Source of the DNA: Lachnospiraceae bacterium
GTDB taxonomy: Bacteria; Bacillota; Clostridia; Lachnospirales; Lachnospiraceae
NCBI GenBank assembly: GCA_017523785.1
Contig: JAFWVX010000025.1
Span: 9,255 to 73,254, forward strand
Direction: 5' to 3'
DNA length: 64,000 bases
How positions within the stretch are numbered: position 1 is the first letter of the stretch; each line of letters opens with the position of its first letter. Positions 1-64,000 of the stretch are shown in pieces. Under the pieces are notes generated by a model. The model was given only the letters and a program-made list of their open reading frames with translations. It had not been told where the DNA came from and searched no databases. The position numbers and the translations under genes were made by a program.

Positions 1-1600
1 ACAAATAAAAAGCATTAAAAATTATTATGAATGTGGCACATATAATAAAAATTATAATTATCTTTTTTTTGACATTCATTCTTGCGATACAGTTTTATTT
101 GGAAAATACGAACAAGATAATAATTTTGAAAATGGAAAAGAAGATATTGAATGGATAATAATAGATGTAAAAGACGGAAAAGTTAAATTACTTAGCAAAT
201 ATATATTGGATAGAATAGCGTTTAAAACAAGCAAAAAAGATAAATTATACGAAGATAGTTATTTTAGATATTGGTTAAATAATATATTTTACAATATTGC
301 GTTTGAAAAAGAAGAAAAGGAAAAAATATTGTACGAAAAATATGATGAAAGAAAAAATATTTATGATTATATTTTGCTATGTGGGGATACAAAAATAAGA
401 GATGAAACATATTATACAAAATATGCCTATCAAAAAAACTTTAATCATTTTAAGGATCTTAATAAATCGGTAACTTATACAAAATCTGATTATTGGCGAA
501 AAGGAATTGATGGAAGTAGTAATGGTGTTAGACCTGCAATATGGATAAAAGTTGATGATATAAAAGATATAAACATTGAAAAAATAATTGAAGACAAGAA
601 AAGTACTATTCCAGATGAATATGAGGATATTATAGTTTATAATGCATCTGATAATTATGAAATACTAAATAGAAAAACAGAAAAGCAAAGGTATAATTTG
701 TGCGAAATTAATAAAGCCAAACTTGTTAGTGAATATGATGAAAAATCAAATGTAGAGCAATATGATACGGTTGTGTTTGGAAGCTATGAGCAAGATAATA
801 ACATTGAAAATGGCAAAGAAGATATAGAGTGGTTAGTGCTTGATAGAAATGAAGATAGAGCACTTTTGATAAGTAAATATATACTTGATGATGCTATTTA
901 CAATATGAGTGAAAATAAGGTAGGCTATATGAGTGAAAAAATAGTAGGTTGGGATCAAGCTGCTGTTCGTTTTTGGTGTAACTCCTATTTTTTGGATGAA
1001 GCATTTGAAAATGACAAGGATATTATTTTAGAGACTTATATAAAAAATTTAACATATCCTATAAAGGAATATTTAGATGGCGGAATGGCAGAAGGTTTTG
1101 AATCTAAAAGACTTAAAGACACAAAAGACAAAGTATTTTTACTTGGTATAGACGAAGCAAGAAAATATTTTGATTATAACACAAATTATCATATTGAAAA
1201 TGTAAAAATCGCAACTACAAAAACGGAATTTGCAAAAAGTAATAATAGCGATGGAGAAGTAAAGGCTGATATATGGAGCTATGGAAATTTTCCGTATATG
1301 TTAAGGACGGTGGGTTACTCGTGGGCCTGGGGTGGAAATGATAGAAATTGGGGAGCCGATATCTATTCTGTATATGGAAATGGATCGATAAATAGTATTG
1401 GATATTATGGAGCAGGTCAGTGGTGGGGAGATGGCGATGTGCCAAATCTTCCAAGACCTATAGATAGTGATTATTATAAAAGAGGTGTACGTCCGATGAT
1501 ATGGGTTGATTTGAAGAATGTTGAAAGATTAAAAAATGTGAAAACATCAAAACCTTATGTGAAAAAATATGAAAAGAACGAATCAAATCTTAAAAATTAG
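1..1600 (+). CDS. DUF6273-like repeat protein, 5' end cut by window edge
   Basis: The frame of the listed 206..1600 ORF stays open back to nt 2, with no stop and no ATG/GTG/TTG before 206, so the gene starts upstream of the window. It has two copies of FG(K/S)YEQDNN.ENGKEDIEW..(I/L)D...LLSKYILD (nt ~91-205 and ~775-890). Each domain ends with GVRP(A/M)IW(I/V). Confidence 0.75.
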   Translation, partial: QIKSIKNYYECGTYNKNYNYLFFDIHSCDTVLFGKYEQDNNFENGKEDIEWIIIDVKDGKVKLLSKYILDRIAFKTSKKDKLYEDSYFRYWLNNIFYNIAFEKEEKEKILYEKYDERKNIYDYILLCGDTKIRDETYYTKYAYQKNFNHFKDLNKSVTYTKSDYWRKGIDGSSNGVRPAIWIKVDDIKDINIEKIIEDKKSTIPDEYEDIIVYNASDNYEILNRKTEKQRYNLCEINKAKLVSEYDEKSNVEQYDTVVFGSYEQDNNIENGKEDIEWLVLDRNEDRALLISKYILDDAIYNMSENKVGYMSEKIVGWDQAAVRFWCNSYFLDEAFENDKDIILETYIKNLTYPIKEYLDGGMAEGFESKRLKDTKDKVFLLGIDEARKYFDYNTNYHIENVKIATTKTEFAKSNNSDGEVKADIWSYGNFPYMLRTVGYSWAWGGNDRNWGADIYSVYGNGSINSIGYYGAGQWWGDGDVPNLPRPIDSDYYKRGVRPMIWVDLKNVERLKNVKTSKPYVKKYEKNESNLKN

Positions 1601-2387
1601 TGTATTAATGTTTTTAACAATATTTACTTGTTCCTGTAATGTAAGTATAGAAAATATAGAAGAAACAACGATAGATATTTCTTCTAAAGTTTACGATACA
1701 AAAAAAGAAGAAACATCAAAAATTAGTCCTCCTAACTACAGTGTAGACAATATATATAATGATTATTATGATGTATTTAAAAATGTAAAATCTATAAGTG
1801 AGTATGAACAAAGTGAGCTAAAAAATATCGATGAGATAGAAACCTTTACATTTGGTAAAGCTGGAGATAATAGTATTGAGTGGTTTATACTTGAAAAGCA
1901 AGTAGATAAAGTTTTACTTATTAGTAAATATATAGTTGATGTTGTGCCATTTAATAATAGGCTAGATATGAAATTGAGTTTAGAAGTTATAAAAGATGAT
2001 GAAGATATTACATGGGATACATCATATATAAAGCATTATTTAGAGAAAGATTTTATAAATAAATTTTTTAATGAAAATGAAAAGAATGTGATTTGTAGAA
2101 ACGAGTTAGGAGAATTTGTAACCTTATTAACAAATAGAGAGTATTTTAATTTTTTTGGCACAAATTTTGATTATTATAAAGCAAAAAATATTTATACAAA
2201 CACCTACCAGCCTTACTGGCTTTATTATATATATCTTACAGAATATCCTGGTTATATAGATGAAAATGGAAGGATAAAAGAAGTTAATGATATTTCAGAT
2301 ACAATGGTAGAAAGAGGGATAAGACCAGTAATATATGTTGATTTAATAAATAGAAAAGAGATTCCAGCATATGAAGACGAACAATAG
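1569..2387 (+). CDS. Lipoprotein with one DUF6273-like domain
   Basis: N-terminal signal peptide with a Cys-containing lipobox-like end (LTIFTCSCN). Carries the motif FGKAGDNSIEWFILEKQVDKVLLISKYIVD and a C-terminal GIRPVIYVDL. Overlaps the previous gene by 32 nt. Confidence 0.75.
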   Translation: MKRTNQILKISVLMFLTIFTCSCNVSIENIEETTIDISSKVYDTKKEETSKISPPNYSVDNIYNDYYDVFKNVKSISEYEQSELKNIDEIETFTFGKAGDNSIEWFILEKQVDKVLLISKYIVDVVPFNNRLDMKLSLEVIKDDEDITWDTSYIKHYLEKDFINKFFNENEKNVICRNELGEFVTLLTNREYFNFFGTNFDYYKAKNIYTNTYQPYWLYYIYLTEYPGYIDENGRIKEVNDISDTMVERGIRPVIYVDLINRKEIPAYEDEQ

Positions 2388-2433
2388 AGTGGTGACTCGG
2401 TGCTACTGGTATATCTTAAGAAGTAAAAAAATT

Positions 2434-2610
2434 ATGAAGAGAAATGATTTAGATTCTATCGGCTACAAAGGCTATAGAAGTTGTGCCCGAAAGAAAAGGT
2501 ATAAAACTGAAAAAGAAGTTATGGCGAAGGCAAAGGAATATAGAATGCAATATTATTTTTGTGACATTTGCAAAGGCTATCATTTGACAAGTCAGAATGT
2601 TAAAAAGTAG
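2434..2610 (+). CDS. Small basic CxxC protein, unknown function
   Basis: ATG at 2434 (MKRNDLDS...) inside the listed 2371..2610 ORF. Contains a C-x2-C motif (YFCDICKGYHLTS). The SD is weak. Confidence 0.4.
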   Translation: MKRNDLDSIGYKGYRSCARKKRYKTEKEVMAKAKEYRMQYYFCDICKGYHLTSQNVKK

Positions 2611-2702
2611 TAAAAGAGATTTCGATTTTAACAAAATGTTTTTATTGATTTTATTTTTCAAAGTGCTATAATTTATGAAGATATAAGTTTTTGGAGGCAT
2701 AT

Positions 2703-2885
2703 ATGAAAAATATCAATTCTGTTAAAAATATTGCTATTTTGCTTGATTTTGCAGTATCTATTATTGCTTCAGCAATACAAAAAACAAATCCAAACCTCTC
2801 TGGAATGTTATTTGGATTATCTGCAGTAATTTTACTAGTTGCAGTTATCTGCGTAATAGTTGAATTAGTTAAAAAGAAAAAGTAA
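2703..2885 (+). CDS. Small two-helix membrane protein
   Basis: GGAGG at 2693-2697 lies 5 nt before the ATG at 2703. The 60-aa product has two hydrophobic stretches. Confidence 0.5.
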   Translation: MKNINSVKNIAILLDFAVSIIASAIQKTNPNLSGMLFGLSAVILLVAVICVIVELVKKKK

Positions 2886-2913
2886 ATACATCTGAGAACA
2901 AGGAGTAAGAAAC

Positions 2914-3156
2914 ATGAGTAAAAAAGTTGCTAAGAAAAAAACCACTACTAAGACTGTAAAGAAAAAAGCAGCAAAAACAGCTAAGGCTAAGAAAAAGGCA
3001 ATAAAGGCTAATAAACCTGTTAAAAGAACAGAGAAAAAGGTTTCTAAAAAAGTAAAGGCAAACTCAAAGAAACCTTCTACAAAGCCTAAAAAGTCTGGTG
3101 CAAAAGAGAAAAAAGAGGTTCCAGCACCAAACCCATCAAAGTGGTTCTTTTTCTAA
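2914..3156 (+). CDS. Lys/Ala-rich highly basic protein (histone H1-like composition)
   Basis: AAGGAG lies 7 nt upstream of the ATG. The 80-aa product is dominated by K/A/T and ends in PSKWFFF. A hairpin plus T-run follows the stop. Confidence 0.6.
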   Translation: MSKKVAKKKTTTKTVKKKAAKTAKAKKKAIKANKPVKRTEKKVSKKVKANSKKPSTKPKKSGAKEKKEVPAPNPSKWFFF

Positions 3157-3256
3157 ATATAAAAAAGCAAGGCGAAAACCTTGTTTTTTTATTTATAAAA
3201 TATTTTATTTTTTTAATAAATGTGGTATATTATTAAGATATAGAATGTGAGGTTTT

Positions 3257-3733
3257 ATGGAAAAAGTCATTTTGAAAATTTTTTTAGCATCAATTTGTGG
3301 CGGTGCTATTGGACTTGAAAGAGAAAGTAAAAATCGAAATGTCGGAATCAGAACTTATATGACAGTGTGTCTCAGCACGGCTGTAGTTATGATTATCGCA
3401 ACGCAGTGTTATAACGATACTCATAGCGGCGACATTACCCGTATGGCTTCTGCGTCTTTGCAAGGCATAGGTTTTCTTGGTGCCGGGCTAATCATCCAAA
3501 AAGATGACAACCTTAAAGGCATAACTACTGCTGCCATCTTGTGGGGAACAGCAATTATTGGTCTTGCCATAGGATACGGTCTTTATTTTGTCGGAATCGC
3601 TTCTACTATTGCGATGATAGTTATTGGAAATATTTTAATCAAGCGTAAATATTTTGAGGGCAATAAAAATAATCCTAAACTTAAGAATGAAAACAGCAAT
3701 AAAGATCAAGTAAAACAGAAAATACAGAAATAA
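3257..3733 (+). CDS. MgtC/SapB family membrane protein
   Basis: N-terminal signature GGAIGLERE...VGIRTYMTV and a four to five TM profile typical of the MgtC family. Confidence 0.85.
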   Translation: MEKVILKIFLASICGGAIGLERESKNRNVGIRTYMTVCLSTAVVMIIATQCYNDTHSGDITRMASASLQGIGFLGAGLIIQKDDNLKGITTAAILWGTAIIGLAIGYGLYFVGIASTIAMIVIGNILIKRKYFEGNKNNPKLKNENSNKDQVKQKIQK

Positions 3734-3740
3734 TTTTGAA

Positions 3741-3766
3741 ACGCGTTTTTATAAACGCGTATTTTT
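3741..3766 (+). terminator. Hairpin (ACGCGT / ACGCGT) plus T-run after the mgtC-like gene
   Basis: ACGCGT at 3741-3746 pairs with ACGCGT at 3755-3760. ATTTTT follows and abuts the rsmG ATG. Confidence 0.5.
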
Positions 3767-4504
3767 ATGGAACATAGCGAGTTTAAAAATTTAATTAGTG
3801 ACAAGTTTAAATCTATTATTGGTTATGAACTTAATGATAGCCAGATAGAAATGTTTTTTGATTACATGAATTTATTAATCGAAAAAAATAAAGTTATGAA
3901 CTTGACAGCAATCACAGAGCCAGAGGAAATAGTCATTAGACATTTTGTTGACTCTTCTATTTTGGTTAAGATTTATGGTAAAGACATTTTTGATGAAAAG
4001 AAGGTTGTGGATGTTGGAACAGGGGCAGGCTTTCCTGGACTTCCTTTGGCAATCATTTGTCCAAATGGAAGATTTGTTTTAACAGATACTTTAGGTAAAA
4101 GGATAAACTTCTTAAAAGAAGTTCTTGATGCAACAAAGCTATCCAATGTTGAGCTCATAAAAGCTAGGGCCGAGGATTTTGCCCATGATAAGATGTATAG
4201 AGAGAGTTTTGACTACTCTCTGTCAAGGGGAGTTGCAAAGATTTCGGTTTTATCCGAATACTCTCTCCCACTCTTAAAGGTTGGAGGAAAGATGTTGGCC
4301 TACAAGATGGATGACTGTGATTCGGAACTCAAAGAGGGAGAAAAAGCAATTGACATTCTCGGTGGAAAGTTTCACGTGAAACATTCATATGACTTAATTC
4401 CAGATGAGCCAAAAAGATGTATTTTGGAAATTGAAAAGGTTAAACACACTCCAAGCAAGTACCCAAGAAAAGCTGGAACACCATCTAAGGAACCATTGCA
4501 GTAA
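3767..4504 (+). CDS. rsmG: 16S rRNA (guanine527-N7)-methyltransferase RsmG (GidB)
   Basis: Motifs NLTAI, RHFVDS and VVDVGTGAGFPGLPLAI, and a position directly upstream of parAB. Confidence 0.9.
   Translation: MEHSEFKNLISDKFKSIIGYELNDSQIEMFFDYMNLLIEKNKVMNLTAITEPEEIVIRHFVDSSILVKIYGKDIFDEKKVVDVGTGAGFPGLPLAIICPNGRFVLTDTLGKRINFLKEVLDATKLSNVELIKARAEDFAHDKMYRESFDYSLSRGVAKISVLSEYSLPLLKVGGKMLAYKMDDCDSELKEGEKAIDILGGKFHVKHSYDLIPDEPKRCILEIEKVKHTPSKYPRKAGTPSKEPLQ
4368..4383. promoter_or_regulatory. parS-like site inside the rsmG 3' region
   Basis: AGTTTCACGTGAAACA. The 14-nt core GTTTCACGTGAAAC is a perfect palindrome and matches the parS core. Confidence 0.6.
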
Positions 4505-4601
4505 ACCTAACAAACAAGCAACAAAATTATAACAAAATGTTAAAAGTAGCCCCAAAGGGGCTATTTTTATATACGCATATGCAAAAATCGGCAAAAACTA
4601 T

Positions 4602-4617
4602 TGTTTCACGTGAAACA
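4602..4617. promoter_or_regulatory. Canonical parS centromere site
   Basis: TGTTTCACGTGAAACA is a perfect 16-nt palindrome matching the Firmicutes parS consensus TGTTNCACGTGAAACA. It sits just upstream of the parA promoter. Confidence 0.85.
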
Positions 4618-4623
4618 TTTTGC

Positions 4624-4652
4624 TTGACAATCTCGCACTAAAGATATATAAT
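4624..4652 (+). promoter_or_regulatory. Consensus sigma-A promoter of parAB
   Basis: TTGACA (4624-4629), 17-nt spacer, TATAAT (4647-4652). AAGAGG SD precedes the ATG at 4684. Confidence 0.7.
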
Positions 4653-4683
4653 CAACAAGACAAAAAATTAAAGAGGTATAACT

Positions 4684-5451
4684 ATGTCAAAAGTAATTGC
4701 AATAACAAATCAAAAAGGTGGAGTTGGAAAGACAACCTCTGCCATAAATCTTTCTGCAGCACTTGCAGAAGCAAACCAAAAAATTTTGCTTGTGGACTTT
4801 GACCCACAGATAAATGCAACGGCTGGAGTTGGTGTTGAATTGGGTGATGACGATAAAACCATTTATGATGCCATCCATGATAAAACAAAAACCAAAGACA
4901 TCATCATTAATGATGTAATTCAAAATATGGATTTGCTTCCGGGAGCAATCGAATTGTCAGGTCTCGAAACAGAATTGCTTAACAAACCAAACAGAGAATC
5001 TGAGCTTAAGAAAGTCATTGAGCAAGTTAAAGAGGACTATGATTATGTGATTATTGACTGCCCTCCCGCTGTTGGAATACTAACCGTAAACGCGTTAGTT
5101 GCTTCAGACGCGTGTATAATTCCTGTTCAATGTGAGTATTTTTCACTCGAAGGACTTAACCAAGTGTTAAATGCAATCGAACTTGTCAGAAGCAACATGA
5201 ACCCAAGTTTAAAAATTGAAGGTCTTCTCTTCACTATGTATGATGCAAGAACAAGACTTGGTCAAGATGTTGTTTCAGTTGTAAAAAATAATATGAAGGT
5301 AAAAGTTTTTGAAACAATGATTCCAAGAAACATTCGTCTTGCAGAGGCACCAAGTAATGGCAAAAGCATTTTAGAATATGACAGCGCTTCTGTCGGTGCA
5401 GATAGATATAGAAAATTAGCAAGTGAAATTTTGAGAAATAGCGAGGTCTAG
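4684..5451 (+). CDS. parA: ParA/Soj chromosome partitioning ATPase
   Basis: Deviant Walker A NQKGGVGKTT and typical ParA length. Confidence 0.9.
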   Translation: MSKVIAITNQKGGVGKTTSAINLSAALAEANQKILLVDFDPQINATAGVGVELGDDDKTIYDAIHDKTKTKDIIINDVIQNMDLLPGAIELSGLETELLNKPNRESELKKVIEQVKEDYDYVIIDCPPAVGILTVNALVASDACIIPVQCEYFSLEGLNQVLNAIELVRSNMNPSLKIEGLLFTMYDARTRLGQDVVSVVKNNMKVKVFETMIPRNIRLAEAPSNGKSILEYDSASVGADRYRKLASEILRNSEV

Positions 5452-5452
5452 T

Positions 5453-6493
5453 ATGGCAAATGTAAAAAGAGGTTTAGGAAAATCTTTTGGACAAATATTC
5501 GGCGAGGACAAAGTGCAAAATGAAAATGTTGCTGTCACAGAGCCAGAGGTTCAAGTTGTCGAAAAGGTTGTTGAAAAAATAGTTGAGGTTCCGGTTGAGA
5601 AAGTTGTTGAAAAAGTTGTAGAGGTTCCTGTAGAAAAAGTGGTGGAGAAAATCGTTGAAGTTCCATCTGGTAAAAACCAAACAGGAGAGCCACTTCAAGT
5701 CAACATCAACTTTGTGCAACCAAACCCAAATCAGCCAAGAAAGAATTTTGATGAGGAAAGGCTGAACGAACTTGCCGAGTCAATCAAAAATTATGGTGTG
5801 ATAGAGCCAATTGTTGTAAGAAAAGTTGGACCTGTTCACTATGAAGTAATTGCCGGTGAAAGAAGACTTCGTGCATCAAAGATTGCGGGACTCTCTCAGG
5901 TTCCGGTAATCGTAAAAGAATACACAGATGATGAAAGAAAGGTAATAACCCTTCTTGAAAACGTTCAAAGAGAGGACTTAAATTCAGTAGAAAAAGCGCT
6001 CGGCTATAAGGCACTTATCGATGAGTTTAATTTGACTCAGGATGAGGTCGCTGAAAAGGTTGGAAAAAGCCGTTCAGCAATCACTAATACCTTAAGAATT
6101 TTATCTCTTGATGAGAAACTTCTTGAAATGATTAAGGAAGGGGTTTTGAGCGAAGGCCACGCAAGAGCCCTTCTTAGCATTGAAAATGAAGAAATCAGAG
6201 ATAAGATTGTTAAAGAGGTAGTTGAAAAAAAGCTTAGTGTTAGAAAAATTGAGGATATGGTTCGCCTTGAGAAACTTGCTAGAGATAGGAAGGAAAAAGA
6301 GGAAGCCTTAAACACAGAGAGTTTCAAGCGCTTAAAAATTCAGTTAAAAGACATAGAAAAACAAATGAGAGCTAGGCTAAATGCAGCACTCAAAATTCTT
6401 CCAAAAAATGAAAGCGCTGGTACTATCGAAATCAAATATACTACTCAAGAAGAACTCGACAGAATTTATTTACTTATTAATTCTATAAGATAA
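5453..6493 (+). CDS. parB: ParB/Spo0J with repeat-expanded N-terminal linker
   Basis: ParB box GERRLRA, an HTH segment (LTQDEVAEKVGKSRSAITNTLR), and a start 2 nt after the parA stop. Confidence 0.9.
   Translation: MANVKRGLGKSFGQIFGEDKVQNENVAVTEPEVQVVEKVVEKIVEVPVEKVVEKVVEVPVEKVVEKIVEVPSGKNQTGEPLQVNINFVQPNPNQPRKNFDEERLNELAESIKNYGVIEPIVVRKVGPVHYEVIAGERRLRASKIAGLSQVPVIVKEYTDDERKVITLLENVQREDLNSVEKALGYKALIDEFNLTQDEVAEKVGKSRSAITNTLRILSLDEKLLEMIKEGVLSEGHARALLSIENEEIRDKIVKEVVEKKLSVRKIEDMVRLEKLARDRKEKEEALNTESFKRLKIQLKDIEKQMRARLNAALKILPKNESAGTIEIKYTTQEELDRIYLLINSIR
5558..5665 (+). repeat. 3 x 36-bp in-frame tandem repeat in parB
   Basis: Encodes VEKVVEK(I/V)VEVP three times (aa 36-71). Confidence 0.85.
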
Positions 6494-6509
6494 TAAAAGG
6501 GAGCGACAA

Positions 6510-7016
6510 ATGATATTATTTGACAACCCAATATTATTTATAATAATTGTGATCCTTGTTGCTATGTCAGCTGCAGCAATTATATTTGCAATTATTGCAT
6601 TTGGAAAATATAGTGAATTAAATAAAAGATATGAAATGTTCATGACTGGTAAAGATGCAGAAAGTCTTGAAGAGTATTTTCTTGACTTGCAACAGGACAT
6701 AGACCATCTTATAGAAGATAACAACAAGAATAAAGACAGCATAAGAAAATTAAACCGTATTACAAAAAGAACCTTCCAAAAGGTTGGCTTCTATAAATAT
6801 GATGCATTTGAAGAAAAAACTGGAAAGAGATCATTTGCTCTCGCGCTTCTTGATTTTACAAATACAGGATTTGTGGTAACCTGTCAATCTCATGGAGATG
6901 GAACAATTATATTTATTAAGGATGTAGAAGTTGGAACAACGAGCACTAAACTTGGACCTGAAGAGGAAAAAGCTCTCGAGATAGCTATGGGTCAAAGAGA
7001 TAAGTATGAAGATTAG
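6510..7016 (+). CDS. DUF4446 family protein
   Basis: N-terminal TM helix and the C-terminal motif QKVGFYKYDAFEE..GKRSFALALLD. It has the usual position after parB in Clostridia-type genomes. Confidence 0.8.
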   Translation: MILFDNPILFIIIVILVAMSAAAIIFAIIAFGKYSELNKRYEMFMTGKDAESLEEYFLDLQQDIDHLIEDNNKNKDSIRKLNRITKRTFQKVGFYKYDAFEEKTGKRSFALALLDFTNTGFVVTCQSHGDGTIIFIKDVEVGTTSTKLGPEEEKALEIAMGQRDKYED

Positions 7017-9522
7017 AAACATTTTACCAATAAATAGCAGAAAGAAAAAGCGGCCAATAAACCCAGTAATATTGGGCATTTTAGCGTTTTTAATTGCAGC
7101 AGTCGCTTTCAACATATATACATATAATAGACTTAGACCAAAAGAACTCTATTATATGGACACGCTCGATGCGACATTTCCGATAATCTACCAGGTGAGA
7201 AACAATAGAAAGATTAACGAGATGAGGGGCTTCGTGGACGAACGATATAATCTTGTATCAAATGATACGATAACGATGCTTGAGGCTGAGCGTAAACTTG
7301 AATTATTAATTAACAACAACCACAATATTATTAACTCACTCGAATACGAAGTTAGAGACAGGACAAGTAATAGTTTGCTAGAGAGAACTAAGATTGAAAT
7401 TTCTGAAGAGAACCGTGATAAGGAAAATGACGAGACAAAGGTAGTGCTCAACATTCAAAACTTGATAAAGCAAAATACTTCTTACCTGCTCACGATCAAA
7501 ATTAATATTAATAGAAGAAGTGCATACTACTTTACAAATATAATATATAGACCAAGAAACAAACTGGACGATGCAATAGCTCAGACCGAGTGGTTTACGG
7601 AGTTGACATTTGACCCAGTGACAGCCGGTGATTACGAAAAAGGTATCGTCAAATATCTCGAAACGAGTATCAACCGAGATATGAGGGAAATGCATACGAT
7701 CACATTGCAGCAGAGTTTTGAGCAGTTGACATTTGCAGACACAAAGATGAAAAGGGCGAGCGACTACTACTTTAGCATTTATCAGGCGCAGGAATACAGC
7801 TACACGATAGCGATAAACTACCTTACGAAAAGTGGAAAAGACTCTAAAAATGAGTATTTCATAAACCGTGATGAATATGTGCTAAGATGGGACGGAAAAA
7901 GATGGTATTTTATGAAGTTTACGAGGAGTACTGAAGAGCTTGTAAATCTTGAGGATAACCCGTTTAACGAGACAAATGACCGCTTTTATACTGGTGTCAC
8001 AAATCCTAATAATATAGTAAAAATCGAGTCAGAGAATAAAAAGTTTTTCGCCTTCTGCAAAGAGCGAGAAATTTATAGATATGATGTCGATACAAAAACT
8101 ATGACGAACATTTTCTCTTATCATATCCAGAGCAAAGAGACATTTGCAAATGTTGCGAAAGATTTCGCGATAAAACTTATGGATGTAAATGACAATGGCG
8201 ATGTGACTTATATTGTTTACGGCTACAACATGACGGGTCTCAATGAAGGTAACATGGGTATCGGCGTTTTCACATATCACTCTGAGACAAACGAGTCGGA
8301 GGAAAACATTTTTATTCCGATTTACACTACTTACCAAAGTTTGAAATATGATATTGAGAGACTCTGTGTTTATAAAAACAATCGACTGATTTTTAAGAGT
8401 TACAACAAAGTTTATTCTATAGATATTAACACAGCAGAAATCTTGACACTCGCTGACGGATTTGAAGAGACAAAGTTTGCCGCAAGTTCAAATAGTAGAT
8501 ATTTCGCATTTAACAACGACAAGGAAGATGTTTCAAAACACATAAACATTTACAACATCGAAGACGGTAGGGTAATCACAATTGATGCAAATGAAGGCGA
8601 AAACATCGAGGTTGTGACATTTATGAATGATGACCTCTTCTACGGAGTCTTCAGTGACGAAAATGTCTGGCGAGAAATCAACAAGGTGATAGGACGTCCG
8701 AGCCACGAGATACGAGTTATAAATGCGGTGACTGGAAAAGAGGATTTATTTAAGGAGAAAGACCGCTATCTCTACAATTTCGTTAATCAGCAAAATGTCC
8801 TTCGATATAACAAATATAAAAGAGAGGGAACGCACTACACCTATCTTACAAATGACGTTATAGTTAATAACTACTCTGCGGAAAATACAAATGTTTTCAA
8901 TTACCGAGAAGAACTGACGAAAGAAAAACTTAGGGTTGGATATTTTGAAATTCCGATGGAGAAAAACGATAAGCTTAGATATTCAAAGAGTGCGGGTGTT
9001 TCACGTAAGCAGGTTGAGGAGACCGCACTTGAATCTACCAATGAGCACGAGGAAACGCTCTACTATGTGTATGACAGCGGAAATTTAAAGGCGAAACTTA
9101 AGAACCTTTCAGATGGTATCAACGAAATCAGAGACAACTACGGTTACGTGAAACTTAATGATAGAATCACTTGCTACAACAGGGCGAACAAGGGAAATGT
9201 CTCGTACTTAAGACAGGCTGATAGCATACTTGAAAACCTTGAGGGTTTCGAGGAAAATGTCTATATAAAAAATAACGAAATACTTGTGATGAATGTTACA
9301 GGTGTTACTGAGAGAGATCTTGAATACTATATGAGCTTGAATGAGAAAATTGCGGTGTATAAACATGATACATTCCAGTTTTTTATAACGGGTTACGATA
9401 ATAATAACTATGTGCTAGAGTACGCAAATAAGGAAAGAATTTTGACACCGAGGGATGAGGTGCATGAGGCGGTGGTATTTGGGGGGTATGTGCTATTTGC
9501 GCAGCTTGAGAGCCTTGAATAA
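7006..9522 (+). CDS. Membrane-anchored 838-aa protein, unknown function
   Basis: Long ORF overlapping the DUF4446 stop by 11 nt. It has one N-terminal TM helix (ILGILAFLIAAVAFNIY). No motif was recognised. Confidence 0.7.
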   Translation: MKIRNILPINSRKKKRPINPVILGILAFLIAAVAFNIYTYNRLRPKELYYMDTLDATFPIIYQVRNNRKINEMRGFVDERYNLVSNDTITMLEAERKLELLINNNHNIINSLEYEVRDRTSNSLLERTKIEISEENRDKENDETKVVLNIQNLIKQNTSYLLTIKININRRSAYYFTNIIYRPRNKLDDAIAQTEWFTELTFDPVTAGDYEKGIVKYLETSINRDMREMHTITLQQSFEQLTFADTKMKRASDYYFSIYQAQEYSYTIAINYLTKSGKDSKNEYFINRDEYVLRWDGKRWYFMKFTRSTEELVNLEDNPFNETNDRFYTGVTNPNNIVKIESENKKFFAFCKEREIYRYDVDTKTMTNIFSYHIQSKETFANVAKDFAIKLMDVNDNGDVTYIVYGYNMTGLNEGNMGIGVFTYHSETNESEENIFIPIYTTYQSLKYDIERLCVYKNNRLIFKSYNKVYSIDINTAEILTLADGFEETKFAASSNSRYFAFNNDKEDVSKHINIYNIEDGRVITIDANEGENIEVVTFMNDDLFYGVFSDENVWREINKVIGRPSHEIRVINAVTGKEDLFKEKDRYLYNFVNQQNVLRYNKYKREGTHYTYLTNDVIVNNYSAENTNVFNYREELTKEKLRVGYFEIPMEKNDKLRYSKSAGVSRKQVEETALESTNEHEETLYYVYDSGNLKAKLKNLSDGINEIRDNYGYVKLNDRITCYNRANKGNVSYLRQADSILENLEGFEENVYIKNNEILVMNVTGVTERDLEYYMSLNEKIAVYKHDTFQFFITGYDNNNYVLEYANKERILTPRDEVHEAVVFGGYVLFAQLESLE

Positions 9523-9549
9523 TAACAATATATTAAATAAATTAAAAAT

Positions 9550-10155
9550 ATGATAAACATAAAAATTAAAAATAGAATAATATTATTATTTATCACAGCT
9601 GTGCTTTTGTTTGCTTGCGATAGTAAGATTAAAAAGATTAACATTCACGGCACTTATAAAGGAACGGGAATGATGGGCTACGAGGCGGTTGTGGATGCGG
9701 GGACTATTACCATTTACTCTACAAGTTTTTTTGAGAAATCAGTTTACTGGTATGGGACTTGCAACTCTTATGAATTGGATTCAAATAATAAACTAATCTC
9801 TAAAAAACTTGATACTGGAAGAAGCAATAGTTGGTTCTCTTTTGATTTTGGAATGGATAGAAGCGGTGTGACTGAAAAAGAGATTTTATTTACTGACAAC
9901 TCTTTGACCTTCATCTATGATATGAGTGGCATGGCGATAAGTCAGGTGACTTTATATAAAGAAGGTAGCGAAAAGAAGCATAACGAATATGATTCAAATG
10001 CCGAGAAGGCTGACCCAAATTATGTTGAGCCAAGTAAGCCACTACCTCATGAAATTCCAAGAGGTCAAGAGGCGCCAACGACTGAGGCACCTACCGAAAA
10101 GCCAACCGAGAACCCAAATGTCACAGTGCCGGAGGGGAATAACTACTCTTTATAG
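9550..10155 (+). CDS. Lipoprotein with Pro/Thr/Glu-rich tail
   Basis: Signal peptide ending in the lipobox LLFAC and a low-complexity C-terminus (APTTEAPTEKPTENP). Confidence 0.7.
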   Translation: MINIKIKNRIILLFITAVLLFACDSKIKKINIHGTYKGTGMMGYEAVVDAGTITIYSTSFFEKSVYWYGTCNSYELDSNNKLISKKLDTGRSNSWFSFDFGMDRSGVTEKEILFTDNSLTFIYDMSGMAISQVTLYKEGSEKKHNEYDSNAEKADPNYVEPSKPLPHEIPRGQEAPTTEAPTEKPTENPNVTVPEGNNYSL

Positions 10156-10156
10156 G

Positions 10157-10217
10157 TTTTTAAAGTACACTTTAAAAAAATGAAAATTTTTAAGTTTTTA
10201 AAGTTAACTTTAAAAAC
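10157..10217. repeat. Two all-A/T palindromes
   Basis: TTTTTAAAGT-AC-ACTTTAAAAA (10157-10178) and the perfect 24-nt palindrome GTTTTTAAAGTTAACTTTAAAAAC (10194-10217). Confidence 0.7.
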
Positions 10218-10225
10218 TTGAAAAA

Positions 10226-10262
10226 ATAGGACTGACTAAATATCAAGGCCAGTCCTATTTTT
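10226..10262 (+). terminator. Intrinsic terminator
   Basis: ATAGGACTG (10226-10234) pairs with CAGTCCTAT (10250-10258), followed by a T-run. Confidence 0.7.
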
Positions 10263-10266
10263 ATGG

Positions 10267-10291
10267 AAAAAGTGGTGAAAGCCACTTTTTT
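10267..10291. terminator. Second, bidirectional hairpin terminator
   Basis: AAAAGTGG-TGAAAG-CCACTTTTTT, with an A-run before the hairpin and a T-run after it. Confidence 0.6.
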
Positions 10292-10292
10292 G

Positions 10293-10321
10293 TTGCGCAA
10301 AAATAGTTAATGTGGCATAAT
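10293..10321 (+). promoter_or_regulatory. Extended -10 promoter of the structured RNA
   Basis: TTGCGC (10293-10298), 17-nt spacer ending in TGg, CATAAT (10316-10321). Confidence 0.6.
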
Positions 10322-10325
10322 AGTA

Positions 10326-10526
10326 GTTGCGACATCAACTAAATATTATTATGGGGAAACTATGCCTAAATATAGTTTCTCTATCAACGAAATATCTCAC
10401 AAGAACTCATTTTTATAATGGTAAAAATGTGAGTTCTTGAACTAAAATCTTGTGAGATAGTTTAGTTGGTGTCGCAACCTGAGAGCTCGCAATTTTCAGT
10501 CGTAGCTTTCGGGCTGCGGCTTTTTT
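10326..10526 (+). ncRNA. Unclassified ~200-nt structured RNA (three-way junction) ending in an intrinsic terminator
   Basis: P1 is 19 bp: 10326-10344 with 10460-10478 (17 Watson-Crick pairs plus 2 GU). P2 is the hairpin 10356-10363/10372-10379. P3 is 10393-10399/10453-10459 and encloses the long hairpin 10400-10409/10430-10439. The terminator is GTCGTAGC-TTTCGG-GCTGCGGC plus T6 (10499-10526). Confidence 0.55.
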
Positions 10527-10558
10527 AGTTTTAAAAAATATTAAGGAGGAGGAACTTC

Positions 10559-10735
10559 ATGAGTAGGAGTTTATATAATTCACATGTAAGAAAAATAACA
10601 AAAATGAGTGACGGAACATATTTTTCACAAAGATATTCTGTTGGGTTTTATCTTTTTTTAGAATTATGCAAATTGTTTTTTAAATTATTATTCTTTTGGA
10701 TTTATATTCCATACAAGCTTTTGTCTAAAAAATGA
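10559..10735 (+). CDS. 58-aa small protein with hydrophobic C-terminal helix (below the ORF-track cutoff)
   Basis: Strong SD AAGGAGGAGG (10543-10552) lies 6 nt before the ATG. Product: MSRSLYNSHVRKITKMSDGTYFSQRYSVGFYLFLELCKLFFKLLFFWIYIPYKLLSKK. Confidence 0.5.
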   Translation: MSRSLYNSHVRKITKMSDGTYFSQRYSVGFYLFLELCKLFFKLLFFWIYIPYKLLSKK

Positions 10736-10827
10736 TATATCTTATCTTATTTAAATATTAAGAAAATAATTAAATTAAGAAAATTATAGTCAACTATAAT
10801 AATATGATATTTTGTTGGATGTGACAA

Positions 10828-11073
10828 ATGAAAAAAATTAAAAAGACGATTATCGTTGCAAATGACTCAAGAAAATCTGGTGTATCCGTAGTAGGGAGAG
10901 CTGCAATTGGAGCAATAGTTTTAGGTCCAATAGGATTATTAGCAGGGGCGACAGGTAAAAACAAACAGACAACAACTTTTCAAATCATTTATGAAGATAG
11001 CACACAAGAGACAAAAGTTGTGAACAACAATTCTAAAGAATTTAAGGAGTATTGTAAATATTTATATGAATAA
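10828..11073 (+). CDS. Small protein with Gly-zipper-like hydrophobic segment
   Basis: 81-aa ORF containing GRAAIGAIVLGPIGLLAGATG. Overlaps the next gene by 8 nt. Confidence 0.55.
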   Translation: MKKIKKTIIVANDSRKSGVSVVGRAAIGAIVLGPIGLLAGATGKNKQTTTFQIIYEDSTQETKVVNNNSKEFKEYCKYLYE

Positions 11074-11869
11074 ACAAAAAGTTATATTATTTATTACGTT
11101 AATTGCAATATTTATGAGCACTAAGTTATACGCTGGTAAGTGGGAACAAGATGAGTTTGGGTGGAAGTACCAAAATGATGATGGGACATACCAAAATGCG
11201 GGGTGGTTTAAAGATGAAGATAACAAGTTTTATTATTTTACTGCATTTGGATATGCAATGACAAACACAGTTACACCAGATGGTGCTTTAGTTGGTGCTG
11301 ACGGAGCATGGATGTTCGATTATAACTTGGCAAGTTTATTGACCGAAACTGAGGACAAACCAAATTATAAAATTGTGGCAGAAGGTTTTAAAACATATTA
11401 TGCAGGAACCGATTTTCCGGCAGGTGACTATATGTTGTTTGTACATCATGAAAACAATACACTTGGGACGGGGTATTATAATTTGGGCAACAAAAAACCA
11501 ATACAAGACATTATTCCATTCGAGCATAGATTTACATATAACTCTATAGTAAGAATTTATGATTATGAGTTTATTAATCTTGTGAACTGTGAGATGATAC
11601 CTATTTCGTTAGTGCAACGACTTAATTATAATAAAGCAAATATGTATTGGGGAGGTTATAATTTAGCACCCGGGCAATATATGGTTGAAACAATTGATAA
11701 ATCAAAAAATGGAGCTATTACATATTTGTCAATACCAAGAGATAATGGCTATCATACAAAATCAGACACACCAGGATGGATAGAAGATGTAAAGTTTAGA
11801 CAATATGGTATTTTGAATGTTCAAGCTGGCCAATATATTAAGTTATATAATTGTAGAATAGTAAAATAA
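11066..11869 (+). CDS. Secreted protein with cell-wall-binding (CW_binding_1-like) repeat
   Basis: Signal peptide, then GWKYQNDDGTYQNAGWFKDEDNKFYYFTAFGYAMTN, which is typical of choline-binding/glucan-binding repeats. Confidence 0.7.
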   Translation: MNKQKVILFITLIAIFMSTKLYAGKWEQDEFGWKYQNDDGTYQNAGWFKDEDNKFYYFTAFGYAMTNTVTPDGALVGADGAWMFDYNLASLLTETEDKPNYKIVAEGFKTYYAGTDFPAGDYMLFVHHENNTLGTGYYNLGNKKPIQDIIPFEHRFTYNSIVRIYDYEFINLVNCEMIPISLVQRLNYNKANMYWGGYNLAPGQYMVETIDKSKNGAITYLSIPRDNGYHTKSDTPGWIEDVKFRQYGILNVQAGQYIKLYNCRIVK

Positions 11870-11893
11870 TTTTAATATTGGGAGAAATTGAAT

Positions 11894-12343
11894 ATGTTCA
11901 ATAGAAAGGATTTAATTTATATATTATGCTACAGTATAATATTGTTATTTGGATGCAATAAACAAAAAGATGTGTTACATGAAAAAAGCGCGTTATTAGT
12001 CGAAAATAAAATGAAAGAAGTTGCACAAGAAGAAGAAAATTTGAAAGAGTATGCAACAGACAAAAAAGAAGTGTTAGAAAAAATAGGAATAGACTTAGAA
12101 AAATTATTGACTGAAGATATATTATTAAAATATGGTGAAATTGGTAAGTATGGAAAAGAAGAGATATATGATGGCGAAAAATATATAAGTTATTATATAC
12201 CGGCAGGGGAGTATACTGTTACAAATATGTCATATAAGTTGTCTTGTGTTTTTATAGAATCAAATAGAATGTATAAAAATAATGACGGGTATTGGGATAA
12301 TGATATTATTAAAAGTATTTGTTTAAAGAAAATGAATGAATAA
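11894..12343 (+). CDS. Lipoprotein, unknown function
   Basis: GGGAG lies 8 nt before the ATG at 11894. Lipobox LLFGC. Confidence 0.65.
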   Translation: MFNRKDLIYILCYSIILLFGCNKQKDVLHEKSALLVENKMKEVAQEEENLKEYATDKKEVLEKIGIDLEKLLTEDILLKYGEIGKYGKEEIYDGEKYISYYIPAGEYTVTNMSYKLSCVFIESNRMYKNNDGYWDNDIIKSICLKKMNE

Positions 12344-12359
12344 CAAATATTTGTCATAG

Positions 12360-12725
12360 GGGAGGATATGCATATTTCGTTGTCAATGAATTCACATGTA
12401 AAATTTTGTAATACTGGTAAGATAATAGAATAAATTGATGGAGGTCGGATTCTAGAGAAGAGACTCTAAAAGATGTTATAACCAAACTTTAACCATATTT
12501 ATTTAAAAGAGTGACAGGGCTTTTGGTTAAAGATTTTGAACTTCTTGTATCACTCGGATTATTTAAAGAAGGCATAATGAATGAAGCAGTATATAAATTT
12601 AGAAGATATGAAGATTCAAGTCTGTCTATACTGGCATAGATAGACATATCAATGAAAAGGTTGGGCTATATTCTACAGTGCTTACTAGGAAAGAGTATGA
12701 GATGATAGTTAATCAAGACTAAAGT
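12360..12725 (+). pseudogene. Decayed gene remnants (frame-shifted fragments)
   Basis: Only short open pieces in different frames, e.g. ...KDFELLVSLGLFKEGIMNEAVYKFRRYEDSS... then RFKSVYTGIDRHINEKVGLYSTVLTRKEYEMIVNQD. A terminator hairpin follows at ~12729-12757. The family was not recognised. Confidence 0.3.
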
Positions 12726-12795
12726 AAAAAACAAGTCGCCTTCGCAGGTGGCTTTTTATTGTAAAGACTCGACTTTATCTGTTCGATATACGAAA

Positions 12796-12824
12796 TTGAC
12801 AAATCCTATTAAATAGGATATAAT
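12796..12824 (+). promoter_or_regulatory. Consensus promoter with operator palindrome in the spacer (TA autoregulation type)
   Basis: TTGACA (12796-12801), 17-nt spacer, TATAAT (12819-12824). The spacer holds ATCCTAT-TAA-ATAGGAT (12803-12819). The ATG at 12832 is only 7 nt past the -10 element and has no SD. Confidence 0.65.
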
Positions 12825-12831
12825 ATAATAT

Positions 12832-13179
12832 ATGTTTAGCGAGTTTGTACAAACAAAAATATTTACAAAAAAATGGGATACATTAGGTTACAATGATGAT
12901 GATTTAAGACTCTTAGAAATTGATTTGTTAGAAAAAGGTGATAAGTATCCTGTTATCAAAGGAACTGGCGGATTAAGAAAATGTAGGTTGAAATTACAAA
13001 ATAAAGGGAAAAGTGGTGGCAGCAGAGTTTTATTTGTGAATTTTGTTAAACTCGAAACTATATATTTGATAATGGTGTATAGTAAAAATGAGCAAGAAGA
13101 TATTTCAGAAGAAGATAAAAAAGATTTTAAGAAGTTAATTATTGAATTAGAAGAAGAGGTAAAGAAAAAACATGAGTAA
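12832..13179 (+). CDS. RelE/HigB-type toxin (DUF1044/PF06296-like)
   Basis: Motif GTGGLRKCRL....GKSGGSRVLF...IYLIMVYSKNEQEDIS. The toxin-first gene order is typical of HigBA. Confidence 0.85.
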   Translation: MFSEFVQTKIFTKKWDTLGYNDDDLRLLEIDLLEKGDKYPVIKGTGGLRKCRLKLQNKGKSGGSRVLFVNFVKLETIYLIMVYSKNEQEDISEEDKKDFKKLIIELEEEVKKKHE

Positions 13180-13483
13180 GATGGGTGAAGAAATAAAACA
13201 AGGGCTTAGAGAAGCAATTGAAGATGCAAAAAAGCATAACTTAAAAAGGAACTATATTTATATTGAGCCAGTAAAAAAATATACGCCTAAAGAAGTTAAA
13301 CAAATTCGAAATAAAGTTGGATTAACACAAAAACTATTTGCGAGTTTCTTAGGGGTTTCTAATAAGACTATAGAGGCATGGGAAGAAGGTATAAATACAC
13401 CATCTGGTGCTGCAAGTAGAATGCTAACTATAATTGAAAAAGATAAAAATGCACTAAAGAATTATCCATTTGTCGTAGCTTAA
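13172..13483 (+). CDS. XRE-family HTH antitoxin (HigA/MqsA-like)
   Basis: GLTQKLFASFLGVSNKTIEAWEEGINTPSGAASRML. Overlaps the toxin stop by 8 nt. Confidence 0.85.
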   Translation: MSKMGEEIKQGLREAIEDAKKHNLKRNYIYIEPVKKYTPKEVKQIRNKVGLTQKLFASFLGVSNKTIEAWEEGINTPSGAASRMLTIIEKDKNALKNYPFVVA

Positions 13484-13527
13484 GTATAATATATAAATTA
13501 AGAAAAGTAATGAACAATAGAAAATAG

Positions 13528-13555
13528 GAAGAACAGAGTTTAGTTCTTCTTTTTT
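13528..13555 (+). terminator. Intrinsic terminator after the TA pair
   Basis: GAAGAAC-loop-GTTCTTC followed by T6. Confidence 0.7.
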
Positions 13556-13615
13556 ATTTATGACCTATATGATATAATGATAAAAAAAGTTTTGAGAAAG
13601 GAGAAAACAGTTAAT

Positions 13616-14047
13616 ATGATTTGCTTGACACCGTATAAAGAACTAAATAGTGGGGAAGAAAGTATTTTTGACCATGTTAAAGAAGGATACAAAGTTCCTG
13701 ATAAAGTGATAGCATATCTAAGAACAAGAAAACCATTTATGATGAGTCCAGGTATTTACAATCATCCATTTAAAAAAGATAAAAGTATGACAGGACCATA
13801 CTTATATACAGATGATATTTATTTCTGGGATAGAGATACTTGGAAATATGTAGTTAAATATGGATTAGAATTACCACAAGAATTTATTGACCATGTTATG
13901 TCAGAAGCAGGAACAGAATTTATAGATAAGCAAATTGAAGAGAATGAGTCGTGGTCAAAAGTTTTAGAAGAGTGGAAAGAGAATAGAAAGAATATTTTTG
14001 TATTGATGGATCCTAACGAAGATGATGATTCGATAGAAGATTTTTAA
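13616..14047 (+). CDS. Hypothetical 143-aa protein
   Basis: AAGGAG lies 9 nt before the ATG at 13616, inside the listed 13577 ORF. No motif was recognised. Confidence 0.6.
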   Translation: MICLTPYKELNSGEESIFDHVKEGYKVPDKVIAYLRTRKPFMMSPGIYNHPFKKDKSMTGPYLYTDDIYFWDRDTWKYVVKYGLELPQEFIDHVMSEAGTEFIDKQIEENESWSKVLEEWKENRKNIFVLMDPNEDDDSIEDF

Positions 14048-14195
14048 GTTTATTTCTGATTGAATCAAATACTTCTTCATGAGTGTATCTAGTAGGATTA
14101 TTTTTAGCATCAAAATCAGCAGCATCAAGAGCATCCTCAATATCTGCAAATTTGTCCTTAAAGTCTAAAACAGGTTTTGTTCGAATCATAAACAT
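14013..14195 (-). CDS. Small 60-aa acidic protein, possible orphan antitoxin-like gene
   Basis: Minus-strand promoter TTGTAT-16-TGgTATAAT (-35 at 14245-14250). AAGGG SD precedes ATG(M18) at 14195. Overlaps the convergent 13616..14047 gene by 35 nt. The functional call is speculative. Confidence 0.35.
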   Translation of the reverse strand: MFMIRTKPVLDFKDKFADIEDALDAADFDAKNNPTRYTHEEVFDSIRNKLKNLLSNHHLR

Positions 14196-14271
14196 TATTA
14201 CCCTTATCATTATTTTATTATAATTATACCAAAAATATGGAAGCATACAAAATTTATATTGTATACTTCCG

Positions 14272-14328
14272 TAAAATTACTTGAAAAAACTGCACATTTA
14301 CGCATAAAATTACTTGAAAAAACTGCAC
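14272..14328. repeat. 24-nt direct repeat x2 at 33-bp period
   Basis: TAAAATTACTTGAAAAAACTGCAC occurs at 14272-14295 and again at 14305-14328. Confidence 0.85.
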
Positions 14329-14336
14329 TTTTGACA

Positions 14337-14360
14337 AAATCCCCATAAATGGGGATTTTT
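14337..14360. terminator. Bidirectional hairpin terminator
   Basis: AAAATCCCC-ATAAAT-GGGGATTTT. Confidence 0.7.
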
Positions 14361-14395
14361 GTTTAGGAAAAAGTACACAAAAAGTTCATAAATAA

Positions 14396-14422
14396 TTAGC
14401 ACTCAACACTTGACAGTGCTAA
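14396..14422. promoter_or_regulatory. CIRCE (HrcA operator)
   Basis: TTAGCACTC-N9-CAGTGCTAA, against the consensus TTAGCACTC-N9-GAGTGCTAA (one mismatch). Confidence 0.8.
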
Positions 14423-14438
14423 CAATTTATGCTATAAT
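14410..14438 (+). promoter_or_regulatory. Consensus sigma-A promoter of hsp20 embedded in CIRCE
   Basis: TTGACA (14410-14415), 17-nt spacer, TATAAT (14433-14438). Confidence 0.75.
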
Positions 14439-14525
14439 GTCGTCAGAACAAAGGAAAAGAGAAGATGATCGAATCTAAACACTCCATTCTTTGCTCCAAT
14501 ATAAAGGAATAAGGAGGAAAAGATT

Positions 14526-14975
14526 ATGTTATTACCTAGTATTTTTGGAGAAAACTTACTTGACGATTTTATGGACTTTGGAAAAATGAGAGATTTTGAG
14601 GACATTGACAGAAAGTTGTATGGAAAGAGAGCATCAAGGGTTATGAAAACGGATGTTCGCGAACACGAGGGAAGTTACGAACTAGCTGTTGACCTTCCTG
14701 GATTTAAGAAAGATGAGATTAATATCACATTAAATGATGGCTACATTACTATTGCAGCAGCAAAAGGACTTGATAAGGACGAGAAAGACCATAAGGGCAG
14801 GATTATTCGCCAGGAGAGATATGCAGGTTCTATGCAAAGAAGTTTCTTTGTAGGTGACAATCTCAAAGAAGAAGACATTAAAGCAAAATTTGAAAATGGA
14901 CTTCTAAAACTCGACATACCAAAGGTTGATGCAAAGAAAATTCCAGAAAAGAAAACCATAATGATAGAAGGTTAA
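14526..14975 (+). CDS. Hsp20/alpha-crystallin small heat-shock protein
   Basis: Alpha-crystallin domain pattern (MKTDVRE..YELAVDLPGFKKDEI...GLLKLDIPK). AAGGAGG SD. Confidence 0.9.
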   Translation: MLLPSIFGENLLDDFMDFGKMRDFEDIDRKLYGKRASRVMKTDVREHEGSYELAVDLPGFKKDEINITLNDGYITIAAAKGLDKDEKDHKGRIIRQERYAGSMQRSFFVGDNLKEEDIKAKFENGLLKLDIPKVDAKKIPEKKTIMIEG

Positions 14976-14987
14976 TCCACTAAAAAA

Positions 14988-15015
14988 GACTCGGAGACAA
15001 ACTCCGGGTCTTTTT
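14988..15015 (+). terminator. Intrinsic terminator of hsp20
   Basis: GACTCGGAG-ACAAA-CTCCGGGTC followed by T5. Confidence 0.7.
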
Positions 15016-15081
15016 AATTATTGAAAACTTGTAGAAAAAAAATCAATAAAATATGAAAAAGTTATATGATTATGAAAAAAT

Positions 15082-16077
15082 TTATAAATTATGAAAAAAT
15101 GTTAACAGACGTTTGTAATCATCAAGCGAAAGATTCTCCGCCCTTACATTTTCATCAAAGCCAAGTTCTAAAAGGGCATTAGATACAATATTTTTATCGT
15201 AACCAGCGTTGGTTAAAGAATTTAAAAGCTTTTTTCGCCTTTGAGCGAAAGAGGCTTTTATTAATTTGAAAAGTTGGTCGTAATCGGGCTCGTAAAACTC
15301 GCCCGTGCGAGGGCTCGCAGTGCTCGCCCCTACAGTTGTCGGGCTCGCAAACTTCGCCCCTACAGGTGCTGATCCCGCAGTGAGGTGCTTTTTGAAATGG
15401 ACGACTGCAGAGTCGACCTTTGGTTTAGGGAAGAAGCAATCTTTTGAGACTACCATTATCATTTTTGTGTCGGCAAAATAATTGCAAGCAAGAGTCAATA
15501 TGCCATAATCTCTACCGCCTGGAGTTGCTACAATTCTTTCTGCTACTTCTTTTTGGACCATTAGGGTCATTTCTGATACATATGGATTTTGTAGAAGAAT
15601 GTTGATAATGGGAGAGGTTATATAGTAGGGAAGATTTGCTACAACTTTGATATGAAAACCGGACTCGCAGTGCTCGCCCCTACGGGTCTCATTGGGCTTG
15701 CAGTGCTCATCCATATAATTGGCATTTGCCCCTACTTGGGACGACAAAATGTCGTCCCCTACATTTGAAAATTCATCTAGTATGGTTTGGAAGTCGAGCT
15801 CCATGAAATTGGCATTTATGATAGTGACATTTTCATATTCTTTGAGATTACTTTTGAGAAGTGGAATTAAACTCTTGTCGATTTCTACAGCGACAACATG
15901 GCGAGCCCTATCGCATAGACATCTGGTGAGAGCACCATTTCCAGGACCAATCTCAAGAACGAAATCATCTTTAGTGATTTTACTTTCATCAGCGATATCC
16001 TCAAGCAAAAATTCATCTATGATAAAATTTTGACCGAGCGAATGTTTAAATTTAAAATTTTTATTATTTGTTTTCAC
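15082..16077 (-). CDS. rsmA: 16S rRNA dimethyladenosine transferase RsmA/KsgA carrying two in-frame repeat insertions
   Basis: Motifs LGQNFIID, EIGPGNGALT, ANLPYYITSPII and FAQRRKKLLNSL. At 331 aa it is longer than usual because of two GC-rich insert blocks. Confidence 0.85.
   Translation of the reverse strand: MKTNNKNFKFKHSLGQNFIIDEFLLEDIADESKITKDDFVLEIGPGNGALTRCLCDRARHVVAVEIDKSLIPLLKSNLKEYENVTIINANFMELDFQTILDEFSNVGDDILSSQVGANANYMDEHCKPNETRRGEHCESGFHIKVVANLPYYITSPIINILLQNPYVSEMTLMVQKEVAERIVATPGGRDYGILTLACNYFADTKMIMVVSKDCFFPKPKVDSAVVHFKKHLTAGSAPVGAKFASPTTVGASTASPRTGEFYEPDYDQLFKLIKASFAQRRKKLLNSLTNAGYDKNIVSNALLELGFDENVRAENLSLDDYKRLLTFFHNL
15286..15370 (-). repeat. GC-rich hairpin repeat, 3 tandem copies inside rsmA
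   Basis: Plus strand reads GGGCTCGTAAAACTCGCCCGTGCGA / GGGCTCGCAGTGCTCGCCCCTACA / GGGCTCGCAAACTTCGCCCCTACA. These encode ...APVGAKFASPTTVGASTASPRTGEFYEP... Confidence 0.85.
15661..15763 (-). repeat. GC-rich hairpin repeat, 3 further copies inside rsmA
   Basis: GGACTCGCAGTGCTCGCCCCTACG; GGGCTTGCAGTGCTC..(insert CCATATAATTGG)..GCCCCTAC; GGGACGACAAAATGTCGTCCCCTACA (perfect 8-bp hairpin). These encode ...NVGDDILSSQVGANANYMDEHCKPNETRRGEHCES... Confidence 0.85.
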
Positions 16078-16080
16078 GAA

Positions 16081-16728
16081 CTATCTATTAAATATTTTTC
16101 CAGCCTCGTCAATTTTAGCAACAACAATTAAATCTTCATTATCTTTAAGCAAAAAGTTAGGACCAAGTATTATTTTGGTTTTACCATTTACTTTGACACC
16201 GACGATACTTACATTGTATTTCCTTCTCAAATCAAGCTCGACGAGAGTTTTTCCAACCCATTCTTTAGGAACATTTACTTCAAACACACCATAGCCATCA
16301 TCTAAATCCATAAAGTCATAGATGGAATTAGTGCCGCATCTAAGAGCCGTCCATTTGCCCATCTGCTTTTCAGGATAGACAACAAAGTCAACGCCAAGCT
16401 TGAGTAAAACTTTTTCCTGCGACTCTTGAGCAGCTCTAGCAACTATTCTTTTTGCACCAAGCTCTTTCAGATTTAAAACAGTCTCTATAGAATCTTGGAA
16501 ATTATTTCCAATAGCAACTATACACTCGTCAAAAGTGTTGACGCCGATTGTTTTCATAAAGTCAAGATTTTTACAATCACCGATAAATGTTTTTGTGACA
16601 TAGTCGCTTATCATCTTAAGTGATTCCTCGCGCGTGTCGATTGCTAATATTTCGACATCTAAGGTGCTTAGTTCCTTTGCGATGTGATAACCGAAACGAC
16701 CAATTCCTATTAATAAAATACTTTTCAT
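16081..16728 (-). CDS. KtrA/TrkA-type K+ uptake regulatory subunit (RCK domain)
   Basis: N-terminal Rossmann motif LLIGIGRFG, about 215 aa, adjacent to the TrkH/KtrB gene. Confidence 0.85.
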   Translation of the reverse strand: MKSILLIGIGRFGYHIAKELSTLDVEILAIDTREESLKMISDYVTKTFIGDCKNLDFMKTIGVNTFDECIVAIGNNFQDSIETVLNLKELGAKRIVARAAQESQEKVLLKLGVDFVVYPEKQMGKWTALRCGTNSIYDFMDLDDGYGVFEVNVPKEWVGKTLVELDLRRKYNVSIVGVKVNGKTKIILGPNFLLKDNEDLIVVAKIDEAGKIFNR

Positions 16729-16737
16729 AAGTCCTCC

Positions 16738-18051
16738 TTAACCTACCGCCACATTTTCACTTATGTAGCCAGGTTCGCTATTTAGCGATGGTATGATTGC
16801 ATATATAAATGTTAATGCTCCAACTCTTCCAAGGAACATAAGTATTATGATAAATACCATTGAAAGAGAAGAGAGTTTTGTAGTAATACCTAAAGTTAGT
16901 CCAACAGTTCCAAGAGCAGATGCAGTTTCAAACAGCGTATCCATCAACTCAAAACCGCAGAGATTGCAAATCAAGAATGCAAAAATTAAAAACATATTCA
17001 GATACATCATAAAAATTGTCATCGCATTCTTAATAATTTGCATTCCAATTCTTCTGTTAAAAATATGTGGCTCGTTCTGCCTTTTAAATACAGAGATTGT
17101 TGAAATGATAAGTATTGCAATGGTTGTCGTTTTCATACCGCCTGCAGTAGAACCTGGCGAGCCACCTATAAGCATTAACATCATACTTATGGATTTTCCG
17201 ACATCAGTCATATCATTAAAGTCTGCAGTGTTAAAGCCTGCCGTTCTTGTAGTCACTGATTGAAATAGTGAACTTAAAACTCTTGTCTTTGTTGGAAGAG
17301 TTTGGAATTCATAAAAATAAAAATAGATGGCAGGTAGCAAAATTAAGAAAAGAGTTGTAAAGAACACTATTTTACTTTGTAATTTATATTTTCTAAAATG
17401 GAATCTTCTAGTTATTATATCATCCCAAACTGAAAAACCGATACCGCCAAAAACTATGAGAAACATTACGACGACATTTACCAAAGTATTTGATTGATAA
17501 AATGTCAAAGATGAAAATGGCTCCCTTGCTCCCATCAAATCAAAGCCAGCATTACAAAAGGCTGAGATAGAATGAAAGAAAGAATACCAGATGGCAGTTG
17601 GCAGATCAAAGTCTTTAACGAATTGGAAAAACAATAGAAAAGCTCCAGACAATTCAAATATTATGACAAGTCTAATAACAAACATTACAAGTTTTATTAT
17701 GCCGCCAACTTTTTGCACTGATAAGGCTTCTTGCAATGTTGTCCTTTGCCAAAATGAAATCTTTTGACCTAAGAAAATTGCTATGAGTGAAGTCACAACA
17801 ATTACACCGAGACCGCCGACCTGTATTAAAATTAAAATTATTAACTGACCAAAAAAAGACCAGTGAGTAGCAGTGTCAACTACTACAAGACCAGTCACAC
17901 AGAGTGATGAGGTTGCTGTAAAGAGGCAGCTTAAAAAATCAGTTGAATTACCATCTTTACTTGCGAAAGGTAGAGAAAGTAAAAGTGTACCGATAATAAC
18001 CGCGATAAAAAAGCTACCAAGTATTATTTTTGTTGAATTAAGTTTTGCCAT
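16738..18051 (-). CDS. TrkH/KtrB family K+ transporter membrane subunit
   Basis: Polytopic 437-aa protein with repeated pore-loop-like GG/GF motifs (VTGL, NAGFD, RTAGFN, GGSPGSTAGG). Confidence 0.85.
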   Translation of the reverse strand: MAKLNSTKIILGSFFIAVIIGTLLLSLPFASKDGNSTDFLSCLFTATSSLCVTGLVVVDTATHWSFFGQLIILILIQVGGLGVIVVTSLIAIFLGQKISFWQRTTLQEALSVQKVGGIIKLVMFVIRLVIIFELSGAFLLFFQFVKDFDLPTAIWYSFFHSISAFCNAGFDLMGAREPFSSLTFYQSNTLVNVVVMFLIVFGGIGFSVWDDIITRRFHFRKYKLQSKIVFFTTLFLILLPAIYFYFYEFQTLPTKTRVLSSLFQSVTTRTAGFNTADFNDMTDVGKSISMMLMLIGGSPGSTAGGMKTTTIAILIISTISVFKRQNEPHIFNRRIGMQIIKNAMTIFMMYLNMFLIFAFLICNLCGFELMDTLFETASALGTVGLTLGITTKLSSLSMVFIIILMFLGRVGALTFIYAIIPSLNSEPGYISENVAVG

Positions 18052-18154
18052 AAAGTTTTAAGTTTATACTATTAATAATTTTATCAAAAAAGATAAATTT
18101 TATCAAATCAATAAAAAAGAGTGGCAAAGGCCACTCTATGTAAAAATTATATTT

Positions 18155-19360
18155 TTAATTAACCGCTAAATCTTCGGTGGTTGCAATTTTACCAAACTCA
18201 AGAAGTTTTTTGGTATCACCGAATTGACTACCTTCTGCCTTTAAAACAACGGCGATTATATTATTGTTATAATAACTCATCATTGATGCGATACACCATT
18301 TTGAAGCATTTGTAAATGCGAGACGACTTGCAGCAACATCGGCGTTGTAAGTTGAATTATCTTTATTTAACTGAGTGTTCTTTGACCAGATGTGAAGTTT
18401 GTCTCTTCTTGTAGCTGCAGGAAGTTCATACTCGTGAAGAGATAAAAGTTTAACGAGCTCTGGATTTTCACAAACCTTAGCCATGATGATTGCCATATCA
18501 AGTGCAGTGCTTTCGTTTTTGCCAATTCCAGATGGGTCTACGAAATGAGTGTTTGTAAGACCAAGGCTTGTGGCAGTCACATTCATCAGATTAACGAATT
18601 CCCCTATACTATTTGAAACATTTTCGGCCACGACATTTGCAGAATCCACACAACCTTTTACAAACATAGATGCAAGGGCATCCTTAAGTGTGATAGTGTC
18701 ACCGGCATCAAGAGCTGCTATAGATGCATCCTTTTCAATGCCTCTAACGGCTGATTTATTTACCTTAAGAAGTGAGTCCATCTTAAGATATTGGGTCGCA
18801 ATATAGGCGGTCATCAAGTTTGTGAGACCTGATGGGTTATATTTTGTATTTTCGTTCTTTGCCGCATAAATGTGCCTTGTATTGGCATTTATGAGGGCAA
18901 ATGTTGGTGCAGATGTGTCTTGAACCTTTGCAGTATTTATGGTTTTTGTGGTAAAATTAGAGAGGTTAATATTGTTCGCAATACTTACCCCAGCGCTATA
19001 TGCAGCAGTTCCTGTAAGCGGTGCAGCAAGTTGTTGAGTAGCTTGTGCGACAGGACTTGCAACTGGTGTTGCGACATTTGGAACAGTTGTTGATGCTTTT
19101 GGTTCAGCAATGACAATTTGTTTTATAGCAGCAATGTCACCACTTGTTATTTGACCTGTTCCATTGATTTGATTAAAATCATAATCAGAAAGCACATTTG
19201 CATTAGCGTCAAATGTAACTTTGTTAGCAGCTTCTTCAAATGCAGCAGGACCATAGAGCTCGGTTGAACTAAGTGGCTCATCTGCAAAAGTGATTGATGA
19301 AAATGTTAAAACAACAGCTGCAACGACAATATTCAATTTTAATAAATTCATATTTTTCAT
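18155..19360 (-). CDS. Secreted PBP5/S11 D-Ala-D-Ala carboxypeptidase homologue with substituted catalytic motifs
   Basis: Signal peptide and fold-typical context (...INANTRHIYAAKNENTKYNPSGLTNLMTAYIA...; ...DSANVVAENV...). The SxxK box reads SGLTN and the KTG box reads FTN. Confidence 0.75.
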   Translation of the reverse strand: MKNMNLLKLNIVVAAVVLTFSSITFADEPLSSTELYGPAAFEEAANKVTFDANANVLSDYDFNQINGTGQITSGDIAAIKQIVIAEPKASTTVPNVATPVASPVAQATQQLAAPLTGTAAYSAGVSIANNINLSNFTTKTINTAKVQDTSAPTFALINANTRHIYAAKNENTKYNPSGLTNLMTAYIATQYLKMDSLLKVNKSAVRGIEKDASIAALDAGDTITLKDALASMFVKGCVDSANVVAENVSNSIGEFVNLMNVTATSLGLTNTHFVDPSGIGKNESTALDMAIIMAKVCENPELVKLLSLHEYELPAATRRDKLHIWSKNTQLNKDNSTYNADVAASRLAFTNASKWCIASMMSYYNNNIIAVVLKAEGSQFGDTKKLLEFGKIATTEDLAVN

Positions 19361-19421
19361 AATAAAATAATTTTAATATAAAAACAAAAAAATGTAAAGT
19401 ATATCATAAAAGTAAATGTAA

Positions 19422-19487
19422 AAAATGTAAGGGCTATAATAAAATGTAGGGGCAACAATAAAATGTAGGGGCGAGCACTACGAGCCC
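19422..19487 (+). repeat. 19-nt tandem units ending in a full GC-rich hairpin repeat (inverse orientation)
   Basis: AAAATGTAAGGGCTATAAT / AAAATGTAGGGGCAACAAT / AAAATGTAGGGGCGAGCACTACGAGCCC. Confidence 0.8.
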
Positions 19488-19512
19488 GAAAATAAATTAA
19501 AAGAGGTATGTT

Positions 19513-20739
19513 ATGATTAAATTAAATTTTGAAAAAGCTGAGGAAGTAAAAAATCTAAGTAAGCATGTGGCTGCTGCTAAATCATATATTAGTGATTTGC
19601 TTGCGGGTAAAATTGATATGACTGGCTGGGTCAATCATCCAATAAAATATGACAAAGAAGAGTTTAGTCGTATCATTGAAGTAGCAAATGAAATAAAGAG
19701 CGAGGCAGAGGTTCTAGTATCAATTGGAATTGGCGGTTCATATCTTGGAGCAAAAGCAGCGATTGAGTATTTGTCAGACTACTATAGTAATAAAGGTGTA
19801 GAGGTAATCTTTGCTGGCAATGGTCTATCAGAAAAATATTTAAAAGAAACCCTTGACTATGTCGAAGACAAAAACTTCTATATAAATGTCATAAGTAAAA
19901 GTGGCGGAACACTTGAACCAGCCACTGCCTTTGATAAGTTCAAAGAACTCTGCGAAAAGAAATATGGAAAAGAAGGTGCAAAGAAAAGAATTATTGCAAC
20001 CACTGACAAGGCGAAGGGGATTTTGAAAGAGGAAGCTGATAGAGAAGGTTATAGAACATTTGTAGTTCCTGATGATATCGGTGGAAGATATTCAGTGCTT
20101 TCTGCTGTTGGACTTTTGCCAATTGCAGCAGCTGGTTTTGACATAGAAAAACTAATGAAAGGTGCTGAGGCAGCAAGAAACATTTACACACTTGATGATG
20201 AAAATAAAAATGATGCGATGAAATATGCAATCGTTAGAAATTTATATTATGAAAATGGAAAAGACATAGAAGTATTTTCAACCTTAAGTCCAAACATGCA
20301 GTACTTTGCAGAGTGGCTCAAACAACTCTTTGGTGAGTCAGAGTGTAAAGGCAACAAAGGAATTTTTCCAGCATCACTTAGTATGACGGCCGACCTTCAC
20401 TCTATGGGTCAACTTATGCAAGAAGGAAAGCGAAATATGTTTGAGACCTTTATCATGATTGAAAACGACTTTGACAAAGACAGAGTTAAGTATAACGACA
20501 AATTTTTTGTAAATGATTTAAATGACATCGCACTTCGTGCAACAGAAAAAGCTCACCACACTGGAAATGTTCCAGTCATTGAAGTAAAAGTCCCTGAGCA
20601 AAATGAAACCACACTCGGCGAACTTTTCTATTTCTTTGAGATGAGCTGCGCAATTTCTGCACTCATTCTTGGTGTAAACCCATTTAACCAGCCAGGGGTG
20701 GAGGAGTATAAGAAAAACATTAAAGAATTGCTTAAATAA
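19513..20739 (+). CDS. pgi: Glucose-6-phosphate isomerase
   Basis: SIGIGGSYLGAKA, DIGGRYSVLSAVGLLP, and a short Firmicutes-type PGI length. Confidence 0.9.
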   Translation: MIKLNFEKAEEVKNLSKHVAAAKSYISDLLAGKIDMTGWVNHPIKYDKEEFSRIIEVANEIKSEAEVLVSIGIGGSYLGAKAAIEYLSDYYSNKGVEVIFAGNGLSEKYLKETLDYVEDKNFYINVISKSGGTLEPATAFDKFKELCEKKYGKEGAKKRIIATTDKAKGILKEEADREGYRTFVVPDDIGGRYSVLSAVGLLPIAAAGFDIEKLMKGAEAARNIYTLDDENKNDAMKYAIVRNLYYENGKDIEVFSTLSPNMQYFAEWLKQLFGESECKGNKGIFPASLSMTADLHSMGQLMQEGKRNMFETFIMIENDFDKDRVKYNDKFFVNDLNDIALRATEKAHHTGNVPVIEVKVPEQNETTLGELFYFFEMSCAISALILGVNPFNQPGVEEYKKNIKELLK

Positions 20740-20787
20740 TTAAGAAATAAAAAACGCGCTGTAAGAAAGAATCTATAAGGAAGGATA

Positions 20788-22380
20788 ATGATAAAAGAAG
20801 ACAGCAAAATAGAATATGAAAAGTTTTTAGAGACTGATCTTGATAAATACATAAAAGAGTATCAAGAAATTAAAACCTTCAAATTAATTGTAAGTGAGCA
20901 GTTTAAAAACAAGATGTTCACCGAAAATGCTTTTGTAAAGCATGATTTGAAGGGGTTTGTTGTAGATGAGAATGGTTTTTTTGTTAAAGATGAAAATGCT
21001 TCTGCAGAAGTATTTTTAGTTGATGTAACATTTAAAGAGCTACTTAAATATCAAAGAGTTATAAATGTAGCAGCACTAAACGAAGAAGTTCTAAGCGATG
21101 AAGGCGTTGATAAAATACTATATTATAAAAATAGAAACACAAATGAACCTGATGTCAATTATGAAAATGATTGTTTAACAAAACTCCAAAATTTAAATGA
21201 TGTTGAAATGGAAATTAGTTTTGACACATATGTTTTGATACCGCTTGAGAGAATTAAAAGTAAAGAATTTAAAGGTAGCGACGCAACAAGTAAAATAGAA
21301 ACATTTAAATATAAATATTTATCAAGTTTGCTTGACGAGTATTACAAAAACACATTTGAAAGTAAAATTGATAGAATCAATCACAGTTTTGTAGGAAAAA
21401 TTAATTTTAGGATTTCACATGATGGAGATTTTGCAGGGAAATATATAACAGCATCTGTTGTTCTTGGACAAGATTCTATAAGTAAATGCGGAGTTCTAAT
21501 TCTCATAATGAATAACCCATATGTGCCAGCAAGTTACATTATAGAAAACATGCTTCAATGCAATATTGAAATATATGATGAAAATGACAAAGAATGGAAG
21601 AGTTTCAATAAGTTTATTGGGGAAAACTACGGTGTAGAAAAAAGAGGCATTCCAAATGTTTTACAACTGGTTTTTTCTGAAAAAGATGATATCCCTGAAG
21701 CAATATTAACAAGTTGGTTAATGGGAGAATCATATTTCAAAAAAGGACAAGGTCTTGGTGAAATTAAACTTGGCGAAAACAAAAGCACAAAAGATTACAA
21801 ACTGGACATTCCAATGTATGAAAACGCCGTTGCAATATATGCATCACGAGATGTAGTTGTAGAATATAATAAAAGACAGAGAATGATTTTTGGCAGACTT
21901 GAAAATGTGGTTTCAACGCTTTCGGCAATCGAACTTATCTTATTTGAAGAGGCTGCTATAAGCACTTGTGAATATAAATACCAAAGTGTAATAGATAATA
22001 AAAAATTAGGAACTTTGTCGCTAGTCAGCCAAATGAAAAACATTCAAGAAGAGTTTATCCGCACAATAGATTTCTGGAATCCGAATATGAGATATATGGG
22101 AAGCGAACTTGTCGAAGAAGAACTTAGAAAGAAATTTGAGATTGACAAACATAAAAAGAAGTTAATTGAAAAACAAGAAAAGTTTAATACATATTTTATG
22201 CTTAGAAGAGATAAGAGAAACACAATGGAATCCATTTTCTTATCAATAGTTGGTTGTGTATTAACAGCAAGTTCTATTTACGATATAACATCAAATGGTT
22301 TTACATTGAAAACATTGGTTCTCTTAGTTGTCATTGTGCTATATATAATATATAGATTCATATTTACGAGGTTGGTATGA
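20788..22380 (+). CDS. Unknown 530-aa protein with C-terminal coiled coil plus two TM helices
   Basis: No motif was recognised. The C-terminus has a KKFEIDKHKKKLIEKQEKF charged helix, then IFLSIVGCVLTASSIY and LVLLVVIVLYIIYRFIF. Confidence 0.65.
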   Translation: MIKEDSKIEYEKFLETDLDKYIKEYQEIKTFKLIVSEQFKNKMFTENAFVKHDLKGFVVDENGFFVKDENASAEVFLVDVTFKELLKYQRVINVAALNEEVLSDEGVDKILYYKNRNTNEPDVNYENDCLTKLQNLNDVEMEISFDTYVLIPLERIKSKEFKGSDATSKIETFKYKYLSSLLDEYYKNTFESKIDRINHSFVGKINFRISHDGDFAGKYITASVVLGQDSISKCGVLILIMNNPYVPASYIIENMLQCNIEIYDENDKEWKSFNKFIGENYGVEKRGIPNVLQLVFSEKDDIPEAILTSWLMGESYFKKGQGLGEIKLGENKSTKDYKLDIPMYENAVAIYASRDVVVEYNKRQRMIFGRLENVVSTLSAIELILFEEAAISTCEYKYQSVIDNKKLGTLSLVSQMKNIQEEFIRTIDFWNPNMRYMGSELVEEELRKKFEIDKHKKKLIEKQEKFNTYFMLRRDKRNTMESIFLSIVGCVLTASSIYDITSNGFTLKTLVLLVVIVLYIIYRFIFTRLV

Positions 22381-22790
22381 TTAAGTATAGAAAAATGCGA
22401 ATGGGTGATTACAAAGATATACTTGAGTTGTATAAAAGCAGTGAAAAAATTGTGTTGTATTCAACCGATGATAAAAAGGGCTATAAGTTATTTCTAACAA
22501 AGAATAAAGACATGTGTTTTGTTGCAACTGATGGTGACAAGATTATAGCAAGTATTCAGGGAGCGACGGATTATAAAAGGGGATACATACATCATCTTAT
22601 AGTACACGAAGAATATAGAAAGAAAGGAATAGGAAAAAAATTAGTTTCACTTGTGATAGAAGCATTAAAAAAATTAAAACTTTCCGATGTTGTCATTTTA
22701 GTAAATAATAAAAACAAAAGTGTAAAGAGTTTTTACAAGAAAATAGGCTTTCAGTTTTTGACGGTTAATTTTGGCTATGTTGAGTGGTAG
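22377..22790 (+). CDS. GNAT family N-acetyltransferase
   Basis: ATGA start/stop overlap with the previous gene. Acetyl-CoA motif HEEYRKKGIGKKLV. Confidence 0.8.
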   Translation: MIKYRKMRMGDYKDILELYKSSEKIVLYSTDDKKGYKLFLTKNKDMCFVATDGDKIIASIQGATDYKRGYIHHLIVHEEYRKKGIGKKLVSLVIEALKKLKLSDVVILVNNKNKSVKSFYKKIGFQFLTVNFGYVEW

Positions 22791-22814
22791 GAAAATTAAG
22801 GAGGTATAGAGAAA

Positions 22815-24020
22815 ATGAAAACAAAAGAATTAATACTAGGGTTTGTAAAAAAGTATAAAATTGAGTCAGTTGCAGTTTTGATATTTTCAGTTTTGTCTGC
22901 TGTCGCATTTGACACATATGTGACGAAGCCAATGCCGCTATTTGAAGTGATAGCAGTTTTTGCATTTGTCGCAGCAGGAACCTTTCTTGTTGATAAGATT
23001 TTTATAGTATATGAGAATGAAATAAGGCAGAATGTTGGAAATAAAGAGACTAGTTTTAAGGTGGCAAGACAGATAGCATATTCGGTAGTATTGGTGCTTG
23101 AGTATTTGCTATGCATGTGGGCGGTTTATCTTATGAATCATGCACAAATATTAAGAGAGGCGACAGTATTTTCACCCTATGAACAAATACACGCTTTGAT
23201 AGTTGCAGCAGCCATCGTTTTAGAAGTCGTGTTGCCAATTGTTATCTATCTAGTGATTAAAGAAAAAAGACTTTCGCTGAAAGAATATATGCTTAAATTA
23301 TTTATGAATTCAATTTTTGTTTTCGTTATATGTTGTGTGGTGCTTGCAGGAATACTTGTACTTTATCTGATTTGCGAAGCTCTGCTTGGAACAATTCCGT
23401 ATTATATAATTAGTAGAATAATTGTTTTCTTGCTTTCAATGATTTCTTTTATGGGACTTTTTGTTAGTATAGAAAATGTGGACGGAAGGCAAAGCCTATT
23501 TTCTAAAATACTTGTGAGATATATAATGCAGATAATGGTGTTTATCGGTTTTGTGATTTTCTATATTTATCTTGTTAAAATAATTGTAAAACTTGAATTG
23601 CCATCAAATCAGGTGTTTGTGGTGTGTACAACACTATTTTCGATAGGGCTTATGACTTCGCTTATGAGTCTCGGAGTTAATGAAGAATCAAAATACAATA
23701 TTGCTACAAAGTTTTTGCCAGTAGCATTTATACCTGCACTTATTTTACAAATCATTTCACTCGGACTTAGAATAGGACAGCACGGATTAACACAAAATAG
23801 ATATGTTGGAGTTATGATTATAATCTTTGAAATAGTTTATCTAGTATTTTATATTAGAAATGAGATATTGAATAAAGAAAGAGTAAAATTAGAGAAAGTT
23901 TTACTTGTAGCGAGCTTGCTAATTTTAATATCTTGCTTCGTGCCAAAGATAAATATGTATGAGTTGCCGGGGATATGTAATAAAGTTTTTAATGTTAAAA
24001 ATATTGATGTTAACGAATAA
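22815..24020 (+). CDS. Polytopic membrane protein (possibly DUF4153-like)
   Basis: 401 aa with about 10 hydrophobic helices. AAGGAGG SD. The family assignment is tentative. Confidence 0.6.
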   Translation: MKTKELILGFVKKYKIESVAVLIFSVLSAVAFDTYVTKPMPLFEVIAVFAFVAAGTFLVDKIFIVYENEIRQNVGNKETSFKVARQIAYSVVLVLEYLLCMWAVYLMNHAQILREATVFSPYEQIHALIVAAAIVLEVVLPIVIYLVIKEKRLSLKEYMLKLFMNSIFVFVICCVVLAGILVLYLICEALLGTIPYYIISRIIVFLLSMISFMGLFVSIENVDGRQSLFSKILVRYIMQIMVFIGFVIFYIYLVKIIVKLELPSNQVFVVCTTLFSIGLMTSLMSLGVNEESKYNIATKFLPVAFIPALILQIISLGLRIGQHGLTQNRYVGVMIIIFEIVYLVFYIRNEILNKERVKLEKVLLVASLLILISCFVPKINMYELPGICNKVFNVKNIDVNE

Positions 24021-24047
24021 AGATAAACTAAGAGAGTAGAGGAAAGT

Positions 24048-24497
24048 ATGATTAGAAAAGCAACGGATAAAGATGTAGAAAAGATATTGCATTTCATCAA
24101 AGAACTTGCAAAATATGAAAAGATGGAAAATGATGTGGCTGCAACTTCAGAATTGATTAGAGAGTGGATATTTGAAAAGAAAAAGGCAAATGTCATCTTT
24201 GTAATGGATGGTGAAAAAGAAGTTGGGTATGCACTTTATTTTTATAATTACTCAACATTTACTGGAAAGGCAGGCATATATTTAGAGGATTTGTTCGTCT
24301 TGCCTGAATATCGTGGTAAAGGATATGGAAAAGAATTATTTAATGAATTAAAGAGGATTTGCAAGGATGAGAAACTTGGACGAATTGATTGGCAATGTCT
24401 CGACTGGAACGAGCCAAGTATAAAGTTTTATGATAGCCTCAGCGCTAAGAAGCATAGCCAGTGGTTGAATTATAGGTTGGAAGAAAAAGATTTTTAA
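24048..24497 (+). CDS. GNAT acetyltransferase, spermidine/spermine (diamine) N-acetyltransferase-like
   Basis: LAKYEKM..., YLEDLFVLPEYRGKGYGKELF, and a length of about 150 aa. Confidence 0.8.
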   Translation: MIRKATDKDVEKILHFIKELAKYEKMENDVAATSELIREWIFEKKKANVIFVMDGEKEVGYALYFYNYSTFTGKAGIYLEDLFVLPEYRGKGYGKELFNELKRICKDEKLGRIDWQCLDWNEPSIKFYDSLSAKKHSQWLNYRLEEKDF

Positions 24498-24550
24498 AAG
24501 TAATTATATATAGTGGATTTGCTTTTAGCAGATGATGATACAAAAATGCA

Positions 24551-26737
24551 ATGAGTAAGCGAGTTAAAAAAGGAATAGATGATTTAGAAACTTTGTATCC
24601 TGAACTAGCAAAAGAATGGCACCCAACACTTAATGGAACTTTACTCCCAAGTGATGTTTTGCCGGGTAGTAATAGGAAAGTTTACTGGAAATGTTTAAAG
24701 TGTAATTATGTTTGGAAAGCCGAAATTTGTAATAGGGCTAAACTAAAAAGAGGATGTCCGTGCTGTGCAAATAAAGTTACTGTAAAAGGAGTTAATGATT
24801 TAGCAACAACCCATCCAGAAATAGCAAAAGAGTGGTACCAGCCTTTAAATGGAGATATAACACCAAGCGATGTTACACATGGTTGTGGAAAGAAGTTTGG
24901 TTGGATATGCCCAAGAGGTCACATATATACAGCAACAGTATTACACAGGACAAATGGTGCGGGAACTAAATGTCCTATATGCAATTCTGGTAGACAAACA
25001 TCTTTTGCGGAGCAAGCGTTATATTATTATATAAAGCAGATTTTTCCTGACGCAATAAATAGTTATAAAGATATTTTTGAAAATTCTATGGAATTAGATA
25101 TTTACATTCCTTGCTTAAAAGTTGGAATCGAATATGATGGAGTATATTGGCATCACAAAAAAGAAGCAATATATGAAAGAGAAAAACGAAAATATGATGT
25201 TTGTAAAAACAACGGAATAAAACTAATTCGCGTAAGAGAAAAAAGAAAGTATGAAAATGAGAAGCCAGCAGCAGACTTGTGTTTTTATTTGCAAAATGAC
25301 AAAAATGATGAAAAGGCACTAAACGGAATTATTAATATTGTGTTTAAAAACATTTTTTTTATAGCAAATGAAAATAAAGAAAATATTATTCCCAATATTG
25401 ATATAACAAGAGATAAATTTGAAATATTATCATATTTAAAAGGTCCAGTGAAGAATTCTCTTCAAGAAGTTGCACCAGAACTTGTTAAAGAATGGGATTT
25501 TGAAAAAAATGGAAACTTAAAGCCAGATATGATAGCTAGTGGATCTTCACAATCAGTATATTGGGTTTGTCAAACATGCGGATATAGTTGGAAAGCAACT
25601 ATTTATAATCGAGTAAAGATGCACAGGGGTTGTCCAAAGTGTGCAGGGTTTGTTTTTGAAAAGTGTGTAAATGATTTAAAAACTAAGAACCCAGAGTTAC
25701 TTGTTGATTGGGATTATGAAGCAAATAATAAAAACAATATCTATCCAGATAAAATAATATTTAATAGTACTAAAAAAGTGAAATGGATATGTCACACTTG
25801 TGGACATAAATGGTCAACTCAATTAAACCTTAGAACAGTTCAAGGAAGAGGTTGTATAAATTGCGGATATAAAGTTGGAAAAAAAATAAAACAAAAAAGA
25901 TTGCTTGAGCAACAAGGCTGTATAAGCGATAAATTATTATTGAAAGAATGGGATTATGACAAGAATAGTAAAATAGGTTTATTTACAAATGAGCTAACTG
26001 CAGGAAGCAATAAATCAGCATTTTGGATTTGTTCAAAATGTGGTTATAAATGGAAAGCACCTATAGCTCGCAGAAGTAAGGGGGCAGGATGTAGAAAGTG
26101 TGCGGATAAAGCAAACCCAGACTTAAAAAGAAAATTGCTTATAAAAAAAGGACATGTATTAAATGATAAATTATTACTAAAAGAGTGGGACTACGATAAG
26201 AATGTTAAGAAGCCACAAGAATATACTTTTGGAAGTGGGGAAAAGGTACATTGGATATGTTCTAAGTGTGGTTATAAATGGAGTGCAATAATTAGTTCAC
26301 GACACAAAGGGGCAGGTTGTCCAGCTTGTGCTGGAAACATATTAATAAAAGGAAAGAATGATTTAGCGACGGTAAAACCTCAACTTGCAAAAGAGTGGGA
26401 TTATCAAAAGAATAAAAAATTGAAACCTAATAAAGTAGCATACTCGTCTGCTAAAAAGTATTGGTGGATATGTCCAAAAGGACATGATAGTTATTTAGCT
26501 TCGCCATCACATAGAATAAATGGGACAGGGTGTCCTATATGTGGGAACATAAGAGCCGGAGAGAAAAATAGTAGAGCAGTTGATCAATTATCATTAGATG
26601 GAACTTATATTAAAACATTTAAAAGTCTTAGAGCAGCTTCAGATGCATGCAGTTTATCATATGGCGCTATATCTAATGCTATTAGAAACAATGCAACATC
26701 CGGTGGATATAGATGGCGACACCATGAAAGTAATTAA
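24551..26737 (+). CDS. Multi-zinc-ribbon (DUF4379-like x7) protein with PD-(D/E)XK nuclease-like core and C-terminal NUMOD/IENR-like HTH
   Basis: Seven repeats of L.KEWD...N....P......S..KV.W.C.KCGY.W.A....R.....GCP.C. Nuclease-like segment ELDIYIPCLKVGIEYDGVYWHHKK...KLIRVRE. Tail ...FKSLRAASDACSLSYGAISNAIRNNATSGGYRWRH. Confidence 0.75.
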   Translation: MSKRVKKGIDDLETLYPELAKEWHPTLNGTLLPSDVLPGSNRKVYWKCLKCNYVWKAEICNRAKLKRGCPCCANKVTVKGVNDLATTHPEIAKEWYQPLNGDITPSDVTHGCGKKFGWICPRGHIYTATVLHRTNGAGTKCPICNSGRQTSFAEQALYYYIKQIFPDAINSYKDIFENSMELDIYIPCLKVGIEYDGVYWHHKKEAIYEREKRKYDVCKNNGIKLIRVREKRKYENEKPAADLCFYLQNDKNDEKALNGIINIVFKNIFFIANENKENIIPNIDITRDKFEILSYLKGPVKNSLQEVAPELVKEWDFEKNGNLKPDMIASGSSQSVYWVCQTCGYSWKATIYNRVKMHRGCPKCAGFVFEKCVNDLKTKNPELLVDWDYEANNKNNIYPDKIIFNSTKKVKWICHTCGHKWSTQLNLRTVQGRGCINCGYKVGKKIKQKRLLEQQGCISDKLLLKEWDYDKNSKIGLFTNELTAGSNKSAFWICSKCGYKWKAPIARRSKGAGCRKCADKANPDLKRKLLIKKGHVLNDKLLLKEWDYDKNVKKPQEYTFGSGEKVHWICSKCGYKWSAIISSRHKGAGCPACAGNILIKGKNDLATVKPQLAKEWDYQKNKKLKPNKVAYSSAKKYWWICPKGHDSYLASPSHRINGTGCPICGNIRAGEKNSRAVDQLSLDGTYIKTFKSLRAASDACSLSYGAISNAIRNNATSGGYRWRHHESN

Positions 26738-26750
26738 TAATAATCTTATA

Positions 26751-26951
26751 TTATAAATTTTGATTCTTTCGAGTCGCTTTTATTATTCTATTTATTTCTT
26801 TTAGTGACATTCCAGAGATATTGTTCTTTTTTGCTTCATTTCTTAAAGTATTAACAACGTCAATAAATTCATCGTTGAGAGATGAAAAACTTTTTGATGA
26901 AGTCTTATTTAAAGCATTATAGTTTTTAACATTCATAGTTTTTGTTGACAT
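26751..26951 (-). CDS. Small 66-aa protein, third gene of the ParE/Phd operon
   Basis: Starts 9 nt after the toxin gene. No motif was recognised. Confidence 0.45.
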   Translation of the reverse strand: MSTKTMNVKNYNALNKTSSKSFSSLNDEFIDVVNTLRNEAKKNNISGMSLKEINRIIKATRKNQNL

Positions 26952-26959
26952 AAAAATCT

Positions 26960-27280
26960 TTATTGGCTGTTCAATATTGATGCAATATCCATTTTTGAGT
27001 AGAGAAATCTTACTATTACAATTTGTTTTGATTCTATTTGGAAAAACAAAATATAATTCTTTACTTTGACTCTTCTAACAGTTTCATCTTCGATACCATA
27101 ATATCTACAATCTTTAGATATCATTGGGTCATCACATACTGCATCTAGTTTATCGTTAATAGCATTATATAATTTTGTTGCAGCCTGTGTGTTCTTTAAA
27201 TTATTTGTAATATAATCTATTGTATTATCAATATCTATTTTTGCAGTGTCTGATATTGAGAGTTTATATTTAGAGTCCAT
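26960..27280 (-). CDS. RelE/ParE family toxin
   Basis: Pattern Y.L.IS..A..DI...IDYI...L....AA..L...I......L...P, then RRVKVKNYILFFQIE...IVIVRFLY. Confidence 0.8.
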   Translation of the reverse strand: MDSKYKLSISDTAKIDIDNTIDYITNNLKNTQAATKLYNAINDKLDAVCDDPMISKDCRYYGIEDETVRRVKVKNYILFFQIESKQIVIVRFLYSKMDIASILNSQ

Positions 27281-27530
27281 ACTTTTCTTTCAATTCCTTC
27301 ATGAACTTTTTGCCGTCGCTAACCTTGCCGTTTTTAATATCATCTAAACCTTCCATGATTTGATGTTTTACTATCAGCTTTTCAAATACTTTGTTATAGT
27401 AGTCAACATTCATTACTACCATATTGCCATATCCATTTTTGGTTACATAAATTGGCTCGTTTGCATTTTCGCACATAGTCGAAAACTTATTAGTGTCTTT
27501 TAGTTCTTTAATTGGTACAATTATAGCCAT
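27270..27530 (-). CDS. Phd/YefM family antitoxin
   Basis: N-terminus MAIIVPIKELKDTNKFSTMCENANEPIYVTKNGYGNMVVM. Overlaps the toxin start by 11 nt. Confidence 0.8.
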   Translation of the reverse strand: MAIIVPIKELKDTNKFSTMCENANEPIYVTKNGYGNMVVMNVDYYNKVFEKLIVKHQIMEGLDDIKNGKVSDGKKFMKELKEKYGL

Positions 27531-27595
27531 AGTTTAATCCTCCTAATTGTGGTATAATTATACCATAATTATCTTTAATAATCAATCAATATCTT

Positions 27596-29352
27596 TTAAA
27601 TGAAAGCCCCTTCTTTTAAAATTTTTATTGTACACCCTGCAGTGTTTTTATGTTCTTTGTTGTGTGTAGATAGGATTATGGTTTTGTTGTAGGTTGTTGT
27701 TAATTTTGTCAGTGTGGAAATCACCAATTCTTGATTATCACTATCAAGTGATGCAGTAGGCTCATCAAAAATAAGAATGGAAGAATTTTGTAAAAGAGAT
27801 TGGCAAATTGCAACTAACTGTTTTTCGCCACCACTTAACTCAGAAAACTTTTTATCAAGAAATTTTGCGATGCTAAGTTCATTTGCAAATTTTTCTACAT
27901 TTTTCATTTGCTCTTTTGTGGGTTTTTCGTAAAACTTTAATTCATTAACCATTCCAAGAATTAAATAGTCTCTAACCAATATGTTACTGATATTATAAAA
28001 ATCTTGCCTCACATATGAAATGTATTTACTTCTATCTAACAAACTTAACTTGTTAATATCAACAAAGATATCTTTTTGCAATTTGTCTGAAAATTTAATT
28101 AAAACATTTCCAAATGTTGGTTTTAAAATACCTGCAATTAGTTTTAGGAGTGTAGTTTTGCCAGAGCCATTTGCACCATATAAAAGAATAAAGTCATTTT
28201 GTTTTATGCAAAGTGAAATGTTATTTAAAATATATTCACTCTGCTTATTATATTTATAATATAAATTACTTATGCAGAGTAAAGAAACAGCATCATTTTT
28301 AATAGAGACATTTTCAGAGTTTTCTGCAAATTTTATATTATCAATAACATTAATGTCGTTTTTTGTGATGCCTTTTTGATTGTATCTATTAAACAAAATA
28401 ATAGTGAAAATTATTGAGCCTAAAACACCTGTTATTGCTGAGATTGGTATTTCGCTTTGAGCAAGAGATCTTGATAAGGCATCAGCGATAAGTGTAAAAG
28501 TAGCGCCAAACACTGTGCAGAAAGGTAGCGTTCTATTTACATTTCGCCCCAAAAGAACACGTACTATGTGTGGGGTTATTAGACCTACCCAACTGATAGT
28601 TCCGCAAATTGAGACAATAGTTGCAGTGAGCAATGTTGCAATTGCAACAATTAGATTTCTATATAAAATATAATTAACACCTTTTGTTTCGGTTTCCTCT
28701 TTGCCAAGTGCAACAAGATTGATGCGATGGCTTATAAAGAAAAGGATAGCAGATAGTATAAGAACTATAGGAAAAACGAATAGTATGTTTTGATATGTGA
28801 CATTAGCAAAACTTCCCATTAGCCAATATACGATAGTTGCAAGTTGTGTTTCAGGATTTACAAGATATTTAATAGAGGTAAGAATGCTTGACATAAAACT
28901 GCCAACTATAATGCCGGACAAAATTAAAGTAATGTTATTTTTGTTTTTAAAAATGTTAGAAATTAAAACAGTGAGTAATACAGTTAAAATGCCAAACGAA
29001 AAAGACAAAGAGATAATAAAGAAATTTGACAATCCAAAAACAATCCCGATAGCTGCACCGATGCCTGCACCCTGCGACACACCAAGTAGATCTTGAGAAA
29101 TTAAATCATTTTGGAATGTTTCTTGGTAAATGAGACCTGATAATGAAAGACTTATACCAGCAAGACTCGCAATAATTGCACGTGGCAATCGCAAATTAAA
29201 AATTATGTTTTTTCTAGTTGAAAGCTGTGAAAGTTTAAATTGAAAATATCATTAAGATTGATTTCATATCTACCTATAAAAAGAGATGAAATAAAAATTG
29301 TTATGTAGATTATTATTGAAAATGTTAAATATTTTTTATATCTACTGCTCAT
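27596..29352 (-). pseudogene. Fused FecCD-type permease + ABC ATPase gene interrupted by a frameshift in an A6 tract
   Basis: The N-terminal 49 codons (29352..29206, MSSRYKKY...FQLEKT) stop at 29203-29205. The remaining ORF (from 29194) continues in the -1 frame with ...NLRLPRAIIASLAG (FecCD signature), then Walker A GANGSGKTT, LSGGEKQ and Walker B ILIFDEP. One extra A in the run at 29208-29213 would give a single ORF. Confidence 0.6.
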
Positions 29353-30397
29353 TACTAATACTTCTTCCATTAGGACCTTTTCCTTCAAGCATATAACCAA
29401 TTTGTTTTTCTGTAAGATCTACATTAAAATATTCTTTAAATGTTGATTTTATCATATTTGAAACATTAAAATTTGTATTGTTAAGAATATTTGACATGTC
29501 GTAAAAGAAAATAGGAGTTGTGATAGAAAGTTGTTCAAAACTTGTCAAACCAAAAGGAATTTGGTAAATGTTGTTATTTTTGACTGCATCCAAATCTTTA
29601 TAAATATCATCATTTTTTAATTTTTCTTTTAATATATTTTGAAAGATACCACCAATAACAAAGACATCGGGATTATATTTACAAATTTCTTCCTTTGAAG
29701 GTTTGGTTGTATTAAAAAATTTTCCAGCATAGTCAAAGCCCAATTTTCTAAAAGCAAACTCAGTGAAAGAGCCTTTGGTGTCAGTATATTCTATACCTTT
29801 GTTTTTATCGCCACGAACATAAAATAGTTTTTTATATTCTATTCTATTGTCATTTGAGTTGCTACATTTTTCTATAGCATCAATTACATCTTGCTTCCAC
29901 GTTAAAACTTTTTTATGAACTTCTTTGTCATCCCATATGTTCATAATCATGTCTGCAAAAAAGAATAAATAGTCATCGTAAGTTGGATTACCATATAAAG
30001 ATATGCAGAGAGAGTTTATTCCGTGTGCCTTTAGATTATCCGATATGTATTTTTCTGGTGCAAAAACCAAATCAATTTTTCTAGTTAAAAAAGTTTCATA
30101 GTTTTCTTCATATTCGTATCTATATTCATTTTTAGAATTTGGATAAACAGTTTCAAGCCAAGGATTGTCATAGATGTTTTTATATGCACCATCAATTTTA
30201 TCTGATAATCCGAAAGCAACAAGTAAATCATAAGTGGTTCTTGAGACACAAGCAACCCTTTGAGGATTTTTAGGTATGGTAATAGTGTCACCAAGCATAT
30301 CAGTTATTGTTACTAAATTATTATTTTGAACTTGATATTTGCAAGATGTGGAAATAATTATTATGATTAATGTTAATATAGAACATAGTTTTTTCAT
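29342..30397 (-). CDS. ABC transporter substrate-binding lipoprotein (iron-siderophore/cobalamin type)
   Basis: Lipobox IISTSC. RVACVSRTTYDLLVAFGLSDKIDG is typical of Peripla_BP_2. Sits in an operon with the FecCD permease. Confidence 0.75.
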   Translation of the reverse strand: MKKLCSILTLIIIIISTSCKYQVQNNNLVTITDMLGDTITIPKNPQRVACVSRTTYDLLVAFGLSDKIDGAYKNIYDNPWLETVYPNSKNEYRYEYEENYETFLTRKIDLVFAPEKYISDNLKAHGINSLCISLYGNPTYDDYLFFFADMIMNIWDDKEVHKKVLTWKQDVIDAIEKCSNSNDNRIEYKKLFYVRGDKNKGIEYTDTKGSFTEFAFRKLGFDYAGKFFNTTKPSKEEICKYNPDVFVIGGIFQNILKEKLKNDDIYKDLDAVKNNNIYQIPFGLTSFEQLSITTPIFFYDMSNILNNTNFNVSNMIKSTFKEYFNVDLTEKQIGYMLEGKGPNGRSISNEQ

Positions 30398-30410
30398 AAC
30401 TCTAGAATTC

Positions 30411-31118
30411 CTATTTTATATCAATAATATCATTTGGCTTCATAATAAGTGTAGTTGGAGTTACAAATTTGTTAGCCCTTTCCTCGCTGAATAATTCTCC
30501 TGGAGCCATATGATATGGAATAGTGTGCTTAGCTTTTATTAGCTTCTCGCACTCTATCGCTTCGGCGATGTCCATATTATAAATGCCATCCATTGGTAAA
30601 AATGCATAGTCAATGTCGTATGAAGCAAGGTCTTTCATCTGATTAGTTGTAGAAGTGTCGCCAGCAACATATATCTTTTTGCCATTAGAAGTGATGACAT
30701 AACCAACGCAATCTTTTGGACTGTGATTTTTGTTACTTGCTTCTACAGGTTCGATGTGCATACCCAATTCATCAAAAGTTTTGTATCCATTTTCATCAAA
30801 GCAATCTGCGCTTCTTATGATTTTTGCATTTTCATAATTTGGTATAAGTTCGACTTTCGTGTGGTCGTAATGTTCGTGAGTAATGAGAATTAAATCGCCA
30901 CTTTCTTTATAATCATTTCCAGCAAATGGGTCAATGTAGCAAACTTTCCCATCTCTAAGTAGCAATTTCAAACTCCCGTGTCCTAAGTACTGAATTCTAT
31001 CATATTCCATAATATCACCCTCCGTATTTTTATTTGCATTGCAAGAAAACAAAGATAAACTCATTAAAAGCAATGAGCCAATTAAAATAACATTAAGTTT
31101 TTTAGCAAGTTGTTTCAT
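30411..31118 (-). CDS. MBL-fold metallo-hydrolase lipoprotein
   Basis: Lipobox LSLFSC, HxHxDH motif LITHEHYDH, and later D/H ligands. Confidence 0.75.
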   Translation of the reverse strand: MKQLAKKLNVILIGSLLLMSLSLFSCNANKNTEGDIMEYDRIQYLGHGSLKLLLRDGKVCYIDPFAGNDYKESGDLILITHEHYDHTKVELIPNYENAKIIRSADCFDENGYKTFDELGMHIEPVEASNKNHSPKDCVGYVITSNGKKIYVAGDTSTTNQMKDLASYDIDYAFLPMDGIYNMDIAEAIECEKLIKAKHTIPYHMAPGELFSEERANKFVTPTTLIMKPNDIIDIK

Positions 31119-31241
31119 AGTATTATTATATCATTAAAAAATATTTACGCAATAACAATATGACGCAGTGGGAAATGATGTTGACTAATTAAGAATAGGT
31201 GTTATACTAATATATATTTGCGATTAGAGAAGGAGAAGAAA

Positions 31242-31691
31242 ATGAAATTTGTTATTCAAAGAGTTATAAACTCATCAGTAAAAGTTGATAATGAAGTTGT
31301 TGGAGCAATTGGGAAGGGCTTTATGGTTTTGATTGGTGTGGCGGACGGCGACACTAAAGAGATTGCCGACAAAATGATTGATAAAATGATAAAACTTAGG
31401 ATTTTTGAAGATAGTGAAGGAAAAACAAATTTGTCGCTTAATGATGTAGGAGGCGAGTTACTTCTCGTATCACAATTTACTTTATATGCTGACTGCAAAA
31501 AGGGCAACCGCCCAAGCTTTATTAAAGCCGGTAAACCAGATTTTGCAAATGAGATGTATGAGTACATTATAGATAAATGCAAAACTTATGAGGGTTTGAA
31601 AGTAGAGCGCGGTAAGTTTGGGGCAGATATGAAGGTCGAATTAATAAACGATGGACCATTTACTATCATTCTTGATAGCGACGAGCAGTAG
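31242..31691 (+). CDS. dtd: D-aminoacyl-tRNA deacylase
   Basis: MKFVIQRV... [11 protein letters not shown]...GNRPSF. GAAGGAG SD precedes the ATG at 31242, inside the listed 31218 ORF. Confidence 0.9.
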
Positions 31692-32067
31692 AAGTTTTGT
31701 GATTTAAAATTTCATTTAGCAATTCTTCGTATGTCATTTCTGATGAGGCAACTTTCAAACCAATCTTAACTACTTCGTCATTTGTAAAAGTTGTCTTGAT
31801 TCCACACAACTCTAAAAATGTTAGCATGACAAACATTCCAATTCTTTTATTTCCATCTACAAAGGCATGATTTGAAATTAAACTATATCCAAGGCGAGCA
31901 GCCTTTTCTTCTTTTGTCTTATATAATTCTTCGCCATCAAAAGTTTGATAAACTTGTTGAACACTGCTGTCGAGAAGTTTTATATCTCTAATATTTGGTT
32001 CGCCACCAGTTTCTTCAATCAAAATCTGATGAAGCAAAAGGACTTTGTCGTTATCAATCTTAATCAT
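31666..32067 (-). CDS. doc: Doc (death-on-curing) Fic-fold toxin
   Basis: Fic/Doc motif HAFVDGNKR and an N-terminus [12 protein letters not shown]...IRD..LLDS. Confidence 0.85.
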
Positions 32068-32312
32068 TTCGCTAACTCCTCAAAAGCTTTGTGATATTTT
32101 TTCAAAACTCTTTTACTCGCAATCTGAAACATCTCTTCATCGGTGAGTTCAAATTTTTCATTTTGCTCACTGTCAATGCATTCTAAACAAAATGCAATCT
32201 TGTTATTTTTTAAAATGTAAACCTTTCCAAGTTCTTTGCATTTCCTTGCAACCTCGGAAAAGTTCTGGTTTGCCTTAGTTATAGATATTAAGTTTTCGTT
32301 TAACTCTGCCAT
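32064..32312 (-). CDS. Phd-like antitoxin of Doc
   Basis: AGGAG lies 5 nt before the ATG at 32312 (MAELNENLISITKANQNFSEV...). 4-nt overlap with doc. Confidence 0.7.
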   Translation of the reverse strand: MAELNENLISITKANQNFSEVARKCKELGKVYILKNNKIAFCLECIDSEQNEKFELTDEEMFQIASKRVLKKYHKAFEELAK

Positions 32313-32347
32313 ATGTCTCCTACAATATATCCTATAAATTAACCTAT

Positions 32348-32376
32348 ATTTTAACATTTAATTGCTTAAAAGTCAA
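32348..32376 (-). promoter_or_regulatory. Promoter of phd-doc
   Basis: On the minus strand: TTGACT, 17-nt spacer ending TGt, TAAAAT. Confidence 0.55.
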
Positions 32377-32382
32377 AAGTTA

Positions 32383-32465
32383 GCAAAACTTGTAAATTCT
32401 GACTCAAAAAACCACCCAAAACTTGTAAAATTTGACCATAAAAACCCCTTAAAACTTGTAAATAA
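32383..32465. repeat. 33-bp direct repeat, about 2.6 copies, with phased A-tracts
   Basis: The core AAAACTTGTAAA occurs at 32385, 32418 and 32451, exactly 33 bp apart. The first two copies extend to CAAAACTTGTAAA(T/A)T(C/T)TGAC..AAAAACC. Confidence 0.85.
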
Positions 32466-32556
32466 ATGTGTTATAATACACTATCATGGGCAAAGTCTAT
32501 TTTGCGTGCCCAGGTTTTTGAGTGGATTGATAAAAAGATATTAGAGGTGAAATGAA

Positions 32557-33513
32557 ATGGTTGATGAAAAAGCATTAAACCCTGAGTTAGAGGAATTGAA
32601 AAAACAAATTAATGTTTTAAAGGGAAAGGTTACAACACTCGAATCAGAAAAAAAGAAAATAGAAAATGAAGCTGAAGAAATAATTGGCAAGGCCATATAT
32701 GAAAAGAAAACTGGTCTTGAGAGGTCTTATGGTGAAGTTTTAAAAGAAGCTGAGCAGAGACTTAAGGCAAAAGAAAAAGAGAAGGCGGATGAGAGAAAGA
32801 AAAATTTAGATAGAGTTGTAAATGAAAACACAAAAGAGACAAAAGAAAATAATACTTATTTAAAAAATCACATTAAAAATATTTTAAAAGAAAATAAATT
32901 GCCAGCCTTTGTAAATAGTGATATATACATGGGCATATGGTACCCAGCAACAATAGCTGAAAAGGCAATAGGATTTTTTGCAGCAGTAGCAGTTTTAGCA
33001 ATTCCAACCATAATTGCATTTGGTGTATCAAAAGAAAATTTGATTAAAGCATTTCCAATTGCAATTTTTAGATACATTATCATTGCACTAATTTATCTTG
33101 GCGTGATTTTTATAGCAGGACTCATATGGCTTGCAGTAGAAAAGCTCACAAAGAAAAATGTTTCTGCCTTGAATGACATAAAAGAATTAAGAAAAAATAT
33201 TTCAGACAATGTGAAGAAGATAAAAAAGATTACAGAAGATACAAACAAAGAAATGACTGACGACAAATTTGATTACACAAAACTTGATAGAGAGATTGAG
33301 TCTTGCAAGTTGGAAGTAGAAAACTATAGAAAAAGAAAAGAGGATGCACTTAATCATTTTGAATCAGTGACAGTTGAAGAGATAAAAGAGAAAACTAAAA
33401 AAGAAATCGAAAAGAAAACTAAACCAATTGAAAATGAAATCGATACAGTAAAAAGTGAAATAGATCGCTTGCAAAAAGAGCACGACGAATTAAAACTCTC
33501 ATTAGCTGAATAA
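32557..33513 (+). CDS. Coiled-coil membrane protein, unknown function
   Basis: 318 aa: charged heptad-rich N- and C-terminal parts flank about three TM helices (aa ~125-200). GAGGTG SD. Confidence 0.65.
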   Translation: MVDEKALNPELEELKKQINVLKGKVTTLESEKKKIENEAEEIIGKAIYEKKTGLERSYGEVLKEAEQRLKAKEKEKADERKKNLDRVVNENTKETKENNTYLKNHIKNILKENKLPAFVNSDIYMGIWYPATIAEKAIGFFAAVAVLAIPTIIAFGVSKENLIKAFPIAIFRYIIIALIYLGVIFIAGLIWLAVEKLTKKNVSALNDIKELRKNISDNVKKIKKITEDTNKEMTDDKFDYTKLDREIESCKLEVENYRKRKEDALNHFESVTVEEIKEKTKKEIEKKTKPIENEIDTVKSEIDRLQKEHDELKLSLAE

Positions 33514-33519
33514 CGAATA

Positions 33520-35139
33520 ATGGAAACCTTATATAGAAAATATAGACCCATTGATTTTGATACGGTTGTTGGGCAGGATGTCATAGTAAAAACCTTGAGA
33601 AATCAAATAGTTAAAGGAAGCACTGCCCATGCTTACTTATTTTCTGGTACGAGGGGAACTGGAAAAACCACAGTCGCTAAGATATTTGCAAGGGCGATAA
33701 ATTGCCCAAATGAAATAAATGGCAACCCTTGTAATGAGTGTCCAACCTGCAAAGCGGCTCTTGATGGCACTAATTTAAACATAGTTGAACTTGATGCTGC
33801 ATCAAATAATGGCGTTGATGATATAAGAAAAATTATAGAGCAACTTGAGTATCTACCACGAGATGGCGAAAAGAAAAAAGTATTTATCATAGATGAGGTG
33901 CATGCACTTTCGGGTTCTGCGGCTCAGGCATTTTTAAAATCATTAGAAGAGCCGCCAGAGCACGTAGTATTTATACTTGCAACTACTGATCCAAACAAAC
34001 TTCCTGAGACAGTTTTATCAAGATGCCAAAAATATAATTTTAAAAGAATTAACATAGAGTCAATTGTTGCATACCTAAAAAGAATTAGTGAAGCAGAAAA
34101 AATTGACATAGATGAAGATGCTCTAGTTTTCATCGCAGAGAAAAGTGATGGAAGTATGAGAGAGAGTATAAGTAAACTCGATAGAGTTAGAGCATATGCA
34201 AGCAGTGACAAACTTACAAAAGAAAATGTGCTAGATATTTTAGGAATAGTTGATGACGACGATTTTAGCAAACTCACCAAAGCGATAAATGAATCAGATA
34301 TTGAAACCGCAATTAGTGTTTTAAGTGACTGCCTTGAGAGAGGAAAAGATATAAGTCAATTTACAAATGATTTCATTTGGCATTTGAGAAATTTACTTAT
34401 CGCGAAAGACATAAAAGAACCAATCGAGTCATTAAATATAACTAGATCTAATTTTGAAAAGTTAAAAAAAGAATCAGAACTAATTTCTAAAGATGTATTA
34501 ATATATTTTATTGAAGAGTTGTCACGAACAATTAACCTGATGAAGTATGATGAGAATAGAAGAGTTATACTTGAGACAGCTTTCATAAGACTTGCTAGCC
34601 CTGAGACCAACTTTATGGAGACTGCAGTAATGGCAAGACTTGATAATATTGAGAAGGCCCAAAAAGAAGGGATGGTCTATAAGATTGTAGAAAGAGCCGA
34701 AAATGCCGAAAAACAGGGAGATTCAAAGCCTTCTAATTCTGAAGAAGAAAAGCTAGAAAACAAAATTAAAGAAATGAAACTCACGCCTGTCACCATGGAA
34801 GAAATTACGAAGGTGACAGAAAACTGGAAAACCATTGCAGCATCAACTAGTAAAATATTTAAAACTGTCATGATGGAGAGTAAACCTATACCTGGAAATG
34901 AAAAAGAGCCAGGTCTTATAGAAGTACAGGTTGATGAAAAGGGAACTAGTTTTTTAAGAAAGTTTGATGATTATAAAAGTTTAGAAGAGGCACTTGCTAA
35001 GAGTGCAGAAAAAATTATAAACAAAAAAATTATTTTCAAATTAGTTTTAGCTGATGACAAAAAATATGTTAAGAATGTAACATGGTCACTTGATGATGCG
35101 ATAGAAAAGATTGATGCTGATGTTGGAGAAGAAGAATAG
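33520..35139 (+). CDS. dnaX: DNA polymerase III subunit gamma/tau
   Basis: Walker A GTRGTGKTT, zinc module CNECPTC, Walker B FIIDEVH, sensor SRCQ. Confidence 0.9.
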   Translation: METLYRKYRPIDFDTVVGQDVIVKTLRNQIVKGSTAHAYLFSGTRGTGKTTVAKIFARAINCPNEINGNPCNECPTCKAALDGTNLNIVELDAASNNGVDDIRKIIEQLEYLPRDGEKKKVFIIDEVHALSGSAAQAFLKSLEEPPEHVVFILATTDPNKLPETVLSRCQKYNFKRINIESIVAYLKRISEAEKIDIDEDALVFIAEKSDGSMRESISKLDRVRAYASSDKLTKENVLDILGIVDDDDFSKLTKAINESDIETAISVLSDCLERGKDISQFTNDFIWHLRNLLIAKDIKEPIESLNITRSNFEKLKKESELISKDVLIYFIEELSRTINLMKYDENRRVILETAFIRLASPETNFMETAVMARLDNIEKAQKEGMVYKIVERAENAEKQGDSKPSNSEEEKLENKIKEMKLTPVTMEEITKVTENWKTIAASTSKIFKTVMMESKPIPGNEKEPGLIEVQVDEKGTSFLRKFDDYKSLEEALAKSAEKIINKKIIFKLVLADDKKYVKNVTWSLDDAIEKIDADVGEEE

Positions 35140-35736
35140 ATGTTAAGTAGTTCTGAAAATATAGAAAAGTTAATATCTGAACTTGCAAACCTTCCCGGCG
35201 TTGGTAGAAAGTCTGCAGGTAGACTTGCATACCATATAGCAAATACTCCAAAAGAAAAAATTGATTCACTTATTAGTGCTATAAAAAATGTGAGTGAAAA
35301 TATTAAAAGATGTAAAACTTGTTTCACTCTTTCTGACGGTGACATTTGCAATATCTGTGCAAATGAAAATAGAAATAAAAAACAGATAATGGTCGTAGAA
35401 AATGAGCGAGACCTTTTAGCATATGAAAATGTTGGAGAGTATAAGGGTGTGTATCACGTGCTTGGTGGAGCACTTTCGCCTCTTACTGGTATTGGACCAA
35501 ATGAACTAAAGATAAAAGAACTTATGATGCGACTTAAAGATGATATAGAGGAAGTAATAATTGCTACTAATTCTTCAGTAGAAGGCGAGACAACTGCGAC
35601 CTACTTAGCAAAATTAATTAAACCTTTAAATATAAAAGTTACAAGAATTGCATCAGGCGTGCCTGTGGGCGGAGACATTGAAAATATAGATGAAGTAACA
35701 CTTCTTAGAGCGTTTAATGGGAGATTAACTCTATGA
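35140..35736 (+). CDS. recR: Recombination protein RecR
   Basis: HhH LPGVGRKSA, C4 zinc finger CKTC...CNIC, and a Toprim segment. No ybaB/ebfC gene lies between dnaX and recR here. Confidence 0.9.
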   Translation: MLSSSENIEKLISELANLPGVGRKSAGRLAYHIANTPKEKIDSLISAIKNVSENIKRCKTCFTLSDGDICNICANENRNKKQIMVVENERDLLAYENVGEYKGVYHVLGGALSPLTGIGPNELKIKELMMRLKDDIEEVIIATNSSVEGETTATYLAKLIKPLNIKVTRIASGVPVGGDIENIDEVTLLRAFNGRLTL

Positions 35737-37571
35737 TGGACCAAATAGAATTTGAAAACCTGATTGAAAAAATGAAGAGGCGAAAAGACGAGGGTGATAT
35801 CAAGAGAGCGATGAAAGTTGCTGATAAAATCCCTTGGGATGAGGTTAAGGATGTAAATCTATTAATTTATGTTGCAAGTATTTATGAAGAGGGCGAAAAT
35901 TATAGAGATGCAAAAATGATACTTGAATATGCATATGATATTGCACCAGTAAAAAACAGATTGTATTTTGCACTCAGCCTTGTTAATGCAAAATGCAAAG
36001 AGTTAAAAGATGCAATTAGTTATTTTATAGATTTTGATAAAAGTTTCCCTGAGGATAGCAGAAAAAAATTATTAGAATATTACATAATGAAGGCGAAGGG
36101 CGCAGGGACAGAGCAGTTAAAAAGAATTTTAACAGAGTATCTCGCAGAAGAAAAAGATGAAAAGATGTCATTTGAATTAGCGTTGCTAAGTGACAAACTT
36201 GAAGAAAGAGAAGAGGTGCTCGAAATTTGTAACTTCATAGTTAACTTCTATGGTGTAAAGAGAAATGGTTATGGAAAAAATGCCTTGCTTCTAAAAAAGA
36301 AATATGCAAAATTAACGAACGAGGAAGAAAAACTTTTAGTAGATGCAGAAATTGGATATGTGAGAAACGAAGATGCAGAGATAGAGTATAAGGAACCACC
36401 AAATTTTTATAATGATATCAAACTAGATGAAGAGAAGATAAACATCCCTGTTGAAAAAGTTGAGCGAATAAGTGGCGAAGAACCAAGTCATATAAAAGAA
36501 TTATTGGAAAAGAATGAAGATGAGTTAAATGAAAATCAAGTTCCGCAGAGCATAAACATTTCATACACACCCGATGAGGAGAGTTATGCGGAAAAAGAAA
36601 AAAACAAAATGGCTTTTCTTAGTGAGGAACGAAACGACAAAGATAAATTAAAAAAGTTAATCAATGAATTGAAAGAGGAAGAGCGGTTAAACAATAGTGA
36701 GTTCAACAAGTTTAGACAAAAGAGTTTTGAAAAGCAAAGGAGATTTAAGAAAATGAAATTGAGTGAGACAAAACTTCATATGATTATCGAGGCACATTCA
36801 AAAGAAGAGGGAACCGATATTGCGAAAAAAGAACTGGAATACATTCACAACATCTTAGGTGAAAAAGCTGTTATCGCAAAAGCCTCTGCTTACAACATGA
36901 ATGAGAAAGACTTTGCTTTTTATGAAGGGAAAATAAGCGGCAAAGATTTAATTATTGAAAATGCTGGGCAGTTGAAAAATGAGTTAATCGATGAGATTGA
37001 AGAATTCATCATAAATAAAAAAGGAAAAACTCTTTTTGCTTTGGTTGATGTTATAAATAACTTTGATAAACTTGCTACTGAGAGACCTTCTTTTGTGGGA
37101 AGATTTGATATCTACTCAGTGCTTTCAAGTAGACCTCAAGAAAGTTTAGATGTGACTAAAGAAGAGGTTGAAGAATTTAAGGCAACTCAGATGGGTGAAG
37201 TGGAAATGAATGAGGTAAAAGATAGAGTTGCTACACCAAAGAACCCACCTGAGAAGCAAATGAATCTGAAGAATGAAAGACCGGCGAGACATGAGAGAGG
37301 AAATGGATCAGATTTGTCTGTAGACGAGTTTGTAGAAGAGTGCAAAAAGTATGCAGCAGACATAGACTGTGTCATACCAAGCGAGGCAATTCCTGCACTC
37401 TATGAAAAGGCAGAAGAAATGCAAGAGAGCAAAATGCCTTTGAATAAAGAGAATGCCGAAGCTCTCATAGAAGAAGTTGCTGATAGAGCAGAGAAGCCAA
37501 AAATGTTTAAGAAGCCAAAATATGATAAAGAGGGTTGTTTAATTTTATCAGAGGAGCACTTTAATTTCTAA
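35733..37571 (+). CDS. TPR-like N-domain + SpoVK/CbbX-type AAA+ domain with degenerate Walker motifs
   Basis: LHMIIEAHSKEEGTDIAKK aligns to LHM(V/I)F.GNPGTGKTTVAR. GKDLIIENAGQL aligns to GGVLFIDEAYSL. RPSFVGRF aligns to NPGLRSRF. ATGA overlap with recR. Confidence 0.6.
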   Translation: MMDQIEFENLIEKMKRRKDEGDIKRAMKVADKIPWDEVKDVNLLIYVASIYEEGENYRDAKMILEYAYDIAPVKNRLYFALSLVNAKCKELKDAISYFIDFDKSFPEDSRKKLLEYYIMKAKGAGTEQLKRILTEYLAEEKDEKMSFELALLSDKLEEREEVLEICNFIVNFYGVKRNGYGKNALLLKKKYAKLTNEEEKLLVDAEIGYVRNEDAEIEYKEPPNFYNDIKLDEEKINIPVEKVERISGEEPSHIKELLEKNEDELNENQVPQSINISYTPDEESYAEKEKNKMAFLSEERNDKDKLKKLINELKEEERLNNSEFNKFRQKSFEKQRRFKKMKLSETKLHMIIEAHSKEEGTDIAKKELEYIHNILGEKAVIAKASAYNMNEKDFAFYEGKISGKDLIIENAGQLKNELIDEIEEFIINKKGKTLFALVDVINNFDKLATERPSFVGRFDIYSVLSSRPQESLDVTKEEVEEFKATQMGEVEMNEVKDRVATPKNPPEKQMNLKNERPARHERGNGSDLSVDEFVEECKKYAADIDCVIPSEAIPALYEKAEEMQESKMPLNKENAEALIEEVADRAEKPKMFKKPKYDKEGCLILSEEHFNF

Positions 37572-38245
37572 TGCAAGAATTTATTTTAAAAAATTTAATA
37601 AGCATAATTTTTATCTTACTACTAATTTATGGTTTTATGAAAGGCTTTGCAGTAGGTTTCTTAAAAAAAGTTTTGTCGCTTGGAAGCATAATAGTTGCGA
37701 TAATTGCAACAAGATTTTTCACACCAGTGCTAGCAAATTTTGTAAAAGATTTGACAAATATTGAATCAACACTCACGGCAATAATTTACGACTCTATTAT
37801 AAAAAATAATTTTTATGATCAAATTAATATTCCTTGGGTAAGTGGTTCTATAGATACAGGAAATATACAGGAGTCAATTAGAAATGGATTATGCACAAAC
37901 ATTGCAAACGCAATAATTAATTTATTGTGTGGAATAGCTGTGTTCATAATCGTAATCATTTTAATAAAAATAATTTTAAAAGTTTTGGACATAGTAGATT
38001 TTATTCCTGTTGTTGGACAGTTAAATAAAATCTTAGGTGGTGTGTTTGGAATATTTGAAATAATTGTAGTTGTGTGCATTGTGTTTACAATTTTCAAAGC
38101 ACTTGAAAACATTCCACAGATAAAAATTATCACAGACAATATAAAAGCATCACCAATAATTGGTGGTCTTTATAATAACAATTTTATATTTAACTTTTTT
38201 GCTAATTTATTTTCTGCATTTACTGCAGGTGGTAAGGCAGCTTAA
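37571..38245 (+). CDS. CvpA family membrane protein
   Basis: N-terminus IIFILLLIYGFMKGFAVGFLKKVLSLGSIIVAIIA is typical of CvpA. Four TM helices. Confidence 0.65.
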   Translation: MQEFILKNLISIIFILLLIYGFMKGFAVGFLKKVLSLGSIIVAIIATRFFTPVLANFVKDLTNIESTLTAIIYDSIIKNNFYDQINIPWVSGSIDTGNIQESIRNGLCTNIANAIINLLCGIAVFIIVIILIKIILKVLDIVDFIPVVGQLNKILGGVFGIFEIIVVVCIVFTIFKALENIPQIKIITDNIKASPIIGGLYNNNFIFNFFANLFSAFTAGGKAA

Positions 38246-38271
38246 AATATAATTATTTAGGAGGAATAAAA

Positions 38272-38619
38272 ATGGGATTTTTAAATGACATGTTCGGTCA
38301 TGGAACTGAAGAAAAAGTATCAGTCGTAGTAGATGAGACTGTTAAGAAGGGCAAAGCTATAGGAAAAAAAGTTGTTGCTAAGGGAAAAGTAGCAGCAAAA
38401 GCAGCTAAAGAGAAGGCAGAACTTGCTAAATATAAGATTCAAATAGAGAATCTTAAGCTCAAAGTTGGAAATGAAGTGGTAAAAGCAGGGCTTCCAATAG
38501 CTAAAAATGATGCTAAAATCAAGCCATTACTTGATAAAATCAAGGAATTAGAGAAAAAGTCAAAAGAAGTAGGCAAAAACAGCTCTAATAGCAAGGCAAA
38601 AAAATCAAGTAAAAAATAA
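38272..38619 (+). CDS. Lys-rich coiled-coil small protein
   Basis: AGGAGG SD. The 115-aa product is K/A/E-rich. Confidence 0.6.
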   Translation: MGFLNDMFGHGTEEKVSVVVDETVKKGKAIGKKVVAKGKVAAKAAKEKAELAKYKIQIENLKLKVGNEVVKAGLPIAKNDAKIKPLLDKIKELEKKSKEVGKNSSNSKAKKSSKK

Positions 38620-38629
38620 AAAAAAATAC

Positions 38630-38658
38630 TTGCAAAAAAAAGATATTTATAGTAAAAT
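38630..38658 (+). promoter_or_regulatory. Promoter of the tRNA operon
   Basis: TTGCAA (38630-38635), 17-nt spacer, TAAAAT (38653-38658). Confidence 0.6.
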
Positions 38659-38689
38659 CAATAAGCCTATCTTTAGGTAGGCTTAAAAT

Positions 38690-38763
38690 GGCCCGGTGGC
38701 TCAGATGGTTAGAGCGCTGCCCTGTCACGGCAGAGGTCAGGGGTTCGAGTCCCCTTCGGGTCG
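38690..38763 (+). tRNA. tRNA-Asp (GTC)
   Basis: Manual cloverleaf: acceptor GGCCCGG/TCGGGTC, anticodon loop CTGTCAC, T-loop TTCGAGT. CCA is not encoded. Confidence 0.85.
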
Positions 38764-38791
38764 CAGTGGGCGGATAATATCCGCCCCTACA
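38764..38791 (+). repeat. GC-rich hairpin repeat copy between tRNA-Asp and tRNA-Tyr
   Basis: ...CAGTGGGCGGATAATATCCGCCCCTACA. Hairpin GGGCGGA/TCCGCCC plus the family tail CCCCTACA. The shared TCGCAGTG head overlaps the tRNA-Asp 3' end. Confidence 0.7.
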
Positions 38792-38798
38792 ATTTTAT

Positions 38799-38880
38799 GG
38801 ATGGGTTCCCGAGTGGCCAAAGGGGGCAGACTGTAAATCTGTTAGCATCGCTTTCGGTGGTTCGAATCCACCCCCATCCA
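38799..38880 (+). tRNA. tRNA-Tyr (GTA)
   Basis: Acceptor GGATGGG/CCCATCC, anticodon loop CTGTAAA, long variable arm, T-loop TTCGAAT. CCA is not encoded. Confidence 0.85.
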
Positions 38881-38889
38881 AGGTTTTTC

Positions 38890-38962
38890 GGGGTGTTAGC
38901 TCAGCTGGGAGAGCATCTGCCTTACAAGCAGGGGGTCATAGGTTCGAGCCCTATACGCCCCA
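38890..38962 (+). tRNA. tRNA-Val (TAC)
   Basis: Acceptor GGGGTGT/ACGCCCC, anticodon loop CTTACAA, T-loop TTCGAGC. CCA is not encoded. Confidence 0.85.
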
Positions 38963-38986
38963 TTTTTCTAAAAAAACCCATATTAT

Positions 38987-39060
<74 letters not shown>

Positions 39061-39063
39061 CGC

Positions 39064-39092
39064 AAAAAGAAGGCAAAATAGCCTTCTTTTTT
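39064..39092 (+). terminator. Intrinsic terminator of the tRNA operon
   Basis: AAAGAAGGC-AAAATA-GCCTTCTTTTTT. Confidence 0.75.
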
Positions 39093-39416
39093 GTTATGTA
39101 ATAATTTAAATATTAATAATACATAATATAAAAATATGAATAATAATAAAAATAATGTATACCACAATACAACATATAGTAGTTTTATGTCAAATAAAAC
39201 ACACCTTGTAGGGTTTTCTCATTAAAAGAAATTTAATAAAATCGCCAAAAAGTGGCAAAAAATCAATAAAATAAGTATTAAGATTTTATTAAGATTACTT
39301 AAGACTTATTGAGAAAATAAGGGCTTTTTAGTAAAATTATTATGCATAAGTTTAATAGGAGTGGAGGGCCTATTATATTATTTTAGTGTGCAATTTTATA
39401 TTGCAGAGGAAAGAAT

Positions 39417-42400
39417 ATGAAAGAGCAATTTAAAAAACTCATATCTATTATTTTAATAGTCGCAATGACTATTACTAATAATGGTTTATTTGTTTTGGCT
39501 GACAGTGTTGATAATATTGTCGACCAGAGTTTGAGTACTGCTCAAGAAACTCCAAACTATTATTACTATGAGGAAACAACGACAGTTGAAGATTATCAAG
39601 CATACCTTGAGTCAGAAAATCCAGGTGTCTATGACGAAGAAGTAGAGACAAAGGACTATGCTGACAAAAGTGAAGAGGATGAGATTGAATCATCTGAGAC
39701 TTTTGATGTGGAAGAAACCAGTAAAGAAGAATCAGATGAAGTAGAGGATACAAGTGAATCTACAGAGAACGAAGATGAGGAGGAAACAACTACTGTTCGT
39801 GAGGAAACAGAGAAAGAGACAGTAAATGAAAAAGGGGAAGCTGCAACAGAATCTAACGCTGAAGAAATAATAGAGCAAGATGAGGAAGAAGAGATTGCAA
39901 CAAGTTCAGAAATAGAAACTGAAGAGGTGATAGAAGAGAATATAGCAACTGAGTCAGAAATTTTACCTGAAGAAGAAAACAATGTTGAAAACCTTGCGAC
40001 AGAATCAGATATTAACAAAGTAGTTGCGACAGAGTCTGAGTTAGAAGAAAATATTTCTACAAATTCTGAAGCAATGATTGAAAAAGAAATTATCGTTGCT
40101 ACAGTTTCAAAAATATCTTGGAAGGTTAAAAAAGTTTTGATTGCGACATTTGCATCGATAAATGTTAAAGCAAGCGAGACTGAGAAAGAAAGAGTGGCAA
40201 GACTTGCAACTTATGCAAATGTTATCATCGTAAATGATAAAGGTGATGAAAAGATATTTAAAGTAAATCTCAAGTGGAAATTATTTAAGAAATATGATGT
40301 AAACGCAAGATCAGATAAGCAAGAAGCTCCTATACCAAAAGAAGAGTGGAGAAAAACTCTTAAGGTAGATGAGTTCATAAAAGATCAAGAAGAAGTAGTG
40401 GTTTCAACTAGAAATATCGCATTAGTTGAAGAGAGAGTTAAAGAAGAAAATGCAAAATATGAAGATAAAGAATTCGTAGTTAAGTTCCAAAACGATAGTG
40501 AAACTCAAGAAACTACAGTAAACCCAGCTGTAGAAGAAAGCAATGAAAACCCTGCTGAAAATATAGAAACAATAGAAACTACAGTAGTTATTGATGAGAC
40601 TGAAGGTGAGACTTATGAAGAAACTATTGAGACAATTATAGAGACAAGTATTGAAGAGACAAGTAATGAGATTATTGAAGAAGCAACTAAGGAAAATGAA
40701 ATTGATGAACCTACTGTTGCTGGATTTAATAATTCTGAAGACATCGCAAGTAGCAGCGATGTAGAAGAAAGTAAAGAAGTAGAGACAGAAGAAACAGAAA
40801 CTGAAGAAGTAGAAACAGTTGAGTCACAAGAAGAAAGTGAATCAGTAGATCAAAATGAAGAAGTAGAAATTCAAGAAGAACTTGCAACAGCATCTACATT
40901 AGTTGAAGAAGAAATCTCAAATGTTGATACTATGACAACAAATGGTGAAGAAATTTCTGATGAGACAATTGACTATTATGATTTACAAACAATTTATCTC
41001 TATAAAGTTGATGTACCTGCACTCGGTGATGAGATAATAGATATTATCAACAAAGAAAATTCTAATGTTGAAGAGAAAGATGAGACTGAAGAGTTGCTTG
41101 AAGAAAAACCAGAAGGAATAATCGGCGGACTCATGAAACTCTTTGGACTTGGTTCAACTGAAAGTAATGAACAAAATGATGTAGAAGAAACTAAGGAAGA
41201 AGAATTAGAAACATATTTAGAAAATGCAGAGGTTGATATCATTGATGAATCAAGGCTAGAGCCAATGGTTGCAGAGTTTGATGCACATCTTTTAGGAAGT
41301 GGTGCAACTCACGAGCAACATCAGATTTCAGTTTTTGTAAATGGCACAGTTCTGACACCAGACAATATTTTCAATTCTGTAATCGGTGGCGATGAATCAG
41401 ATATGTTAGATTTATCTGAAAATAATAGAAGAATTAAAGCAACAGGGTCAAACATATTCATTGCGGGAACTTATTATTTGCCAAGCGATATAAAAATATC
41501 AAATCAGTGGATAGTTGAAAAAAATAATACTTTGACACTTTGCTTAAATGGGCATGATGTGAAATTTGCAACAGCTGGTTGTGTAAAAGGTGAAGGAAGA
41601 GTGGTTGTATGTAACTGTGGAGGAAGCGCAACTATTTCAACTGATGGACCTACATATAATTGGCATGACAAGTGGTATGCAAGTACATCTGAGACATATA
41701 CTAAGTGGAATGAGCATTCGTTAATAGCAGGAGATGAAGTTGGAGTATATGCAAATGATAATAATATAACATTTTCAAATGTTGTAATTAAGAATCAGTA
41801 TAACGGAAGAAAAGCCGCAGCACAGATGGAAAACACGGAAATAGATGAAGCAGAGTTATCAGGTGATGGTTCTATTCTTTGGGGTAAAAAAGAAATACAA
41901 GTTTATGGAGCAAAATTCGCAAATAATAGAGCAACTAGATCAAATGGTGTTGCTGTAAATGCACAACTTGGAAAGATGACTCTTGAAGACTGCTCGTTTG
42001 TTGATAATAGAAATTTAACAAATAGAGGTGGAGCAGTAGCATTTAACCCTAAAGCAACTATTATAAATAATTGTGTGTTTAAAGATAATATTTCATTTAC
42101 TAATGGTGGGGCACTTTTTGGCAGGTCATATACAAATTCTGTTGAAAGTGTTGAAATTGGAACAAAGATTTCAAAGAGTACATTTGAAAATAATGTAGCA
42201 CTGATAGATGGCGGAGCTATATTTATGGACTATCTTTGCGAAAAAGGAGTGACAATAGAGGGAACGGAAGCAGATAAGGTAGTATTTAAAAATAATTATG
42301 CCGGTGCATCAGGTGGTGCAATATCAGTTAGACATATGAGATCGGTAGATGGACAAGAAGAAAATGCATACTCATATGAAGATCCTACAAGTAGGGGAAG

Positions 42401-45400
42401 GCTTTTAAATATTAATTATGCAGTATTTGAAGGAAATGAAGCAAAGGCACTAATTATAAATAAAAATACAGGAGCCATATCAGAAAATCCCCTTTCTTTA
42501 AAGGAAAATTTTGGTGGTGCAATAAATTTAAATTCTCAGACGATAGTATATAGAACATTCCCTACAGACAGTCCAGTAAAAGAAGTAAATATTAAAAATA
42601 GCTCGTTTAAGAATAATATAGCTAAAGGATTTAAACTTGATATTAAATCAAAAGATATAACAGGAAACTTTACAGGTGAGACATTAGCGACATACTATGC
42701 AGGAAATGCAGGTGGTGCAATTTATGCAAACAAGTTAAATAAGATAAACATAGAAGATTCAGAATTTACAGATAATAAATCTATGACAGGAGCAAACCTT
42801 TGTATAAAAGAAGCTTCGGTAAGTTTTATTGGTGGAAAATTATTAAATGGTAAAGCATATAATAATAGTTATAGTGCATCAGAGTTTTATAAGAGAGTAG
42901 TATCACCTGGCGGTGGTGCAGCATATCTTATGAACGATGCCCATCTTTCTATATCAAAAGAAACTAAGATAGAAACAAATGAAAATGCATTTTATCTTGA
43001 TGGAGGCTCTATTGATTTAGGGGCTGGAACTGTAACAGGAAATACAGGAGAATACTTAATCGGATATGCAAACTATAAGTCAAACAGAATATTGTTTAGT
43101 GGTGTAGATATTAAAGATCATACATTTAATGAGATGAGAAAGGACTATACTTCTACAAGATCTGACGCTGCAACAGGTAAGAGAAATTTTAAAGATGGAT
43201 ATTATCAGACATCTTATATTTCATTTAAAGGAACAAACCTCATAACAAATAATAAAAGAAACTTCTACACAAAAACTGGAACAACATACACAAGTAAGAA
43301 TGAAGAAGCAAATATTGTTATGACAGCATCTGATTCTAATTTACAAATGGATTTGAGCAAATATTTATTTGATGTTCCATTCACAGACCAAGATGTAAGT
43401 CAGGGAATTGGACTTTATTATGACTTTGACCCTGACCCAAATAAAGATCAGATTACCGCATATGATAGATGGACTTATGAAAATGTAAAAGTTATAGACG
43501 AGGGTGGTCTTTGGACAAACTACTTTGAGATAGATAACTCAAGTAAAGGTGAGTGGGCAGAAAACTGGAAGTTTTATATAGAAAAGAATGAGATAAGAAT
43601 GAGTCCGCACATTGTGCAGGTTAAGTTTGACTCCTATATAGAAAATGTTCCAAGAATAAAACCACAGTTCTACAATTTTAGAAAAGGTGGTGGAACGACA
43701 TTAAAAATTGCAACCCCAACAGAGATTGTAAGAAGAGACATTCATACACCAGGAAAGACTTTGCTGGGATTCCTTGGAGTAGACAAATCAAAAGATGTCG
43801 AAAATACAAAATATGATATATGGGATTTTGATAAATGTGAAATTGATCCATCAAGAACTGATGGTGATGTAATAGAGATAATCTTAGTATATACAGATGA
43901 TACAATAAAAATAAAACCATGTGGATGTGAAAATGGTAAAGCTTGTGCTCATGAAGGAGTGAGCATTAATCACTCTGATAGAGGAATTGGAACAAGTGAA
44001 GAAGAAAATAGATATTTAAATTACATTGAAGTAGCAACATACCCTCAACTTGCTTATAAATATAAGGGGAGAAAGACTCAGTATGTATTGAGTAAAGACC
44101 TTAGACTTACTGGAAATCAAGCAAAAGATTATATTGATGGTGGTATGGTTCTTAACCTAAATGGAAAAACTCTTACATATGATACAAGAGAGAGTAACGA
44201 TTCACACATCTTAGATACTACAGGAACAGATGTTATGCATACTGCAAATGACTCAAAGATTATGATCTGTGGTATAGCAACACCAGGAGCAGTAGAAAGA
44301 GGTAAGATAGTAGCTAATGGAACACATAAAGGAGCATTTATATATAGCAATACTGATGTATATCTAAGCTACCTTGACATTATGAATGTATCAGCGGTGG
44401 ATGGTTCTGATAAAGCATTTATACAAAGCGCAGATACAAATATCAATACTTATGTGAATACAAAAGAAGTAACATTTACTAACATAAATTTAAAATCAGA
44501 TTTAATTAATGCCGGTTCAAGAGTTGTGTTATCAGACACAAAGATTTCAAATGCTGAATTAGATGGTAGTGTTGTAAAACTTCGTGCTGAAGCAAACAAG
44601 GAAACCGCTTTTGAATTATTAAACACAGATATTACAGGACTTACCAAAGCAAATGCACTTCTTGGTTCGGATTTAACTAGTCCAACAGGAACAAAAGTTA
44701 GAATATCTACATCAAATATTACTAACAGTGTATTTGAAACTCAGTTAATTAAATTGGATGATTCTTCAACAGGTGCTAACTCTGAATTAAAACTTCAAGG
44801 CGAAGTAAAGATAAATGGAAACAAATTAAATTCTGGTTCAGTATTTATTTCAAATGCAGCAACAAATGGAAGCGACGTATTTGGTGTAAGCGTAGATGAC
44901 AGAATTGAAATTAACAACAACACTCTTCCACATAGCGATGGAGTAACACTTCTTACACTTTACCAGAAGTCAGTTACATTTAAGGGTGATGTATCACTCA
45001 CTGGAAATAAGACTGTTGCAAGTGGTAGAGCAACAGAAAAAGTTAGTGCTGTTAAAGCAGGAAATAATACAAGTGTGTTACTTGATGAAGTTGCTATTAG
45101 AGTAACTGATAACTTAACAAAGTATGAGTGGTATGCTGAAAATACAGACGGAACCACACAGACATTTGAGAAAGCAATATTTACTCAGGTTGCTGGAACA
45201 AAACTTAAGGCTTCAGATTCTATAATAAAGATTAGACTTGCTGTAAGTGACGAGGATGAGTCACAAAAGATTTATGAAAATTGGTCAGCAAATAATATTA
45301 TAGGAGAAAAGGAAGCAGAGGCTACATTCTTAAGAGATGATTCTTATTCTGAAGATGAAGTTGAAGATATCTACAAGAAAGGAAAAGATGAAGAAACTTC

Positions 45401-48400
45401 TGATATCTATATGGGATCAACTTATGTTGCAGTTAGATATAGACTATATAATTATAAGGCAAATGTAGATGAGAGGCTAGATGAATCAGCAGGTTATACA
45501 CAAGCAGCAATACAAAGAGTAGAACCTGATGTATATACTTTACTTGATACACCACAATATAAGTTTGATTTTTCAAGAACTTCAGTTATGTGGGAAGCAT
45601 TTGCATACAGAAAATCTGATGGAACTTATGATTATTCTGATGAAAGATTATACCCAGAGAAGACAACACATATAGGAATTAGATCAACAAAGAGTGTATT
45701 GGTATCAGGATATATTTATAACTATAACAATAAGCGACATGTGCATGAAGGAAATATAGAGTTATGGACTGAGGCAAGAAATGAAGGACATTTACAAGCA
45801 ACTAACTCATTTGTCTTCTTGCATAATGACTTAGAAATTACTAGACCACTTAAGTATAAACCAGAGAAGACTTACCACCTATGTTTAAATGGACATAAAC
45901 TCATAGTTAATAATAGTATAGAATGGTTTAAGTCAAGCACTTGTAAATTGATAATTTGTGATTGCCAGAAGACAGGAAGCATTGTCCAAAATAGTGGCGA
46001 AATTGCAAGTAAGTTTATAAATATAAGTGGTGGAGAAATTGATATTAGCGATATCACATTTGGACCATTTAAGAATGTAAATAATACAGAGTTTGTAAAT
46101 GTAGCAGAGACTGTTAAAGTAAACATTGATAATGTAGTGGTAAAAGAAATCAATATGGATAACTTTGTAAAGACTGATAATGCATTTATAAATATTAAGA
46201 CAAATAATTTAGCAAGTATAAGTAATGTGACATTTAGATCAAATAAGATGTTATCTAATGATAAAACCAATGCAATATTCACAGTAGATAACAAGAGCGG
46301 TGGAAGCATTAACATTGATGGTATAAGTTTAGAGAGTAATGAAGTAAACGCTGACACATCTAAAAATATAAATGGATCAGGATATGTAGTTAAAGTTAAT
46401 GGATATGATAGAGTTACACTCAACTCGCCAACATTAAAATCCAATAAGGTTGTTTTAGGTGCCCCTATACAGATAAACGGTAATAGTTCAGCAACATCAT
46501 ACAATAAAATTCTTACCATGACGAATGTTACATTTGAAGAAAACCAAAAGAATTTTGTAAATAGTATGAAACTTGAAGACCAAGCAAAAGATGGAATATC
46601 TGCTAACTATGCAAGTATTAATTTCAATAACATAATCATAAATGGCGGATCTTTTAAAGGAAATAGATTCAATTCAAATGCAGCAACTTTAGCAGGCGAC
46701 GATGGTGCAGTAATTGATTTAACAAACTATGATGCAAATCTTACAGTTAAAGATGTAATGTTTGATGGAACTGGAACAACTGCAAATGATAATGTATTTG
46801 GTATGTTGATTCTTGATAAAGGCGATGACTTGTTTGAGAATGTAACAATTACAAATTACAATATGGGATCAACTGCTTATATGCTTCTTGCAAAAGGAAC
46901 TTCAAATAGTCCTGCTGGAACATATGTGGGTAGAACAACATTTAGAGGAACAACAAAGTTTACAAACAACAAAGCTAAATCAATGGTCAGAGTTGAGAAT
47001 GAAAGAAACGATGTCAACAATGATTATGAAGGATTATTGTTGATTGATGGAACAACATTTACTAACAATACCGCAAATAATCCAAAAGTAACTGGTCTTA
47101 GCGGATTGATAGAAATTGACTCAAATACTATAGTAGTAGCAAGTGGAGCTAATATAGCTAAGACAACAGGAATTGCAGTCTATATCGCTACAAGTGAGTT
47201 TAGAATGTTTAACTCAGAGATTAGTGGCGGATTAGGAAACGATGCGGCTGTATATGTAAAAGATGCTGGAAGACTTGTCCTTGGTGATAAAGTTATAGTA
47301 AAAGATAATAAGATAAATATTTATCTTGACGGCGATGGCAGCATCAATGCTCAAATAAAAGCAATGGATGGACATCCAATATCAGCAACATCAGAAATTT
47401 ATATTACGGTTCCAGACATAGAATATAATTTCTTTAATCAATGGGGAAATAATTATATAAAGAATTATAATTATCATCAAGGCAACACATATGCATATTT
47501 ACCAAATGATTTATTTAAACTTGATGCTGCAATAGCAAGCAACAGAAAGATATATATTAAAGGTGATATTGCTTCAGGAAACCAAGAGTTGTGGGTATCA
47601 TCTAACCAAGCAACATATGAATATGCAACACTTATATTCTTTGATAAAGATATAAAAGGACCTAAAGAGATAGCAAGACAGTATATAAAGATTGGACAAA
47701 AGACAAAACTTGATAGAGTGCAAGTTGATTATATCTCAACATTAAGTCAAGTGTGGATGACAGAAGCAAATGGTGATAAACCAGAAGAACAAACTATGTG
47801 GAGACTTTACAGCAATGGACAATATCACGACTTTGAAGTAGTTAATTATGAAGCAGGAAAAACATATTATGCATATTTAACAAAGAAACATGTTCATAAG
47901 ATTTGTGGACCTGATTCACTTGTGCCTTGTGGTCCAAATCACGCAGATGGAATAGCTCACACAGTCGACTATGAGTTCTTACAAGTAGGAACTAATGATA
48001 ATATAATAATTGAAGCTTCAAGAAGTAACTATATAGGACTTTCAAATAATTTGACTATTAATCAAGCAGCACTTAACTCGTTAAGTAATAGAGAAATAGT
48101 ATTCTGTATAAATGGATATACTTTGACATTTGAAAAAGATGCAATGCTTAATACAAGTCACAGTTTTGCACTTATTAACTGTGAAAGCACAGGTGTTGTA
48201 ACAGTCAATGAAAATGAAAAAACAACCAACTCACTTATTAGTGCAAGTGGGGCGGGAAATACATTTAGTTTATATAATATTAATTTCCATAATTTTGAGA
48301 CAGAAGCATCTGTAATAAAAGTTCAAAATGTAAAAACAGTAAGTGAGAATGTAAAGTTTACAGAGATTGAATCAACAGCACCTAATGGAATATATGATAT

Positions 48401-51400
48401 ACAAAGTGGAACTGTCTATGTTGAGAACTTAGCATTTACCGACAACATAGCATCTGGCTCTTCTCTTCTAGATTTGAGATTTGGAAGCTTTACAGCTGGA
48501 AAGATTGGAAATATAAATATTAACAATAACACTTATACCAACAAACTTTTATCACTTAGTGGCACAGGAAATATGGATTCAATCGTAGTTAACAACAATA
48601 CTATGATAGAAGGTGGAGGAGCAGATTCTTATGGTGCAATCTATGTTGCAAATGGTGCCAATATAACATATGCACATGATGCAGTTATATCAGCAAATGA
48701 TTCATCCATAAATGAAGAGTCAAAAGGAGGAGCACTTACAGTATACGGAAGACTTAACTTTAATGGTAAGATGACTCTTGAAGATAATAAGGCAGGTCTT
48801 GGAGGTGCAATCTATGTAGATAGCACAGGTTCGCTCCATGTGACAGGTGAAGCATACTTTAGAGAAAATGAAGCAAAGGTGGGAGCAGCAATTTATGCTA
48901 AGAACTGGTCAAATATAAATTTCTCAAGTGTAACATATGATGGAAATCGAGCAAAGACTCATGGTGTAGTTGCATTTGGAGGAAATTATAATAGAGGAAT
49001 AGCAACATTTAAGAATCATACAAGAAGTTCAAGAGATCTAATTTATAATATTAATGACAACGGCACTGATAGCTTTACGATAGATAAAGAAACATTGTTC
49101 GTTGATAATACTCTTGCAGATAGCATTATATACTTAAGAAATGTATCAAGTGCAAATGTTGAAATTTCATATTTAAGCACTGGTAATTCTGTAAAGAGTT
49201 TTGTGGAGATTGCAACAAGTTCAATCACTATAGATAATTCAGTTATTACTGAAAACACTTTCAACGATTCGGCATTTATATTTAATAATCCAATTACTGC
49301 AAGAGTTGCAAGTATATCTGTATATGAAAACAAGATTACAAATGCAGTATTAAGTGTTAGCGGAGGAGCTGTAGAGATAGGCAATAGAATGACGTTTAGA
49401 GACAATGTCCCAAGACTAGGAAAGACAAAAGAATTGTATGTAAGCGGAAAAGGTGGATACTTTAAAGCAACTGAAAAGATAACTATGGGTAAGAAGTATT
49501 TGTTCTCTGCTTACACAAATGGAATAAAGGTATTTGAGAAGTGGAATGCAACTTATATTGATAATTATGATAATCCTCAAAGCAAAGAACCAGGACGTTA
49601 TATGGTTACACCTGAAAACTCAGATACAATCAAACTTTCAGATGATGACAAGGAAAGAGGATTAGGATTTTATAAAGTAGGAAGCACCGATAATCAAGAT
49701 ATATACATTGGTAAAGAAGGAATTGACTTTATACAACTTAGATTTATTGGCCCAGAAAAAGATAATGCAGTGTTTGCTTCGCAAAATCTTGAGAAGGGAA
49801 AAGAGACTAAACTTGATAAGGTTGATACTTTAGAATGTGATTTAGCAAAACAAAAATGGGTAGCGACAATGAGTGATGGAACAGCTAAGACATTGATATT
49901 TACTTCAACTCAAACTGCTTCATCATCAGATACAATCAATATACTTTATACAAGACCTCACTTACATAAGATTTGTGGAATAACAAGAAATGAAACTTGC
50001 AACCATACAAATGGAGCAAGTCATACTGAAATAGAATATCAAATAGTGGCTAATGCAGCAGAGTTTGCAAGCACTACAAATCAATATGTATATATTAAAG
50101 ATAATATAACAGTTGATTCTACAATTAACCTTGCAAGTGGAATAATAGGCATTTGTTTAAATGGGTATACATTAAAGATAACAGGAGGAGCAAACTCATT
50201 ATTCAATACAAATAATGAGCTTAGTATTTGTAATTGTAAGCCAAAAGGCGGTATCACAACAGGTGATGAAGTTCAGGAAGCTGCAATTATTAACTACACA
50301 GGAACAAGTTTAGCAGTTTATAATGTTGACTTCTTCGGAATTAATACAAATAAGTCAGTAATTAAACTACCAAATACAGGAACAACAACTCTATACACTG
50401 AGAACTTAAGATTTAGAAACAATAAAGATTTAGGTTATGACACAGTAATAGATAGTGTTGGAAATAATACAATTTACATTAATGATGTGACATTTGCAGA
50501 TAATAAAAATGAAAGCGACAACAATATGCTTGATATAGATAGCGGATATATTGTAAGCACATTGTCATTTATCAATAATGATACACACTCAAGATTAATG
50601 TGGTTCTGCAATAGTAATCTCGTGAATATAAAGTCATTAATTGTAAAGAACAATAAAATAACTGACGATAGTATGCTTGCATATGTTGATAGTGGTGCAA
50701 AGGTAAATGTTGCTAACGATGTGCTATTTGAAAACAACATAGTTGATGGAGAAGCACTCCTTGCAATGGATACAAGAATAGAGTTTGCAGTGCTTGGCAC
50801 AATGTCGTTTATCAACAATGTAGCAAAGAAGCACGCTGCTATGGAAATTGAAGATAACACAACTATCTCAGCAAGAAACATGTTATTTGACGGAAATAAG
50901 AATTTAGAAGCAAATAATGCAATTGTTGAATGGTCAGAATCAACACTTAGACTTGATAATGTCGTATTTAAGAATCATACAAATGCAAGTGACATACTTC
51001 TTGGAAATGTAGATAATAATGGAACTAGTAAGATTTATTTGTCGAGTCCATCATTTATAAACAACAAGGGAATTGCAATAAAACTTGACGGTATAGAAGA
51101 TGGTTATATAACTGGAATAAAACTTACTAAAGATTTAAATAATAACTTCACTAATGTATTAAATATTAGAAACAGCTCAGTTTCAATTACTGATTTTGTA
51201 GTAAAAGATAATAATTTAGTAAATAGTGCAGTAGCGGTTAGCGAATCAGATAAAGTAGAACTTAAAGACATAGAGATTAACAACAACTCTATAACAACTA
51301 GTGGAGCATCAGCACTATCATTAAATGGTAATGGAAGTATCCTTAAAGTAAAAGGCTTAATAAGTGTTGACGGCAATACTAGCGACATTTCATTAAGTGA

Positions 51401-54400
51401 TAATTCATACCTAAAAGCAAGCGGAATGGTAAGCGGAAAGTCTAAGATGAGTTTTGCTATAAATGGAACAACACAAAAAGTGTTTGAAGGTTGGGATAAG
51501 AATCATATAGAGACTTTTGGAATGACTGCTTCTAAGTCAACTCCAAAGAGATATACATATACACCAGAGAATTCAGGCTTATTTGCAGCTAAGTCACCAA
51601 GTGGATATGCAATTTATAAAGGTGGAACAGGTGATAATTTAAGCATATATGCAGGAAATAGAGATTCATATAGTGTCCTTTCATTTATCTATGTGGATGA
51701 GGATTATGTAGAGTCAACTCTTGAGACACAGAATGTCATAAAGGGAGCAACAGCAATTGATACTCTTCTTGATGTAGTAGATACTTTTGAATATGAGTTA
51801 GAGCATCAAACTTGGTATGCTCCAAATCCATCAACAGGTGCACATGATGTAAAATGGGAGTTTAAGAATGATGTAATTTCAAATATCAATAACGATGCAC
51901 AAATTAAATATGTGAGAAAACATATTCATAGAGTATGTGGAACTAAATACGAAGATACTTGTGACCACAAAGAGACAAATGTTAGACATGCAAATACAGT
52001 TATCTATGTAGATGCTACAAGTTCAAATCCAACATATTGGCCACGTAGTGCAGAGTATATAAATCTTTTAAATGATATAGAGTTTAATAATAGACTCGAT
52101 TTAGAGAATCTTAAAGGTATATGTTTGAACGGACATAAGCTCATTGTTGGAAATATGCATAACAACTTTATGTCAATTAGCTCTGAACTAAATATCTGTG
52201 ACTGCAAACATAAAAAGACTACAAACGGAGCTATAACGATAAAGAACGGAGTGACATTACAAGATAGTTTAATCTATGTTGGGTCAGGCGGAACATTCAA
52301 TGCATACAATATCAACTTTGAAAATATAACTTTGAAAGATTATGTTGACTTTACTACTACATATACATTTGCAATAGAGAATTCAAATAATGGTACAGTA
52401 TATCTTGAAAGACCAGTATTTAGAGGACCAACTGAAGCTGGTGAAAATGGACTATTAAAGAATAGAGGTGGTGCAAGTCAGTTTAAAGTTATTGAGGCAT
52501 TGATTACAGATGTTACTCTTAACAGCCCATCACCATTACTTACACTTACAGGTAGCTTTAATATATCGACTATATCAGTAATTAAGAATTATGGTTATAC
52601 TGTTCCACTTATAAAAGTGACAGATGATGTTTCAGTAGGAAGCTTTGTGCTATCAAATAACTCAGGCTCAACTGGTCAAGGTCTTATATCTGTAGATGAA
52701 GGTGTAACATTAACACTTACTAATAATAATACATTTGAAGGAAATGAGTCACAAGGTGGAGGAGTTATAAAGGTTGCTGGAACTCTTGTAGCTGAAAAAG
52801 ATTTGATATTTAAAGACAATGTGACAGTAAAAGGAAGCGGAAATGGTGGAGCTCTTTATGTCAATGCAACTGGTAAAGTAATAACAAAAGGAAAGACTAA
52901 ATTTATAGGCAATGAGGCAATGCATGGTTCTGCAATTTATGCTGAGAATATAACTGAAGAAGCACTTAAAAATTTGAATGAACCTTATTTTGAAGCAAAC
53001 ACAGCAATAACAAGTGGTGTTGTATATTGGTCAGGAGAACTTAGACTTTCTACTCCAACGATAGTTAAACATGAACCATATAATAAGACAACTCTTAAAG
53101 GTGTAAGAAGTGGTATATTCATAAATGAAAAATCTGGAGATAAGTTAATACTTGAAAATCCAGTGTTTGCAGACAACAATATAGTAGGAAATGATGATAG
53201 TGCATCAGCAATAAAACTACATGGTGTTGTTGATGGAAGTAGAGTTGTAGGCTTTGATGAAAAATCTAAGAATAACTCTATGAATGACTTTATCTTCTTA
53301 GAAGATAGTGATATGGAGATCAGTGGTGAAATCAACAGGACATCATTAAATAATAATTTTAAAGAGACTGTAATTAGCATTAAGAATGCTGGAAAAGTAA
53401 TGCTTAAAGATTTGTCTATTGAAGAGCAGACAGTAGGAAATGCAGCTCTTTACATATCAGGTGCACCGGTATCTATAGATGGCAAGATAAGAGTTACTTC
53501 TAATAGTACTGCAGAACGTATAGATGCTAAGAATATTTACTTAACTGATGAGTTAGCATATTTTATAGCATCAGGAAAAGAAGGTGCTGTATCTTACATT
53601 GATGAATCGTCAATTATGGACATTTCAACTTCTGGACAAAAAGAGGCAAAGGTGTTTGAAGGATGGAATGAGTATAATTTTGAGCATTATGACAAACCAT
53701 ATGTTGATAGCAGCACGAATAAATATATGTATACTCCAGAGAACTCAGGTATATTCGCAGTGGGCAACGACTTAGAGGAAAAAGGATATGAGTTCTTTAA
53801 GAAAGGTTATGCTGGAGATGGTGATGGAAATGGAGACATTTATCTTGGCACAGATGAAAAATTTGTAAAACTTAAATACTATAATGATGTAGAAGAAGTT
53901 GAAGACTATGAAGAGAAAGATGGCGACAAGGAATATTATGGCAATCAGAACATAGCAAAAGATATTCCAACAAAACTTGATAAGGTAGATTCTCAAGAGT
54001 ATGAGATCGAGAAGCAAGAGTGGTATGTAGGATATCAAAGTAAGGATACTTATGACCACCTTGAGAAGTTCAACCCAGCTAATCCTCAACCAACGATTGC
54101 AGGAGTAAATGGTGTTGTAGAAGAGTTTTCAACAAACCAAGAGATTAAATATCATCAGTTCCATATTCATAAAATATGTGGATTAAAATTAAGTGAAGAA
54201 TGTGAACATGAAGGACATGCGGACCATGTTGGAACAGTAGAGTTTAATGATGTAAATACTATAGCTGAACTTGAGGCAGCAACTGGATATGCAGTGCTAG
54301 TAAAAGACTTAGATATTGCAAATATGCAAAGAGCACTAAGATTAAATCCTGGTCTCACAGGCATTTGTCTAAATGGCCATACAATAATGGGTGATGGTAG

Positions 54401-57400
54401 ATATGGATTAATGAATATAGACCATGCATTCACGATTTGTGATTGTAAGTTAGAAAAAGGAACAGGAGCAATTACATCTGATGAATCATTTACTCAAGCA
54501 TTTGATGTAATCAACATTAACACAAGTGCAGAAGTAGGTATCTATAGAGTAAGAATAAAAGATATAGCATTTGCAGCAGGTTATGCAGTAAATGTAGAAC
54601 AAGGAAATGTATATATCGGATCATTAATCATAAGCGAATGCACAAGAGTAGGTTCAAATGGTGTTATAAGAGCAAATGCTAATGTAGTTATTGACCACTT
54701 GTCGTTTGAATCTAATAAGATTTCGGTTGCAAATCCTATGCTAAGAATTAATGACAAGATGAACATCAAGAATCTGAATATTAGTGAAAACGAGGTAGAG
54801 GACTCTATAGTAATAGTTGATTCAAATACATCTTTAGGTAACCTCATAGCTAATAGCAATAAGAGCACTGGACGAGGTGTGATAAATATAAACTCTGGTA
54901 AAACTTTGACTGTCGATTATCAAGAGTATAGTGATAACGAAGCAAGACTAGGTGGAGCTTTATATGTCTCTGGAACATATATAAATAGAGATAAGGGATT
55001 ATCTTGGAACAATAACATTGCAACAGAAAAAGGCGGAGCTATCTATATTGCTGAAGGCGGAAAGATTAACTTATCACAAGAGAATTCATTTATTACAAAT
55101 CAAGCAGCAGAAGGTGCCGCAATATATGCTGAGAAATTAAGTAGCACAGACTTAGGAATACCTAAAGCAGAGTTTATTGATAATAAAGCAACAAGTGGTG
55201 GCGTAGTATCATTTGGTGGAGAACTTGAAATTTCGGATGTTAAGTTCACTGACACTAATCAGAGTACTGCCTTTATAGATAATATTAATAAAAACACAAC
55301 TATAGATAAGGCAATTATATCATCTGTATCATTTGTGAGAAATGCAACTGGCGGAAAAGGTATAACTCTTACAAATGTTAGAAATGGATCAAAGGTAGAA
55401 AATATTACTGGAAATGATAACACACTTGATACTTTAATAGAATTCAATAATGTGACAAGTGGCAACAGAGTTTATGTAACCAACGTAACAGGAGTTTCTT
55501 CTAATACGTTTGGTGGTGCTGCTATATCATTTAATAATGTTGCTGATGCAGTATTAAACAATGTAACGCTAAGTGGAAATACATCTAATGGATTTGGTGC
55601 AATGCTTATATATGGCAGCAACACAAAAGTTTACTCAGTAGGAGAATTGAGGCTTATAAATAATACAAATACTGGAGCATATGGTGCAGCCATAACAATT
55701 CTTGATAAAGCTAATCTTGAAGAGGACGGCGGATTAATAGTGACAGGAAATAGATCTAACCAAGGCGGAGCAATCTATCTTGATGGAACTATGGGAGTTG
55801 AGTCACAAGGTTCAAAACCACTCAAGGTATCAGTAAACTATATTAATTCAACTAACGATACAAAGAACATATATGTAGCTAATGTAAACTCTTATGTATA
55901 TGCAACTGGAAGATTGAGCGATGATACACAACTTGGATTTACTGCTGGCGATGTAAATGTTACTGCATTTAAATATTGGAATAGTAGTTATATAAGTAAG
56001 ATTGGAAGCACTGATAAATTCACTTATACTCCTGAAAATTGTGGAATGTTCTTAGTCGATACACTGTCAGCTAATGCAAAACAAGAATTATATAAGAGCG
56101 GAACTGGAAATGACATAGTAGTGAAACTTGGAGTAAACTTTACAAAACTTCGTTTCGTATCTGCAGATAAGAAGACAGAGTATCTAACTCAAAATATTGA
56201 AAGAGGTGTAAATACAAAACTTGATAAAGTGCTAGTAGAGACTGTAACAGAGAAGTGGATAGCACCAAATAAACAATCAGCATCAGATTATAAGTGGCAG
56301 TTTAATAGATCAGATATCGTTGCTAACTATAGTTCTGAAGAAGAATATATATATAAACTATTCACATATTCAATAGTATATACAGGCGGGTCAAAAGGTG
56401 GCTCAAGAACTTATAACAACATAGAATATGGAGAAGCAGTATATGCAATAGAGAATCCTTTTGGCGGTGATGGATTTAAGTCTTGGAAACTTAGAAATGT
56501 TATATCGGGATTACCAAGAGAATATGCAGTTGGTGATTTGATTAAAAATGTCTGCCAAAATGACGGAGGTATTGCATACTTTGATGCAAGATGGAGCGGG
56601 GAAGTATGGGTTAAGATAGATCCAAATGCAGAGAGATACGGATTACAAATAGAATATAATGCAATATATGATTTTTATGGCAATGCAAATTCAGGAATAA
56701 GACTTTCTGCAACATACCCTTATTCGTTAGGTGGCTCATATAATACATATAGCTACAATACAAAGCCAGATGGAAGTGGAACAAGCTATGCAGTAGGAAC
56801 AACAGCATCATTTAATGATGATGTAGTGCTCTATGTAATCTGGGGAAGAGGAAGCAGTCCACATAGTGGTGGAGGCGGAACTAGCGGTGGTGGTGGCACT
56901 GGAGGCGGCGGAGGCGGCCGTGGAGGTGCTAGAATTAGTGGTGGCACAATTAGACCAGAGGACTTATTAACTGGACCTGGAGTAGAAATGGCTGTAGAAC
57001 CACTACCTGTAAATGTTGGAGTATTCACAGTTGACGAATATGGAAATATAAGAGACAAGGATCAAAATATAGTTGGTAATATTTACATAGGTGACAGAGT
57101 AAATGCCGATGGAAGTTTTACAGCCGTTAATGGCATAACGGTTTATCCTAACGGAGTTATAGTAGACATGTTTGGAAATATTTATAACACAGATGGAACT
57201 ATAATCACAGCTACAGGAAACAAATATTTCGTAAACGGTGATGTGATGGATCCAACTGGAGCTATCTATCATCCAGATGGATCAATAACTCTTCCTAATG
57301 GTGTTGTGAAAGATGCAGATGGCATAATTCATTATCCAGATGGATCAATAATGTTACCAGATGGAACAACATATTTGGTTGATGGAACGACAATATCTCC

Positions 57401-58118
57401 AGGAGGAATACAAGTAAATCAATTGGGAGAAATTATTCCTTCTGAAAGTGATGGAAATCAAGATACACCTGGTGCTTGGAACTATGACCCTGCAACTAAT
57501 AATTGGAAGTTTGAATTAATTAATGCAGATGGAAGTAGGATAACATATAAAGATCAATGGATTAGAACTAAGAATGCCCAAGGCGAATCTACTTGGTACA
57601 CAGTTGATAGAGAAGGTAATATGATTACTGGATGGTTAAAGAGTGAGGGAGAATATTACTACATGTCAACTAACCCTAACTCAAGAGGTGAGATTGTCAA
57701 AGGAACTGTAACTATAGATGGAAAGAGTTATACATTTGATGCAGACACAGGTGCTCTTAAGTCAGGGGATGTTCCAACTAAGAACCTAAGTGTATTGGGT
57801 GCAGTAAATCATGTATCGGGAGTAGATGGAACTTGGAAGAAGTACGACACTGGTGAGACTTACTTCGTATCATTCTTCGAGATGCCAGACGGAAGTATCT
57901 TAGAGGTTCCACCATCAAGCTGGTATATGTTAGACGGAAAATATTATTTCTTTGACGAATACGGCATACCTAAGACAGGACTTGTAGTATTTGATGAAAA
58001 ATATTATTACTTCAACACTGACGGCACTATGCTTGAAGGAGGAGAGGTCTTGATTGATGGCATAACTTATGTATTTGACAAAGCGACTGGTGCATGTAGG
58101 ACAATGAGGCTTAACTAA
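39417..58118 (+). CDS. Giant (6233 aa) secreted modular beta-helix surface protein with Pmp-type repeats and C-terminal cell-wall-binding repeats
   Basis: Uninterrupted 18,702-nt ORF with a GAGGAAAG SD. Layout: Sec signal peptide (MKEQFKKLISIILIVAMTITNNGLFVLADS); acidic E/T/S tract; seven divergent modules with many GGAI(Y)/FxxN repeats; two Listeria-Bacteroides-type repeats; a poly-Gly tract; DG-rich short repeats; GW../YYF cell-wall-binding repeats. No LPXTG. Confidence 0.9.
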   Translation: MKEQFKKLISIILIVAMTITNNGLFVLADSVDNIVDQSLSTAQETPNYYYYEETTTVEDYQAYLESENPGVYDEEVETKDYADKSEEDEIESSETFDVEETSKEESDEVEDTSESTENEDEEETTTVREETEKETVNEKGEAATESNAEEIIEQDEEEEIATSSEIETEEVIEENIATESEILPEEENNVENLATESDINKVVATESELEENISTNSEAMIEKEIIVATVSKISWKVKKVLIATFASINVKASETEKERVARLATYANVIIVNDKGDEKIFKVNLKWKLFKKYDVNARSDKQEAPIPKEEWRKTLKVDEFIKDQEEVVVSTRNIALVEERVKEENAKYEDKEFVVKFQNDSETQETTVNPAVEESNENPAENIETIETTVVIDETEGETYEETIETIIETSIEETSNEIIEEATKENEIDEPTVAGFNNSEDIASSSDVEESKEVETEETETEEVETVESQEESESVDQNEEVEIQEELATASTLVEEEISNVDTMTTNGEEISDETIDYYDLQTIYLYKVDVPALGDEIIDIINKENSNVEEKDETEELLEEKPEGIIGGLMKLFGLGSTESNEQNDVEETKEEELETYLENAEVDIIDESRLEPMVAEFDAHLLGSGATHEQHQISVFVNGTVLTPDNIFNSVIGGDESDMLDLSENNRRIKATGSNIFIAGTYYLPSDIKISNQWIVEKNNTLTLCLNGHDVKFATAGCVKGEGRVVVCNCGGSATISTDGPTYNWHDKWYASTSETYTKWNEHSLIAGDEVGVYANDNNITFSNVVIKNQYNGRKAAAQMENTEIDEAELSGDGSILWGKKEIQVYGAKFANNRATRSNGVAVNAQLGKMTLEDCSFVDNRNLTNRGGAVAFNPKATIINNCVFKDNISFTNGGALFGRSYTNSVESVEIGTKISKSTFENNVALIDGGAIFMDYLCEKGVTIEGTEADKVVFKNNYAGASGGAISVRHMRSVDGQEENAYSYEDPTSRGRLLNINYAVFEGNEAKALIINKNTGAISENPLSLKENFGGAINLNSQTIVYRTFPTDSPVKEVNIKNSSFKNNIAKGFKLDIKSKDITGNFTGETLATYYAGNAGGAIYANKLNKINIEDSEFTDNKSMTGANLCIKEASVSFIGGKLLNGKAYNNSYSASEFYKRVVSPGGGAAYLMNDAHLSISKETKIETNENAFYLDGGSIDLGAGTVTGNTGEYLIGYANYKSNRILFSGVDIKDHTFNEMRKDYTSTRSDAATGKRNFKDGYYQTSYISFKGTNLITNNKRNFYTKTGTTYTSKNEEANIVMTASDSNLQMDLSKYLFDVPFTDQDVSQGIGLYYDFDPDPNKDQITAYDRWTYENVKVIDEGGLWTNYFEIDNSSKGEWAENWKFYIEKNEIRMSPHIVQVKFDSYIENVPRIKPQFYNFRKGGGTTLKIATPTEIVRRDIHTPGKTLLGFLGVDKSKDVENTKYDIWDFDKCEIDPSRTDGDVIEIILVYTDDTIKIKPCGCENGKACAHEGVSINHSDRGIGTSEEENRYLNYIEVATYPQLAYKYKGRKTQYVLSKDLRLTGNQAKDYIDGGMVLNLNGKTLTYDTRESNDSHILDTTGTDVMHTANDSKIMICGIATPGAVERGKIVANGTHKGAFIYSNTDVYLSYLDIMNVSAVDGSDKAFIQSADTNINTYVNTKEVTFTNINLKSDLINAGSRVVLSDTKISNAELDGSVVKLRAEANKETAFELLNTDITGLTKANALLGSDLTSPTGTKVRISTSNITNSVFETQLIKLDDSSTGANSELKLQGEVKINGNKLNSGSVFISNAATNGSDVFGVSVDDRIEINNNTLPHSDGVTLLTLYQKSVTFKGDVSLTGNKTVASGRATEKVSAVKAGNNTSVLLDEVAIRVTDNLTKYEWYAENTDGTTQTFEKAIFTQVAGTKLKASDSIIKIRLAVSDEDESQKIYENWSANNIIGEKEAEATFLRDDSYSEDEVEDIYKKGKDEETSDIYMGSTYVAVRYRLYNYKANVDERLDESAGYTQAAIQRVEPDVYTLLDTPQYKFDFSRTSVMWEAFAYRKSDGTYDYSDERLYPEKTTHIGIRSTKSVLVSGYIYNYNNKRHVHEGNIELWTEARNEGHLQATNSFVFLHNDLEITRPLKYKPEKTYHLCLNGHKLIVNNSIEWFKSSTCKLIICDCQKTGSIVQNSGEIASKFINISGGEIDISDITFGPFKNVNNTEFVNVAETVKVNIDNVVVKEINMDNFVKTDNAFINIKTNNLASISNVTFRSNKMLSNDKTNAIFTVDNKSGGSINIDGISLESNEVNADTSKNINGSGYVVKVNGYDRVTLNSPTLKSNKVVLGAPIQINGNSSATSYNKILTMTNVTFEENQKNFVNSMKLEDQAKDGISANYASINFNNIIINGGSFKGNRFNSNAATLAGDDGAVIDLTNYDANLTVKDVMFDGTGTTANDNVFGMLILDKGDDLFENVTITNYNMGSTAYMLLAKGTSNSPAGTYVGRTTFRGTTKFTNNKAKSMVRVENERNDVNNDYEGLLLIDGTTFTNNTANNPKVTGLSGLIEIDSNTIVVASGANIAKTTGIAVYIATSEFRMFNSEISGGLGNDAAVYVKDAGRLVLGDKVIVKDNKINIYLDGDGSINAQIKAMDGHPISATSEIYITVPDIEYNFFNQWGNNYIKNYNYHQGNTYAYLPNDLFKLDAAIASNRKIYIKGDIASGNQELWVSSNQATYEYATLIFFDKDIKGPKEIARQYIKIGQKTKLDRVQVDYISTLSQVWMTEANGDKPEEQTMWRLYSNGQYHDFEVVNYEAGKTYYAYLTKKHVHKICGPDSLVPCGPNHADGIAHTVDYEFLQVGTNDNIIIEASRSNYIGLSNNLTINQAALNSLSNREIVFCINGYTLTFEKDAMLNTSHSFALINCESTGVVTVNENEKTTNSLISASGAGNTFSLYNINFHNFETEASVIKVQNVKTVSENVKFTEIESTAPNGIYDIQSGTVYVENLAFTDNIASGSSLLDLRFGSFTAGKIGNININNNTYTNKLLSLSGTGNMDSIVVNNNTMIEGGGADSYGAIYVANGANITYAHDAVISANDSSINEESKGGALTVYGRLNFNGKMTLEDNKAGLGGAIYVDSTGSLHVTGEAYFRENEAKVGAAIYAKNWSNINFSSVTYDGNRAKTHGVVAFGGNYNRGIATFKNHTRSSRDLIYNINDNGTDSFTIDKETLFVDNTLADSIIYLRNVSSANVEISYLSTGNSVKSFVEIATSSITIDNSVITENTFNDSAFIFNNPITARVASISVYENKITNAVLSVSGGAVEIGNRMTFRDNVPRLGKTKELYVSGKGGYFKATEKITMGKKYLFSAYTNGIKVFEKWNATYIDNYDNPQSKEPGRYMVTPENSDTIKLSDDDKERGLGFYKVGSTDNQDIYIGKEGIDFIQLRFIGPEKDNAVFASQNLEKGKETKLDKVDTLECDLAKQKWVATMSDGTAKTLIFTSTQTASSSDTINILYTRPHLHKICGITRNETCNHTNGASHTEIEYQIVANAAEFASTTNQYVYIKDNITVDSTINLASGIIGICLNGYTLKITGGANSLFNTNNELSICNCKPKGGITTGDEVQEAAIINYTGTSLAVYNVDFFGINTNKSVIKLPNTGTTTLYTENLRFRNNKDLGYDTVIDSVGNNTIYINDVTFADNKNESDNNMLDIDSGYIVSTLSFINNDTHSRLMWFCNSNLVNIKSLIVKNNKITDDSMLAYVDSGAKVNVANDVLFENNIVDGEALLAMDTRIEFAVLGTMSFINNVAKKHAAMEIEDNTTISARNMLFDGNKNLEANNAIVEWSESTLRLDNVVFKNHTNASDILLGNVDNNGTSKIYLSSPSFINNKGIAIKLDGIEDGYITGIKLTKDLNNNFTNVLNIRNSSVSITDFVVKDNNLVNSAVAVSESDKVELKDIEINNNSITTSGASALSLNGNGSILKVKGLISVDGNTSDISLSDNSYLKASGMVSGKSKMSFAINGTTQKVFEGWDKNHIETFGMTASKSTPKRYTYTPENSGLFAAKSPSGYAIYKGGTGDNLSIYAGNRDSYSVLSFIYVDEDYVESTLETQNVIKGATAIDTLLDVVDTFEYELEHQTWYAPNPSTGAHDVKWEFKNDVISNINNDAQIKYVRKHIHRVCGTKYEDTCDHKETNVRHANTVIYVDATSSNPTYWPRSAEYINLLNDIEFNNRLDLENLKGICLNGHKLIVGNMHNNFMSISSELNICDCKHKKTTNGAITIKNGVTLQDSLIYVGSGGTFNAYNINFENITLKDYVDFTTTYTFAIENSNNGTVYLERPVFRGPTEAGENGLLKNRGGASQFKVIEALITDVTLNSPSPLLTLTGSFNISTISVIKNYGYTVPLIKVTDDVSVGSFVLSNNSGSTGQGLISVDEGVTLTLTNNNTFEGNESQGGGVIKVAGTLVAEKDLIFKDNVTVKGSGNGGALYVNATGKVITKGKTKFIGNEAMHGSAIYAENITEEALKNLNEPYFEANTAITSGVVYWSGELRLSTPTIVKHEPYNKTTLKGVRSGIFINEKSGDKLILENPVFADNNIVGNDDSASAIKLHGVVDGSRVVGFDEKSKNNSMNDFIFLEDSDMEISGEINRTSLNNNFKETVISIKNAGKVMLKDLSIEEQTVGNAALYISGAPVSIDGKIRVTSNSTAERIDAKNIYLTDELAYFIASGKEGAVSYIDESSIMDISTSGQKEAKVFEGWNEYNFEHYDKPYVDSSTNKYMYTPENSGIFAVGNDLEEKGYEFFKKGYAGDGDGNGDIYLGTDEKFVKLKYYNDVEEVEDYEEKDGDKEYYGNQNIAKDIPTKLDKVDSQEYEIEKQEWYVGYQSKDTYDHLEKFNPANPQPTIAGVNGVVEEFSTNQEIKYHQFHIHKICGLKLSEECEHEGHADHVGTVEFNDVNTIAELEAATGYAVLVKDLDIANMQRALRLNPGLTGICLNGHTIMGDGRYGLMNIDHAFTICDCKLEKGTGAITSDESFTQAFDVININTSAEVGIYRVRIKDIAFAAGYAVNVEQGNVYIGSLIISECTRVGSNGVIRANANVVIDHLSFESNKISVANPMLRINDKMNIKNLNISENEVEDSIVIVDSNTSLGNLIANSNKSTGRGVININSGKTLTVDYQEYSDNEARLGGALYVSGTYINRDKGLSWNNNIATEKGGAIYIAEGGKINLSQENSFITNQAAEGAAIYAEKLSSTDLGIPKAEFIDNKATSGGVVSFGGELEISDVKFTDTNQSTAFIDNINKNTTIDKAIISSVSFVRNATGGKGITLTNVRNGSKVENITGNDNTLDTLIEFNNVTSGNRVYVTNVTGVSSNTFGGAAISFNNVADAVLNNVTLSGNTSNGFGAMLIYGSNTKVYSVGELRLINNTNTGAYGAAITILDKANLEEDGGLIVTGNRSNQGGAIYLDGTMGVESQGSKPLKVSVNYINSTNDTKNIYVANVNSYVYATGRLSDDTQLGFTAGDVNVTAFKYWNSSYISKIGSTDKFTYTPENCGMFLVDTLSANAKQELYKSGTGNDIVVKLGVNFTKLRFVSADKKTEYLTQNIERGVNTKLDKVLVETVTEKWIAPNKQSASDYKWQFNRSDIVANYSSEEEYIYKLFTYSIVYTGGSKGGSRTYNNIEYGEAVYAIENPFGGDGFKSWKLRNVISGLPREYAVGDLIKNVCQNDGGIAYFDARWSGEVWVKIDPNAERYGLQIEYNAIYDFYGNANSGIRLSATYPYSLGGSYNTYSYNTKPDGSGTSYAVGTTASFNDDVVLYVIWGRGSSPHSGGGGTSGGGGTGGGGGGRGGARISGGTIRPEDLLTGPGVEMAVEPLPVNVGVFTVDEYGNIRDKDQNIVGNIYIGDRVNADGSFTAVNGITVYPNGVIVDMFGNIYNTDGTIITATGNKYFVNGDVMDPTGAIYHPDGSITLPNGVVKDADGIIHYPDGSIMLPDGTTYLVDGTTISPGGIQVNQLGEIIPSESDGNQDTPGAWNYDPATNNWKFELINADGSRITYKDQWIRTKNAQGESTWYTVDREGNMITGWLKSEGEYYYMSTNPNSRGEIVKGTVTIDGKSYTFDADTGALKSGDVPTKNLSVLGAVNHVSGVDGTWKKYDTGETYFVSFFEMPDGSILEVPPSSWYMLDGKYYFFDEYGIPKTGLVVFDEKYYYFNTDGTMLEGGEVLIDGITYVFDKATGACRTMRLN
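41334..56360 (+). repeat. Seven divergent protein-level modules (about 600-860 aa each) inside the giant ORF
   Basis: Module starts are marked by Cys/His motifs at nt 43920, 45738, 47889, 49959, 51921 and 54162; the first module has CLNGH at 41541. Each module has (L/I)C(L/I)NGH/Y, then IC(D/N)C, then GGAI/FxxN repeats, then (V)FE(K/G)WN..YTPENSG(I/L)F..DIY(I/L)G..TKLDKV. Confidence 0.75.
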
Positions 58119-58249
58119 CATTAATATATAGATTATATGTTAACGAATGCAGGCGAAGCTCTTCGCTTCGCTTGTAGGGTTGCCATATAATTGGCAAAAA
58201 AATTTAATAAAGGCAAGAATTAGAGAGGGAATTCTTCAGGGGAAAAATT

Positions 58250-61200
58250 ATGAAGAAGCAATTTAATTTTAAGAGAGTAATTGCAATCACACTAGTGGTG
58301 GCAAATGTTTTTGCATCCACAGGATTTTCTGTGCTTGCAAACAGTGTAGCAAATATCGTATATGATAGTGCTATGAATGAAAAGGAGCTAAAGAACTACT
58401 ATTATCTTTATCAGGAGGAGAAGTATCGCTATGAAGAACAGACACGATACTACGCGGAATATAACGCAGAAGATAATATTAGCGATGAGCTGAAGGAAAA
58501 GGTCAAGAACAGGCTTGATGAAGCTCTAGAGCAAGAAGGGGAAGTTGAAGAAACTACCTCTATTAATGATGCAACCCTTGAAGAAAAAAATGATGAAGAA
58601 ACAAACGATGAAAATTCCCTTGAAGATAATGATAATATAGAAGAGAAAGAAGACGAAGAAGAACCAGAGGATGATAAGACTGAGACTAGTGAAGAAGTTG
58701 TAGGAGAAAACTCTGAAGAAGAAAGCACTACAAGTGCTGAAGAGACAAGCATTGATGAGACTAAAGAAGAGTCTGAAGAGGAAAGCACTACAAGCACTCA
58801 AGAGACTAGTGAAGAAGAGACTACAGAAGAAGTAAAAGAAGAGAGCACTACAGCGACAGAAGAGTCAAGCGAAACAACAGTAGAGACAACCACAATAAGT
58901 GTTGAAACTAGCACAATTAGCGAGACAGACATAGTTGAAGAAGAAAAAGTTGCAAGTGAGAGTGAAGTAGTTGTTGAAGAAGAAAAGGTTGCAACAGATT
59001 CAGAAGTTGAGCATGTTGAAGTAGCTACAGAGAGTGAAGTTGAAAATATTGCAACTGATAGTGAGGCTGAAGTAGCGACTGATAGTGAAGTAGAAAAGGC
59101 AACAAGCAGTGAGTTAGAAGAATTGGTAGCAACAAAGTCAATAGTTGTTATTGCGACGGTTCCAGTTGTTAAATGGGAAATTGCAAAAATTTATTTGACT
59201 ACTTATTCAGAGATTGATTTAGCAAAAGAAGAAGGAAAAGACTCTGATGATTATATCAAGAATAAACTTGCTAAGGCTGCTAAAGTTTTAGTTAAGAATA
59301 ATCTTGGAGAGAGCAAGTTATTAACTATAAGAATTAAGTGGAAATTACAAAAGAAGATAGTTATAGCAACTCGTGCAGAAGCGAGAACTATGCCATTCAA
59401 AAAGTCTAAGTGGAAAAAAGATTTTGGAGTAGGAAAAGTTAATGCAACTACTGAGATAGTAAAAGCAACAAGCGATAAGATAACAGTGGTTGATAATTTG
59501 AAGGAAGAATTGCAGGCAGCACATGGTGATGAAGCCCTAGTTATAATAAAAGTCACAACTGCAAGTATTTTGAATGACAATTTCAAAGTAAAAACCAGTG
59601 TAGTAGAGTTAGATGAAAATAAAGTTGAAGAGATTAAGACTCAAGATGAAACCGAAGCAAAGGTAGAGGCTGAAGAGACTAAAGAGACAGCAACTGAAAC
59701 AGATACAGTAGCTGAAATAGAGATAGTAGAGCCAACAGTAGCAGGTTTCGCTAATTCAGATGTAGCAACAGATTCAGATGCAGAACCTGAGTCAGTTGAA
59801 GATACTATAGAAGAGAGTAGCGATGTAGCAGATGTAGACGACAATGCAGAGACTGAAGACAACGCAGAGAATGAAGAATATGCCGAGACAAACGAGAATG
59901 TTGAGTTAGATGACAATGCAGATACTGTTGTATTAGATGAAGCAACAGCAAGTGAGGCAGATAGTATAGCTACTGTTTCAGATGCAGAAAACATCGATGA
60001 TTCATCTCTTTATAAGGATGCTGCAGCTGGAACTACTGGAACAGATGAAGAAGGTATAAAATTAGATGGAAACTATGATTTATCAGAAATGAGTGTATAC
60101 ACGCCAGATATGGAAGATCTTGTAAATCAAGTATTAAATAAATTAAACGGAACAGATACTGAAGAAGTAATTGAAGAAGAGATAATAGATGATGAAATAA
60201 ATGATGATGAGGATGGAGGAGTTTTGCAATCTATTACTAATTTCTTTGGAAATTTATTCTCAAACGATTCTGACGAAGAGTTAGAAGAAAGTGAGGAGAC
60301 AGAGGAGACTGCGACAGAAAACAATGAAGAAGAAGACATAGTTTTAGAAGAATTAAAAGAGATTAACTTATCAAAACTTGACAATGCAAAACTTGATTTG
60401 AAGGGTGCTGCAAATGAAGTTGAGTTGGGAGAACTTCCTTTGCCAGAAGTTGAGATAAATAAATTTGACTTGTTTGGTTCTGGCTATAATGAAGGACATG
60501 GTTCACCAACTTCAACAAATCGACACCCTATATGTGGACTTGAAGAATCTACTGATGGTTCAACATGTACAGGTCACACAATTGATGGAACAACATTTTA
60601 TCATGATAAATTATCAGGAACAAATACATCTTATAGAGGAATAGAAGTTAGACTTCCTGATTTGGCTAAAAAAGATGCTTCAACTGTCAGTGTAACAACT
60701 GATATGGCGGTAGTAATTTTTAAAGATGCAGGAAAAGATAATTATACATTAAATAGCAGTATAAAAGTAGAAGATGGTGTAAACTTCTACATATGTACAA
60801 ATGGAGTAGACATAGTATTTGCATCTTACAGTAGAATCTATGGTAATGGCAACATTTACCTTTGTAACTGCATGGAAGATGATGCATCTGTTTCAAATAG
60901 AAATGTTTCTCACATAACAACAGAAAATGATTTCACAGTTTATGATAGATATGGACAGAAGTGGCCAGCAACAATGTCAAGACCAAACGAGCAAAGAGAA
61001 GACCCTTTATTCTCGGGCCAAAGTGTCTACATCTACGGAACAGATACTGCAAATAGATGTAATATAATGTTTGAAAATATAAAGATAAGAGGTAACTTTA
61101 GAAACACAATTGCACTTGAACAGATGGAAGATCCAACAATAGTTAAGAACTGGTCTCCTTATCATGGATATGGTTCATTGGTAGATGCAACAACTGATTT

Positions 61201-64000
61201 GCATGTGTTTAATATAAAGTTTAACAATATAAAAGCAACAAGGTCAAATGGAATACTAAATGGTGGAACGGGAACCAATTATGTGTCCAAAGTAGATTTT
61301 GAAGATATATTTGTATCAGAAAATGGTGGAGCAATTTGCATAGGAAATGAGTCTGCGGTGACAACTACAGCGATTAAGATTTTAGATACGAATTTTGAAA
61401 ACTGCACAGCTGATCAAAATGGTGGAGCAATCTATTTGCAAAATGTAAATGCACCTGCGGAAGATAAACCATTTAAGATTAGAAACTGTAACTTTAATAA
61501 TAACACCGCACTTATTGGTGGTGCGATTTATTTAAACGGAGTTGGCTTATTAAAGATTTCTAATTCGACATTTATTGGAAATGAATCATATAATAGTGGT
61601 GGTGCAATTGCAGTTCATGGAAACGAAAAACTCGCATCAAAAATTTATGTTGTAAAAGAGAAAGAATCTGATAGAAATACTGTATTTGAAGACAACGAAA
61701 CAGTATATAATGGAGGAGCTGTATCACTAAACGACTCTTATTACGACAATGAAACAAGAGGCAATAAAGGATTAAAGCAAGGAAATAGTATAGAGTTTAA
61801 TCTTGGTAATGTTGAATTTACAAGGAATATAGCTAATGGTGTTGTAAGTAATTATGGCGGAAAGAATTATAGATATAATTCATTTGGTGGAGCGATATAT
61901 TCAAAGGGAGCAAGTAAAATATATGCTGGTATTGGACCTGATTTAAATGTTAGTAAAAATGCAAAAGTTAACTTCATAAACAATGAAGCATCAAATGGTG
62001 GAGCAGTATTTACTTCAAGCTACAATATATTTGATTTGAGCCTTAGTAAGACAGAGATTTATCCAAATGCTTATGAAAATACATTTAGTCTTTACTATGG
62101 TGAGATGAGAGGAAATGGTTCAGCCAACAAATCAAGTTCAGACCCAGATGCTTGGAAGTATGTAAGCTGGGGTGGCGGAGCAATTTATGCATCAGGTAAG
62201 TCGGTTATAAATATTGAAAAGGGATATGAGCTTTCAAATAACGACGATGCAGTTTATGCTTGTGATGCAAAAATTAATATTGCAGGAACCATAACACAAA
62301 ATACTGGAAGATATGTTCTTGCTTATGCAAATGATAAATCAAATGAAATTAAGTTTAAAGATGGTGCGAATATAAAACTTAATTTCACACCAAATGCATC
62401 ATATGATAGTGACTATGTAGAATATTATGATGACCCAGCAACAAAAGAAAAAGAACCAAGTGTTCAACCTCATGACGAAGTTTATATGTGTGATGGACCA
62501 ACATTCAATGCCCTTATGACCAATAAAGGGATAACTGGTGTTAAGAATGCTGCGGTTAAGAAGGTTGCATGGACTAATACATTACCAACAACACAAGTAA
62601 TTGGTTATGAGTTAAATCCTTATCTTACATCAACAACAACTACAAAGCAAAATGATAAATATGGCATTGCAACAATTTCAGATATTATAAGTTTTGATGA
62701 TAGAGCTGTCCTTGCTTGGGTGGATTCGGATAAGACATTAAATTTATATTCAAAATACAAAGTAAATGTAGCCGACGGAAATCTTCAAGATATGTTTTAC
62801 GGCTTTACTAGTCTTGAGTCAATAGATTTTGGAAACTTCTCAAGTTCAGCATACAACTGGGACAATTTATACGGTATGTTTAGGGGATGTACGAAGCTTA
62901 AGAGTGTAGATTTATCTAATATAGAGTGGAGAGAGCGTCCAACTAAAATAAGAAGTATGTTTGATAGCTGTGAAGCTCTTACAAGTGTAAACTTATCAAG
63001 CATGATAACAAAGCACGAAAAGAATGGTAAAGTATATTATACAACAAGCTTGGAAAGAATGTTCTATTCATGTAAATCACTTACTGATCTTGATTTGAGT
63101 AATTTTGATACAACTGGTGTGACTGATATGTCACATACATTTGCATATACACCAGCACTTAAGAAATTAAATATATCAACCTGGGATACAAGTAACTGTC
63201 AATATATGGATGGATTCTTATTAGGCTCAGGACTAGAGAATGTTGATTTATCACACTTTGATGTATCAACAGTATCAAATATGCAAAGTATGTTTGCACA
63301 GTCAAAACTAAAAGTCATTGACTTATCAAACTGGAATATGAGAAGTGTGAAAGGCAGAACTAGTATAAATATGACAAGTATGTTTAATGGCTGTACTGAA
63401 TTAAAAACTATATATGTAACACCTGACTTTAAGTGTGATTTTAATAGTGCAACAGTATTTACTAATTCAACAAAGATAGTTGGAGGTAATGGAACAACTT
63501 ACAATTCAAGTAATGTGACAGGACAGTATCTTGCAGCATATGAAAAGGGAGCTACAGGTGTAGGTTATGCTACAAAAGTTGGTGAAGCATTAAGAAAACC
63601 ACTTCCTGTTAAAGCTGCAGAAGTAAAAGAAATTAAATTCAATGAAGAAAATAGAAATTATTATAACTGGGATTTTGTAAATAATAGATATAAATCAACT
63701 AAGTTAATATTTGACAGCAGTAATGTCAACATAACACAAAACTATGATTCGTCGACAGCTGATAAGTCAAAAGAGAGAAACATAAAACTGGATACTAAAA
63801 ATATGGAAATAGAGTTTGGTGATATTGATAAAGTTGCAACTACAAGTATAGGAATATTTGTAGATGAACCTGAGACTGCAATAATTGAAGACCTTACTCA
63901 ATATAATTTTAGATACTCATTAAATGATAGATTTAAGGCAGATGCAAATGGAGATGGTGATGAATTTGACGGATATCAATTCTATAGAAAAGGTGATATG
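58250..64000 (+). CDS. Second giant secreted surface protein (paralogous N-terminus, Pmp-type beta-helix, DUF285/BspA-like LRR), 3' end beyond window
   Basis: Not in the ORF track because no stop occurs before the window end. The frame from the ATG at 58250 is open for 1917 codons to nt 64000. It has a signal peptide MKKQFNFKRVIAITLVVANVFASTGFSVLANS, an acidic tract with VAT(D/E)SE repeats, HPICG...C.GH then YLCNC, GGAIY repeats, and repeated F..C..L..(V/I)DLS(N/H)(W/F)(D/N) units at ~62790-63430. Confidence 0.85.
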   Translation, partial: MKKQFNFKRVIAITLVVANVFASTGFSVLANSVANIVYDSAMNEKELKNYYYLYQEEKYRYEEQTRYYAEYNAEDNISDELKEKVKNRLDEALEQEGEVEETTSINDATLEEKNDEETNDENSLEDNDNIEEKEDEEEPEDDKTETSEEVVGENSEEESTTSAEETSIDETKEESEEESTTSTQETSEEETTEEVKEESTTATEESSETTVETTTISVETSTISETDIVEEEKVASESEVVVEEEKVATDSEVEHVEVATESEVENIATDSEAEVATDSEVEKATSSELEELVATKSIVVIATVPVVKWEIAKIYLTTYSEIDLAKEEGKDSDDYIKNKLAKAAKVLVKNNLGESKLLTIRIKWKLQKKIVIATRAEARTMPFKKSKWKKDFGVGKVNATTEIVKATSDKITVVDNLKEELQAAHGDEALVIIKVTTASILNDNFKVKTSVVELDENKVEEIKTQDETEAKVEAEETKETATETDTVAEIEIVEPTVAGFANSDVATDSDAEPESVEDTIEESSDVADVDDNAETEDNAENEEYAETNENVELDDNADTVVLDEATASEADSIATVSDAENIDDSSLYKDAAAGTTGTDEEGIKLDGNYDLSEMSVYTPDMEDLVNQVLNKLNGTDTEEVIEEEIIDDEINDDEDGGVLQSITNFFGNLFSNDSDEELEESEETEETATENNEEEDIVLEELKEINLSKLDNAKLDLKGAANEVELGELPLPEVEINKFDLFGSGYNEGHGSPTSTNRHPICGLEESTDGSTCTGHTIDGTTFYHDKLSGTNTSYRGIEVRLPDLAKKDASTVSVTTDMAVVIFKDAGKDNYTLNSSIKVEDGVNFYICTNGVDIVFASYSRIYGNGNIYLCNCMEDDASVSNRNVSHITTENDFTVYDRYGQKWPATMSRPNEQREDPLFSGQSVYIYGTDTANRCNIMFENIKIRGNFRNTIALEQMEDPTIVKNWSPYHGYGSLVDATTDLHVFNIKFNNIKATRSNGILNGGTGTNYVSKVDFEDIFVSENGGAICIGNESAVTTTAIKILDTNFENCTADQNGGAIYLQNVNAPAEDKPFKIRNCNFNNNTALIGGAIYLNGVGLLKISNSTFIGNESYNSGGAIAVHGNEKLASKIYVVKEKESDRNTVFEDNETVYNGGAVSLNDSYYDNETRGNKGLKQGNSIEFNLGNVEFTRNIANGVVSNYGGKNYRYNSFGGAIYSKGASKIYAGIGPDLNVSKNAKVNFINNEASNGGAVFTSSYNIFDLSLSKTEIYPNAYENTFSLYYGEMRGNGSANKSSSDPDAWKYVSWGGGAIYASGKSVINIEKGYELSNNDDAVYACDAKINIAGTITQNTGRYVLAYANDKSNEIKFKDGANIKLNFTPNASYDSDYVEYYDDPATKEKEPSVQPHDEVYMCDGPTFNALMTNKGITGVKNAAVKKVAWTNTLPTTQVIGYELNPYLTSTTTTKQNDKYGIATISDIISFDDRAVLAWVDSDKTLNLYSKYKVNVADGNLQDMFYGFTSLESIDFGNFSSSAYNWDNLYGMFRGCTKLKSVDLSNIEWRERPTKIRSMFDSCEALTSVNLSSMITKHEKNGKVYYTTSLERMFYSCKSLTDLDLSNFDTTGVTDMSHTFAYTPALKKLNISTWDTSNCQYMDGFLLGSGLENVDLSHFDVSTVSNMQSMFAQSKLKVIDLSNWNMRSVKGRTSINMTSMFNGCTELKTIYVTPDFKCDFNSATVFTNSTKIVGGNGTTYNSSNVTGQYLAAYEKGATGVGYATKVGEALRKPLPVKAAEVKEIKFNEENRNYYNWDFVNNRYKSTKLIFDSSNVNITQNYDSSTADKSKERNIKLDTKNMEIEFGDIDKVATTSIGIFVDEPETAIIEDLTQYNFRYSLNDRFKADANGDGDEFDGYQFYRKGDM

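What the first reader, a model, noticed from the sequence alone, without database searches (positions are those of the whole stretch)
43911..54460. Recurrent Cys/His 'knuckle' + CLNGH + ICDC triad marking every module start
The module boundaries carry H-x-H-K-(I/V)-C-G-x(4-7)-C-x(1-4)-H-x(3-6)-H: HVHKICGPDSLVPCGPNHADGIAH at 47889, HLHKICGITRNETCNHTNGASH at 49959, HIHRVCGTKYEDTCDHKETNVRH at 51921, and HIHKICGLKLSEECEHEGHADH at 54162. Degenerate forms are PCGCENGKACAHEG at 43920 and HVHEGN at 45738. About 45-60 aa later comes (L/I)C(L/I)NG(H/Y), and about 20 aa after that (I/V)C(D/N)C. The same triad occurs in the downstream paralogue (HPICGLEESTDGSTCTGH at ~60524, then YLCNC). Four to six conserved Cys/His residues in an extracellular protein of an anaerobe suggest a metal-binding (zinc-knuckle-like) or disulfide cap on each beta-helix. 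I know of no description of this motif.
Basis: partly seen in the sequence, partly recalled or inferred. Interest (0 to 1): 0.7.

Follow-up and report, generated by a model that had tools for sequence, protein, structure and literature searches.

The report
Cys/His cap on beta-helix adhesin modules
Each beta-helix module of a 6,233-residue surface protein from a rumen-type Lachnospiraceae bacterium starts with a conserved cysteine/histidine cap that probably holds one or two zinc ions; the cap recurs in more than 1,700 protein clusters yet matches no Pfam or NCBIfam family.

Summary
One ORF (39417-58118, +) encodes a 6,233-aa secreted protein with seven PMP-type beta-helix modules and C-terminal choline-binding repeats. 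Caps cover 11% of the protein but hold 28 of 42 Cys and 32 of 72 His. Orthologues at 56-65% identity keep every motif. An exhaustive profile search found 1,763 representative proteins with the same cap, often 2-10 copies each. No Pfam-A, NCBIfam or PDB entry covers it. Sequence statistics favour metal ligands over disulfides. Knuckles keep Cys+His at 6 while swapping Cys for His, a third have three Cys, and the helix Cys is sometimes replaced by His. The residues split into two four-ligand sets that are lost independently. Site A is HxH + C(LNG) + xDC. Site B is the loop C-x7-C-x-H-x5-H. The window's own protein shows all three states: M0 and M2 have A only, M1 has B only, M3-M6 have both. My reading is a Cys2His2 metal staple, single or double, on the N-terminal cap of each helix. 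AlphaFold placed the knuckle with low to moderate confidence and gave no coordinates, so convergence of the side chains is untested. This is a widespread, undescribed domain variant, not a new kind of system.

The parts
39417..58118 (+). Giant ORF of 6,233 aa: signal peptide, acidic low-complexity N-terminus, seven beta-helix modules (M0-M6), a Gly-rich linker and C-terminal choline-binding repeats.
   Evidence: Chlam_PMP/POMP repeats lie in the helices and Choline_bind_3 at the C-terminus.
41310..41618 (+). M0 cap, site A only: HEQH (aa 632-635), LCLNGH (Cys709, 41541) and VCNC (aa 732-734). There are no loop cysteines.
   Evidence: The H-x2-H is conserved in orthologues P0049 and P0050.
43917..44276 (+). 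M1 cap, site B only: PCGCENGKACAHEGVSINH loop. HxH is deleted, the C(LNG) Cys is replaced by Asn (LNLNGK, 44154), and xDC is replaced by ICG.
   Evidence: The same state is seen in orthologue P0255 and in P0052.
45738..45965 (+). M2 cap, site A only: HVH (45738), LCLNGH (45882) and ICDC (45957). There are no loop cysteines.
   Evidence: Conserved in P0049, P0050 and P0053.
47889..48182 (+). M3 cap, sites A and B: HVH, loop CGPDSLVPCGPNHADGIAH (47904-47960), FCINGY (48105) and LINC (only the second Cys of xDC, 48174-48182).
49959..50237 (+). M4 cap, sites A and B: HLH, loop CGITRNETCNHTNGASH (49974-50024), ICLNGY (50154) and ICNC (50229-50237).
51921..52205 (+). M5 cap, sites A and B: HIH, loop CGTKYEDTCDHKETNVRH (51936-51989), ICLNGH (52122) and ICDC (52197-52205).
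54162..54446 (+). M6 cap, sites A and B: HIH, loop CGLKLSEECEHEGHADH (54177-54227), ICLNGH (54366) and ICDC (54438-54446). This module was the one modelled.
58250..64000 (+). Downstream paralogue, which runs off the window. It has the same signal peptide and acidic N-terminus, followed by one cap and a beta-helix.
60521..60871 (+). Paralogue cap: RHPICGLEESTDGSTCTGH (H1 replaced by Asn, loop complete), YICTNG (60788) and YLCNC (60857).

Best explanation
The motif is the ligand set of a structural metal site, most likely Zn2+, in the N-terminal cap of each right-handed PMP-type beta-helix module. The protein is a choline-binding-repeat-anchored surface protein, a putative adhesin.

The conserved residues form two independent Cys2His2-type sets:
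- Site A is H-x(1,2)-H plus the Cys of C-L-N-G (end of the first strand of rung 1) plus the last Cys of x-D-C (turn after the stacked strand of rung 2). It ties the N-terminal segment to the first two full rungs.
- Site B is the roughly 17-20-aa loop inserted straight after HxH, C-G-x6-C-x-H-x5-H in this protein. Elsewhere the second Cys comes from an 'HxHCxC' position, and the last ligand is His or Cys. It folds as a small zinc knuckle.

The protein is exported unfolded into a strongly reducing habitat where disulfides are unreliable. There, metal ligation would nucleate and lock the cap and shield the open edge of the first rung. This would be the anaerobe's counterpart of the disulfide-bonded caps of eukaryotic extracellular solenoids.

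Shown: the motifs, their conservation, their position in the predicted helix, and the co-variation pattern. Inferred: metal binding, the identity of the metal, the A/B partition, and the stabilising role.
For: Conservation:
- Across 600 cap instances in 166 proteins, C(LNG) is Cys in 97%, L 98%, N 92%, G 98%, and the second Cys of xDC 94%.
- Where the knuckle is aligned, H2 is 100%, C1 99% and H1 91%.
- Orthologues at 56-65% identity keep all 4 knuckles and 6 CLNG while the residues between them change.

Metal ligands rather than disulfides:
- Cys+His within 28 aa of H1 equals 6 in 226 of 337 unique knuckles and 5 in 81 of 337.
- Composition switches between 2C+4H (123) and 3C+3H (97), and 114 of 337 have three Cys.
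- The second Cys comes either from the loop (180) or from HxHCxC (116). The ligand after H3 is His (147) or Cys (73).
- xDC becomes CDH in about 3% of caps.

Two separable sites:
- 143 caps have HxH plus the helix Cys pair but no loop ligands. Of the 88 caps with no upstream Cys at all, 91% still have H-x(1,2)-H, against 10% in random windows.
- HxH lies 15-20 aa closer to CLNG in those caps, which fits deletion of the loop.
- Caps from several lineages have lost HxH, the CLNG Cys and usually the last xDC Cys together, yet keep a four-ligand CxC...H.C or C..C.H loop. These are the window's M1 with its orthologues, P0075 (two caps), P0081, P0189, and P0099/P0178.
- HxH against the helix pair gives a 2x2 table of 472/7/55/11, odds ratio 13.5 (not corrected for relatedness).
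- The C(LNG) Cys and the last xDC Cys are lost together: both lost 12, only the xDC Cys kept 2.

Position and habitat:
- AlphaFold gives a confident helix (pLDDT 80-97). Cys4984 ends strand 73-77, Cys5008 ends the stacked strand 98-101, and Cys5010 lies in the following turn.
- The nearest genomes are rumen and reticulum Lachnospiraceae MAGs.
Against: - There is no direct evidence of metal.
- The knuckle is modelled with low (42-53) to moderate (68-77) confidence, and no coordinates are available. Whether HxH can reach the two helix cysteines is therefore untested.
- In M0, M2 and M3 the Cys count is even, so C1-C2 and C(LNG)-xDC disulfides remain possible for this protein.
- Caps lacking the helix pair are few (18 of 545). 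The profile used to collect caps was built from caps that have the pair, so the double dissociation rests on a small and biased sample.
- Exceptions exist. P0160 keeps the full knuckle with Asp at the CLNG position. 55 caps have the pair without a regex HxH.
- The paralogue has Asn in place of H1.
- The role of the first Cys of CDC (50% Cys, 32% Thr) is unexplained.
Confidence: 0.55

Rival explanations
1. Disulfide cap. C1-C2 close the knuckle loop and C(LNG)-xDC bridge rungs 1 and 2. The histidines are conserved for packing or other reasons.
For: M0, M2 and M3 have four cap cysteines, an even number. The CLNG Cys and the last xDC Cys are lost together, as disulfide partners would be. Disulfide-stabilised caps are known in beta-helical ice-binding proteins, which appear among the weak Foldseek matches.
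Against: M4-M6 have five cap cysteines, and 114 of 337 knuckles have three. Cys<->His interchange at fixed ligand number, and xDC->CDH, make no sense for disulfides. H2, H1 and H3 are 100%, 91% and 77% conserved. HxH persists in 91% of caps that have no knuckle Cys. The likely habitat is the strongly reducing rumen (that disulfides are unstable there is inference).
Confidence: 0.15
2. Functional rather than structural metal site. The HxH/Cys cluster would be a catalytic or ligand- or metal-sensing centre, for example a hydrolase site, or a site that binds host or plant ligands through the metal.
For: HxH motifs occur in metallohydrolases (background knowledge). The beta-helix fold is shared with pectate lyases, glycosidases and tailspike depolymerases (weak Foldseek matches only).
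Against: Each proposed site has four protein ligands including two Cys, which is typical of structural zinc and leaves no open coordination position. The site lies at the cap, not in a groove along the helix. No enzyme family matches in Pfam or NCBIfam. Site B is dispensable in about 40% of caps.
Confidence: 0.08
3. The conserved Cys and His are simply buried stacking or turn residues of the first rungs (a Cys/Asn ladder) and of the preceding strand. There would be no cross-link of any kind.
For: The CLNG Cys and the first Cys of CDC are in register on consecutive strands. The first CDC Cys is freely replaced by Thr (32%). A similar x-L-x-G-N-G start motif without Cys aligns weakly in the L. 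reuteri SRRP beta-solenoid (5ny0, E=9).
Against: This does not explain six ligand-type residues in a 28-aa loop held at constant number with Cys<->His swaps. It also does not explain the joint loss of HxH, the CLNG Cys and the last xDC Cys, which lie 50-95 residues apart.
Confidence: 0.12

Closest known systems
Chlamydial polymorphic membrane protein (PMP) repeat beta-helices (Pfam PF02415 Chlam_PMP; TIGR01376 POMP_repeat)
   Same: The body of each module carries GGA(I/L/V)/FxxN-type repeats that score above the curated cut-offs. Distant homologues found with whole modules are PF02415 proteins. The predicted fold is a right-handed parallel beta-helix.
   Different: PMP models cover only the repeats, and none covers the Cys/His cap. 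This protein is a Gram-positive, choline-binding-repeat-anchored chain of seven helices in tandem, not an autotransporter passenger. Most PF02415 hits lack the cap motifs.
Lactobacillus reuteri SRRP binding region, a Gram-positive beta-solenoid adhesin (PDB 5NY0/5NXK; PMC5866549)
   Same: It is an extracellular right-handed beta-solenoid of a gut Firmicute that functions as an adhesin (PMC5866549). The start of its helix aligns weakly with the YYLxxD...LCLNGHxL segment (E=9), and 5nxk is a weak Foldseek match.
   Different: The matches are not significant. The aligned segment has no Cys (TIYGNGKY) and no HxH or knuckle. It is a single solenoid, not tandem modules.
Small structural zinc motifs: zinc knuckle (CCHC) and classical C2H2 finger
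   Same: Site B has two Cys followed by two His within about 17 residues, a Cys2His2 ligand composition. Site A also has 2 His + 2 Cys.
   Different: The spacing (C-x7-C-x-H-x5-H) and ligand order (HxH first) match neither CCHC (C-x2-C-x4-H-x4-C) nor C2H2 (C-x2-4-C-x12-H-x3-5-H). No Pfam zinc-finger model hits the caps. The context is extracellular and bacterial. Site A is assembled from three segments 50-95 residues apart.
Cysteine-rich capping modules of extracellular solenoids (LRRNT/LRRCT of eukaryotic LRR proteins; disulfide-bonded capping head of ice-binding beta-helices such as FfIBP)
   Same: The logic is the same: a Cys-rich element at the end of a solenoid covers the exposed first coil. 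This comparison rests on background knowledge; FfIBP entries appear only as weak Foldseek matches.
   Different: Those caps use disulfides and have no conserved His. There is no sequence or significant structural similarity, so the resemblance is an analogy only.
HxH metal sites in phage tail-fibre and spike beta-helices (T4 gp37, P2 gpV type)
   Same: An HxH motif binds a metal ion in a beta-helical fibre (background knowledge, not tested here).
   Different: Those sites are octahedral Fe sites formed by six His on the axis of a trimer. Here the helix is predicted to be monomeric and right-handed, the partners are Cys, and the site sits at the cap.

Membership tests
Chlam_PMP / POMP repeat beta-helix (PF02415, TIGR01376) | Repeats matching the family HMM above the curated cut-off | tested here: met
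   PF02415 scores 22.5 bits against a cut-off of 20.6 in the M0 segment. TIGR01376 scores 16.4-20.7 bits against a cut-off of 15 in the M0, M3 and M6 segments. This applies to the helix body, not to the cap.
Chlam_PMP / POMP repeat beta-helix (PF02415, TIGR01376) | Right-handed parallel beta-helix fold | tested here: met
   The AlphaFold model of aa 4908-5110 shows stacked short strands with pLDDT 80-97. Foldseek returns only beta-helix proteins, all non-significant.
Choline-binding (cell-wall-binding) repeat surface proteins | C-terminal choline-binding repeats matching the HMM | tested here: met
   PF19127 Choline_bind_3 scores E=2.2e-13 and 50.4 bits against a cut-off of 27 in aa 5640-6233. 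Related NCBIfam repeat hits appear.
Zinc knuckle, CCHC type (PF00098 and relatives) | C-x2-C-x4-H-x4-C spacing and an HMM match | tested here: not met
   The window spacing is C-x7-C-x(1,2)-H-x(5,6)-H. No zinc-knuckle family appears among Pfam hits for 52 diverse caps at E<=1.
Classical C2H2 zinc finger (PF00096, PF13912) | C-x2-4-C-x12-H-x3-5-H spacing and an HMM match | tested here: not met
   No hit on the caps. The PF13912 hit precomputed for P0045 lies at residues 648-656, far from its knuckle at 121-145.
Structural zinc site in general | Four Cys/His side chains converging on one point with tetrahedral geometry | not testable with these tools
   The models are returned without coordinates. 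Knuckle pLDDT is 42-53 or 68-77.
Structural zinc site in general | Stoichiometric bound metal | not testable with these tools
   This needs ICP-MS, a PAR assay or anomalous diffraction on recombinant protein.
Structural zinc site in general | Ligand positions tolerate Cys<->His exchange but not other residues | tested here: met
   Knuckles with 2C+4H (123) and 3C+3H (97) both sum to 6. The ligand after H3 is His in 147 and Cys in 73. xDC becomes CDH in about 3%.
Any curated protein family covering the cap (Pfam-A 2025, NCBIfam 20.0, PDB sequences) | A significant profile or sequence match over the HxH...CLNG...xDC region | tested here: not met
   The window segments give 0 relevant families. 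For 52 diverse caps, no family is matched by more than 3 members and none is significant. PDB best E-values are 0.67 and 2.4. All 57 cap-only database proteins have no precomputed Pfam hit on the cap.

The most novel reading that the evidence does not exclude
The cap is a previously undescribed extracellular domain family that binds two metal ions through two Cys2His2 sets. One set (HxH + CLNG Cys + xDC Cys) is assembled from three distant chain segments and acts as the folding nucleus or lock of the beta-helix. Folding and stability of these large gut and rumen surface proteins would then depend on external zinc. This would be a general strategy by which strict anaerobes replace disulfide bonds in secreted solenoid proteins.
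Probability: 0.3. Interest if true: 0.6.

Novelty: new variant of a known kind. Interest (0 to 1): 0.45.

Why it matters
Very large beta-helix surface proteins are common in gut and rumen Clostridia and are almost wholly uncharacterised. A conserved cap found in over 1,700 protein clusters, and unannotated in Pfam and NCBIfam, gives a handle for delimiting their modules and for annotating them. It also helps in designing soluble single-module constructs. If the two-site metal model holds, it would show how strict anaerobes stabilise secreted solenoids without disulfides. It would also link the assembly of these proteins to zinc availability in the gut. The model makes a sharp prediction that the protein in this window can test by itself: M2-type caps bind one metal, M1-type one, and M3-M6-type two.

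Tried and rejected
- The word-indexed homologue search with the six window caps found only one protein. The exhaustive profile search was needed.
- The search for related loci with the diverse cap alignment failed for lack of a conserved stretch. A narrower alignment found only three close rumen MAG loci, so the taxonomic range of distant caps remains unknown.
- Cluster look-up returned no source names for ten representatives.
- PDB sequence searches with two profiles found nothing meaningful: angiogenin and an FMN-binding protein at E>0.6.
- Foldseek against the PDB with both models gave no match below E=0.1.
- Five literature searches found no description of the motif. These used PMP/beta-helix/zinc, 'CLNGH', giant proteins in Clostridia, beta-helix N-terminal cap/zinc, and extracellular structural zinc in anaerobes. 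The library is open-access only, so this is absence of evidence.
- Adding the upstream linker domain to the model raised knuckle confidence only to 68-77, and the linker itself stayed below 57.
- I looked for model coordinates in the sandbox and found none.
- I rejected the His of CLNGH as a ligand: it is His in only 50% of caps, Tyr in 18% and Lys in 15%.
- I rejected linkage of the first CDC Cys to the 'HxHCxC' variant: odds ratio about 2, uncorrected for relatedness.
- I rejected the zf-C2H2_6 hit in P0045 as relevant because it lies elsewhere in that protein.
- Neighbouring genes (dnaX, recR, cvpA-like, an ABC importer) give no functional clue.

Full report
**What is there.** The finding lies inside a single ORF, 39417-58118 on the + strand, encoding 6,233 aa.
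- The protein starts with a signal peptide and a long acidic low-complexity region.
- Seven beta-helix modules follow. I call them M0-M6; their caps begin near aa 626, 1495, 2100, 2817, 3507, 4161 and 4908.
- After the modules come a Gly-rich linker and C-terminal choline-binding repeats (PF19127, E=2e-13).
- The helices carry PMP-type repeats above the curated cut-offs (PF02415, TIGR01376).
- A paralogue starts at 58250 and runs off the window.
- The neighbours are housekeeping genes (dnaX, recR, a CvpA-like gene).
One database homologue is named as from a Lachnospiraceae MAG.

**Check of the observation.**
- H.H..CG occurs at 47889, 49959, 51921 and 54162.
- C[LI]NG[HY] occurs six times and [IV]C[DN]C five times, with the stated spacing.
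- The caps occupy 11% of the protein but hold 28 of 42 Cys and 32 of 72 His (p=2e-17 and 9e-13).
- The modules are only 21-33% identical, yet these columns are invariant. This is selection, not recent duplication.

**Conservation elsewhere.**
- Full-length orthologues at 65% (P0255) and 56% (P0049, P0253) identity have the same four knuckles and six CLNG motifs. Ligand residues are unchanged and the residues between them are substituted.
- An exhaustive HMMER search over 1.84 billion representatives, using a profile of cap plus flanks, found 1,763 proteins at E<=1e-3 and 631 at E<=1e-10. Most have 2-10 matched stretches.
- A local search of the retrieved proteins gave 600 cap instances in 166 proteins.
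- In those instances the CLNG Cys is 97% conserved, L 98%, N 92%, G 98%. The last Cys of xDC is 94%, the Asp 89%, and the first Cys of CDC only 50% (Thr 32%). The His of CLNGH is only 50%.
- The knuckle is aligned in about 55% of caps. There H2 is 100%, C1 99%, H1 91%, G 87%, H3 77% and C2 69%.
- The collection profile contained these residues, so the percentages are somewhat inflated.

**Is it already described?**
- No Pfam-A or NCBIfam model matches the cap in the window segments or in 52 diverse caps even at E<=1.
- The 57 cap-only database proteins have no precomputed Pfam hit on the cap.
- PDB sequence searches with two profiles found nothing.
- Foldseek with both models found nothing below E=0.1, only generic beta-helices.
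- Literature searches found no description. The library is open-access only, and InterPro member databases other than Pfam and NCBIfam were not available.

**Metal ligands or disulfides?** Four lines of evidence point to metal ligation, and none is explained by disulfides.
- Ligand count. I counted Cys and His in the 28 residues from H1 in 337 unique knuckles. The sum is 6 in 226 and 5 in 81. The composition switches between 2 Cys + 4 His (123 knuckles) and 3 Cys + 3 His (97). Three cysteines occur in 114.
- Interchange. The second cysteine is supplied either by the loop (C-x2-8-C, 180 cases) or by the residue two before C1 ('HxHCxC', 116 cases). The ligand after H3 is His in 147 and Cys in 73.
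- Helix position. The last Cys of xDC is replaced by His ('ICDH') in about 3% of caps.
- Histidine conservation. The His residues are as conserved as the Cys residues.
- The habitat inferred from the nearest genomes is strongly reducing (plus general knowledge).

**Two separable sites.** The ligands do not behave as one block.
- Of the unique caps lacking the full HxHxxC knuckle, the 88 with no upstream Cys at all still have H-x(1,2)-H in 91%, against 10% in random windows of the same proteins. That HxH lies 40-59 aa before CLNG instead of 50-79, as if the loop alone had been deleted.
- Conversely, caps in several lineages lack HxH and have Asp or Asn in place of the CLNG Cys. Most also have Ser, Thr or Gly in place of the last xDC Cys. 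They nonetheless retain a four-ligand loop. Examples are GCICGG...GHTC, CNCGG...C...HTC and CQHC.
- Over 545 unique caps, HxH against the helix pair gives a 2x2 table of 472/7/55/11 (odds ratio 13.5). This is not corrected for relatedness, and the collection is biased towards caps with the pair.
- The CLNG Cys and the last xDC Cys are themselves lost together.
- The window protein shows all three states. M0 (HEQH) and M2 (HVH) have HxH + LCLNGH + [IV]C[DN]C and no loop Cys. M1 has PCGCENGKACAH but no HxH, LNLNGK and ICG. M3-M6 have everything. The M1 state is conserved in orthologue P0255.
- This suggests site A = {H1, H2, CLNG Cys, last xDC Cys} and site B = {C1, C2 or Ck, H3, H4 or C3}. Each is a Cys2His2-type set.

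**Structure.**
- The AlphaFold2 model of aa 4908-5110 (33-row alignment) has mean pLDDT 81.9, with 80-97 across the helix.
- Cys4984 ends strand 73-77. Cys5008 ends the stacked strand 98-101. Cys5010 sits in the next turn. One rung and a short strand-helix cap precede them.
- The knuckle scored only 42-53. Adding the upstream linker domain raised it to 68-77, with HIHK in a short hairpin, while the linker stayed poor.
- The tool gives no coordinates. The decisive check, whether the side chains converge, could not be made.

**Most likely mechanism (inference).** After Sec export the chain folds outside the cell.
- Site A would tie the N-terminal segment to the turns of rungs 1 and 2.
- Site B would fold the inserted loop into a small knuckle.
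- Together they would cap the open edge of the first coil and nucleate helix folding, without relying on disulfides.
- My confidence is about 0.55 that the residues are structural metal ligands, and somewhat less for the exact A/B partition.
- The rivals are a disulfide cap (0.15), plain packing residues (0.12) and a catalytic or sensing metal site (0.08).

**Comparison with known systems.**
- The helix body belongs to the PMP-repeat beta-helices.
- The anchoring is of the choline-binding-repeat type.
- The nearest characterised Gram-positive analogue is the L. reuteri SRRP beta-solenoid adhesin (PMC5866549). Its helix start aligns only weakly and has no Cys or His.
- The cap resembles zinc knuckles and C2H2 fingers in ligand composition only. 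It fails their spacing and HMM tests.
- Functionally it parallels the disulfide-rich caps of eukaryotic LRR ectodomains and of ice-binding beta-helices.

**Verdict.** This is a real, strongly conserved and very widespread cap that matches no family in Pfam-A or NCBIfam. I rate it a new variant of a known kind (solenoid capping, structural zinc) with moderate interest. It offers a clear biochemical test using the three cap types of this one protein.

Noticed in passing
window 24551-26737 (+): A 728-aa protein made of seven DUF4379 'probable treble clef zinc finger' repeats (Pfam E=8e-125). It is unrelated to the giant ORF.
   Followed up: no
window 53892-54161 and the equivalent roughly 90 aa before each knuckle (e.g. 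51651-51920, 49689-49958): Each knuckle is preceded by a conserved linker (QN[IV]xKGxxTKLDxVD ... W ... IxY). It has no Pfam hit, and AlphaFold confidence is only 39-57. By eye it resembles a Listeria-Bacteroides-type repeat; this was not tested.
   Followed up: partly
window about 62700-63600 (+), in the downstream paralogue: After its single beta-helix, the paralogue switches to repeats of the form FxGCTxLxS[VI]DLSN. By eye these look like BspA-type leucine-rich repeats. They were not scanned.
   Followed up: no
P0202, P0204, P0213, P0214, P0219, P0226, P0227, P0229 (N-termini; not in the window): Distant cap-bearing proteins carry a second conserved cysteine motif, CxCExACTAExxNxxCxxCGAExAxxExC, between the signal peptide and the knuckle. 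It has no Pfam annotation.
   Followed up: no
window 56850-57000 and 57000-57500 (aa about 5815-6030 of the giant ORF): A poly-Gly/Arg stretch (GGGGTSGGGGTGGGGGGRGG) is followed by short 'GxIxxxDGxI' repeats with a weak DUF3659 match (E=0.0065, below cut-off). These come before the choline-binding repeats.
   Followed up: no
window 39417-41300 and 58250-60490: The giant protein and its paralogue share an unusual N-terminus. It has acidic low-complexity runs (ATESE-type repeats) interrupted by a conserved basic segment (…KWKLxKK…). No family matches it.
   Followed up: no
window 45872-46519 (-) and other 100-215-aa ORFs antisense to the giant gene: The ORF list shows several antisense ORFs inside the giant gene. 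They are most likely by-products of the AT-rich repetitive coding sequence rather than genes.
   Followed up: no
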